Part shown: piece by piece, positions 1 to 64,000 of the stretch | Position numbering within the stretch: position 1 is the stretch's first letter | Layout: every line of letters begins with the position of its first letter | Assembly (NCBI GenBank): GCA_964016885.1 | Contig: OZ024748.1 | Span: 22,258,001-22,322,000 of the forward strand | Origin: Eledone cirrhosa | Taxonomy: Eukaryota | DNA length: 64,000 nt | Direction: 5' to 3' | The notes under the pieces: generated by a model | Told to the model about the DNA's origin: nothing | What the model saw: only the letters and a program-made list of their open reading frames with translations | Database searches by the model: none | Position numbers and translations under genes: made by a program

Positions 1-176
1 TCTCTCTCTCTCTCTCTCTGTATATATATATTGTGTGTGTGTGTATATATATATATATACACATATATATATTTAGCTATCAATCATCCCCATTAAATAA
101 ATACCCACACATACGCAATACACACATGCGCGCGCGCGCACACACACACACATATATATATATACATATATATATA

Positions 177-526
177 TAAAGAAAAAAAGATGAAATCGAA
201 AATGCAACTGGAGTCTTATTTTTAAAAATATATATATATTTATTTGGTTCCTTTACCGGTTTCGCAGTTCTTCTGCTTTTCAAAAGTAGAGTTGAGATGG
301 AGGGTCTGTGGTTTTTCTCACATCTGAGAAAAACCACAGACCCTCCATCTCAACTCTACTTTTGAAAAGCAGAAGTACTGCGAAACCGGTAAAGGAACCA
401 AATAAATATATATATATTTTTTTAAAAATAAGACTCCAGTTGCATTTTCGATTTCATCTTTTTTTCTTTATACTTTCACTCGTGTAGGACACCTCGGTTA
501 TTTTTCATTTTGTAAAAATACCTTAC

Positions 527-532
<6 letters not shown>
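177..532 (+). mobile_element. Fold-back mini-element (probable non-autonomous Penelope-like) in (TA)n
   Basis: Near-perfect ~145 bp inverted arms (177-320 / 325-470, 4-nt loop catc) plus ~62 bp unduplicated tail; (TA)n on both sides; hammerhead-like core inside the arms. Confidence 0.7.
357..396 (+). ncRNA. Minimal hammerhead ribozyme motif, U3-A8 core variant
   Basis: tactt-TTGAAAA-gcag(aagta)ctgc-GAAA-ccgg-TA-aagga; 4 bp stem II, palindromic ccgg in stem III, stem I 4/5 paired; mirror copy on - strand at ~249-288. Confidence 0.55.
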
Positions 533-564
<32 letters not shown>

Positions 565-1083
565 CTTTTTTCATTTCCTTTAATATAATTTTACTATGAA
601 ATCACCAGTTTTCTGTCCATAGTTCATCATAGCCACGTGATTAAGAAATTGGCTCCGCAACAACATGCTTCTGGATTCGACACACATTGTTCCTATGTTG
701 TAAGTGGGGACTGTCTTTCCGGCTGAAGTGCAAGATTTTACAACTGATGTTGTTTAAGCAGGAATAACTAACCTTAACATTATGTGTTTAAACAAAACTT
801 ATGATACTTATGAGTGCTTGAGAATCGTTGCTTGGTAAAGGATAAAAAAAATGTTCGTGACACTAACTTTTTTCAGCGCCTGTCTTTGCTAACACCTTGT
901 TATAGTGAGGTGCCGATCTAACGAAGGTATCTCTATCTGAAGATAAATTGGAAATTCTTCTACTGTTAACGGTCACTGGAGTTTTCATTGATATATGAGG
1001 TCTGTTCATTCGTTTTTTTTTTTGTAGGGTTAGTACTTGACTGCGTTGACGACTAAGGTAACGTCAAATAAAATAAAAGTCTA

Positions 1084-1229
1084 CGGTTGGTGATGGTAGT
1101 TAGGGTCCAGTAGGGTTGGTGATGATAGTTAGGGTCCAGTAGGGTTGGTGATGATAGTTAGGGCCCAGTAGAGTTGGTGATGATAGTTAGGTTCCAGTAG
1201 GGTTGGTGATGATAGTTAGGGTCCAGTAG
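1084..1229. repeat. 29-bp minisatellite, ~5 copies
   Basis: gggttggtgatgatagttagggtccagta repeated in tandem. Confidence 0.9.
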
Positions 1230-1315
1230 ACTGATGCTTAATAATAAGTTCTTAGTAAATCAATACAAATATTTAATGATCATGATATGTGTGGAATTAC
1301 CTTTTCCTTTCTTTT

Positions 1316-1401
<86 letters not shown>

Positions 1402-1715
1402 GTATGTGTGTGAATGTTGCGTCTCTCTCTCTCTCTCTCTCTGTATCTTTGTCTATATGTGTGTGTGTCTATATGTGTGTGTGTCTGTATGTGTGTGTGT
1501 GTGTGTGTTTCTGTGTGTGTGTGTTTAGATGCCACATCAATAAAGCTGAAGTAGAGACATAAAAAGCAACTAATCATTTCTTTTACTACTAATGATATTA
1601 ACGACCCAAGTGCGTTACTGGTACTTTATTTTCTCGACAGTGGAAGGATGAAAGGCAACAACAAAATTTGCTTCACTGGTATTAATAGTAGCAATAGTAA
1701 TAGGAGGATGACGAT

Positions 1716-2255
1716 ATGATGATGGTGATGGTGATGGTGATGATGATTGTGGTGGTGGTGGTGGTGGTGGTGATGGTGGTGATGATGGTGATGATGGTGA
1801 TGATGGTGATGGTGGTGATGGTGATGGTGGTGGTGGTGGTGGTGATGATGTTGATGATGATAAAGATATGATGATGACAATGTTTATGATGATAATGGTG
1901 ATGATGGTAATGATGAAGATGATGACAATGTTGATGATGATATCATGATGATGATGATGACCATGTTGATGAAGTTGTTGTTGACGATGATGATGATGAT
2001 GATGATGATGGCAACGTTGATTGAGATGATGATGATGACGATGATGATGGCAATGTTGATGATGAAGATGGTGATGAAGATGGTGGTGATGATGATGATG
2101 ATGATGACGATGATGATGATGATGATGGCAATGTTGGTGATGAAGATGGTGGTGATGATGATGATGATGATGATGACGATGATGATGATGGCAATGATGA
2201 TGGTGGTGGTGGTGATGATGATGGTGATATGATGGTGGTGGTGGTGATGATGATT
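1716..2255. repeat. (GAT/GGT)n compound trinucleotide microsatellite
   Basis: Directly visible; explains the poly-H/S/M ORFs. Confidence 0.95.
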
Positions 2256-2919
2256 AGGAGAAGGAGGACGAGAAGAAAGGGGGCGAATGAAGGGGCCGAA
2301 AAGGGGGCATTGAAGTAGAGGAGTGAGAGAATGTGTAATGTAAGAGGAAGAGTGAGGATTGTTTGAAGTAAAGGGTTGGTGTCAATCATTATTAATTCGC
2401 ACCTTGAGAGGGGAGGGCTGGGTGTTGGTAGATCGGGTATTTCCTGTTTGTAAATTTTTTGAGGCGATGCTGGTGTATTGTGGAGACAGTCACAGGTTAA
2501 CCAAGTTCCCTTATAGATTGGGCCAAGATGCCAGCATTGGTTTATAGTACTTTTGTCAGGACTAATTAACCGTCAAGTAAACGGTGGCTGTTTGGTCAAA
2601 CTTTACCTGTAGACCAATCTACCTTTGATGGCAAGTTCAGTTCAAAATGAACTTCTCTTTGCTTAGCCGTTAGATCGCTACAACGGTGAGGGACCACACA
2701 AATTTCAGTTGGTGTTAGAAATTAAACTAACACAAACACACACACACACATGCACGCACATACGCACGCACATACGCACACACGCACACATGCACGCACA
2801 CAATCTCACACACAGACACACACACACAGAGAGGCACACACGTTTCTTATATTTCCCCAGAAACGCTACCCCACACTTCTCGACAAACATATTAAACTAA
2901 CACAAACACACACACACGT

Positions 2920-2969
<50 letters not shown>

Positions 2970-3049
2970 TTCTTATATTTCCCCAGAAACGCTACCCACA
3001 CTTCTCGGCAAACATATTATGTACCTAAGCTAACAAAAATATACAACAA

Positions 3050-5710
<2,661 letters not shown>

Positions 5711-5902
5711 GCTTTGTCAAATGTTTTAACTACCCTCTCTCTCAAAATCAATAAGAGGTAGTAAAGTACACGATGTAGCTGTTTGTAAGAACAGTCATTC
5801 AGTACCAGGAAATATCCCCCCCCCCTGCACCCCACCCACCCACCACCACCCACCCTCTCTTCAAGTCTCAGGTACACTCCGCTAATAAACACGCTAAAAT
5901 CT

Positions 5903-7046
<1,144 letters not shown>

Positions 7047-7264
7047 GATTTGAAATGGTATGAGTGCCCTCAATAGAGTGGTTTTAGTTTAAGAGGAGTC
7101 AGTTCGGTACAATCAGTTGAACGCTCTTAGTTATGGACTGGATGAATCCTCTACAATGAATTATGTCTTCAGAGAAGAGCCAATTACTCCACAAAACTTT
7201 AATCTTTCATTTTTTCATTAATATTCTCATCACCCAAAATTAGAAGATTATTACATCCTTATGT

Positions 7265-7442
7265 ATGGCAGTATCGGTAGAAGGTCGGACGCCATGCTTT
7301 CCAGCATAGTTACGTCCCTTTACGATCTGAGTTCAAATCCCGCCGAGGTTGACTTTGCCTTTCATCCTTACGGGGTCGATAAAATAAAGTAATGCACTGG
7401 GTTATTGCTGGCCTTGTGCCTAAAGTAGAAACAATTATTATA
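7265..7442 (+). mobile_element. tRNA-derived SINE (family A)
   Basis: A-box tggcagtatcggtag, B-box gagttcaaatcc, body gcctttcatccttacggggtcgataaaataaagta, ends gaaacaattatta. Confidence 0.85.
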
Positions 7443-7866
7443 TCCTTAAGGCACCCAGATCGTATATTATGCTCTGATTATTTGCTCTTCGTTTTGTGTT
7501 AGATTCAATGTTATATCCCATTGGTGGTCACATAGTCAAAGGTCTAGAGTGGCTCACAAAGATTGGCTGAACGAGTTACGGGAATTTGATCGATTGATCG
7601 ATAAGAACTTCGTCTGAATAACTCTAAGCTATGAGTGGTTGTCGACAGAACTGAGGGTGTTAAAATATCTGAGATTTTAATAAACTGAATGCACTAGCAA
7701 CTGTTTTAAAGTCATTCTCCTGTTTAAGTAGGTTTTTGCTTACATATATACAGACAAATATATATGAGTGTATGTATGTGTGCGTGCGTGTCTGTATCAG
7801 TGTGTGTTCGTGGTTGTATGTATTTCTTTCGATATTTTAAACAATCTAAATTGTTATTATTATTAT

Positions 7867-8052
7867 TGGTAGTACCGGTAGAGGGTCGGCGCCATGCTTT
7901 GACGCATAGAGTTACGCCCCTTGCCATTCTGAGTTCAAATCCCGCCGAGGTTAACTTTGCCTTTCATCCTTACGGGGTCGATAAAATAAAGTACCAGTAA
8001 TGCACTGGAGTAATTTGCTGGCCTTGTGCCAAAAGTAAAAACAATTATTATT
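7867..8052 (+). mobile_element. SINE family A
   Basis: Same A/B boxes and body as 7265-7442. Confidence 0.85.
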
Positions 8053-8064
8053 ATGATTGTTGCA

Positions 8065-8267
8065 GTGGATTGGTAGTATCGGCAGAGCGTCGGACAACAT
8101 GCTTTGCAGCATAGAGTTATTGCCCTTTGTGTCCTGAGTTCAAATCCCGCCGAGGTTAGCTTTACTTTTCATCCTTACGGGGTCGATAAAATAAAGTACC
8201 AGTAATGTACTGGGGTCGATTTAATCAACTTTCCCCTCTCTCTGGCCTTGTGCCTATAGTAGAAACA

Positions 8268-8351
<84 letters not shown>

Positions 8352-8360
8352 GTTGTTATT
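8065..8360 (+). mobile_element. SINE family A with expanded (TTA)n tail
   Basis: Same body; tail (tta)~28. Confidence 0.85.
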
Positions 8361-9218
8361 ACTCTTTGAGTCTGTCATTGATGTTAGTTAACTGGAAAGT
8401 TTGTTGAGATGAATATCAAGTCACTACCTGCAGCCTCAGATATTCAGGACGTATCGGAGGGTTCTTGCTGTTCCCAGCAAGCATGCCTTTTGAAGCGTTC
8501 CAAAAAGCGTGAAGGGGCCAATTTTCTTTAACCATCCCTGGAAACTTTTTGAGATAGTCCCCAGTGCGCCTATGACAATCGGGATCACTTTGACTTCATG
8601 GCAGTTCCAAATCCTTTTTACCTCCCACTTTAAGTCCTGGTATCGGTTAATTTTCTCCCTCTCCTTCTCTTGCACTCTCGTGTCGAATGGGCAGGCCACA
8701 TCCACAATCAGACACGATCTTTTTTCTTTGTCCACAACCACCAGGTCAGGTCTATTGTGTTCCAGTTACTTGTCCGTCTGTATCCTAAAATCCCACAGCA
8801 CCTTCACCTGATCGTTCTCCATCACCGCCTCTGGCTTATTTATGCTCATACCATTTCTCAGAATGTGGTAAATTGTTTACTTTGCACAGGTGCCAGTGGA
8901 TCACCCTGCCCATCACATCATGTCTCCAGCCCTTATAGTGGGTCTGGGCTAGGTGTTTACACTCGGATACAATGTGAGCCACAGTCTCCTCTCTCTCTCC
9001 ACAGATCCTGCACAGTGGGCTAGCCTCCTCCTTGTAAATATGGTGTTTCAACCACTTCGTTTTGAGGGCCTGCTCCTGCGCAGCCATTAACATTCCTTCT
9101 GTAGCCTTTTTAAGGTCTCCTCTTCTCAACCAGTTCCATGTCTGTGGATCTCTAAATTCAGTTTTCTCAAAGAAGGTACTATGAAGGGATTTTTCCTGAA
9201 GGCTGCTCTTTCTCCTTG
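8361..9218 (-). mobile_element. 5'-truncated, inactive R4/Dong-clade non-LTR retrotransposon (Zn knuckle + restriction-like endonuclease)
   Basis: AAQEQAL, CRICGEREETVAHIVSEC, RHD, LWDF, RPDLVV..DVACP, K..RY, IVIGALG, LQKACLLGT; 4-bp insertion near 8836 and in-frame stop near 8767; (TAA)n on both sides. Confidence 0.9.
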
Positions 9219-9458
9219 ATTATTATTATTATTATTATTATTATTGAATGCCATGGTTGACGGAGGCTCGGCTCTGTAAGGTATAGTAATTTTTAACCGT
9301 TAAAACAATTGTAAATTGTTTAAAACTTGAACCAAATTGTTGATAAAGACACCCTCCTCCTCGTGAGAGGGGTCTTTCTGTCCGTTATTTGGCCCTTCGG
9401 GGTTAAATAGCCAGTTATTGGGGTTTTGTACCCAAAATTTCATTTTAAACAAAAAAAC

Positions 9459-11559
9459 ATGGCTACCAAAAAAAAAAAAATTTCATACGTCACTCCCACT
9501 CATTCCGTCTTCTTCTTCCTCAATCATCACTACAGGAGAGAGAAGATTGTCTCTCTCCCTCCCTTCTTTAAATGTGTCTCTCTCCCTACCTTCTCTTTCG
9601 CAAGCGACGAAAGAAAAGAAAAGTCTCGTGCAAAGCGTGCAAGGTTTCTCCACGACGACGACGACAGCGACGAAACAGGTGTGCGGGAAATACGAAAACC
9701 CAGTTCATTCGTCTGACGTCAGGAATAATAGCAGTAGCAGCCGTAATAACAACAGCAACAGTGACAATGAAAACAACAGTAGCAGCCGCAACAGCATCAC
9801 CAGCAGCATAAACAACAACACCATTAGCAGCAGCAACACCAACAACAACCACAGCAACAGCGGCGGAGGCAGTAGTCGTAGTACCTGCAGCAACAACAAA
9901 AGTACCAGCAGCTCTGACGACAACAACAACAGCAGAGAAAAACCAATCTCATTTGCAGGTATTGCGAAAAACCTGGAAACAATCCTCATAACAAATGAGG
10001 AATTAGAGGAAGCGAAGAAGATGGTGACAAAGAACGGACACCGAGCAATCTGCAAGGCAGCGAAAAATTTTTTCGAAACCCAAGAGCACTGTACGGTCAC
10101 GTACCGTACAGTAAGTACAAAATCCCGTAGGGTGGAAAGAGCCACAGAGGCCCAAATACAAAAAGCCTTGGGGTCTGTGTGGCAGAGGAAAACGCACATC
10201 ACCCGAGGCAAAAAATACGCCACCGTAGACGTACTTTTTGCCACACCCCAGGAGGCAAAGGCCCAATCAGTAGTGACCCTAAGGAGCGAGGAAATGGTGT
10301 TGGTGCCCTCCTACTGCGGGCAAAAAATTGTGAGGGTCAAACTGACCCACGTCCCCCCCGGAATGACCCCTTCTTGGCTGGCCGCGTCTGTCCTCGTCGG
10401 AATCGAGGACAAAACAACTGTACTGCAAGTACAGAAAAAAGTAAGAGAAGATTGGGTCGGCTCCTCCATTGAGATGCTAATACAAACCAACCAGGAGTGC
10501 ATCGAAGCTATCCCGGATGTGATAGACTTCGATAACGGCACTCAACTGCCCATAAGTGTTGAGGGCAAACGCCCGAAATGCTTTCGCTGTGGATCGAAGA
10601 CTCACCTCAGGGCCTTCTGCAACGAGAAGACCCTGAGAAAGGAGAAAACCCCCCTCCTCCCGAATCCGGTTCCACGGCTACCAGCAACAGGACAAGCGGC
10701 AACCAGGAACGATAGGTCCGTGGCACCCATACCCACTCCACGGAAATCAAAGACAGCAGCAGCAGTGGAAATATTAACAACAACAACAGCAATACCAAAT
10801 GCAGCTGCAACAGAGACTCCAGTGCAAACATCACCAACAACAACAAGTGAAAGAGTGGAGCTGGTACCCCTCCCCGACCTTACAGAATCAGACATGGAGT
10901 GTGAGGTGGGAGAGGGATGGCAAAAGGTCTCAAGAAGGCACAAACGCAGAAGCAGCGCATCGTCGCCTTTGAAAAGGGAGGAAAGAAATGAGAAAAGGGT
11001 AAAGTCTACTGCAAAGAGACCCACAGCAGCAACACCACCAACACCATCACCACCCACACCAGCACCACCATCACCACCGGCGACAACCCCACCGCCAACA
11101 ACACCTTCAACACCACCACCACAAGCACCAACATCGCAAACACAACAACAAAACACACACACCCAGCAACAACGACAAGAAAATAGCAGAACCACACCCC
11201 ACCCCCAGAAAAACAAATGCACGGCAATAAACACACACAACAAGAAACTAATGACTTACATAATTGAACACACAGACATTTCACAACAGGACTACATAAT
11301 ACCAGCACCAATCAAAACGCCAACTAACATAAGACTGCTAAAAATAGCACAGAAACAATACACAAACATTAAAACGAAATTCCCCAACGCAGTTGGTGAT
11401 TTCAGGGACCTAGGAGGAACCATTAATCGAAGAGTATATTCAGACATTCTCTTAGAAGAGCCGACGACCAGCCGAAGGGACGATTCAACGGTCCCTTCAC
11501 CAGACGATCAAGTGAAAAGGGATGTAAAAACCATCCCTCCTCTACCAAAAATACGGTAA
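9459..11559 (+). CDS. ORF1 gag-like nucleic-acid-binding protein (copy 1; ATG 9459 is out of frame because of an A13 run)
   Basis: CCHC knuckle CFRCGSKTHLRAFC, basic WQKVSRRHKRR motif; the track start at 9418 is TTG; the in-frame ATG is seen in copy 2. Confidence 0.8.
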
Positions 11560-11594
11560 GTGGTCTTTCCCATCTTTTCCACTCTATTTTAAAC

Positions 11595-14500
11595 ATGACC
11601 TCACTCAGAATAGGCAGCATAAATGCGCGTGGCTTGGGGTCGTCATGGAAGCAGGGTCACCTGCTCAACGACCTCAGGTCACTAAACATAGATGTAGTGG
11701 CCATCAGCGAGACCAGAATCTCCGAAGCACGGGCCTTCGCACCGATCTTCGGCGGCTACGATGTGTACGCATCTCCCAGCCGTCCTGGATCGGGTGGAGG
11801 AGTTGCTGTGCTTTTTCGGAGAGGTTTGGATCTCGCCATACGGGCCATCTTCCTGGACCCAGAGGGTAAGCTGGTGGTGCTGGACGTGACCAGCGGAGAC
11901 GGGCAAGCTTTCAGGCTAGTGGCCGTCTATGCCCCGACAGGAGCAGGGCGGCCTGATTTCTTCCGGCGTCTGGAGACCTTTCTTGGAACGTCGCGCTCTT
12001 TAGTGTTAGTGGGCGACTGGAACGGGATCTTAGATGCACGCTGGGACTGTGTGGGATTAGCGGATAGGGGTGGAGGGTGCAAGAGCCTCACCAACCTGCT
12101 CAGGCGTTTTGAACTGTCTGACAGGTACCGATTGGATTTCCCGAATGTGCCAATGTGGACTTGGACAAACCGCATAGGGTCATCCAGATCATATCTAGAT
12201 AGAGTATTTTGTAGGGAAATAGATAGGTCTAGCATAGGCTGTCCACAATTCAAGATAGTCAGCTACACGGACCACAAATTCGTGATCTGTGTGCTTGACT
12301 TAGATAGGCTTCATAGACGAGGACCCGGCTACTGGAAGCTAAACGCGTCCTTACCAGCGCGCAAGGCCTACAGAGACCGGATTAGCGAACTAGTTAAGCG
12401 GGCGTTGACGGGGGCCATCGTCAACAACAAGTGGTGGTTTGCTCTGAAAAGAGCGATTAGAATAGAATCGATTAGGTTTAGTAAGGCTTTAGCAATAGAG
12501 AAAAATAGAGCAGAGGGAGAACTAGTTAGAAAATTAGACGAGGCGCTTAGCAAAGGCATTGCGACCGACGTGCTTGCGGCGAAATTGGCCCTTGACCAAT
12601 TCTTCAATGCAAAGCACGAAGGCTGCGTTGTCAGAGCTAGGGTGCGTGCTCTCAGACACGAGGGGACGAAAGCCGTTCAATGGGCCCGAGTGGCGGAGGC
12701 GCGTCGTGGCAACAAAGCCACGATCCGGTCTTTGGTGGACCACGACGGGCGCATGCTACTCGATCCCGGGCAAATGTGTGAAGCTTTTCAGCGACACTTC
12801 GCTCAGCTGTTCGGGGGCAGCGGGGGGCCGGGTAGAGGGATGGACTTTAGTGTCTACCTCGACGGACTGCCGCGGCTCTCGGCCACTGAGGCGAAGTGTT
12901 GCGAAAAGCCGATAACAGCCGCTGAAGTAAGGGAGGCAATGACTGGCTGCACAAGGGGTAAATCGCCTGGTTTGGATGGTCTGCCCTATGAACTTTACGT
13001 ACAGATGCCAGACTTGTTCGGAGGCCTCTTGGCGGACGTCTACTGCAACTGGCAACAGAACGGGAGAATTCCCAGTTCTGTGAGCCGAGGAGCGGTGGCA
13101 CTGCTGAGAAAGGATCCGAACAAGGGGGATAACATAGACAATTTCCGGCCCATAACTCTGCTAAACACAGAGTTTAAGATTTTGGCCAAGGTGCTAGCAA
13201 AGAGGTTGGCGCTTGTCGTTGGTGGTCTGGTGGGAGAGGCGCAGACATGCGCCATTCCCGACAGATCCATCCACGACAACCTCCACCTCATGCGATACAT
13301 CGTAGAGAGGGTAGCTAGGGAACCTGGCACGGGTGGGTCCTTGATCAATTTAGATCAGTCGAAAGCTTTCGATAGGGTCGACCATCGTTACCTAGCGGCA
13401 GTCCTGAGGGCGGCTGGCTTTGGGCCCGTCTTCAGAGGCTGGATCGCTGCCATGCACAGCGACATCTGCTCTGTGGTGAGAGTGAACGGTCACCTGTCGG
13501 AACCGTTCAACATCATGCGCTCGGTCCGCCAAGGATGTCCCCTCTCGTCCCTCTTGTACGTATTGACTCTCGAGCCATTACTGCACAAACTGGAGACGTT
13601 GAGGGGAGTCCCGCGCGAACTAGGATGCGGAAGATCCGTGTCAGCATATGCGGACGATGTCACCGTAGTGGTGTCGAACGCCAAACACATCGAGGCGATC
13701 GGCACTACACTAAGAGAATACGAAGCGGTGACAGGAGCAATGATCAACCAGGAAAAGTCAGTGGGCCTGCAGCTCGGCACCTGGAGAGGCAGGTCCATGC
13801 CGTCCAACAGCGTCGTCGGGCGCTGGACGGACGGACCGGTTAAATTGCTAGGGGTCTGGTTCGGTCCGGACCTCCAGACGGACAAAAACTGGGACGAGGT
13901 GACGAGCAGGGTGGCTTCTCTCACCCAGAAATGGGCGGAGAGGAAGCTATCCCTGAAAGGTCGAGCGGAGGTGGCTAACGCGTACATCGCGTCTGTCATC
14001 TGCTACCGCCTAACCGTCGTACCTTGTCCTAAGCCTCGCCTGACTGCGCTGGAGCGTTTGCTCTTTCGCTTTTTGTGGAAGGGACGTGCTCCGATGGTCA
14101 GGCGGTCCATCTGTTGTCAACACCCGCTACGTGGAGGGCTGGGCATGCCGTGGCTGATGATGCGCAGGCACGCGCTCAGGCTACGACATCTCCACCTCTT
14201 CCTCGACGGTGATCAGGTGTGGTCGCCGTTTGCTAGACGCGTTTTTCCCCAGCTCGTTTCCTTGACGGAGCTGCAGTCCTGGGTCAAGCGAAGACCGAGA
14301 GGGAGCGCCTGGAGACTGGAATGTCTTCAGGCGCTCACAGCCCTCGACCAATCGGGCAATGTGATCGGTGGAAACTCCACCTCGGCGTTCTATAGAGGAT
14401 TAGTGGAGGGGAAGAGCGACGACGTACTTGGGGAAACTCTAGGCGTCGACGAAAATCAACTAGCCAATCTCTTCGGAAGAACCTTCGGGCCAGGGCCTAT

Positions 14501-15014
14501 GGACAACTTCCAGAAATCTCTGGCCTGGCAGTGCTACCGAGGAGCCTTGCCAGTTCGGGATAAACTCTACAGGCATGGAGGTGCCGTCAGCCGGGCATGT
14601 CCGAGATGCGCGCAGGGCGACGAAACCGTCCTGCACGCACTCGTCCAGTGTCCGAAAATTGCTGACTTGTGGGTTTATGTCGAACACCTGCTGTCGCGTT
14701 TAGGACGGATCCAGCTATCATCTGAGTCTATCGTGAGGATTGCCCCGCCCTCCTCCTTTAGCCGGGAAGGGCAGGCAGTTTTTATCTGTCTGGTGGCCAT
14801 GGCGAAAGAGATAGTATGGTGGACACGTTTGAAAGGGCTGAAGACGAGCACTTACCTCTTCGGTGATGCTCTGATTGACTTTTTCAAATTTCATTTGAAA
14901 AGGAAAATCAGAGTAGAGAAGGAAGTGCTCTCTTCCCAGCATTTTGTTGAAAGATGGGTGAGAGAAGCAAGAATGGCCCGAGTGAATGGGCCGACTCTGA
15001 GTATATATCTGTAA
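11595..15014 (+). CDS. ORF2: APE endonuclease - reverse transcriptase - C-terminal Zn finger, 1139 aa, intact
   Basis: APE: INARGL, SET, VYAP, GDWN, LDR, TDH; RT: KSPGLDGL, FRPITLLN, DQSKAFD, QGCPLS, YADD; CPRC..ETVLHALVQC. Confidence 0.97.
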   Translation: MTSLRIGSINARGLGSSWKQGHLLNDLRSLNIDVVAISETRISEARAFAPIFGGYDVYASPSRPGSGGGVAVLFRRGLDLAIRAIFLDPEGKLVVLDVTSGDGQAFRLVAVYAPTGAGRPDFFRRLETFLGTSRSLVLVGDWNGILDARWDCVGLADRGGGCKSLTNLLRRFELSDRYRLDFPNVPMWTWTNRIGSSRSYLDRVFCREIDRSSIGCPQFKIVSYTDHKFVICVLDLDRLHRRGPGYWKLNASLPARKAYRDRISELVKRALTGAIVNNKWWFALKRAIRIESIRFSKALAIEKNRAEGELVRKLDEALSKGIATDVLAAKLALDQFFNAKHEGCVVRARVRALRHEGTKAVQWARVAEARRGNKATIRSLVDHDGRMLLDPGQMCEAFQRHFAQLFGGSGGPGRGMDFSVYLDGLPRLSATEAKCCEKPITAAEVREAMTGCTRGKSPGLDGLPYELYVQMPDLFGGLLADVYCNWQQNGRIPSSVSRGAVALLRKDPNKGDNIDNFRPITLLNTEFKILAKVLAKRLALVVGGLVGEAQTCAIPDRSIHDNLHLMRYIVERVAREPGTGGSLINLDQSKAFDRVDHRYLAAVLRAAGFGPVFRGWIAAMHSDICSVVRVNGHLSEPFNIMRSVRQGCPLSSLLYVLTLEPLLHKLETLRGVPRELGCGRSVSAYADDVTVVVSNAKHIEAIGTTLREYEAVTGAMINQEKSVGLQLGTWRGRSMPSNSVVGRWTDGPVKLLGVWFGPDLQTDKNWDEVTSRVASLTQKWAERKLSLKGRAEVANAYIASVICYRLTVVPCPKPRLTALERLLFRFLWKGRAPMVRRSICCQHPLRGGLGMPWLMMRRHALRLRHLHLFLDGDQVWSPFARRVFPQLVSLTELQSWVKRRPRGSAWRLECLQALTALDQSGNVIGGNSTSAFYRGLVEGKSDDVLGETLGVDENQLANLFGRTFGPGPMDNFQKSLAWQCYRGALPVRDKLYRHGGAVSRACPRCAQGDETVLHALVQCPKIADLWVYVEHLLSRLGRIQLSSESIVRIAPPSSFSREGQAVFICLVAMAKEIVWWTRLKGLKTSTYLFGDALIDFFKFHLKRKIRVEKEVLSSQHFVERWVREARMARVNGPTLSIYL

Positions 15015-15274
15015 ACTAAAGGTGGAAAACTGGGAGAGGGCACTTGCCTTGGTGGTCAGGGTCATTGTGGCTTTTTACTGGGCTTTCTCCACAAATGTCC
15101 CTCCGAAGTCTCCCCCCTATTGGGGAATTTTTCATTGTTATTTTCATTGTTATTTTTGTTACATCCTCTATTTTTGTTTTTTTACACGCAGAAATGCCCA
15201 TTTGTACCGTCCTGCATTGTCCTGCACTGTCCTTAATGTCTACTTTATGTAAACCCTTGTGGTTAATAAAGAAA

Positions 15275-15358
<84 letters not shown>

Positions 15359-15849
15359 GTTTGGCTTCCTCTCCGAAGCTATTTGAATAAACCGCCATTT
15401 AATTTATTTTTTTGAATTTAGCAATTACCGCCATTTTTATGTCTCTCCGAGATATTCATGATACAGATCTTATAATAGTCGAAACTGTATCGTTTCCCCA
15501 TAACTCTTACACAAAACCAGTGAATGTATACAGGCATCCATATTGTTTTTAGCTATTGTAACTCGACAGTTGCGACTCGTAAAACTTAGTTTAGTGTTTA
15601 GTCGAAACAAATGCTTAGAACACAGAATATAATGTTCTGGGGGTAAATAATAGAAAACCTTTGCACAAGTTTTATGAGCCCTTGGTAAGAAGGTAAGCTC
15701 AGTAAATCATGAACATTTGTCTGCATTGTTCTTGTTTGTTTTTCTCTACCGTTATAATACAGAATATGTAACAATTTAAATAAATATAAGACATTGGTTA
15801 GGAAACAAACATAAACATAAAATATATAAGTATACTTTCTTTAACATTG

Positions 15850-16020
15850 ACACAAGGTCAGTATTTTGGGGGAAGGGTTAAGTCGATTATATCCACTCAG
15901 TTCCTAACGAGTACATAGTTTTAGCGACACTGGAAGGATGGAAGCAAAGTTGACCTCGGCAGGATTTGAACTCAGAACGTAGAAAGTCGTAACTAAATGT
16001 CGCAAAGCGTTTTGTCTGAC
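15850..16020 (-). mobile_element. SINE family A, diverged
   Basis: gcaaagttgacctcggcaggatttgaactcag is the reverse complement of the B-box region. Confidence 0.7.
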
Positions 16021-16054
16021 ACCCCACTATGTCTGACAAAAAGAAACGGAATGG

Positions 16055-16230
16055 TCCTTCGGCGGTTTCGACGACGAGTGCCCCAGTTGTTCCAACAACT
16101 GAACAGAAGGCTCACGAAACTAACTTGTAAATGGCTGAGTATTCCATTGACACGTGTACCTTTAACGTAATTCTCGGGGTTATTCAGTATTACATAATGA
16201 TTGACAAAGCTGGACTTTGAATTAAGGTAC
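16055..16230 (+). repeat. Interspersed repeat (also ~30385-30535 on -, ~43788-43900 on +)
   Basis: Shared cggtttcgacga...ggctgagyattcca...acgtgtacc motifs. Confidence 0.6.
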
Positions 16231-16371
16231 TGTGTACCCGACGACTTTCAAATAATTTTCATCTATCTTATTTCACTTACAAGACCTTGATGGACCTATC
16301 ATAAGGCTAAGATACAAAAATACTTGCCTAATATGCCACGATTGATCTAAATGAAGAATCGACCCTAGTAC

Positions 16372-16515
16372 TGGACTGTTAGTTTTTTTTATCGACATTG
16401 AAAGAATGAAAATCCAAGTTGACTTTGATGGACTTTGAACTCAGAGAGAGCAGAAAACCGGGACGAATTCCGCAAATAATTCTATTCGACGTTGTAATGA
16501 CTGACAATTCGCCGC
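16372..16515 (-). mobile_element. SINE family A, old copy
   Basis: ttttatcgac...gaatgaaa...tttgaactcag. Confidence 0.55.
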
Positions 16516-18285
16516 TTATTAAGTTTCTAATAACTTTAAAAAAAAACACTTGTGTTGTAAATGGAATATTAATCATATCTCAAACAAACACACCGTAGGA
16601 CATACAGCGGGGCTTGAAATAGACAAACACGAATAACCCAGCAATTGAATCAGAATTGTAAAACGACTAGAGTTAAACAAATAACTACGATAAAACCTTT
16701 GTAATATTGCACCTTAATACACCAGAACTGAGAGGCTATGAAGATCATGTCTGTTCCAAGATCATTAAATCCATAGCAAATAAATATACAGACGAGAAAT
16801 AAAACTCAAAATCTGTTCAGCAGCAGCTTACTAATATTCTATAGTGCACATGTTTATGATCATAACCTTTATGATTCCTTAAGAGAATTGGTGACGTAAA
16901 GAAACTGAAATAACATCGCTCAGGTATCAAAATAGTGTTGCAAATATGGCTTAATAATAGTTTACTTCATCTATAACCTTTTTCTCCTCACACAAGATAC
17001 TAATAATGATTTCTTACGCAGACAAAGTGTCTTAGTAATATATCGGAGAGAAAACTAAATGTGTAACTTTTCAGTTATAAAATTATTTTTTTAAAATAAC
17101 AAACTAAAAGAAATGTTTTCAGACAGAGACTGGAAAGTGGGTTAAATACCAGACACAGCAAGAAAGTACTGTTCACTTGGTGAGAGCTCATCAACACCAC
17201 CAACAAAAACAAAAGCATAAACATTCGTAGTGGCATTTTGGAGGTCAGTTATCATCCAGGGACTTTCATTGTAATAGTATAAGCGATTTATTAAAATACA
17301 TCGAGCGTTTGTTAAATACTTGCTAGGTGCGACTATCATTGTTGGGTTCTGATTACATGAAAGTAAAATATACATGATTACTTTGATCATACTGTCTAGG
17401 AACATAATTGAAATGAATGTTATGACTACAGCAGTAGAGATAAGGCTCTCTCGTTTGTCCAGACATTGCTGTCTTGAACTAAATTAATGTCGACTTCTTG
17501 ATAACTTGCGGTCTGCATCGTCAAGTATAAGCAAGCTTTCAGCGAGCCGAATATGCAACTCGATTATGATTCTCGGCTATAACCCTTTCATTTGACTTAT
17601 GTCACTAATACCTTGGTGAGGTGAGGCAAGGTGGGGTGGGGACGATACAACTAGATGTCCTATTTCTTCTTTCCGTGAAAACCGAATCCTTGTTGTCTGT
17701 ATAAGAAGGCAAATCCTGATCAACCATTAATTTAAATCCCATTCTCATGTTCTCTTTGATTGATAGTCAGAAATGAAGTGCTATATTTCATATATCCACA
17801 TAAGACTACAATGAATTGGTGGAATAGTATATATGGGTGAGGTTAGTATGTCTAATGTTCCGTTCTGAGATTGAAGAAATTACATGTGATATTTCTAACT
17901 GAACTAATCGTTAAGTAGTATTAAGACAGTACCTGGTCGTCACATACTTCACATCAATAGGTCTATGACAAAATGATACCAGTAATTACTTTAACCATAT
18001 AAATACCAATCTGCCCGAGATTGTACTTAATTTTGATAAAAAATCTCCCTTTCTATATAAGAATATTCTGTTTTGTTTCACTCCATAGCCAAGTTATTTT
18101 ATTAAAATCTCTCCAAATATTTGGTTATTTGTAAAATTAATTTAAAATGCAGACAGTATATTTCCACAGAAATATACCAGCTAAAGGGTTAAGACTATTT
18201 TTCTACTATATTAAGCGTTAAACTAATATATATCTTCATTGTACTGTAACTCTTGTGTTATTTTATCGTTTACACACACACACGC

Positions 18286-18732
<447 letters not shown>

Positions 18733-18824
18733 TTGAAAGGCAAAGTTGACCTCGGTGGGATTTGAACTCCGAGAGGAGAGAGCCGGAACGAATACCATAA
18801 ACCATTCTCTGCGACATTCTAACG

Positions 18825-18885
<61 letters not shown>

Positions 18886-18889
18886 TCAT

Positions 18890-19291
18890 AAATATGACCA
18901 AAAGTTAAACAAGGTTCATTGATTAATCAATGAATATAGTTTTACAATAGATTAGAAGCACTCAACAGTAAAAAGTTTTCTGGAGTTATTAATATTAATT
19001 CAAAATATTAATAAATGTAGACATTCACGTAATCAAAATATATTTTATTATATATATTTCGGAGGTACTGCGCTGTATTTTCAGTACGTCCTCATCAGAT
19101 AAAATACATAAATTGATGTATGACATACCTCAACTGTGCTGATGGTTCAATTTCAGTCTTGGCAGACTGCCAAAACTGGAATTGCTCTGATGAGGACGTA
19201 CTGAAAAAACAGCACAGTACCTCCGAAATATATATAATAAAATATATTTTGATTACGTGAATGTCTCCATTTATTAATATTTTGAATTAAT
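18890..19291 (-). mobile_element. Fold-back mini-element with hammerhead (family B)
   Basis: Inverted arms ~18994-19099 / 19188-19291, ~88 bp spacer, ~100 bp tail containing ttgagtgct on the - strand. Confidence 0.75.
19041..19106 (-). ncRNA. Type I minimal hammerhead ribozyme motif
   Basis: - strand: tattttat-CTGATGA-ggacgtactg(aaaatacagcg)cagtacctcc-GAAA-tatata-TA-ataaaata; perfect 8-bp stem I, 9/10 stem II, palindromic stem III. Confidence 0.85.
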
Positions 19292-19480
19292 GCGGTGGAT
19301 TGGCAGTATCAGTAGAGAGTCGGACGCCATGCTTTCCAGCATAGTTACGTCACTTTACGGTCTGAGTTCAAATCCCGCCGAGGTTAACTTTACCTTTCAT
19401 CCTTACGGGGTCGATAAAATAAAGTACCAGTAATGTACTGGGTAATTGCTGGCCTTGTGCCAAAAGTAGAAACAATTATA
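19292..19480 (+). mobile_element. SINE family A
   Basis: Full A/B boxes and body. Confidence 0.85.
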
Positions 19481-19916
19481 TTCATAAATATATATATACG
19501 AATACCATAAAGCATTCTATCCGACGTTCGTCGCCTTCTATACAGAATAATTCGCTCTAAATAACTTATGCAGAATAACTCACAACATTAATGACTATAG
19601 AATAACTCCTCATGAATAACACATAAACCATCATTTTATTTTGATTCAATAGATTGTAGATCAATGCACTTGGTAAGAGACAATATATGAGAGGATTGCT
19701 TTTATATCGTTATTTGCTTCTAGTTCATCGTTAAGCCAGAATCAAATATATTTTATTAACAGACGTACCGCCATTTTTAAACATAGACGATCTAGAATTA
19801 TATTATCTAATGTCATTAATTTTGTAAAGATGGAATGGTTTAATTGGAATGAGATGAGATTTTGGTGCTATCTATAAGATGACGTTGGGTCAAATAAAAG
19901 ATTGTATGGTTGTAGA

Positions 19917-19979
<63 letters not shown>

Positions 19980-19980
<1 letters not shown>

Positions 19981-20169
19981 GTTATTCCGGGTTGAATCGG
20001 AGGTAACCACAGTAAGTAAGGTACTCAATACATAGCAGAGTATAAAAGTTTTAATATAGATGAGATTCTACAGGACTAGAACTGTTTCATTCTTTAGAAA
20101 TCATCAGGAATCTCCTGATGATTTCTAAAGAATGAAACAGTTCTAGTCCTGTAGAATCTCATCTATATT

Positions 20170-20173
<4 letters not shown>
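19980..20173 (-). mobile_element. Fold-back mini-element (family C) in (TA)n
   Basis: Perfect 61-bp arms 20049-20109 / 20113-20173; CTGATGA-tttctaaagaat-GAAA-cagt-TC core; tail with gtactcaata at 20021. Confidence 0.75.
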
Positions 20174-20261
<88 letters not shown>

Positions 20262-20794
20262 GATAGATAGATAAAGAGAGATAGGGAGTGAGGGAGGGGA
20301 GAGAGAGCGAGATAGATCGATAGATAGAGAGTGAGAGAGGGGGGAGAGAGAAAGATAGATAGATAGAGAGAGAGATAGGGAGTGAAAAAGGGAGAGAGAG
20401 AGTAGAATATATGTCCTATCAGAATTACTAGAGAGGGATCAACGACAAGTGTTGTGCTGTCTCCTCTATTAAACCACTTTATCCAAACGTTGATAGAAAG
20501 GTCAACGTTGAAGTTGACAGGAATCAAACAAAGATATATCTTTCCACTGTTAAGACCTACTATAGGTGTTCAGTGAGTGATGTAAGGGACAATTGATTAG
20601 GTCTTTGAGTTGGATAAAGAAGGATGTTTCAACTACACATGAGTCAAAGGTTAAATTTGTTCCGACATCTGTGAATAGTTTTCATTACACAAAATTGCAG
20701 CCTGTTATATTCATGTCTTGCTAAAGGTATTCATCTTTTTACTCCAAACCATCTGAAACAGTTTGTTTTAATGTGTTTATATTTATCTAAAATC

Positions 20795-21265
20795 CTTCTT
20801 CTTCTTCGCCCACTTATTCCTGAGAGGATCGTGGGAGTAGAGTCCTCAAATAATCCTTCCAGCTGGTCTTATCAGAAGCAACCGTCTCTAACTGATCCGG
20901 CTGGATTACCAAGCGTGACCAGCCAAGCTCATTGATGTTATCCAACCATCTTGCTCGGGGTCTGCATCTGAGTCTCTTGACGGTTGGTTTTGCCCGTAAA
21001 ATCTGTCCAACGATTTTTTCCTGAGACATTCTAACCACGCGCCCATAATGTCAGAACTATGATCTCTCATTTCGGAGAGGCGATTCTACCTTAAGTGACT
21101 CTCTGTTCTCCGAGCTACGCATTTTATCGAGTACCGTTACTCCAAATACCCTTCGGATGAATCCCATTTCGGTCACTACCCAAGATTCATAACCATAGGT
21201 AAGGTTTGGCACGAAAACCAAATTGAAGATAGCGAGTTTGGTTTTTACGTCTACCTCCCTTCTTC
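20795..21265 (-). mobile_element. RTE-clade LINE 3' fragment, degenerate
   Basis: VRMSQEKIVGQIL..KR.R.RPRARWLDNI..W C-terminal motif; (GAA)n tail. Confidence 0.75.
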
Positions 21266-21863
21266 TAGAACCCTTTCGTCATAATTTTATGTAAGAACCT
21301 TTAAGTATTTTATCTTCCAAACGCCAGCTTAATAATGAGAAAGTTAGTTAGTTAAATTACTAAATCTTTCCAAATTATTGATTATTTTCAAAATTATTTA
21401 AAAATTATAAGCAGGGTCTTTCATTAGAAAGTAGTAACGAAAGAGTTAACACAAATATATGAATTAGAAACAGGAACCCGAAACCAGATAGAACCAGGCC
21501 TAGTTGTATTAGTTATACACTGAATATTATGGTAATAGTCTTTTGTTCTTCTATTTGCCTGTCATCCTTTCAAGATCGATAAATAAAGTACCGTTCCAGT
21601 ACTGGAGCCAAACTTCTCTTTCCGTCCCCTCTCTCTCTATCTCATATATATATATATATTCTTTTACCTGTTTCAGCCATCCGGCTGAGGCCATGCTGGG
21701 GCACCGCCTACTAGAAAATATGAAATTCTCTGCATCGTGAATGTATTATGTAGGTATCGGGCCAAGTAGATTTCGATTCTTAGTTAGGTTCCCTAAACTT
21801 CATGTACATTGATAATGACTACCATCCCTATAAATGTGAAGCTTAATAGGAAAGAAAGTGGGA

Positions 21864-24800
21864 GAACAACAGCAACTCCAACAACGACAACAACAACTCC
21901 AACAACAACAATACCAACAACAGCACCAACACTACCACTACCACCAACACCACCACCACCACCACCACCACCACCAACAACAACAACTCCAACAACAACA
22001 ATACCAACAACAGCACCAACACTACCACTACCACCAACACCACCACCAACACCACCACCACCACCAACACCACCACCACCACCAACAACAACAACTCCAA
22101 CAACAACAATACCAACAACAGCACCAACACTACCACTACCACTACCACCAACACCACCACCAACACCACCACCACCAACAACAACTCCAACAACAACAAC
22201 AACTCCAACAACAACAATACCAACAACAGCACCAACACTACCACTACCACCACCACCAACACCACCACCACCAACAACACCACCACCAACAACAACACCA
22301 CCAACAACAGCACCAACACTACCACTACCACCACCACCAACAACACCACCACCACCACCACCAACAACACCACCACCAACAACAACACCACCAACAACAA
22401 CAACTCCAACAACAACAACAGCACCAACACCACCAACAACACCACCACCACCAACAACAACAACAACTCCAACACCACCAACAACAACAACAACTCCAAC
22501 AACAACAATACCAACAACAGCACCAACATTACCACTACCACCACCACCACCACCACCACCAACACCACCACCAACAACACCACCACCAACAACACCACCA
22601 CCACCACCACCACCAACAACACCAACAACACCACCACCAACACCACCACCACCACCACCAACAACAACTCCAACAACAACAACAACTCCAACAACAACAA
22701 TACCAACAACAGCACCAACACTACCACTACCACCACCACCACCACCACCACCACCACCACCAACAACAACACCAACAACACCACCACCACCACCACCACC
22801 ACCAACACCACCAACAACACCACCACCACCAACAACACCACCACCACCACCACCACCAACAACACCACCAACACCACCACCAACACCACCACCACCACCA
22901 CCAACAACAACTCCAACAACAACAACACCACCAACAACAACAACTCCAACAACAACAACAGCACCAACACCACCAACAACACCACCACCACCAACACCAC
23001 CACCACCAACAACAACAACTCCAACAACAACAATACCACCAACACCACCACCACCAACAACAACAACTCCAACAACAACAATACCACCAACACCACCACC
23101 ACCACCAACAACACCAACAACACCACCACCAACAACACCACCACCAACAACAACAACAACTCCAACAACAACAATACCAACAACAGCACCAACACTACCA
23201 CTACCACCACCACCACCACCACCAACACCACCACCACCACCAACAACACCAACAACACCACCACCAACAACACCACCACCACCAACAACAACAACTCCAA
23301 CAACAACAATACCACCAACACCACCACCACCACCAACAACACCAACAACACCACCACCAACAACACCACCACCACTAACAACAGCAACTCCAACAACAAC
23401 AATACCAACAACAGCACCAACACTACCACTACCACCACCACCACCACCACCACCAACAACACCACCACCACCACCAACAACACCAACAACACCACCACCA
23501 ACAACACCACCACCACCAACAACAACAACTCCAACAACAACAATACCAACAACAGCACCAACACTACCACTACCACCACCAACACCACCAACAACACCAC
23601 CACCACCAACAACAACAACTCCAACAACAACAATACCAACAACAGCACCAACACTACCACTACCACCACCACCACTACCACCACCAACACCACCACCACC
23701 ACCACCACCACCAACAACACCACCACCACCACCAACAACACCAACAACACCACCACCACCAACACCAACACCACCAACAACACCACCACCACCAACAACA
23801 ACAATACCAACAACAGCACCAACACTACCACTACCACCACCACCACTACCACCACCACCACCACCACCAACAACAACAACAACTCCAACAACAACAATAC
23901 CAACACCACCACCAACACTACCACTACCACCACCACCACTACCACCACCAACACCACCACCACCACCAACAACAACAACAACTCCAACAACAACAATACC
24001 AACACCACCACCAACACTACCACTACCACCAACACCACCAACAACACCACCACCAACACCACCAACAACTCCAACAACAACAATACCAACAACAGCACCA
24101 ACACTACCACTACCACTACCACCAACACCACCAACAACACCACCACCAACACCACCAACAACTCCAACAACAACAATACCAACAACAGCACCAACACTAC
24201 CACTACCACTACCACCAACACCACCACCAACAACACCACCACCACCAACAACAACAACTCCAACAACAACAATACCAACAACAGCACCAACACTACCACT
24301 ACCACCACCACCAACACCACCAACAACACCACCACCAACACCACCACCACTCCAACAACAACAATACCAACAACAGCACCAACACTACCACTACCACCAC
24401 CAACACCACCACCAACAACACCACCACCACCAACAACAACAACTCCAACAACAACAATACCACCAACAACACCACCACCACCAACACCAACACCACCAAC
24501 AACACCACCACCACCAACAACAACAGCAACTCCAACAACAACAATACCAACAACAGCACCAACACTACCACTACCACCACCACCACCACCACCACCAACA
24601 CCACCACCACTCCAACAACAACAATACCAACAGCAGCACCAACACTACCACTACCACCACCACCAACACCACCAACAACACCACCACCACCAACACCACC
24701 AACAACTCCAACAACAACAATACCAACAACAGCACCAACACTACCACTATCACCACCAACACCACCACCAACAACACCACCACCACCAACAACAACAACT

Positions 24801-24960
24801 CCAACAACAACAATACCAACAACAGCACCAACACTACCACTACCACCACCACCAACACCACCACCAACACCACCACCACCAACACCACCAACAACACCAC
24901 CACCACCAACACCACCACCACTCCAACAACAACAATACCAACAGCAGCACCAACAACAGC
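21864..24960. repeat. (CCA/CAA)n complex satellite with a higher-order unit
   Basis: Recurring actccaacaacaacaataccaacaacagcaccaacactaccactacca; open in several frames on both strands. Confidence 0.9.
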
Positions 24961-25432
24961 GACAGCGACAGAAAGCTAATAGCGAGGATAATTGAAAATG
25001 GTGGTCTGTTTTATATAGGAAAACGAAAAGTAGCGTTACATACAATATTTGTATGAGTTTTAGTTTGTATATCAACCAGCTCAGTATCGTACACCATCCC
25101 ACCCACACTAAATAAAAGCCATCTCAACCTTCGCTATCATCTATACAACTACATTGGGATGATATGGCGCGCGTCTTGAAACTTTACATGTTATCAATGT
25201 CAACGTCTCAATATTATTCTCTCGCTAAAGACGGTCAAATGCTAAAGGTAAGTATGTCGCTGTCTCTTTGTGCGACAATTTCCTCACCTAGCCTCTATTG
25301 TCACCATATCCCCACCCTGTTCCTCACCAGCCACTCTCTTTTATCCAAACATCACCTGTAAAAGAATAGGATGATGAATTTTGTTTGAACGTTGACCGAT
25401 ATTTGGCATTGTCAGCTTCAAATGGGTTGACA

Positions 25433-26295
25433 TTGTTGTTGTTGTTGTTGTTGTTGTTGTCGTTATTGCTGCTGTTGTTGTTGTTGTTGTTGTTGATGTT
25501 ACTATTGTTATGGTTATTGTTATTGTTGTTGCTGTTGTTATCGTTGTTATTGTTGTCATTGTTGCTATTACTGTCGTTGTTATTGTTACTGTTGTCATTG
25601 TTGTTACTTTTGTTGTTGTCATTGTTGTTATTGTTGTTACTGTTGTTACTGTTAATACTGTTGCTGTTGTTATTGTTGTTATTGTTGTTATTGTTGTTAC
25701 TGTTGTTACTGTTAATACTGTTGCTGTTGTTATTGTTGTTATTGTTGTTATTGTTGTTACTGTTGTTACTGTTAATACTGTTGCTGTTGTTATTGTTGTT
25801 ATTGTTGTTACTGTTGTTACTGTTGTTACTGTTATTGTTGTTATTGTTGTTATTGTTGTTATTGTTGTTATTGTTGTTATTGTTGTTATTATTGTTACTG
25901 TTGTTATTGTTGTTACTGTTGTTATTGTTGTTACTGTTGTTACTCTTGTTATTGTTGTTACTGTTGTTATTGTTGTTATTGTTGTTATTATTGTTACTGT
26001 TGTTATTGTTGTTATTGTTGCTGTTGTTATTGTTATTGTTGTTATTGTTGTTATTGTTGTTACTGTTGTTATTGTTGTTATTGTTGTTACTGTTGTTATT
26101 GTTGTTATTGTTGTTACTGTTGTTATTGTTGTTATTGTTGTTACTGTTGTTATTGTTGTTATTGTTGATGTTGTTACTATTGTTACAGTTTCTGTTGCTA
26201 TTGTTATTCCAGTTACTGTTGTTATTGTTGTTATACTTGTTAATATTTGCTATTGTTGTTGCTATTGTTATTGATGTTGATATTTGTTATTGTTA
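25433..26295. repeat. (GTT/ATT/ACT)n complex microsatellite
   Basis: Directly visible. Confidence 0.9.
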
Positions 26296-26296
26296 T

Positions 26297-26530
26297 GGCG
26301 GTGAATTGGCTGAATTGGTAGAGCGTCAGATACAATGCTATCGTGGTATTTGCTGTAACTCTTTACATTCTGAGTTCAAATCCGGCCAAAGTTAAATATG
26401 TCTTTCATACTTCCAGGGTCGATAAATAAAGTAGCAGTGATTGATTGATTTAATCAACTGGGATTGATTTAATCAACTTAACCTTCCTACTAATTTGCTG
26501 GCCCTGTACCTAAATTATAAATCAATATTT
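26297..26530 (+). mobile_element. SINE family A, diverged
   Basis: ggcggtgaattggctgaattggtagagcg...gagttcaaatcc...gggtcgataaataaagta. Confidence 0.7.
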
Positions 26531-26557
26531 ATTGTTGTTACCTGTTTAGACACAGAG

Positions 26558-26619
<62 letters not shown>

Positions 26620-26623
<4 letters not shown>

Positions 26624-27165
26624 TATTAAAAAAATAATGAATAAACAAAGAAACAGTTCCTTATATTAAACAAAAAAAGTTCATTATTTTACGATCGTTT
26701 CTAGGACATATATGTGTTAGAATTGGTATGCATATTCAAAAGATCTATGTACAAAATTATACAAACTATCAGAGGGAATATACATACCTTCACATATATA
26801 TGCTGTCTTCAGAAATAATTATTTCTGAAATAATTATTTCTGAAGACAGCATATATATGTGAAGGTATGTATATTCCCTCTGATAGTTTGTATAATTTTG
26901 TACATAGATCTTTTGAATATGCATACCAATTCTAACACATATATGTCCTAGAAACGATCGTAAAATAATGAACTTTTTTTGTTTAATATAAGGAACTGTT
27001 TCTTTGTTTATTCATTATTTTTTTAATAATTTATCTTGACTTTGTTTTCCGTTTATCTTTCACCGAAAGTGATTTTTGAATGCATCTCTTCTTTCCATGA
27101 TATCCGGATTACATTGAGTTCTTCATACGGATTGGACACTACCGTAAACTTTTGGTAGATTTATT

Positions 27166-27168
<3 letters not shown>
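26620..27168 (+). mobile_element. Fold-back mini-element (family D) in (TA)n
   Basis: ~200 bp perfect arms 26620-26820 / 26833-27032, ~135 bp tail containing ttgagttct; pure (TA)n on both sides. Confidence 0.8.
26833..26969 (+). ncRNA. Hammerhead ribozyme motif with 104-nt extended stem II
   Basis: attattt-CTGAAGA-[104 nt including ggtatgtatattc/gaatatgcatacc]-GAAA-cgatcg-TA-aaataat; perfect 7-bp stem I. Confidence 0.65.
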
Positions 27169-27233
<65 letters not shown>

Positions 27234-27238
<5 letters not shown>

Positions 27239-27492
27239 CTCTGTGTCTAAACAGATGTTCTTTTGATCAATTACATTTTATTATACATATTTCGGATGTA
27301 CAACAGTACGTCCTCATCAGACAAAATATAATGATACATGACATACCCTGAGATGTTAAATGGTTAAGATTTAATCAAGGTAGTCAACTATTTTAATATT
27401 AATAACTCAAAAAAATTATTCCCGTTGAGTGCTTCCAATCTACTGTAAAACTCATTCTTTGACATAATCATTGAATATTGTTTAACAATTCA
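27234..27492. mobile_element. Family B mini-element, second copy (inverted hammerhead segment joined to tail)
   Basis: Homologous to 18900-19160; tail on + strand, hammerhead on - strand. Confidence 0.7.
27275..27327 (-). ncRNA. Type I minimal hammerhead ribozyme motif
   Basis: - strand: attttgt-CTGATGA-ggacgtac(tgtt)gtacatcc-GAAA-tatgta-TA-ataaaat. Confidence 0.8.
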
Positions 27493-27678
27493 ATATATAT
27501 ATACTGTATATATATGTATGTATATATATATGTATATATGTATGTATATATATGTATAGATATATGTATATATATATGTATATATATATGTATATACATA
27601 TATGTATATATATATGTATATATATATATGTATATACATATATGTATATATATATATGTATATATATATGTATATACA

Positions 27679-27737
<59 letters not shown>

Positions 27738-27959
27738 CGTTTCTGAATTTGTTTAGCAAGATTCTTTATCTGAAATCGTGTGTTGAAACCGATATTGTTA
27801 TACTTTGGGAGGGTCATGTTGCCAATAAGAAACACACGCACCAGTTGCTTTCACTTCAATTTATTATATATTTATAAATTTATAAATTTACAAATCTACA
27901 AACCTATAAATTTCTGGTTGGTTGGTTGGTTCCACAACCAGATAGTTGTTTATATATAT

Positions 27960-28004
27960 AGTCATAGTCCTTTCGTCACACACTCTGTGACCTCTTCAGT
28001 GACT
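27960..28004 (-). ncRNA. Minimal hammerhead ribozyme motif in PLE 3' UTR
   Basis: agtca-CTGAAGA-g-gtcaca(gagtg)tgtgac-GAAA-ggac-TA-tgact. Confidence 0.8.
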
Positions 28005-28290
28005 GGGGATTCCTTTCTTCTCTTCGTTTCTGTGCCTTTTCTTTCTTCTATCCTACGCCATTTTGTTTCTGTGTGTGTGTTGTGTGCTCAGTTTGCGCAT
28101 GTGCCACATCCGGGTGTCTGTGTGTGTTTGTGTTCATTTTTCTATTTGTTTATTTATTTATTTATTGTTGGTTGGTTGTTTGTTCTATGTGTGTGTGTGT
28201 TTTCATTTTGTCCTGCGTGTGTTTTCATTTTGTGTGTGTTTTCAATTGTAAGTTGTTTGTTCTATGTGTGTGTGTGTTTTTATTTTGTCC

Positions 28291-29200
28291 TTAATTGTAA
28301 GTTGTGATGTTGCTGTTCCACTCATATTTTCTATTTAATTTTGGTTTTAATTCTTTTATGCTTACTGCCTCTGTAATTTGCCTAAACATTGCGTCTTTTC
28401 TGTGCGTGGATTCTATTTTTATTTCTATGCTCTCTAATCTACCCCTGTGTTCTATCTTAGCATGTTGGTAGAGCACAGATGATTCTTTATTATCTTGGAG
28501 GTCTCGCCAGTGTTCATTTATTCGTTCCCCTATACTACGAGCTGTCTCACCTATGTACACTATATTTTTTTTACATTGTCCTTCAGTACATCTTATGCTA
28601 TACACTACATTTCTAGTTTTACAGTTAATATGGGGGCTTATTTTACAGGTTATACATTTCTTATCTATACATGGGGGTCCTTGGAACGGGTATGTCTTGC
28701 TAATAAGTGTTTTTACGGAGGTACCAGGTCTTTCTACTATCTTAATATTGAGATTATGTTTATTTAGGGCCCTTCTAAATTTGTAGGCTAGTTCGCCTCT
28801 AGGGGTTGTATTGACGAACATTACACTCTGGTATTTATTGCTATCATACCATGAGTTTATTCTATTGGCCTTGTTCCTAGTTCTTTCTATTCTATTCCAA
28901 AATTTGCTCCTATACAAGGGGCAGGTCCCATTTATGTCATTATTTACCATTTTTTCCCATTTGGTTCTGGCTCCTTTATACACTCTGATTCTATCTCTCT
29001 GATTGTAGCCAGAGAACTGCATACGGTGGATGAAATGTTGTATGTGTCTCTCTAGTTCTTCGGGGTTGCACATGCGGGACACATTTCTCATCACCCGTAC
29101 CAAATCCGCAATCAGTATGTTGATTTTGGTATGGTCCGAAATGGCCGAGTTTCGGTGGATCAGATGTTTGGAAGTCATGGGTTTGGCATAATAAAGACCC
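28291..29200 (-). pseudogene. PLE ORF C-terminus: RT thumb + Cys linker + GIY-YIG endonuclease (5'-truncated, no internal stop)
   Basis: YAKPMTS..IHRNSA..FIHRMQFSGY; PCIDKKCITC; NVVYSIRC..C..VYIGETARSIGERINEH..LYQH..H..RQITEA..LN; the first ~40 aa of the track ORF is antisense of the inverted arm. Confidence 0.9.
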
Positions 29201-29201
29201 T

Positions 29202-29584
29202 CATGTATAGATAAGAAATGTATAACCTGTAAAATAAGCCCCCATATTAACTGTAAAACTAGAAATGTAGTGTATAGCATAAGATGTACTGAAGGACAAT
29301 GTAAAAAAAATATAGTGTACATAGGTGAGACAGCTCGTAGTATAGGGGAACGAATAAATGAACACTGGCGAGACCTCCAAGATAATAAAGAATCATCTGT
29401 GCTCTACCAACATGCTAAGATAGAACACAGGGGTAGATTAGAGAGCATAGAAATAAAAATAGAATCCACGCACAGAAAAGACGCAATGTTTAGGCAAATT
29501 ACAGAGGCAGTAAGCATAAAAGAATTAAAACCAAAATTAAATAGAAAATATGAGTGGAACAGCAACATCACAACTTACAATTAA
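29202..29584 (+). pseudogene. Inverted duplicate of the GIY-YIG domain
   Basis: Same peptide as the 28291-28673 minus-strand segment. Confidence 0.9.
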
Positions 29585-29870
29585 GGACAAAATAAAAACA
29601 CACACGCACATAGAACAAACAACTTACAATTGAAAACACACACAAAATGAAAACACACACAGGACAAAATGAAAACACACACATAGAACAAACAACCAAC
29701 CAACAATAAATAAATAAATAAATAAACAAATAGAAAAATGAACACAAACACACACAGACACCCGGATGTGGCACATGCGCAAACTGAGCACACAACACAC
29801 ATACAGAAACAAAATGGCGTAGGATAGAAGAAAGAAAAGGCACAGAAACGAAGAGAAGAAAGGAATCCCC

Positions 29871-29915
29871 AGTCACCGAAGAGGTCACAGAGTGTGTGAC
29901 GAAAGGACCATGACT
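29871..29915 (+). ncRNA. Mutated copy of the PLE hammerhead
   Basis: agtca-CCGAAGA-g-gtcaca(gagtg)tgtgac-GAAA-ggac-CA-tgact; two core T>C changes. Confidence 0.7.
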
Positions 29916-30169
29916 ATATATATAAACAACTATCTGGTTGTGGAACCAACCAACCAACCAGAAATTTATAGGTTTGTAGATTTGTAAATTTATAAATTTA
30001 TAAATATATAATAAATTGAAGTGAAAGCAACTGGTGCGTGTGTTTCTTATTGGCAACATGACCCTCCCAAAGTATAACAATATATATATATACATATATA
30101 TATATGTATACATATATATATGTATATATATATATATGTATATATATATATGTATATATATATATATAC

Positions 30170-30281
<112 letters not shown>

Positions 30282-30619
30282 AATGGATTCTACAGGAATA
30301 GAACTGTTTCATCAGGTTTGACCCACACCTTGTGAGTGAAATTGAGTGGACTGTAACTAAATGGAAACCCGTCGGAAGGACTGTGCCAGTAATTCAAAAG
30401 GGCCACGTTGAATTTCCAAGAAAATTACAAGAAGGGTACACGTCTATGCGGAATGCTCAGCCACTTACACATTGGTTTCATTCATGAGCATGCTGTTCTC
30501 TTGATCGAACAACCGAAACAATCATCGTTGAAATTGAAGGAAGTCCATTCAGTGTGTGTGTTCGTGAGTGCGTGTGTATGTATGTATGTATGTATGTATG
30601 TATGTATGTATGTATGTAT

Positions 30620-31025
30620 GAGATGACCCCTTAGCCTTTGTCAAGGCAGAATTCTAGGAGAAGGAAAACTCTGATATAACACCTGCAACCCTGATGGTAT
30701 CCAATGATGTTGACTTGTTCTTCTTTTTGGTAAATATCATCTTGGTTAAGAGAGTGGGACTGGCTTTGTGCAGTGCCTTTGCTCACTATAAAAGCTTCAC
30801 GGCACAGGCATTGCTTTATATCTGGAGATCTCTCTGGACTTGTCATCACATGGTACCATGGGCCCAGCACTATGTGTCAATAATTGTCACAAGTGTAGTG
30901 TTTGTACCAGAGTTTTCAAGTCGCTGGCTGGACTAATTAGTCACACTCGTTCAGTGCATCGGTAGGGGTTCTCCTACATGGATATAAAGTAGTGGCCGTA
31001 CTCGAAAACGAGTTGGCAGCCACCA
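30620..31025 (+). mobile_element. Non-autonomous RTE-like element in (TATG)n
   Basis: ctaggagaaggaaaactctg (RTE-5'UTR-like); homologous to 61695-61890; 3' hairpin ctcg-aaaa-cgag then (TATG)n. Confidence 0.55.
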
Positions 31026-31089
31026 TGTATGTATGTATGTATGTATGTATGTATGTATGTATGTATGTATGTATGTATGTATGTATGTA

Positions 31090-31221
<132 letters not shown>

Positions 31222-31968
31222 TGTGTGTGTCTAAAATATTGTGAGAAAGAATCAGTAAGTGGCCTCTCACAGTCGATATATAAATAATCAGTTGTGAAGA
31301 GTAATGTTTCATGGGTGTTGTGTGACTCAAATAGCTGCTGATATATTTTTACATACATACATATATACACATATATATATATATTTATATTTATACATAC
31401 ATACATACACATATATATATAGTGGAGATTTCTCTAAGTATCTATCGTTGTATTGTCTTACTTCCTTACGGTCAGAATTCGAATCTACCGTGAATGAACC
31501 TGGAGGGAGTGTTGTTCAGGAGTAAATTAACTCCCAAACTTTACTTTGTACGGTGAATGGAACCATTCATGTGTTGGGTAGTTTCGGATTTCTTCACTGT
31601 AGCCCCCTTGCTTTCCCAGCATGACTATATTAACCGAGCTAACTATTCCACTAAAGACTTTAAATACGGTGCTCCATGATGGCCAGTGTGTAATGAGTGA
31701 AACCAATAAAAGAAAAAGAAAAGAATATATATATATATGCATGTGTGTGTACCTGTATATGTGTGTGTATTATATATATATATATATATTTTGTTATTAT
31801 TTTATTATCTGACGTGAATGCGGCCATGCCGGGACACCATCTTGATTTAGTCGAACGTATCAATCTCAGTGCTATTTTCAAATCAGGTAGTTATTTCATC
31901 GATCTCATTTTTGTCGAATTACTAGTTACAGGAAATAAGCACAGACACACACGTAATCGTATACGCGG

Positions 31969-32003
<35 letters not shown>

Positions 32004-32021
32004 CACACACACACGCGCACG

Positions 32022-32106
<85 letters not shown>

Positions 32107-32161
32107 GCAGTATAGAACGAAATAAAATAAAATATGTTTATATATATATATATATATATAT

Positions 32162-32337
32162 AACAATTAAGTTAAAGATGTACATCCATATATGTATACT
32201 GAAATACTAGTATGTATATGAATACACACACGTATACATATGTAGATGTACATCTTTAACTTAATTGTTTAAGCGTCAGTCATACAAAAGTGAGTTACAA
32301 ACGAAACGAAGTTTAATTTCGTTTCGTTATTTGTTTG

Positions 32338-32338
<1 letters not shown>
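32162..32338 (+). mobile_element. Small fold-back element in (TA)n (family E)
   Basis: aacaattaagttaaagatgtacatc / gatgtacatctttaacttaattgtt arms, ~68 bp tail with aacgaaacgaa/ttcgtttcgtt hairpin. Confidence 0.5.
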
Positions 32339-32370
<32 letters not shown>

Positions 32371-32391
32371 TCACACACATACGCATATATA

Positions 32392-32422
<31 letters not shown>

Positions 32423-32440
32423 GCATATATATATATAGAG

Positions 32441-32476
<36 letters not shown>

Positions 32477-33085
32477 GCATGTATGTACGTGTTTGTGCCG
32501 ATGTGTGTGTATAAGCACGGATGCTTCAATAACAAAGAAATCAGAACGAATTAAGAGGCGATAATTTGAATAGCTGTTAAGAGCTTTAGGCAGGACTCGA
32601 ACGCTGTACGCTGGCTGGCTGATTTATCTTATATCTTACATAGACGATATTTTACATCCCATTACATCCCATCATCTCAACTATAGAGATATAGTCGAAG
32701 TACTATAGCATTATTTTACTGTTGCTTTTAGTCTGTCTTATTAAATAAGCGATGTCTTTAATGTGCTTTGTTTGTGCCTGACAAATGGGCGTTAACGACG
32801 ATTTCTTGGCGTTAACAATTGATCTAGTCAAGTGGAACGTATTTTCGTTGTATTGTGTCTGTTGTATCTCCTCCATCTTGTAACGGATGAGACAGAAACT
32901 TTACATCAACATTGCTCTTGATATAATTTCCACGACAACTCTACACTATTTCCCTCCAGCACATCCCGGCCCTTCAACGATTGTCTGTCTGTTCATCGGA
33001 AGTATACTCGCATAAGGGAAAAACTATCCGGTTGCATGTATTGTTATTATTATTATTATTAGTAGTATTTTTGTGTTTTTGTTGT

Positions 33086-33275
33086 GGTGGATTTACAGCA
33101 TAGAGTTACGGTCCTGTACGGTCTGAGTTCAAATCCCGTCGAGGTTAGCTTTGCCTTTCATCTTTACGGGGTCGATAACATAAAGTACCAGTAATGCACT
33201 GTGGTTCTATTTAATCGACTTTTCCTTTCCCCCTAATATTTCTTGGCCTTGTACCTAGAGTAGAAACAATTATTT
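33086..33275 (+). mobile_element. SINE family A
   Basis: B-box and body. Confidence 0.8.
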
Positions 33276-33659
33276 GTTGTTGTTATTATTTTGTGGTGGT
33301 GGTGGTGGTGGAAGTGGTGGTGGTTGGTGGTGGTGGAAGTGGTGGTGGTTGGTGGTGGTGGTGGTGGAAGTGGTGGCTTTGGTAGAATCGTGAGAACATA
33401 AGAAGGAATGCTTTGCGGTATTCATTTGTTTTTCTTTTCTTTTCTGAATTTAAATCCCGCCAAGACCGACTTTACCTGTTATCCTTCGGGGGGTGGGGAG
33501 TGTCAGTAAAATAATGTACCCGCCAAGTACCGGGATCGATATGATCTATTATTGTGTCTATGTAAGCAATTATAATTAGGTTGGTGGAACTTCCACGTTA
33601 ATATTCTCTTGAACATTGGTTATTATGAAAAGTTTTGACATTTCCACAGAAACTAAATA

Positions 33660-33842
33660 ATTATTTCTACTTTAGGCACAAGGCCAGCCATTACCCAGTG
33701 CATTACTGGTACTTTATTTTATCGACCCCGTAAGGATGAAAGGCAAAGTCAACCTCGGCGGGATTTGAACTCAGATCGTAAAGGGACGTAACTATGCTGG
33801 AAAGCATGGCGTCCGACCCTCTACCGATACTGCCAATCCACC
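33660..33842 (-). mobile_element. SINE family A
   Basis: Reverse complement is nearly identical to 7265-7442. Confidence 0.85.
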
Positions 33843-34349
33843 AACCACAGAAACTAAATAATTCACAGAAATCTTTTCCTTGTCAGTGCTACCGAGAGAT
33901 ATTGTCATGTCGCAACAAACCCTACAGTTAGGTAAATAACGTCAGCTAAGCCTCTCGGATGAAACTCTTTTGAAGGCGGACGTCTAGTGCCCGAACATTA
34001 CTGATTTGGGAGTTTTGCCGAACAGCTGTCCAGCTATTGGTCGTGATTAAAAAATAATTCTACCTTCGAGATATATTTTATAAATTCTCCTGCTTCACAT
34101 ATCTTAATTTACATATGCATTTGTATATATGGCAACACGTTTTTGTAATACATTTGTATATACGTGTTCGTATATATGAATGGCCCTTCGTAGAGATACC
34201 AGAATGATGTACACATTGACCTAGTACCAACGTCTGATAGTAATAATGTCAGACCTTTCAACTCTCTCCGTCCGACGGGGAGATCACCCACCCACTTTGG
34301 GGTGGGTGAGAGATGTCTTCTCTTGTGCAAATGAGTATAGCTTTCATTT

Positions 34350-34472
34350 GCCATTCTGAGTTCAAATCCCGCCGAGATTAACTTTGCTTTTCATCCTTAC
34401 GGGGTCGATAAAATAAAGTACCAGTAATGTACTGGATAATTGCTGGCCTTGTGCAAATAGTAGAAACAATTA
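34350..34472 (+). mobile_element. SINE family A, 5'-truncated
   Basis: B-box through gaaacaatta. Confidence 0.8.
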
Positions 34473-34656
34473 TGTAAAATCTCCCAATTTTGCCTCATTT
34501 TTACCCGTTTTGCGGCACTTTTTTTCAAGGTACTCCCCATTTGGGGTTTTAGAGGTTGGCAGGTCTATAATGTTATTTACAGACAACTGGCCTCCAATTC
34601 TATTCTAATGGGTGATGCAGCTCAACCAACTGTTGTGTCTTCTCGTGTTATAAGGA

Positions 34657-34862
34657 TTTCTAGTATAGGCACAAAGCCAGTAATTTTCGGGGGGTTGATA
34701 AAATCGAGCCCAGTACGTTACTGGTGTTTTATTTTATCGAACCCGTAAGGATGAAATGCAAAATTAACCTCGGCGGGATTTGAACTCATACCGTAAAGGG
34801 CCGTAACTCTATGCTGCAAAGCATGGTGTCCGACTCTCTACCAATACTGCCAATCCACTGCC
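34657..34862 (-). mobile_element. SINE family A
   Basis: Reverse-complement A/B boxes and body. Confidence 0.8.
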
Positions 34863-35031
34863 CTTCTCTCGTGTTCTCATAACATGTATTACCACTCTTG
34901 CTCTCAAAACGCCAAATTTCACTTATATTTCACATCGAAAAGAACTGGTCATATTTACGGTCATGAAACAGCTTCATAATGCAAAATTATGTCAAATGTT
35001 TCCGTTTACTTTTCGATTGTATACTTATGTA

Positions 35032-35114
<83 letters not shown>

Positions 35115-35259
35115 CGTGTATTTATTTAGCTTCGATCACATGCGTATAATTGAAACTAAGACTTTGTGTTTGTCTGGTCTATTCTTGAACCCCCCCCCCC
35201 CATACATACACACACATACTTTCTCTCTCTCTTTATATATATATATATATAAATATATA

Positions 35260-35433
35260 AATTAATAAAAATAATGAATAAAAACTTTATATTAAAAAAT
35301 TCATCATTTTACGATCGTTTCTAGGATATATATGTGTGTGTTGGTATGAATATCATATAGATCTATGTAAAAATTTTACAAACTATCAGAGGGAATATAC
35401 ATACCTACACATATATATGGTGTCTTCAGAAAT
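35260..35433 (-). mobile_element. Family D single arm with long-stem-II hammerhead motif
   Basis: - strand: attt-CTGAAGA-...-ctaGAAA-cgatcg-TA-aaat; diverged homologue of 26620-26820; in (TA)n. Confidence 0.7.
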
Positions 35434-35588
35434 ATATATATATATATATATATATAGTACAAAATTATTATGTCATCACAAACGTGCAGACACGCACGCA
35501 TGCAAATGCAATCGCTCTGAATATATATATATGGGGTGTGTATGGGTGTGTGTTTGTGTGTATATGATATATATACATACACATACAT

Positions 35589-35651
<63 letters not shown>

Positions 35652-35665
35652 GATACATATATATG

Positions 35666-35698
<33 letters not shown>

Positions 35699-35715
35699 GT
35701 ATATGTAGATACATA

Positions 35716-35758
<43 letters not shown>

Positions 35759-35783
35759 GTATATGTAGATACATATATATGTG

Positions 35784-35846
<63 letters not shown>

Positions 35847-35965
35847 GTAGATACATATATATATGTATATATATATATATATATATATAAATATATACAT
35901 ATATATATATGTATACGTATATGTATATACATATATATATACATATGTATATGTATATACATATA

Positions 35966-36039
<74 letters not shown>

Positions 36040-36490
36040 CACACACACATATATATATATACATATATATATACACACACACACATATATATATATATAC
36101 ATATATAAATGTATGTATGTATATTTATATATATTTATATAAATATGTATGTGTGGTATCTGTGTGCTTATACGTATGTACATGTGTGTGTATAGACACC
36201 GTAATGAGATTAAAATAAAAAGAAATGCTTACAGCAGTGACGTAGATGACTTTATTATTATTATTATTATTATTGAATGCCATGGTTGACGGAGGCTCGG
36301 CTCTGTAAGGTATAGTAATTTTTAACCGTTAAAACAATTGTAAATTGTTTAAAACTTGAACCTAATTGTTGATAAAGACACCCTCCTCCTCGTGAGAGGG
36401 GTCTTTCTGCCCGTTATTTGGCCCTTCGGGGTTAAATAACCAGTTATTGGGGTTTTGTACCCAAAATTTCATTTTAAACAAAAAAACAAC

Positions 36491-38584
36491 ATGGCTACGA
36501 AAAAGAAATTTCATACGTCACTCCCACTCATTCCGTCTTCTTCCTCAATCATCACTACAGCAGAGAGAAGATTGTCTCTCTCCCTCCCTTCTTTAAATGT
36601 GTCTCTCTCCCTCCCTTCTCTTTCGCAAGCAACGAAAGAAAAGAAAAGTCTCGTGCAAAGCGTGCAAGGTTTCTCCACGACGACGACGACAGCGACGAAA
36701 CAGGTGTGCGGGAAATACGAAAACCCAGTTCATTCGTCTGACGTCAGGAATAATAGCAGTAGCAGCCGTAATAACAACAGCAACAGTGACAATGAAAACA
36801 ACAGTAGCAGCCGCAACAGCATCACCAGCAACATAAACAACAACAGCATTAGCAGCAGCAACACCAACAACAACCACAGCAACAGCGGCGGAGGCAGTAG
36901 TCGTAGTACCTGCAGCAACAACAAAAGTACCAGCAGCTCTGACGACAACAACAACAGCAGAGAAAAACCAATCTCATTTGCAGGTATTGCGAAAAACTTG
37001 GAAACAATCCTCATAACAAATGAGGAATTAGAGGAAGCGAAGAAGATGGTGACAAAGAACGGACACCGAGCAATCTGCAAGGCAGCGAAAAATTTTTTCG
37101 AAACCCAAGAGCACTGTACGGTCACGTACCGTACAGTAAGTACAAAATCCCGTAGGGTGGAAAGAGCCACAGAGGCCCAAATACAAAAAGCCTTGGGGTC
37201 TGTGTGGCAGAGGAAAACGCACATCACCCGAGGCAAAAAATACGCCACCGTAGACGTACTTTTTGCCACACCCCAGGAGGCAAAGGCCCAATCAGTAGTG
37301 ACCCTAAGGAGCGAGGAAATGGTGTTGGTGCCCTCCTACTGCGGGCAAAAAATTGTGAGGGTCAAACTGACCCACGTCCCCCCCGGAATGACCCCTTCTT
37401 GGCTGGCCGCGTCTGTCCTCGTCGGAATCGAGGACAAAACAACTGTACTGCAAGTACAGAAAAAAGTAAGAGAAGATTGGGTCGGCTCCTCCATTGAGAT
37501 GCTAATCCAAACCAACCAGGAGTGCATCGAAGCTATCCCGGATGTGATAGACTTCGATAACGGCACTCAACTGCCCATAAGTGTTGAGGGCAAACGCCCG
37601 AAATGCTTTCGCTGTGGATCGAAGACTCACCTCAGGGCCTTCTGCAACGAGAAGACCCTGAGAAAGGAGAAAACCCCCCTCCTCCCGAATCCGGTTCCAC
37701 GGCTACCAGCAACAGGACAAGCGGCAACCAGGAACGATAGGTCCGTGGCACCCATACCCACTCCACGGAAATCAAAGACAGCAGCAGCAGTGGAAATATT
37801 AACAACAACAACAGCAATACCAAATGCAGCTGCAACAGAGACTCCAGTGCAAACATCACCAACAACAACAAGTGAAAGAGTGGAGCTGGTACCCCTCCCC
37901 GACCTTACAGAATCAGACATGGAGTGTGAGGTGGGAGAGGGATGGCAAAAGGTCTCAAGAAGGCACAAACGCAGAAGCAGCGCATCGTCGCCTTTGAAAA
38001 GGGAGGAAAGAAATGAGAAAAGGGTAAAGTCTACTGCAAAGAGACCCACAGCAGCAACACCACCAACACCATCACCACCCACACCAGCACCACCATCACC
38101 ACCGGCGACAACCCCACCGCCAACAACACCTTCAACACCACCACCACAAGCACCAACATCGCAAACACAACAACAAAACACACACACCCAGCAACAACGA
38201 CAAGAAAATAGCAGAACCACACCCCACCCCCAGAAAAACAAATGCACGGCAATAAACACACACAACAAGAAACTAATGACTTACATAATTGAACACACAG
38301 ACATTTCACAACAGGACTACATAATACCAGCACCAATCAAAACGCCAACTAACATAAGACTGCTAAAAATAGCACAGAAACAATACACAAACATTAAAAC
38401 GAAATTCCCCAACGCAGTTGGTGATTTCAGGGACCTAGGAGGAACCATTAATCGAAGAGTATATTCAGACATTCTCTTAGAAGAGCCGACGACCAGCCGA
38501 AGGGACGATTCAACGGTCCCTTCACCAGACGATCAAGTGAAAAGGGATGTAAAAACCATCCCTCCTCTACCAAAAATACGGTAA
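36491..38584 (+). CDS. ORF1 gag-like protein with CCHC zinc knuckle
   Basis: In-frame ATG (acaacATGG) giving MATKKKFHTSL...; CFRCGSKTHLRAFC. Confidence 0.9.
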   Translation: MATKKKFHTSLPLIPSSSSIITTAERRLSLSLPSLNVSLSLPSLSQATKEKKSLVQSVQGFSTTTTTATKQVCGKYENPVHSSDVRNNSSSSRNNNSNSDNENNSSSRNSITSNINNNSISSSNTNNNHSNSGGGSSRSTCSNNKSTSSSDDNNNSREKPISFAGIAKNLETILITNEELEEAKKMVTKNGHRAICKAAKNFFETQEHCTVTYRTVSTKSRRVERATEAQIQKALGSVWQRKTHITRGKKYATVDVLFATPQEAKAQSVVTLRSEEMVLVPSYCGQKIVRVKLTHVPPGMTPSWLAASVLVGIEDKTTVLQVQKKVREDWVGSSIEMLIQTNQECIEAIPDVIDFDNGTQLPISVEGKRPKCFRCGSKTHLRAFCNEKTLRKEKTPLLPNPVPRLPATGQAATRNDRSVAPIPTPRKSKTAAAVEILTTTTAIPNAAATETPVQTSPTTTSERVELVPLPDLTESDMECEVGEGWQKVSRRHKRRSSASSPLKREERNEKRVKSTAKRPTAATPPTPSPPTPAPPSPPATTPPPTTPSTPPPQAPTSQTQQQNTHTQQQRQENSRTTPHPQKNKCTAINTHNKKLMTYIIEHTDISQQDYIIPAPIKTPTNIRLLKIAQKQYTNIKTKFPNAVGDFRDLGGTINRRVYSDILLEEPTTSRRDDSTVPSPDDQVKRDVKTIPPLPKIR

Positions 38585-38619
38585 GTGGTCTTTCCCATCT
38601 TTTCCACTCTATTTTAAAC

Positions 38620-41600
38620 ATGACCTCACTCAGAATAGGCAGCATAAATGCGCGTGGCTTGGGGTCGTCATGGAAGCAGGGTCACCTGCTCAACGACCTC
38701 AGGTCACTAAACATAGATGTAGTGGCCATCAGCGAGACCAGAATCTCCGAAGCACGGGCCTTCGCACCGATCTTCGGCGGCTACGATGTGTACGCATCTC
38801 CCAGCCGTCCTGGATCCGGTGGAGGAGTTGCTGTACTTTTTCGGAGAGGTTTGGATCTCGCCATACGGGCCATCTTCCTGGACCCAGAGGGTAAGCTGGT
38901 GGTGCTGGACGTGACCAGCGGAGACGGGCAAGCTTTCAGGCTAGTGGCCGTCTATGCCCCGACAGGAGCAGGGCGGCCTGATTTCTTCCGGCGTCTGGAG
39001 ACCTTTCTTGGAACGTCCCGCTCTTTAGTGTTAGTGGGCGACTGGAACGGGATCTTAGATGCACGCTGGGACTGTGTGGGATTAGCGGATAGGGGTGGAG
39101 GGTGCAAGAGCCTCACCAACCTGCTCAGGCGTTTTGAACTGTCTGACAGGTACCGATTGGATTTCCCGAATGTGCCAATGTGGACTTGGACAAACCGCAT
39201 AGGGTCATCCAGATCATATCTAGATAGAGTATTTTGTAGGGAAATAGATAGGTCTAGCATAGGCTGTCCACAATTCAAGATAGTCAGCTACACGGACCAC
39301 AAATTCGTGATCTGTGTGCTTGACTTAGATAGGCTTCATAGACGAGGACCCGGCTACTGGAAGCTAAACGCGTCCTTACCAGCGCGCAAGGCCTACAGAG
39401 ACCGGATTAGCGAACTAGTTAAGCGGGCGTTGACGGGGGCCATCGTCAACAACAAGTGGTGGTTTGCTCTGAAAAGAGCGATTAGAATAGAATCGATTAG
39501 GTTTAGTAAGGCTTTAGCAATAGAGAAAAATAGAGCAGAGGGAGAACTAGTTAGAAAATTAGACGAGGCGCTTAGCAAAGGCATTGCGACCGACGTGCTT
39601 GCGGCGAAATTGGCCCTTGACCAATTCTTCAATGCAAAGCACGAAGGCTGCGTTGTCAGAGCTAGGGTGCGTGCTCTCAGACACGAGGGGACGAAAGCCG
39701 TTCAATGGGCCCGAGTGGCGGAGGCGCGTCGTGGCAACAAAGCCACGATCCGGTCTTTGGTGGACCACGACGGGCGCATGCTACTCGATCCCGGGCAAAT
39801 GTGTGAAGCTTTTCAGCGACACTTCGCTCAGCTGTTCGGGGGCAGCGGGGGGCCGGGTAGAGGGATGGACTTTAGTGTCTACCTCGACGGGCTGCCGCGG
39901 CTCTCGGCCACTGAGGCGAGGTGTTGCGAAAAGCCGATAACAGCCGCTGAAGTACGGGAGGCAATGACTGGCTGCACAAGGGGTAAATCGCCTGGTTTGG
40001 ATGGTCTGCCCTATGAACTTTACGTACAGATGCCAGACTTGTTCGGAGGCCTCTTGGCGGACGTCTACTGCAACTGGCAACAGAACGGGAGAATTCCCAG
40101 TTCTGTGAGCCGAGGAGCGGTGGCACTGCTGAGAAAGGATCCGAACAAGGGGGATAACATAGACAATTTCCGGCCCATAACTCTGCTAAACACAGAGTTT
40201 AAGATTTTGGCCAAGGTGCTAGCAAAGAGGTTGGCGCTTGTCGTTGGTGGTCTGGTGGGAGAGGCGCAGACATGCGCCATTCCCGACAGATCCATCCACG
40301 ACAACCTCCACCTCATGCGATACATCGTAGAGAGGGTAGCTAGGGAACCTGGCACGGGTGGGTCCTTGATCAATTTAGATCAGTCGAAAGCTTTCGATAG
40401 GGTCGACCATCGTTACCTAGCGGCAGTCCTGAGGGCGGCTGGCTTTGGGCCCGTCTTCAGAGGCTGGATCGCTGCCATGCACAGCGACATCTGCTCTGTG
40501 GTGAGAGTGAACGGTCACCTGTCGGAACCGTTCAACATCATGCGCTCGGTCCGCCAAGGATGTCCCCTCTCGTCCCTCTTGTACGTATTGACTCTCGAGC
40601 CATTACTGCACAAACTGGAGACGTTGAGGGGAGTCCCGCGCGAACTAGGATGCGGAAGATCCGTGTCAGCATATGCGGACGATGTCACCGTAGTGGTGTC
40701 GAACGCCAAACACATCGAGGCGATCGGCACTACACTAAGAGAATACGAAGCGGTGACAGGAGCAATGATCAACCAGGAAAAGTCAGTGGGCCAGCAGCTC
40801 GGCACCTGGAGAGGCAGGTCCATGCCGTCCAACAGCGTCGTCGGGCGCTGGACGGACGGACCGGTTAAATTGCTAGGGGTCTGGTTCGGTCCGGACCTCC
40901 AGATGGACAAAAACTGGGACGAGGTGACGAGCAGGGTGGCTTCTCTCACCCAGAAATGGGCGGAGAGGAAGCTATCCCTGAAAGGTCGAGCGGAGGTGGC
41001 TAACGCGTACATCGCGTCTGTCATCTGCTACCGCCTAACCGTCGTACCTTGTCCTAAGCCTCGCCTGACTGCGCTGGAGCGTTTGCTCTTTCGCTTTTTG
41101 TGGAAGGGACGTGCTCCGATGGTCAGGCGGTCCATCTGTTGTCAACACCCGCTACGTGGAGGGCTGGGCATGCCGTGGCTGATGATGCGCAGGCACGCGC
41201 TCAGGCTACGACATCTCCACCTCTTCCTCGACGGTGATCAGGTGTGGTCGCCGTTTGCTAGACGCGTTTTTCCCCAACTCGTTTCCTTGACGGAGCTGCA
41301 GTCCTGGGTCAAGCGAAGACCGAGAGGGAGCGCCTGGAGACTGGAATGTCTTCAGGCGCTCACAGCCCTCGACCAATCGGGCAATGTGATCGGTGGAAAC
41401 TCCACCTCGGCGTTCTATAGAGGATTAGTGGAGGGGAAGAGCGACGACGTACTTGGGGAAACTCTAGGCGTCGACGAAAATCAACTAGCCAATCTCTTCG
41501 GAAGAACTTTCGGGCCGGGGCCTATGGACAACTTCCAGAAATCTCTGGCCTGGCAGTGCTACCGAGGAGCTTTGCCAGTTCGGGATAAACTCTACAGGCA

Positions 41601-42039
41601 TGGAGGTGCCGTCAGCCGGGCATGTCCGAGATGCGCGCAGGGCGACGAAACCGTCCTGCACGCACTCGTCCAGTGTCCGAAAATTGCTGACTTGTGGGTT
41701 TATGTCGAACACCTGCTGTCGCGTTTAGGACGGATCCAGCTATCATCTGAGTCTATCGTGAGGATTGCCCCGCCCTCCTCCTTTAGCCGGGAAGGGCAGG
41801 CAGTTTTTATCTGTCTGGTGGCCATGGCGAAAGAGATAGTATGGTGGACACGTTTGAAAGGGCTGAAGACGAGCACTTACCTCTTCGGTGATGCTCTGAT
41901 TGACTTTTTCAAATTTCATTTGAAAAGGAAAATCAGAGTAGAGAAGGAAGTGCTCTCTTCCCAGCATTTTGTTGAAAGATGGGTGAGAGAAGCAAGAATG
42001 GCCCGAGTGAATGGGCCGACTCTGAGTATATATCTGTAA
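38620..42039 (+). CDS. ORF2: APE endonuclease - reverse transcriptase - Zn finger, 1139 aa
   Basis: Same motifs as copy 1; three amino-acid differences seen (K/R, L/Q, T/M). Confidence 0.97.
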   Translation: MTSLRIGSINARGLGSSWKQGHLLNDLRSLNIDVVAISETRISEARAFAPIFGGYDVYASPSRPGSGGGVAVLFRRGLDLAIRAIFLDPEGKLVVLDVTSGDGQAFRLVAVYAPTGAGRPDFFRRLETFLGTSRSLVLVGDWNGILDARWDCVGLADRGGGCKSLTNLLRRFELSDRYRLDFPNVPMWTWTNRIGSSRSYLDRVFCREIDRSSIGCPQFKIVSYTDHKFVICVLDLDRLHRRGPGYWKLNASLPARKAYRDRISELVKRALTGAIVNNKWWFALKRAIRIESIRFSKALAIEKNRAEGELVRKLDEALSKGIATDVLAAKLALDQFFNAKHEGCVVRARVRALRHEGTKAVQWARVAEARRGNKATIRSLVDHDGRMLLDPGQMCEAFQRHFAQLFGGSGGPGRGMDFSVYLDGLPRLSATEARCCEKPITAAEVREAMTGCTRGKSPGLDGLPYELYVQMPDLFGGLLADVYCNWQQNGRIPSSVSRGAVALLRKDPNKGDNIDNFRPITLLNTEFKILAKVLAKRLALVVGGLVGEAQTCAIPDRSIHDNLHLMRYIVERVAREPGTGGSLINLDQSKAFDRVDHRYLAAVLRAAGFGPVFRGWIAAMHSDICSVVRVNGHLSEPFNIMRSVRQGCPLSSLLYVLTLEPLLHKLETLRGVPRELGCGRSVSAYADDVTVVVSNAKHIEAIGTTLREYEAVTGAMINQEKSVGQQLGTWRGRSMPSNSVVGRWTDGPVKLLGVWFGPDLQMDKNWDEVTSRVASLTQKWAERKLSLKGRAEVANAYIASVICYRLTVVPCPKPRLTALERLLFRFLWKGRAPMVRRSICCQHPLRGGLGMPWLMMRRHALRLRHLHLFLDGDQVWSPFARRVFPQLVSLTELQSWVKRRPRGSAWRLECLQALTALDQSGNVIGGNSTSAFYRGLVEGKSDDVLGETLGVDENQLANLFGRTFGPGPMDNFQKSLAWQCYRGALPVRDKLYRHGGAVSRACPRCAQGDETVLHALVQCPKIADLWVYVEHLLSRLGRIQLSSESIVRIAPPSSFSREGQAVFICLVAMAKEIVWWTRLKGLKTSTYLFGDALIDFFKFHLKRKIRVEKEVLSSQHFVERWVREARMARVNGPTLSIYL

Positions 42040-42300
42040 ACTAAAGGTGGAAAACTGGGAGAGGGCACTTGCCTTGGTGGTCAGGGTCATTGTGGCTTTT
42101 TACTGGGCTTTCTCCACAAATGTCCCTCCGAAGTCTCCCCCCTATTGGGGAATTTTTCATTGTTATTTTCATTGTTATTTTTGTTACATCCTCTGTTTTT
42201 GTTTTTTTTACACGCAGAAATGCCCATTTGTACCGTCCTGCATTGTCCTGCACTGTCCTTAATGTCTACTTTATGTAAACCCTTGTGGTTAATAAAGAAA

Positions 42301-42344
<44 letters not shown>

Positions 42345-42635
42345 GTTATTGTTATTGTTGTTGTTGTTGTTGTTGTTATTGGCCAAGTTTGCAGAGAGGA
42401 TCGTTTTTTATTTCGGGGTTAGCATGTTTCTTATCGGAAGCACAAGCTAGTAGTTCTATAGATCAAAGAGAAAATTATGTTTATGTCAATAGACGTTCAT
42501 ATTTCAAAGGTGGTAACTCTCACATTACGTTCGATTGTAGAGTTAAGGTGGCACCTTGGATTGAAGTTACTCAACTGACGGAGGACAGACGTCAGATAGA
42601 GCGGGGACATGACGGCAGACAGAATATATGTAATC

Positions 42636-42796
42636 AGGAGGGATAGATTAATAAGAGAGACAGAGAGGGGGGCCGAAGGGGAGAGAGAAAGGGGAAAGAT
42701 GATAGAGGGAGAGAGATAGGAGGGGAAGAGATAGGGAGAGAAAGAGAAAGAGAGAGAGAGGAGTAGAGAGAGAAAGAGGGGGAGAGAGATAGAGAT

Positions 42797-42840
<44 letters not shown>

Positions 42841-42891
42841 AATTGACAGATTTACAGAGAGATAGAGAGGAGATAGATAGATAGATAGAGT

Positions 42892-42925
<34 letters not shown>

Positions 42926-43740
42926 CGGGGGTGAGTGAGATAGAGGAGACAGGGAGAGAGCGATAGGAGCAGAGAGAGGGAAGAGAGAGAAAGAGAGAGA
43001 GAGAGGGGGGAGTGAGAAAGAGGGGAGAGAGATAGAGAGAGAGAAAGAGAGAGTAAATAGACAGATTTACAGAGAGATAGAGAGGAGATAGATAGATAGA
43101 GAGAGAGAGAGAGCGGGGGTGAGTGAGATAGAGGAGACAGGGTGAGAGAGATAGGAACAGAGAGAGGGAAGAGAGAGAGAGAAAGAGAAAGAGAGAGATG
43201 AAGATATAGAAAAAGAAAAGGTAACGTATCATGAGGCGGGGGGGGGGGGGGATATATGAATGAATGATATTGAAAGTTTATAAGCCAGACAGTAAAGTAA
43301 GCAAAAGTGAGCACTATAAAAATGACAAAATACATACATACACACACACAAACACACACACAATGACACATACACACACACACATACTCACACACATTCA
43401 CACACATACATATATACACACACACAAACACACACACAATCACACACACACATACTCACACACATACATATATACACACACACATACACACACACATACA
43501 CTCATACACATACTCACATACACATACATACCTACATACACACACATACACACATACACACACACATACATACAGACACATACACACACACATACATACA
43601 TACATACATACATACATACATACATACATACATACATACATACATACACACATACAAAACACACACACACATCCACACAATCACACACATATACATGTAC
43701 ACATACACACACATTCAGACATACACACATACAAACACAA
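42636..43740. repeat. (GA)n-rich then (CA)/(CATA)n microsatellite field
   Basis: Directly visible. Confidence 0.9.
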
Positions 43741-43925
43741 GAAATATTTTACATACGTCTGTGCATGTTGGAATGGAATGAGCTTCAGTCGGTTTCGACG
43801 ATGATTGTTTCTAAATGTTCCAACAACAGAACGGTTTATTTCTGAAACTTACAGGGCTGAGCATTCCACTCTCGTGTGATAAATCGTGACACAGTGTAAG
43901 GCAGAGCTGGGTTTTTTTTCAAATA

Positions 43926-44093
43926 CAGTATTTCCCGGCGCCGAAGACGCTTCGTCCTCGAGGACGCACCCTAATTTTGACAACCAAAAATTTGAAAAAA
44001 AATATTAAACAACCTTCGGCCTCCAGGACTCATGGTTGATTTTTGAGACTTATTTTAGGAAAAAAGTAGCGTCTTCGACGCCAGGAAACACGG
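43926..44093. mobile_element. Tc1/mariner-pogo-like MITE
   Basis: TIRs cagtatttcccggcgccgaagacgc / gcgtcttcgacgccaggaaacacgg; another copy starts at ~63980. Confidence 0.7.
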
Positions 44094-44149
44094 TCCATAT
44101 GTAATTCACCCGACGAGCAATTCAAACCATTTCCGTCTACTTGATTTTA

Positions 44150-44270
44150 TTCACAAAACATAGGTCGACCCAGGACTATAATAAATGACGCCTGATATTC
44201 AACACTGTGGGATCGAACCCTCAACCTTAGCGATTGTGAGGTGAACTTCCTGACCACTCGGCCATGCTGC
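44150..44270 (-). mobile_element. tRNA-derived SINE (other family)
   Basis: - strand: A-box tggccgagtggtca, B-box gggttcgatccc. Confidence 0.6.
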
Positions 44271-44271
44271 A

Positions 44272-44735
44272 TCCACGAGTTTCCTCGATCCAATGAACAG
44301 TACTCTTTCCATCTGTCTCGATCTAGCATTATCACTCCAAGATCCGTTAAATTCCTTCCTGTGTCAGCACATAGCATATCCAGATAGGTTGTTGCAGGAC
44401 AACATCTACTTGTTTGGCCGTGCGCAAACTTCCATAAAAGAACACGACTGACACACTTGTTTTTTGCCCTGTAACAATGTCCCGCAAAACATACATCCTT
44501 CCTAGATGAACAATATCTGACATGGGAGGACTACCCAGATAGAGTTCTCCATTTGTGACTCTCTGGCACCAAAATATGTTGAAAGAATGTCTCAGGAGTC
44601 TCGTGTAACATCCATTTAGTCTTTTTTTCAGGGTTTTATTAAGCGTCCATGCATCCGATCCGCAGAGTAACACACGTTCAACAGTGGCTTTGAAGAACAC
44701 ACCCTTTAGTCTCCCCAAGAGAGATGATTGCCATA
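44272..44735 (-). mobile_element. RTE-clade LINE 3' fragment, degenerate
   Basis: FFKATVERVLLCGSDAWTL..RLNGCYTRLLR..W..RVTN.ELY; MLDRDRW. Confidence 0.75.
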
Positions 44736-45063
44736 TTTTGTCTTCTTCACAGTATATGCACAAGTGCTCGTATTCGGGTACACAGATGCACACATGCACT
44801 CATGTGTATACACATACACACTTATATATGCGCCTGTCTATGAAGACGTGTACACATGTATGTTCATATACGTGTGCGTCCATCTTTGTGGGGATGCGTA
44901 GGTTTATTATGAATACGTGTATGTATGTATGTTATCTCTTTCTCTTAATTTCGAATATATATTTTTTTGACCGGCCACCTTCCTGGTGGCAAGGTTGTAT
45001 GTATGTATGTATGTATGTATGTATGTATGTATGTATGTATGTATGTATGTATGTATGTATGTA

Positions 45064-48000
45064 TGTCACCCACAACATCAGCCAGTGTCACCCACCACAT
45101 ACCAGTGTCACCCACCACATCAACCAGTGTCACCCACCACATCAACCAGTGACACCTGCTACATCAGCCAATGTCACCCACAACATCAGCCAGTGTCACC
45201 CACAACATCAGCCAGTGTCACCCACAACATCAGCCAGTGTCACCCACAACATCAGCCAGTGTCACCCACTACATCAGCCAGTGTCACCCACCACATCAGC
45301 CAGTGTCACCCACCACATCAGCCAGTGTCACCCGCTACATCAGCCAATGTCACCCACCACATCAGCCAGTGTCACCCGCTACATCAGCCAGTGTTACCCA
45401 CAACATCAGCCACAGTGTCACCCACAACATCAGCCAGTGTCACCCGCTACATCAGCCAGTGTTACCCACAACATCAGCCAGTGTCACCCACAACATCAGC
45501 CAGTGTCACCCACAACATCAGCCAGTGTCACCCACAACATCAGCCAATGTCACCCACAACATCAGCCAGTGTCACCCACAACATCAGCCAGTGTTACCCA
45601 CAACATCAGCCAGTGTCACCCACCACATCAGCCAATGACACCCACCACATCAGCCAGTGTCACCCGCTACATCAGCCAGTGTCACCCACAACATCAACCA
45701 GTGTCACCCGCTACATCAGCCAGTGTCACCCACAACATCAGCCAATGTCACCCACCACACCAGCCAGTGTCACCCACAACATCAGCCAGTGTCACCCACA
45801 ACATCAGCCAGTGTCACCCACAACATCAGCCAGTGTCACCCACAACATCAGCCAGTGTCACCCACCACATCAGCCAGTGTCACCCACAACATCAGCCAGT
45901 GTCACCCACAACATCAGCCAGTGTCACCCACCACATCAGCCAGTGTCACTCACAACATCAGCCAGTGTCACCCACAACATCAGCCAGTGTCACCCACCAC
46001 ATCAACCAGTGTCACCCACAACATCAGCCAGTGTCACCCACAACATCAGCCAGTGTCACCCACAACATCAGCCAGTGTCACCCACAACATCAGCCAGTGT
46101 CACCCACTACATCAGCCAGTGTCACCCACAACATCAGCCAGTGTCACCCACAACATCAGCCAGTGACACCCGCTACATCAGCCAGTGTCACCCACAACAT
46201 CAGCCAGTGTCACCCGCTACATCAGCCAATGTCACCCACAACATCAGCCAGTGTCACCTGCTACATCAGCCAGTGTCACCCGCTACATCAGCCAGTGTCA
46301 CCCACAACATCAGCCAGTGTCACCCACAACATCAGCCAGTGTCACCCACTACATCAGCCAGTGTCACCCGCAACATCAGCCAGTGTCGCCCACTACATCA
46401 GCCAGTGTCACCCACTACATCAGCCAGTGTCACCCACAACATCAACCAGTGTCACCCGCTACATCAGCCAGTGTCACCCACAACATCAGCCAGTGTCACC
46501 CACAACATCAGCCAGTGTCACCCACAACATCAGCCAGTGTCACCCACAACATCAACCAGTGTCACCCGCTACATCAGCCAGTATCACCCACAACATCAGC
46601 CAGTGTCGCCCACTACATCAGCCAGTGTCACCCACTACATCAGCCAGTGTCACCCACAACATCAGCCAGTGTCAACCGCTACATCAGCCAGTGTCACCCA
46701 CATCAGCCAATGACACCCACCACATCAGCCAGTATCACCCACCACATCAGCCAGTGTCACCCACATCAGCCAATGTCACCCACAACATCAGCCAGTGTCA
46801 CCCACATCAGCCAATGTCACCCACAACATCAGCCAGTGTCACCCACCACATCAGACAATGACACCCACAACATCAGCCAGTATCACCCACCACATCAGCC
46901 AGTGTCACCCACATCAGCCAATGTCACCCACAACATCAGCCAGTGTCACCCACAACATCAGCCAGTGTCACCCACAACATCAGCCAGTGTCACCCACCAC
47001 ATCAACCAGTGTCACCCGCTACATCAGCCAGTGTTACCCACAACATCAGCCAGTGTCACCCACAACATCAGCCAGTGTCACCCACAACATCAGCCAGTGT
47101 CACCCACAACATCAGCCAATGTCACCCACAACATCAGCCAGTGTCACCCACAACATCAACCAGTGTCACCCACATCAACCAGTGACACCTGCTACATCAG
47201 TCAGTGTCACCCGCTACATTAGCCAGTGTCACCCACAACATCAGCCAGTGTCACCCGCTACATCAGCCAGTGTCACCCACCACATCAGCCAGTGTCACCC
47301 ACAACATCAGCCAGTGTCACCCGCTACATCAGCCAGTGTCACCCACCACATCAGCCAGTGTCACCCACAACATCAGCCAGTGTCACCCACATCAACCAGT
47401 GACACCTGCTACATCAGTCAGTGTCACCCACAACATCAGCCAGTGTCACCCACAACATCAACCAGTGTCACCCACAACATCAGCCAGTGTCACCCACAAC
47501 ATCAGCCAGTGTCACCCACAACATCAGCCAGTGTCACCCACAACATCAGCCAGTGTCACCCACTACATCAGCCAATGACACCCACCACATCAGCCAGTAT
47601 CACCCACCACATCAGCCAGTGTCACCCACATCAGCCAATGTCACCCACAACATCAGCCAGTGTCACCCACAACATCAGCCAGTGTCACCCACATCAGCCA
47701 ATGTCACCCACAACATCAGCCAGTGTCACCCACCACATCAGCCAATGACACCCACAACATCAGCCAGTATCACCCACCACATCAGCCAGTGTCACCCACA
47801 TCAGCCAATGTCACCCACAACATCAGCCAGTGTCACCCACAACATCAGCCAGTGTCACCCACAACATCAGCCAGTGTCACCCACCACATCAACCAGTGTC
47901 ACCCACAACATCAGCCAGTGACACCCACAACATCAGCCAGTGTCACCCACAACATCAGCCAGTGTCACCCACAACATCAGCCAGTGTCACCCACAACATC

Positions 48001-48113
48001 AGCCAGTGTCACCCACCACATCAACCAGTGTCACCCACAACATCAGCCAGTGTCACCCACCACATCAACCAGTGACACCCACTACATCAGCCAGTGTCAC
48101 CCGCTACATCAGT
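45064..48113. repeat. 22-bp minisatellite, ~3 kb (~138 units)
   Basis: gtcacccacaacatcagccagt with variants; no unique spacers. Confidence 0.97.
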
Positions 48114-48183
48114 CATTCCACCCCAGCTTCAAAAACAAAGAATTTACCTTCGAACAGCTACTTCGAACTATTTTTAGGCAGTA

Positions 48184-48280
<97 letters not shown>

Positions 48281-48585
48281 TATGTGTATGTGTGTGTATT
48301 TATGTGTGTGTGTATGTATATGTGTGTCTAATATATGTGTGTGTGTATAGAATGGTTCTACGTAGAGAACCGTAAAGAAACCACAGTTAAATAAAGTACT
48401 CAATACATTAATTAGAGAAAGTAGATAACATACTTCTGATGGAAATATATTATACCACATAGTCATTATGTGGTTGATCTACCTCCTAGAAATAACAGTC
48501 AAATCTCCTTCAGATCACACCTTACCGTTTAAAAACGAGAAGGAAATACTGGGCCAGTATAAGGTAGCCGTGATTATACCATAAC

Positions 48586-48910
48586 TAAAGGTTGGCTGAT
48601 CATAGGTGCTGCTCGTCAGGACTGGCCTAGGGCTAAATAACGGCAACAGGGTAACTAGTGAAAGAGAAAGACAAGTGAAGTGAGCTAAACGAAAGGTTGG
48701 GTGATCATAGGTGCTGCTCAGTCAGGACTGGCCGAGGGCTAAACAACAATGACGGCAACAGGGTAACTAGTGAAAGAGAAAGACAAGTGAAGTGAGCTAA
48801 ACGAAAGGTTGGGTGATCATAGGTACTGCTCAGTCAGGACTGGCCTAGGGCTAAACAACAATGACGGCAACAGGGTAACTAGTGAAAGAGAAAGACAAGT
48901 GAAGTGAGTT
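48586..48910. repeat. 112-bp tandem repeat, ~3 copies
   Basis: acggcaacagggtaactagtg at 48640, 48752, 48864. Confidence 0.9.
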
Positions 48911-48970
48911 AGAAAGGGAAAGAATCAACGAAATTAAGGCGGAGAAGAGGGAGACAGAAATTGCTACTGA

Positions 48971-49079
<109 letters not shown>

Positions 49080-49524
49080 GGGGGACTGACAGACGGAACA
49101 GACACCACAGAGACACAGAGAGAGAGGGATACCACAGAAAGAGTGAGGGAGATAACGAGTGGAGAGAATGGGGAAATGGACGCTATGCTTTTCATTGTTG
49201 CTTTGAAATAAATGACATTGCTAATAAAAACAAAATGACTCCTACAATGAGTAGGGGGCCATGTTGCTAGACCTTATATTTTTCTCTCAATTTCTTATCA
49301 ATTTATATGTCATCATTGTACTTGAATATTTGATAACCGAAAATAAATGAATATTATTGAGAACAGAACAAAACCACTTCTACGCCATTGATAACATATA
49401 ACGATATAATTCTTTAACTTTATTAAACTGAAATTTTTTAGAATTGCCATTTATTTATTTAAATTTCTACTTAAGTTCTCAGGATTACCATTGAAAGCCT
49501 TCTTTTTGTTCACAAATAAATTAC

Positions 49525-50049
49525 ACTGTACGTCTGTATACATATAAGTATATACGTATACATACTTATATTTAAGTATCAGCCTTACTAAGAGTGAGAA
49601 ATGAAATTTCATTTTTTCCATTTATCGTTTTCGGTACGCCCGGCCGACTAACTCACTCGATATGCAAATTGGGCTGCTCAGCCGTTAATATGCATAAGGA
49701 AAGTATATACTTTCAAACGTTCAATCGACTGACAGGAAGGTATACGGTGTTGATGACAGCTAATAAGCTATAAACTAGTTCATCGTTCCTTTGTCAGTGT
49801 TGAACAAAAAGGCAACGATGGTTGCCGAACACTGTACGGCTTAATTCGGGCTGTTTGTTTACAAACAAACCGAACATTGCAATAAATGTTCGGTAAACCT
49901 ATACATACATATATATATATGTGTGCATGTATGTATGTATATACATATTACTGTACGTCTGTATACATATATGTATGTACGTATACATACTTATATTTAA
50001 GTATCGGCCGTACTAAGAGTGAGAAATGAAATTTCATTTTTTCCATTTA
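49525..50049. repeat. ~100-bp direct repeats (49525-49624, 49950-50049) around a unique core
   Basis: actgtacgtctgtatacatat...gagtgagaaatgaaatttcattttttccattta occurs twice. Confidence 0.85.
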
Positions 50050-50243
50050 AATTATATTGCTATATAAGAAACTTTAAACAAGGAGCTACTTTCGTACATA
50101 AATCACTGGCAAAGTTTTACTTACTGAATCAGAAAAGTTTGTTAAAGGGCCGGCTACTGAAACAGAAAAATCTATATAGAGAGTTAGTGGTAAACAGACA
50201 ACGGAATTTTGAGTGTGTCAGTAAATATGTTTGTGTTGCATAT

Positions 50244-50327
<84 letters not shown>

Positions 50328-50418
50328 CACACACACACACACATACATATACATACATATGTATATATATATACACATATATATATTATATATATATATG
50401 TGTGTGTATGCGTATATA

Positions 50419-50487
<69 letters not shown>

Positions 50488-50527
50488 CTGTGTGTGTGTG
50501 AATGAGTGTGTGTGTCTGTGTATGTAT

Positions 50528-50561
<34 letters not shown>

Positions 50562-50582
50562 CTACGCATACACACACATATA

Positions 50583-50682
<100 letters not shown>

Positions 50683-51454
50683 CTACACATACACACACAT
50701 ATATATATATATATATGCGTGTGTGTGTATGGCGAGTGTTGACTGAATGTTTTCGTCGCCGATTGCACCTTTTGACGGCGGCGACGGCGGCGACGGCGGC
50801 GACGGCGGCGACGGCGGCGGCGACCTGTGGGTGTTGTGTGTTGTTGACATCCAACGAGTTTGTATTAAGACTGATAGAGGGCGGAGTAGACGGACAAACA
50901 AAAAGCTATCGGAAAAACAAACAACTCCCAACACACATTCCAGAGAGAGGGGAGGGGGGGAGACAGACATGGAGAGAGGGAGAGAGGGAGAAAGAGAGAG
51001 AGGGGGGGGGGGCAGGCAGGGAGAGAGGGAGGGAGAAAGAGAGAGAGAGAGAGAGAGAAATAAAGAGAGAGAGAGAGAGAGAGAGGGTGAGACAGACAGG
51101 GAGAGAGGGGGAGAGAGAGGGAGAGAGGGAGGGAGAAAGAGAGAGGGGGCAGGCAGGGAGAGAGGGGGAGGGAGAAAGAGAGAGAGAGAGAAATAAAGAG
51201 AGAGGGTGGGGGGGTGAGATGACAGGGAGAGAGGGAGAGAGGGAGAAAGAGAAAGAGAGAGAGAGGGAGGGAGAAAGAAAGTGAGGGGGGAAAGGGGGGA
51301 GAAAGAGAGAGAGAGAGAGAGAGAGAAATAAAGAGAGAGCGAGAGGGGGGTGAGATAGACAGGGAGAGAGGGGGAGAGAGAGAGGGAGAAAGAGAAAGAG
51401 AGAGAGAGGGAGGGAGACAGGCAGAGTGAGAGAGAGCGAGGGGAGAGAGAGAGG

Positions 51455-51495
<41 letters not shown>

Positions 51496-52340
51496 CTGTG
51501 TGTGTGTTTGTTTGTGTGCCTGTGTACGTATTAGTGAGTATGTGTAAATGTATGTCTATAAATGTATATAGAAGTGTCTATATATATATAAGTGTATGGA
51601 TATGTATATGTATGTATATATTATGTATATATATGTATGTATATGTATATGTATGTATATGTATGTATATGTATGGATGCATTGTGAGTTATGTCTATTT
51701 ATCTAAATGTTTGTTTGTATGTATATGTTTACAGCACAGCGCATACGTGTCTGTGTATGTATGTATGTATGTATGTATACACACACATACACACACACAT
51801 ACACACACACACATACACACACACACACACAGATATATATATATATATACACACACCAAGAAAATATCATATATAGTGGAAGGTCAACAACAGCCCAAAA
51901 CAGTGAAAGCAGTAAAAACAAACATAGAGAACACAGCGGGGTGAATGTTATTATTTTAACGCTTAAATGAAAAACAGAAACAAATAGTCTCAACGTTTTG
52001 GACATTAGTCCTTCATTATACAGGTAAGAATAGAATAAGGGTCATGTGGACAATATGATTTCATGATTTGTGAAAGCGTGTATGAAATAGTCGTGGCTTA
52101 GTGTTCAGGGAAATCAACTGTGTCGGTGTGTGTGTGTGTGTGTGTGTGTATCGGTGTGTGTGTGTGTGTGTGTGTGTGTGTGCACGCGTGTGTATGTATC
52201 TGTGTATGTGCGTATGTGTGTATACTTGGTTGTGGTGCATCGATTGCATGTTTTGTTGTGAGAATGTGTGTCTACAAAGATGCAAGTTGTATTGTTGCTC
52301 CATGTGTGTGAGAGATAAAGAATCGTTTGTGGATGAGACT

Positions 52341-52445
52341 GCGTTAGTGGTTAGAGAACTGGATTCGCAATCTTGAGGTTGCGAGTTCAATTCTCGGACC
52401 GGGTGATGCGTTGTGTCCTTGAGCAAGACACTTTATTTCAGGGTG
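52341..52445 (+). mobile_element. tRNA-derived SINE head with CORE-like segment
   Basis: tagtggttaga...gagttcaattc...gttgtgtccttgagcaagacactt. Confidence 0.65.
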
Positions 52446-52506
52446 CTCCTTCTGCCAGGAGTCACGACCGGTAGACACACACACACAGACACACACATAT
52501 AAATAT

Positions 52507-52566
<60 letters not shown>

Positions 52567-53325
52567 CTGTGTGTGGTTGTATATCTCAATAATCATTAAG
52601 TATAGTTATTGTACATACAGTTGTTGTTATTTAGCCCCAGGTAAGCCCTGATGAACCAATTCTATGATCAGTTCCAGCCGTTACAAACACATAATTCTGC
52701 ATCTTTCCACTCTAGTACATTTCTTCCTCTTTTTCCTCTCCTATTTCCTGGATTATTCCTGGCTTTCTATTCAGTTTCCTTTTCCTCCTTTTCTTCACAA
52801 TGTTCCCCATTTCTCATGTAAACTTTCTACATGTTTCTCACTTTCTCTCTTCCTCTACTTTTTCTCATACGCACGCTTTCCTTCTCCTTCTTTTTGCTTT
52901 CTCCCACTCCCCCCACCCCACCCCATCCCACCCCATTTCCTTCTGCTTTCTACACCCTCTCTCTCTCTTTCCTTCTGCGCTCTACTTCTTCTCATCCTCC
53001 CTCTTTCCTTCTCTCTCTTTCTCTCTTTTTCCACCTTCCTTTTTTTATGTTCTCTTCTTCCTCCCAGTTCCCTCTCTCTCTCTTTTTTCTCCCTTTCACC
53101 TTCTTCTCCCCCCCCCCCCATTTTCTGTGATAATGCCTTGAACAAAGGGTTAGGTGTTACAACGGAAGTGGGAACAGGTAAAATCTCCAGCTTGGAGACA
53201 AAGAATGAAAGAACCGTGTACCAGAATCCCCTCCAGTTAGTAGTAGTGTCTGAAGTAAGGAAGGAATGTTCTAGCAATATCTCAAAATTATCCCAGTTAC
53301 GTACTGGAATGGAAATATAATTATG

Positions 53326-53541
53326 GTTTCTTATATAGGCACAAGGCCAGCAATTTTGTGGGAGGGGGAAAGTCGATTAAATCGACCCCAGTGAGTGACT
53401 GGTACTTTATTTTATCGACCCCGTAAGGATGAAAGGCAAAGTTAACCTCGGCGGGATTTGAACTCAGAATGCAGACGGCCATAACTCTATGCTGCTAAAC
53501 ATGGTGTCTGACGCTCTACCGATACTGCCAATCCACCGCCC
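53326..53541 (-). mobile_element. SINE family A, full length
   Basis: Reverse-complement A/B boxes and body. Confidence 0.85.
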
Positions 53542-54481
53542 TTATTTTATAATAATAATCCCCCATATAATCACATCCAGTATACGGATGTTTGTCAGCT
53601 ATCAATAACTATTAACAGAAATAGTCTTACCAATTTCCGAAACAACACCCGTTATACACACAATATTCTAACTACAAAATGTAACAATTCGTGTTTCACT
53701 GCCCATTCAGCTCAACTGCAAGGGAACAAAGCAAGATTGGCAATAAATTGAAATAAATGGAATAACTGCATATTTTAAAAATAAGTACTAAAACCTAATG
53801 AAATCTGAAGTCTGGTAGGGATGTCACTCGTCGAAATGTTGATTTCTTATTACACAACATTGAGAATAATTGTGCTTGGAACCGACAAATCCTCATCTCA
53901 TATATATATAAAGTTTTACACTCAACACAATAGCTCTTAAATGACAATCATATTGTTGAATAATGAAATAAGCATATAGTGACATGTTCCAGAGAAAATA
54001 AAAACCTATCTCCACACTCTCAGAGATTGTCAGCACTGAATGGTGCTAAGCTGGAACATAGAAAGCAGATGTTGTCTTCCATTTCTCTACCACGCCACCA
54101 ATAGACTCGAATGCTTAACTTTAGGAAACAATATAAGTACTATTTTTTGTTCTTTCCTTAATTGCTCTGACGTATGAGTGAAGTGAATGGAGATGGTGCG
54201 AGTTGAATTGATTACTGAAGTTTTATAGAAGATAAAAAAAAGGGGAATAAAACAGTTAAAGTCAACCTATTTTTTACTGGACGATATTCCACATATATTT
54301 CCGCTTGATAAATAAGACACTTGTGTCTCTCATTCAAGAGTTTGCTGCAGCCATTCACCCCTATTTATGGAGAAGACACAAAAGAATGAGGTTAAGAACA
54401 AGTCCTTCTACACAATGATAATAGAGGTTCTTCCAAAAATATCATTTACTGCAACTTAACCGCTTTTCTCCAGACAAAGTA

Positions 54482-54947
54482 GAATAATAATAATAATAAC
54501 AATAATAACAATTGTTTCTACTTTAGGCACAAGGCCAGCAATTTGAAGGGGAGGAAAAGTCGATTAAATCGACCCCAATGCATTACTGGTACTTCATTTT
54601 ATCGACCCCGTAAGGATGAAAGGCAAAGCTAACCTCGGTGGGATTTGAACTCAGAACGTAAAGAGACGTAACTATATGCCACAAAGCATGTTGTCCGATA
54701 CTCTACTGATACTGCCAATCCATTATAATAATAATTGTTTCTACTTTAGGCACAAGACCAGCAATTTTAAGGGGAGGGGAAAGTCGATTAAATCGGCCCA
54801 GTGCATTACTGGTACTTTATTTTATCGACCCCGTAAGGATGAAAGGCAAAGTGAACATCGGCAGGATTTGAACTCAGACCGTAAAGAGCCAGAACAAATA
54901 CCACAATGACATTTTTATCTGATGTTCTACCAATTCTGCCAATCCAC
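54482..54947 (-). mobile_element. Two tandem SINE family A copies
   Basis: 54510-54722 and 54735-54947, each with a (TTA)n tail on the - strand. Confidence 0.85.
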
Positions 54948-54969
54948 TTTCATAAATCTCTCTTCAATG

Positions 54970-55465
54970 CTGAAGGCAAATTTATCGTAGCTCAACTTAT
55001 GATCCAAGTTGAAGGCAAATTTATCGTAGCTCAACTTATGATCCAAGTTGAAGGCAAATTTATCGTAGCTCAACTTATGATCCAAGTTGAAGGCAAATTT
55101 ATCGTAGCTCAACTTATGATCCAAGTTGAAGGCAAATTTATCGTAGCTCAACTTATGATCCAAGTTGAAGGCAAATTTATCGTAGCTCAATTTATGATCC
55201 AAGTTGAAGGCAAATTTATCGTAGCTCAACTTATGGGCCAAGTTGAAGGCAAATTTATCGTAGCTCAACTTATGATCCAAGTTGAAGGCAAATTTATCGT
55301 AGCTCAACTTATGATCCAAGTTGAAGGCAAATTTATCGTAGCTCAACTTATGATCCAAGTTGAAGGCAAATTTATCGTAGCTCAACTTATGAGCCAAGCT
55401 GAAGGCAAATTTATGTAGCTCAACTTATGAGCCAAACTGAAGGCAAATTTATCGTAGCTCAACTC
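54970..55465. repeat. 39-bp minisatellite, ~12.5 copies
   Basis: tgaaggcaaatttatcgtagctcaacttatgatccaagt. Confidence 0.95.
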
Positions 55466-56082
55466 ATGTGCCTAATTATTCTGCTGAGGTAACACATTTG
55501 TGTATGGGATAGCATAAACACAAAATCATTCATTTGAATGGAAAAATTCATCATTTGTGATAAGCTTTAGCGTTTTGTTTTAGATTTCAGCTTTGCCATT
55601 ATATTGTCATTTCAGCCGTTAATACTCAGTTAATTTCTTTCTCAATCTCACTAATGCCGCCCAACATCATCTTTAAAACTACAATAACCTGAGATTTGAA
55701 AATGATGACCACTATGTCATCGGTGAAATGAAGTTCAAGAAAAGAAGAATGGCAAATTCAAACACTTACCTTAGCTCGTTGAAAGCACAGCATGATTCTA
55801 AGGTAATCCTATTAATAGTTGTTAATTCTACTATAGAGAACTAATCCAGTTAAATCAGGATTATTAACAAATTGTGTTTAGCAGACAGGTTGAAAAACGA
55901 GAGTAATTTTCGATGATCGAATGGCGTTAATATATGGAGAAATAAATTGGAAGGAGTTCGGTCTTCATCTATTTAGAAGTATATTTACAGTATACTGTCA
56001 CGTCTTCAAATGTTTGAAATATGTGAATTGGAAAACTCATACACACTTATATATATATATATATACGTATACACACATGTAT

Positions 56083-56114
<32 letters not shown>

Positions 56115-56251
56115 CACATATGTGTGTATATATATGGGGTGGGTATTTTCGTACCTGTTTGTTTAGGTAACTATGTAATTGTATCCGTACCACTGTTTTA
56201 CGCAAATATCAGAGGGATCTTCATAGGATGTGTGGCAGATATATTAATGGG

Positions 56252-56328
<77 letters not shown>

Positions 56329-56859
56329 TTAGAGAGAGAGAGATAGTTAGATAAATACTCATATATATATATATACATATATACACACACGCATACATGC
56401 ACATATGCATACATATACACATATGTGTATGTGTGTATATTTATGTGTGTGTTAGTGCGTGTATATACATGTAAATTGGTATGTGTTTTATATGTGTTTA
56501 TATGCATATTACCTGAATGGGAAGCCAAGAAACAATGGCAGCTACATCTGTGTTAACTAATTAATTAATGCTATCGAGAAGTGTGTTGATAGTAATGTAG
56601 AAAGCAGCACCGAGTGCGTATCATCTGACGCCATTGTTAAAGGTCAGAAATGCTTAGCAACAGACTGACAGTGTACCAAAGACAAGTACTAGTAGTTGTC
56701 AAATTTCATTGTCAACTAATATGCTTCTTTATGGTGGGGTTTGATAGGTTTACAAAGCAACCAAAACAGACTATCGTACTATCTATGATGCACTAAGAAA
56801 CAGATTATGCGATTATTGGCTAATTCGAACTGATCCAGTTTCATTAACACTGTTTAGTG

Positions 56860-57364
56860 TAGAGGTCCGCGGACCACCGGTGGTCCGAGAGAAAATGTTG
56901 GTGGCCCGCAGCAAAATAATATTCGGTTAAAATATATTTTATAAAACCCCTAAGAAATGTTTCTCCTCAGAAAAGAAGTAACATCCATGAAAGAATTTTA
57001 CACATATGTATCATCTATCGACAATATGGTACACGTACGCTTTAGTATTGTTTAATAATATGGAAGTTCTCTGATTGGCAGTATCGGTAGAGCGGCAGAC
57101 ACCATGCTTTGTAGCATAGAGTTATGGCCCTTTACGTTTTGAGTTCAAATGCCGCTGCGGTTAAATTTGCCTTTCATCTCTACGGTGTCGATAAAATAAA
57201 GTACCAGTAATGCACTGGGGTAAATGCAGGGCTTGTGCCTAAAGTAGAAACAATTACTTTTTACAAATATATTTATCTTTATTTTTAAATTCATATTAGT
57301 GATCCGCGGGATTTAAAGTTATGTATTTAATGGTCCGTGGGGTCGGAAAGGCTGGCGACCGCTG
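56860..57364. mobile_element. hAT-like MITE with 8-bp TSD, interrupted by a SINE (57073-57256)
   Basis: TSD gtttagtg at 56852-56859 and 57365-57372; ggtccgcgg subterminal motifs; end ggctggcgaccgctg. Confidence 0.6.
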
Positions 57365-58004
57365 GTTTAGTGTGTTCTTTGATGTGTAGAACTGATCGAG
57401 TCGATAGACCGTCCGATATTCCTGTGGTTGCGTAATATATTCCGTCTCTCTGAGTTCAAATCCCACCAAGCTTAACTTTACCTTTCTTTCTTTCGAGGTC
57501 GATTAAAAAAAAATTCATCTGTCCAGTACTGGGGTCGATTTTTCCCTCTAAAACTTTTTTTCACTTCCTCCATATCACTTTCTTCTGGAAGAAATCGGCT
57601 GTGTTCAGACATGGAGAGAAGATGTGTGCTTGTGTGCACGTTTGTGTATGTGTCTCTGTATGTGTTTTCTATATGTGTGCTTGCAGATATAATGACAAAA
57701 GCTATATGTATACACATACACACACAATACACATACACAATTCTAATGTAATTTACATATAGTTTCAATTCATATATAAATACATTCAAATAGTGTGTGA
57801 TTATGCCGTCACCAAGAGTTCACTAAGGATAATAACACGTTTCACGGGATACATACATGTTTTAAGTAGTTAGCTTGAATATATATACGATACATCTGGA
57901 AATATATGGAAGCACAACTGAGATACAAACATATACTGGAAATATCTCCATTGGACATGTCTATAATGGACGTACCAAAAAAATAGAACTAGTTTGTTCG
58001 GATA

Positions 58005-58123
58005 GAAGTATATATATTATTGAAGTATATATATAGTAGCTTATATATAGTATTGAAGTATATATTTTAGATAGAACTATATGTATAGTAGTATGTGTAT
58101 ATTATTGAAGTATATGTATAGGA

Positions 58124-58164
<41 letters not shown>

Positions 58165-58358
58165 AAGTATATGTATAGTAGTATATATATATTATTGAAG
58201 TATATGTATAGTAGTATATATATATTATTGAAGTATATGTATAGTAGTATATATATATTATTGAAGTATATGTATAGGAGTATATATATATATATATATA
58301 TATTATTGAAGTATATGTATAGTAGTATATATATATTATTGAAGTATATGTATAGGAG

Positions 58359-58390
<32 letters not shown>

Positions 58391-58473
58391 AAGTATATGT
58401 ATAGTAGTATATATATATTATTGAAGTATATGTATAGTAGTATATATATATTATTGAAGTATATGTATAGGAG

Positions 58474-58507
<34 letters not shown>

Positions 58508-58590
58508 AAGTATATGTATAGTAGTATATATATATTATTGAAGTATATGTATAGGAGTATATATATATTATTGAAGTATATGTATAGGAG

Positions 58591-58622
<32 letters not shown>

Positions 58623-58672
58623 AAGTATATGTATAGTAGTATATATATATTATTGAAGTATATGTATAGGAG

Positions 58673-58704
<32 letters not shown>

Positions 58705-58787
58705 AAGTATATGTATAGTAGTATATATATATTATTGAAGTATATGTATAGTAGTATATATATATTATTGAAGTATATGTATAGGAG

Positions 58788-58821
<34 letters not shown>

Positions 58822-59192
58822 AAGTATATGTATAGTAGTATATATATATTATTGAAGTATATGTATAGGAGTATATATATTTATTATTAAAGTATATGTA
58901 TAGTGATATATATATTATGGAAGTATGTATATAAGATGGAAGTATATTATATAAGTATGTATATTAATGAAGTATATATTTTAGATAGAAGTATATTATA
59001 TAAGTATGTATATTAAGGAAGTATATATTTTAGATAGAAGTATATTATATAAGTATGTATATTATTGAAGTATATATTTTAGATAGAAGTATATTATATA
59101 AGTATGTATATTAATGAAGTATATATTTTAGATAGAAGTATATTATATAAGTATGTATATTATTGAAGTATATATTTTAGATAGAAGTATAT
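58005..59192. repeat. AT-rich minisatellite with variable (TA)n
   Basis: tattattgaagtatatgtatagtagta(ta)n units, then a ~45-bp variant. Confidence 0.9.
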
Positions 59193-59711
59193 GTAGTATT
59201 AGGTAGAGAGGTATTTCCATGCGCATGAGTGTCATGTGAGAAAGCTGGCATATTGTGAAATTTAGAGCCAACTTGGTGGCGACTTCTTGTGAGAGTAGTA
59301 TTAGGTTTACTTCGATTCTTGGTTAATAGTAAACGCTGAGTTTAGAGGGACATTGCTGATTCTTTCATAGGTGTGGGAGTAATTCCTTGCCTTTTATACC
59401 TGAAACACTAAAGCAACAATGTAACGGTGTCGAGACAGGTAGAATCAACATCAAGTTACATCCACAAGCAGAGCGAGAGTGGTCAATCCGGGAGTGTAAA
59501 GAAGTCGAGACTTCTGCACGATGTTAACTACTGTAAAGTGCAGGTGGGATTTGAAGAAAACACTCATGTTTTCATGTTATATTATAATAACAAAGTAATG
59601 CCTTGACTGTATGATATAGTCTGATTTGACCAAAGATGTTCAGATTGTTAAGTGGATAGTAAAATGGTATGGCAATAGAGGATTGGAACATGAAATATGA
59701 ATAAGGAAATC

Positions 59712-60085
59712 GTATGATACATGATTATATATTACATACTTCATCTAGACGTGGTATATTGGGGGTCTGTAGCTATGTACTATATGATACTTCACCTAGA
59801 TGTGGTATATCGTGGATCTCTAAATATATATATTATATGATACTTCAGCTAGACGTGGTATATCGTGGATCTGTAGCTATATATTATATGATACTTCACC
59901 TAGATGTAGTATATCGAAGGTCTGTAAATATATGTATTATATGATACTTCAACTAGATGTGTTATATCGTGGGTCTGTAGGTATTTATAGTATATGATAT
60001 TTCATCCAGATGTGATATATCTGTCGGTATCTGTATATAGTATATGATATTTCATGTAGACGTGGTGTATCGTGAGTATGTAGCT
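59712..60085. repeat. ~52-bp diverged tandem repeat, ~7 copies
   Basis: tatgatacttcacctagatgtggtatatcgtggatctgtag. Confidence 0.8.
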
Positions 60086-60488
60086 TTATTCACTAAGTCT
60101 AGCTTTGCTGACATTATGTTTGGAAAGCATATCAGAACAATAGACTCATGTACTGCGGAGGGATGTACAGAATAAATCATCATAAATATGGCAGGCAATG
60201 TTGAGACCAAAGAATAATTACTCAGAAAGTAGGGATTCGGATGATTTGCTGCGGAACTAGAATTGCTATCACTTCCTCAGATCCGGTGAGATGGTTGCAA
60301 GGATCACAGAGGAGACATTGGGCTACTGTGTGTGGAGGTCAGAAGAAACCGAAAACTCACTGGTAGAGGCCACGCTGCTTGTCACAATTTCAGGGAGAGA
60401 TAATGTCGGAAGGGGCTGATATCGTTGTGATCTCGGGGCGACAGCAGATGACTGGAGTGTCGCTGTATGTTTGTACGTATGTATGTAT

Positions 60489-61366
60489 GTTCTTCTGGTT
60501 TTATAATTTCACAAAGTTTTACCAATAGAGAGAGAGTCGGTTTCTAACATAGACACAAGACTCTCTCATTGGAATTTACACAACATCAACTAGGTAGATA
60601 TGTATGTATGTCTGCATGCATGCATGTGTAGATATGGATGTTATTGTATGTGTGGATGTGTATGTTTTGAGTTGTATGTGTGCATGTGTGTATGCTTTGT
60701 ATCCGTACATGTGTATATGCAGTTATTAGATGCAATATTTTTGGAATGTTTTACATATTTTTACTGTTCCATTAATGGATTGTACTTGTAATTTCCTAAC
60801 TAGTTGTGTTCTTTCTGTTCCTGTGAAGCCTAGCTTCTCAAGATTTGTATTGAGGCAGTTACTAACATATCCCAGTGCCCCAATAATCACAGGCATAAAT
60901 CTGAAGGTGTAATCAAGGTGGAGTATCTGCAGATTTCTCATCAGTTCTGCATAAATATTCTCCTTTTCGCTAATCTTTGATATTATATTGGCATCTGCTG
61001 GGAAGGTAATTTCCATACTGTGCGTGTTTTCCTCTCCCCGTCCTATATCATAATATCTGGTCTGTTATGCCTGCATTTTATTGGGGTTTTTACTGGACCA
61101 TTCCACCAGTACTCTTTCATATTATGCACATGGATGTCTTCCACATTGTTGTAGCTTTTAATGTGTTTATCATCGGGGCTATCTTTTTTACGAACTGCAT
61201 TGTACAGTGTTTTGGCCACTACATGAAGCCTCATAGGTAGATAGTACCGCGATGACATCTTTGGGCAGCTGCTGATGACATGGGTGATATCCTCGATGTT
61301 AGTTCTGCAGAGTCTGCACTTGTTATCACATCTAGGTGTTTTGCCTGCATCCCTATCTCTTTTGTG
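60489..61366 (-). mobile_element. 5'-truncated R4/NeSL-type (restriction-like endonuclease) retrotransposon in (CATA)n
   Basis: CRLCRTNIEDITHVISSC, EYWWN, HNRPDIMI, EITFP, KENIY, PVIIGALG; stop and frameshift present; (CATA)n at both junctions. Confidence 0.85.
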
Positions 61367-61452
61367 ATGTATGTATGTGTGTATGTATGTATGTATGTAT
61401 GTATGTATGTATGTATGTATGTATGTATGTATGTATGTATGTATGTATGTAT

Positions 61453-62052
61453 GTCGGGTCACTCTTAAGTGCTACTGGTAACATGTAACCCAGTACAACC
61501 TGTCGCATGGTCGGGTCGTCGGCGATTAAACTGGCAACCCCACAAAGTTTACTTGGTGAGGAGGGTGATTTTGGACAGCCTGCAGGACAAAAAACAAAAC
61601 CTGACAAAGGGCGGAAGAACTCATAAGAGTCAACGGCCATCCAAATGTGTGTAAATATGTATATACACATGTACCGCGCGGTTAAACCACTGGGAGAGAA
61701 GGACCCCTAGCCTTTGTCAGGGCATTCTTCTAGGAGAAAGCAACTCAGGAAACTGGGATAAAACCTGCGGCTCAGTAGTTACAGATGATGTTGATCTTTT
61801 CTTCTTTTCGGGTTATAGCTACTGTTGCTCAGAGAGTGGGATTGGCTCAGTGCACAGTGTTTCCTCACTTTAAAAAATATCTTCATGCACGATAGAATAA
61901 ATTAATAATTGTTTCTACTTTAGGCACAAGGCCAGCAATCATCACCCAGTGCATTACTGGTACTTTATTTTATCGACCCCGTAAGGATTTAATAATTATT
62001 AATAATGGTATATCGTGCAATGGCCATACTCGATAACGAGGGGGAAGCCGTT
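61453..62052 (+). mobile_element. Non-autonomous RTE-like element in (TATG)n with a nested SINE fragment (61905-61988, -)
   Basis: Structured 5' leader; homology to 30620-30800; 3' hairpin ctcg-ataa-cgag then (TATG)n. Confidence 0.55.
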
Positions 62053-62280
62053 ATGTATGTATGTAAGTATGTATGTATGTATGTATGTATGTATGTATGT
62101 ATGTATGTATGTATGTATGTGTGTATGTATGTATGTGTGTATGTATGTGTGTATGTATGTATGTGTATATGTTTGTATATGTGTTTGTATGGATGTATGA
62201 ATGTATGTATGCATGTTTACTTTTCCTCTTACCCCCCCTCCACAGACGCAACCCCCCCCCCATATATATATATATATATA

Positions 62281-62460
62281 AAGCAAGTGGAACGGATGGG
62301 AACCACAGTTAGATAAGGTGCTCAATACATTAGTAGAGAAGGTATATATAGAAATGGCTCCTACAGAACTAGAACTGTTTCATTAGTTTGAAACCACTAG
62401 GACATTTCTGATGATTTCAAACGTATGAAACAGTTCTAGACACGTAGGAGTTATATAGTA
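62281..62460 (-). mobile_element. Family C fold-back mini-element, diverged
   Basis: aaccacagtt...gtgctcaatac tail; ctagaactgtttcat / atgaaacagttctag arms; CTGATGA at ~62409. Confidence 0.65.
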
Positions 62461-62552
62461 TACACACGCAGACACTTGCACATACATACACATACACATG
62501 CGCACACACACATATATATATACGTACATATATACACGCACACATACGCACT

Positions 62553-62583
<31 letters not shown>

Positions 62584-62786
62584 GCATATATATATATATG
62601 TATATGTATATGTATGTATATATATACATATATATGTATGTATATATATACATGTATATATATACATGTATATATATTATGTATATATATATGTATATTT
62701 ATGTATATATGTATATGTTTGTATATATGTATATGTATGCATATATATATATATGTATGTATATATATATATATGTATGTATATAT

Positions 62787-62858
<72 letters not shown>

Positions 62859-62860
<2 letters not shown>

Positions 62861-63060
62861 CGAACGAAAGAGGTGTGGTAAGGAACCAGATGGACAATAA
62901 CGCACCAGAGTACTCAATACTTAGGGTAGTAGAGTGGGTAAAAGTAAAAAGTAAAAAGTAAACCCCGACGGCACAGCTCAAGCCGTTTCGACGGATATTT
63001 CTGGAAATAGCCGTCGAAACGGCTAGAGCTCTGCCATCGGGGTTTACTTTTTACTTTTTC
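62859..63060 (-). mobile_element. Fold-back mini-element (family F) in (TA)n
   Basis: Arms 62947-63001 / 63004-63059; cGAAA-cggc-TA (3' half of a hammerhead); tail with gtactcaata at 62910. Confidence 0.65.
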
Positions 63061-63306
63061 CTTATATATATATGTCCTTATATATATATTTCCTTATATA
63101 TATATTTGCTAAACAAATTCAGAAACGATATATATATATAATTTTTCCATATATATATATATATATATACAGTAAATGGTAAATTCACACTTAAAATTTT
63201 AATGCATTATAATTTTAAGACGATATATAAGAAATAAAAAGTAATCGACTGTAGCTTACCTCGTTTGATTTTTTTTCCATATCTGTGAGGTGTATTTAGA
63301 TGTTTC

Positions 63307-63343
63307 TGACGTCACCGGTTGACCGAAATAAATGACGTCATTT
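63307..63343. promoter_or_regulatory. Two perfect CRE palindromes (TGACGTCA)
   Basis: 63307-63314 and 63333-63340, the second inside the 14-bp palindrome aaatgacgtcattt. Confidence 0.35.
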
Positions 63344-63446
63344 GAGCTGATCACGTACCCTTCTCAGGGTTTTCAACGTTAAAAACCTCAACACAGAGAT
63401 CAACATATATATATCTATGTACGTATAAATATATATATATATATAT

Positions 63447-63511
<65 letters not shown>

Positions 63512-63631
63512 TGTGTGTGTGTGTGTGTGTGTGTGCCTGTGTGTATGTGTGAGTGTGTATGCGTATGTATGGGGTGTATATGTGAGTGTCTTTATACAGA
63601 TAGATGTATATTTATGCATATACATATACAC

Positions 63632-63671
<40 letters not shown>

Positions 63672-63735
63672 GTGTATATGTATATGCATAAATATATATA
63701 TATTAACATACGTACAATATATATATATGTATATA

Positions 63736-63835
63736 CAGTGAAATTCCGTTATAATGAGATTCAGGGGGTATTAGAAAAATTCGTTGTAACGAAAAATTCC
63801 TTATAATAGTATTCGTTATAACAGAATTTTACCTG
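63736..63835. mobile_element. Small Tigger/pogo-like MITE
   Basis: ta-cagtgaaattccgttataatga ... tcgttataacagaattttacctg; internal ttcgttrtaac repeats. Confidence 0.55.
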
Positions 63836-63928
63836 CATATAAAATATTCTGAGAATTAAATAGAAAAGAAAGTAAACGGTGTCATCAATTACGTGCAGAT
63901 TGAAACATACACACACACACACACACAG

Positions 63929-63960
<32 letters not shown>

Positions 63961-64000
63961 ATACACATATATATATATACTGCATTTCCCGGCGCCGAAG

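What the first reader, a model, noticed from the sequence alone, without database searches (positions are those of the whole stretch)
19041..27327. Family B hammerhead conserved between two diverged copies (19041-19106 and 27275-27327)
Both keep CTGATGA, GAAA and UA. Stem I tolerates an A-U to G-U change. Stem II keeps gga-c-gtac/gtac-N-tcc while the loop differs completely (15 vs 4 nt beyond the shared stem). Flanking sequence is much more diverged. This is the best internal evidence for selection on ribozyme structure. The partial inverted copy at 19188-19240 starts 1 nt before CTGA and lacks stem I.
Basis: partly seen in the sequence, partly recalled or inferred. Interest (0 to 1): 0.7.

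Follow-up and report, generated by a model that had tools for sequence, protein, structure and literature searches.

The report
Hammerheads of two sister Penelope retrotransposons
The two motifs are hammerhead-ribozyme sequences from the end repeats of two sister Penelope-like jumping genes with thousands of copies in this genome; they are predicted to cut RNA only as pairs, these particular copies are likely inert fragments, and the arrangement is a known, ordinary one.

Summary
In detail: type I hammerhead motifs lie at 19106-19041 (-) and 27328-27274 (-), 47 of 51 non-loop bases identical against about 65% in the flanks. They are not two copies of one family. Each sits in the pseudo-LTR of a different, sister Penelope-like retrotransposon (RT plus C-terminal GIY-YIG, Hydra-clade motifs). 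The core pattern has 2,678 exact matches in the genome; fuller copies link each loop type to its own RT lineage. Both window copies are short fold-back insertions. Selection shows between families: 20 sister variants give 8 of 21 pairs with two-sided changes, a fixed mismatch in stem II and an always self-complementary stem III, which favours dimers. Inserted copies decay neutrally (core 5/280, flank 20/1116 substitutions), and the 19 kb copy would be locked in a hairpin with its inverted arm. Copies end at two fixed sites about 57 and 157 bases past the cut site, never at it; inverted pairs carry one of each. Hammerheads in Hydra-clade elements, including one octopus family, are published. 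This scan noted similar two-ended hammerhead repeats elsewhere in this genome. Cleavage was not tested. New members of a known kind.

The parts
19041..19106 (-). Type I hammerhead motif, long-loop family (B-long); predicted cut 19049/19048 after AUA
18889..19166 (-). Main arm of a truncated B-long Penelope-like insertion: end of 3' UTR, hammerhead, first end site (about 18992) and the ~100-nt tail to the second end site, then microsatellite
   Evidence: 92-96% identical to 39 other genomic places over most of its length
19167..19291 (+). Inverted arm of the same insertion; internal loss of about 47 nt removes the 5' strand of stem I; ends at the first end site
19292..19479 (+). Dispersed short repeat (SINE-like by inference) abutting the inverted arm; not part of the element
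   Evidence: many copies in the window
27274..27328 (-). Type I hammerhead motif, short-loop family (B-short); predicted cut 27282/27281
27254..27379 (-). Arm of a truncated B-short insertion that carries the hammerhead; cut short about 40 nt after GAAA by another repeat
   Evidence: near-identical to both pseudo-LTR types, L033 and L094
27388..27495 (+). Opposite arm of the B-short insertion: only the first end site and the ~100-nt tail, then (TA)n

Best explanation
Both motifs are type I hammerhead sequences in the pseudo-LTRs of two sister Penelope-like retrotransposon families with Hydra-clade motifs, predicted to cleave only as dimers or with protein help, and the window holds short fold-back insertions of each that are likely inert. 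Shown: the link of each hammerhead to an RT-GIY-YIG frame, the pseudo-LTR layout (hammerhead about 210-230 nt before the start codon and again after the 3' UTR), the inverted arms, the two fixed ends in (TA)n, covariation between families and neutral decay of copies. Inferred: the element's endonuclease nicks (TA)n on both strands, and the RT starts inside the RNA at two sites downstream of an uncut or re-joined hammerhead, one site for each strand, giving two 5'-truncated arms joined head to head. The hammerhead likely acts in the element's RNA, where the self-complementary stem III lets two hammerheads (the two pseudo-LTRs of one transcript, or two transcripts) pair and cut.
For: 2,678 exact core matches, 0 for the reversed control; 1,742 are short-loop. 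B-short with its frame: L033, L082, L086, L097; hammerhead upstream of the frame in L094 and L087. B-long with its frame: L150 (inverted arm, 5' pseudo-LTR, ATG, frame, 3' pseudo-LTR), L154, L157, L160, L164. RT tree: B-short 98/93, B-long-type 98/100, sister family C 100/99. 16 of 16 pairs closer than 4 kb among the first 100 listed matches point away from each other (counted by hand). Pair counts on 20 variants: 98.8% of cells paired, 8 of 21 pairs with two-sided changes, 43 such cells against 14 in shuffles and 1-10 in slid controls. Stem III is UAUAUA, UAUGUA or UGCGCA, all self-complementary. Active fold as a dimer -27.4 and -21.0 kcal/mol against -14.8 and -9.4 for two active monomers. 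Ends at +64-69 (24 of 40 B-short) or +170-172 (12 of 40) after GAAA, none at the cut site +8. Literature: PMC4209133, PMC8557442, PMC11167929.
Against: Cleavage was not tested. The active fold lies 3.6 and 5.6 kcal/mol above the monomer minimum, and the active dimer 1.7 and 4.0 above the best co-fold. The stem III duplex is weak (-3.2, -2.2 kcal/mol). Pfam gives the protein no RT or GIY-YIG hit and PDB sequence search none; RT identity rests on motifs and on comparison by eye with the published Hydra alignment. The 20 variants are related, so the covariation counts are not independent events, and only 21 of 500 shuffles separate the pair count from chance. No unbroken full-length B frame was seen in the 40 loci fetched for it (longest 636 aa). 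A few arms end elsewhere (about +20 in L122 and L139, +41 in the window's 27 kb arm).
Confidence: 0.85

Rival explanations
1. The hammerhead fold is kept in these elements mainly as a binding or dimerising structure for the RT-endonuclease, and cleavage is rare or absent in the transposition cycle.
For: No copy ends at the cut site. In the anole element, core mutants did not change insertion in vitro and no reads ended at the cut site (PMC11167929). Self-complementary stem III and two-armed insertions.
Against: All catalytic core positions are invariant over 20 sister variants while position 7, which is free in hammerheads, varies; that is the pattern expected from selection on catalysis. A cut and re-joined circular RNA would also leave intact junctions in the DNA.
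Confidence: 0.2
2. The motifs are units of a non-autonomous tandem retrozyme.
For: Type I topology with a palindromic stem III is shared with animal retrozymes (bioRxiv 10.64898/2026.07.22.740005, part 1). A few short same-strand repeats exist (L004; two pairs 158 and 340 nt apart in the listing).
Against: Neither window copy is in a tandem array. Close pairs are inverted (16 of 16). Longer copies run into an RT-GIY-YIG frame.
Confidence: 0.04
3. These two copies have been kept by the host as working ribozymes at these loci.
For: Both cores are intact, and the 27 kb motif has no antisense partner nearby.
Against: Intact cores are expected in young copies (17 of 23 full copies undamaged); core and flank change at the same rate (5/280 against 20/1116, p 1.0). 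A minus-strand transcript across 18985-19295 folds into a -185 kcal/mol hairpin that buries the 19 kb motif. The test covers B-short copies in bulk, not these two loci.
Confidence: 0.04

Closest known systems
Hydra-clade Penelope-like elements, e.g. Hydra-1_Obim of Octopus bimaculoides (Craig et al. 2021, PMC8557442; passages, section 11, supplement passages and part 2 of 59 read)
   Same: Single frame with RT and C-terminal GIY-YIG; DKT, RWR/RWK-type, GLYRDD and CNCR..CPL motifs; no CCHH; (TA)n targets; canonical type I hammerhead in the pseudo-LTR; inverted 5'-truncated arm; tail on one end only.
   Different: Different protein and hammerhead sequence from Hydra-1_Obim (compared by eye). Unit about 3.8-4.2 kb against generally under 3 kb. 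Tail about 100 nt against the 30-40 nt given for PLEs. Hammerhead has an 8-bp AU-rich stem I, a stem II with a fixed mismatch at position 4 and an 8-nt perfect palindrome in stem III, whereas most listed Hydra motifs have 3-4 pairs around a 1-2 nt loop.
Hammerheads of metazoan PLE pseudo-LTRs (Cervera and de la Pena 2014, PMC4209133; parts 1-2 of 4 read)
   Same: Type I topology, short palindromic helix III, dimer prediction, thousands of dispersed copies, opposite-strand pairs 100-700 bp apart.
   Different: These motifs keep a helix III strand (not the minimal form) and lack the extra base between positions 9 and 10.1; sister families close stem II with A-U as well as G-C.
Poseidon element of Anolis carolinensis (Frangieh et al. 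2024, PMC11167929; parts 1-2 of 4 read)
   Same: Two fixed ends downstream of the hammerhead that define a tail; AT-rich targets; hammerhead left intact in DNA copies.
   Different: Other clade. There the hammerhead overlaps the start codon and the two start sites lie in the frame; here hammerhead and both end sites lie in the 5' UTR, about 100 nt apart, and both end in ATAT, which matches the target.
Animal non-LTR retrozymes (Li et al. 2026 preprint, part 1 of 5 read)
   Same: Type I hammerhead related to PLE pseudo-LTRs.
   Different: No tandem array here; the motifs belong to protein-coding elements.

Membership tests
Type I hammerhead ribozyme | Core CUGANGA, GAAA, UH in order | tested here: met
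   invariant in 20 variants except position 7
Type I hammerhead ribozyme | Stems I and II with covariation | tested here: met
   stem II region 7 of 9 pairs with two-sided changes; stem I 5 of 8 pairs change on one side only, none two-sided
Type I hammerhead ribozyme | Stable stem III in a monomer | tested here: not met
   2 A-U pairs around 4 nt; active monomer 3.6-5.6 kcal/mol above the minimum; forms 8 bp only between two copies
Type I hammerhead ribozyme | Match to an Rfam hammerhead model | tested here: not met
   a library miss, not a defining failure
Type I hammerhead ribozyme | Self-cleavage 3' of H17 | not testable with these tools
   needs an in vitro assay
Penelope-like element (EN+) | One frame with RT and GIY-YIG endonuclease | tested here: met
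   motifs in L080-L083, L150, L160; 1,065 homologues, one with PF01541, named ones from molluscs; no direct Pfam hit
Penelope-like element (EN+) | Pseudo-LTRs, direct or inverted, holding the hammerhead | tested here: met
   L150, L094, L087, L033
Penelope-like element (EN+) | Tail on one end of the insertion | tested here: met
   about 100 nt
Hydra clade | DKT in place of DKG; RWK-type motif; C-terminal EN without CCHH; CxC linker; CxxC and CxH around E and N; (TA)n targets | tested here: met
   read from translations against section 11 and the supplement alignment; RWR in B, by eye
Hydra clade | Placement in the clade on an RT tree with reference families | not tested
   the reference proteins were seen only in the paper's supplement
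Hydra clade | Generally under 3 kb | tested here: not met
   hammerhead-to-hammerhead about 3.8 kb in L150, 4.0-4.2 kb in sister family C; a tendency in the paper, not a criterion
Naiad clade | N-terminal GIY-YIG, no canonical hammerhead | tested here: not met
   endonuclease is C-terminal
Non-LTR retrozyme | Head-to-tail array with a hammerhead in each unit, no protein | tested here: not met

The most novel reading that the evidence does not exclude
The palindromic stem III is an RNA dimerisation signal that delivers two templates to one DNA break: each nicked strand primes on its own template, one at the near start site and one at the far site 100 nt away, which is why the outer ends of inverted insertions were one of each in 22 of 22 loci. 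The hammerhead would then set the two-armed insertion geometry, much as a retroviral dimer signal does, besides or instead of cutting.
Probability: 0.15. Interest if true: 0.65.

Novelty: new member of a known kind. Interest (0 to 1): 0.27.

Why it matters
As a ribozyme in a Penelope-like element it is expected. Its value is as material: a young, multi-family set with natural covariation, a conserved stem II mismatch, loop II from 4 to about 16 nt, and two sharp insertion ends 100 nt apart. That makes two open points testable in a clade not yet studied at the bench in the papers read here: whether these hammerheads must cleave for transposition, and how two-armed inverted insertions arise.

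Tried and rejected
Rfam: no hammerhead match. First RT found beside a B motif (L002) belongs to sister family C, which has its own hammerhead; it was rejected as the cognate. The GIY-YIG frame at window 28294-29403 is another element with its own hammerhead-like motif and was rejected as the cognate. Naiad assignment rejected on domain order. Pfam and PDB sequence searches gave nothing useful; the Atlas look-up did not run. No RNA holder listed, so no reads were laid. A-to-G excess as a mark of RNA editing in B copies: not seen (A>G 7 against T>C 13 in 40 B-short copies, 23 against 31 in 67 B-long). One search used a reference with its own core mutation, so its damage count is void; one search replaces it. 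In one search five rows labelled Blong (L089, L090, L093, L095, L098) are the UUGAA-loop variant, mislabelled by my script, so its group table is not used, only the tree. One search timed out. Lunse et al. on dimer cleavage is not held; only its title was seen. Paper searches for hammerhead with octopus or cephalopod and Penelope and with Naiad returned no paper on these families; Repbase and subscription journals were not searchable, and 58 of 59 parts of the Craig supplement were seen only through term searches.
Full report
Observation. Both motifs are in the sequence on the minus strand, at 19106-19041 and 27328-27274, with the core, the UA triplet end and stems I and II as described. A strict type I descriptor finds these 2 sites in the window and none in 100 local shuffles. 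Outside loop II, 47 of 51 positions agree; the flanks agree at 136 of 209 columns (p 6e-5). The flanks are therefore homologous, only less conserved. The partial copy on the plus strand belongs to an arm that starts at 19167, head to head with the minus arm at 19166, has lost about 47 nt including the 5' strand of stem I, and ends at 19291. Rfam does not recognise the motifs.

What it belongs to. The core pattern has 2,678 exact matches in the 3.0-Gb genome and the reversed control none; 1,742 have the 4-nt loop. Among the first 100 listed, all 16 pairs closer than 4 kb point away from each other (hand count). One such pair, L033, encloses an RT and GIY-YIG frame. Twenty loci picked by that RT showed short-loop or UUGAA-loop hammerheads downstream of the frame, inverted upstream, or directly upstream of the start codon (L094, L087). 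The long-loop type was traced through its 3' UTR to a sister frame; L150 has an inverted arm, a 5' pseudo-LTR about 210 nt before the ATG, a frameshifted full frame 62-65% identical to B-short in its best pieces, and a 3' pseudo-LTR 3.8 kb on. On a tree of 48 RT pieces the B-short rows (98/93), the long-loop rows (98/100) and sister family C (100/99) form separate supported groups, with the UUGAA variants between them (bootstrap not fully settled).

Clade. The protein has SDKT, RRLRWRAF, GASDSAQ, GLYRDD, FLD, a CNCR..CPL...C linker, VY...YIG without the CCHH cysteines, and CxxC and CxH near the end. These match the Hydra clade as described (PMC8557442 section 11) and its alignment, compared by eye. 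That supplement lists Hydra-1_Obim from Octopus bimaculoides with another hammerhead. Homologues are many (1,065 among 7,996 scored); named ones are from Argonauta and Solemya. Pfam and PDB give no direct hit. That the host is an octopod is inference.

Where selection acts. Twenty real variants from sister families in this genome were counted against the hammerhead structure: 98.8% of cells pair; 8 of 21 pairs change on both sides (shuffles 5.5, 21 of 500 as high); 43 cells do (shuffles 14, 0 of 500; slid controls 1-10). The rows are related, so these are not independent events. Stem II keeps three pairs, then a C facing C, A or U, then more pairs. In stem I five pairs vary, all by A to G giving G-U, none by U to C, whereas rare changes in inserted copies show T>C at least as often as A>G; this fits selection on the sense RNA. 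Stem III reads UAUAUA, UAUGUA or UGCGCA, and unrelated families in the same loci use CUAG, CGCG or GUAC: always self-complementary. The active fold gains about 12 kcal/mol as a dimer, though it is not the minimum fold in either state. By contrast, 30 B-short copies chosen by a flank pattern show 5/280 core and 20/1116 flank substitutions (p 1.0); 6 of 23 full copies are damaged and 7 of 30 are cut within the motif. The 19 kb motif would be buried in a -185 kcal/mol hairpin with its inverted arm if read through.

Ends and mechanism. Copies stop in (TA)n at two sites: +64-69 after GAAA (24 of 40 B-short, 24 of 67 B-long at +59-71) or about +165-172 (12 of 40; 36 of 67, inflated because 30 loci were chosen with a tail-bearing query). 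None stops at the cut site, +8. In 22 loci with two arms the outer ends were one of each (24 of 25 pair rows; the exception is an inner repeat in L004); 13 of the 22 were not chosen by the tail. That script's pattern missed some pairs; one search shows further mixed pairs and two arms ending near +20. The 19 kb insertion fits the rule; the 27 kb one has the hammerhead on one arm and only the tail on the other. In the anole element two internal RT start sites define the tail, both target strands are extended, cleavage needs the protein and is dispensable for insertion in vitro (PMC11167929, parts 1-2). By analogy the two ends here are RT start sites, one per strand, on RNA whose hammerhead is uncut or re-joined. 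This step is inferred. Dimer action of PLE hammerheads with low activity is reported (PMC4209133; review passages PMC6765202).

Verdict. A real hammerhead motif under constraint in the transposing lineages of Hydra-type Penelope-like elements; the window copies are truncated and likely inert. The kind is known, in this clade and in octopus. The families, the 100-nt tail, the stem II mismatch and the one-of-each rule for ends were not found in the papers searched, but Repbase was not available. Earlier scan notes describe similar two-ended hammerhead repeats in this genome (unchecked, seen after my); none matched this sequence.

Noticed in passing
window 28294-29403 (-), 29195-29584 (+), 27999-27971 (-): 3' part of another Penelope-like element: GIY-YIG frame with CCHH-type residues and a CxxxxCxxC linker, inverted second arm (27567-28682 against 30279-29193, 94%), and its own hammerhead-like motif with CUGAAGA; also in L035, L037, L041, L052.
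   Followed up: partly
window 20041-20181 and 62358-62450: Fold-back repeats with a further hammerhead-like core (CUGAUGA, short stem II, GAAA); same motif in L035, L042, L071.
   Followed up: no
window 9223-15354 and 36252-42380: Two 99.3% identical copies of a 6.1-kb LINE with open ORF1 (about 720 aa) and ORF2 (1195 aa; endonuclease, RVT_1, zf-RVT); young and possibly active.
   Followed up: partly
window 26543-27254: Nested inverted repeat: outer arms 26542-26635 and 27159-27254 (96%) around a 417-bp near-perfect palindrome (26618-27034); it cuts off the 27 kb arm; partial copy at 35234-35434.
   Followed up: no
L060-L079: Sister family C: over 130 RT copies at 90-98% identity, open frames to about 800 aa, units of 4.0-4.2 kb with a related hammerhead; the youngest-looking of these families.
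   Followed up: partly
L039 6098-6180 (+), L038, L032, L079, L103: Sister hammerhead with a 16-bp stem II and the strong palindrome UGCGCA in stem III (self-duplex -10.5 kcal/mol); its frame was not traced; best candidate for a dimer assay.
   Followed up: partly
L094 about 5585 (-), L087, L150 about 4500 (-): Just after the far end site the 5' UTR has a conserved AGGT stretch that could be a splice site of a 5' UTR intron, as known for Penelope; untested.
   Followed up: no
window 21865-24958, 45064-48112, 18408-18732, 54971-55468: Long tandem arrays (AAC/ACC-rich, 22-mer, 61-mer, 39-mer).
   Followed up: no
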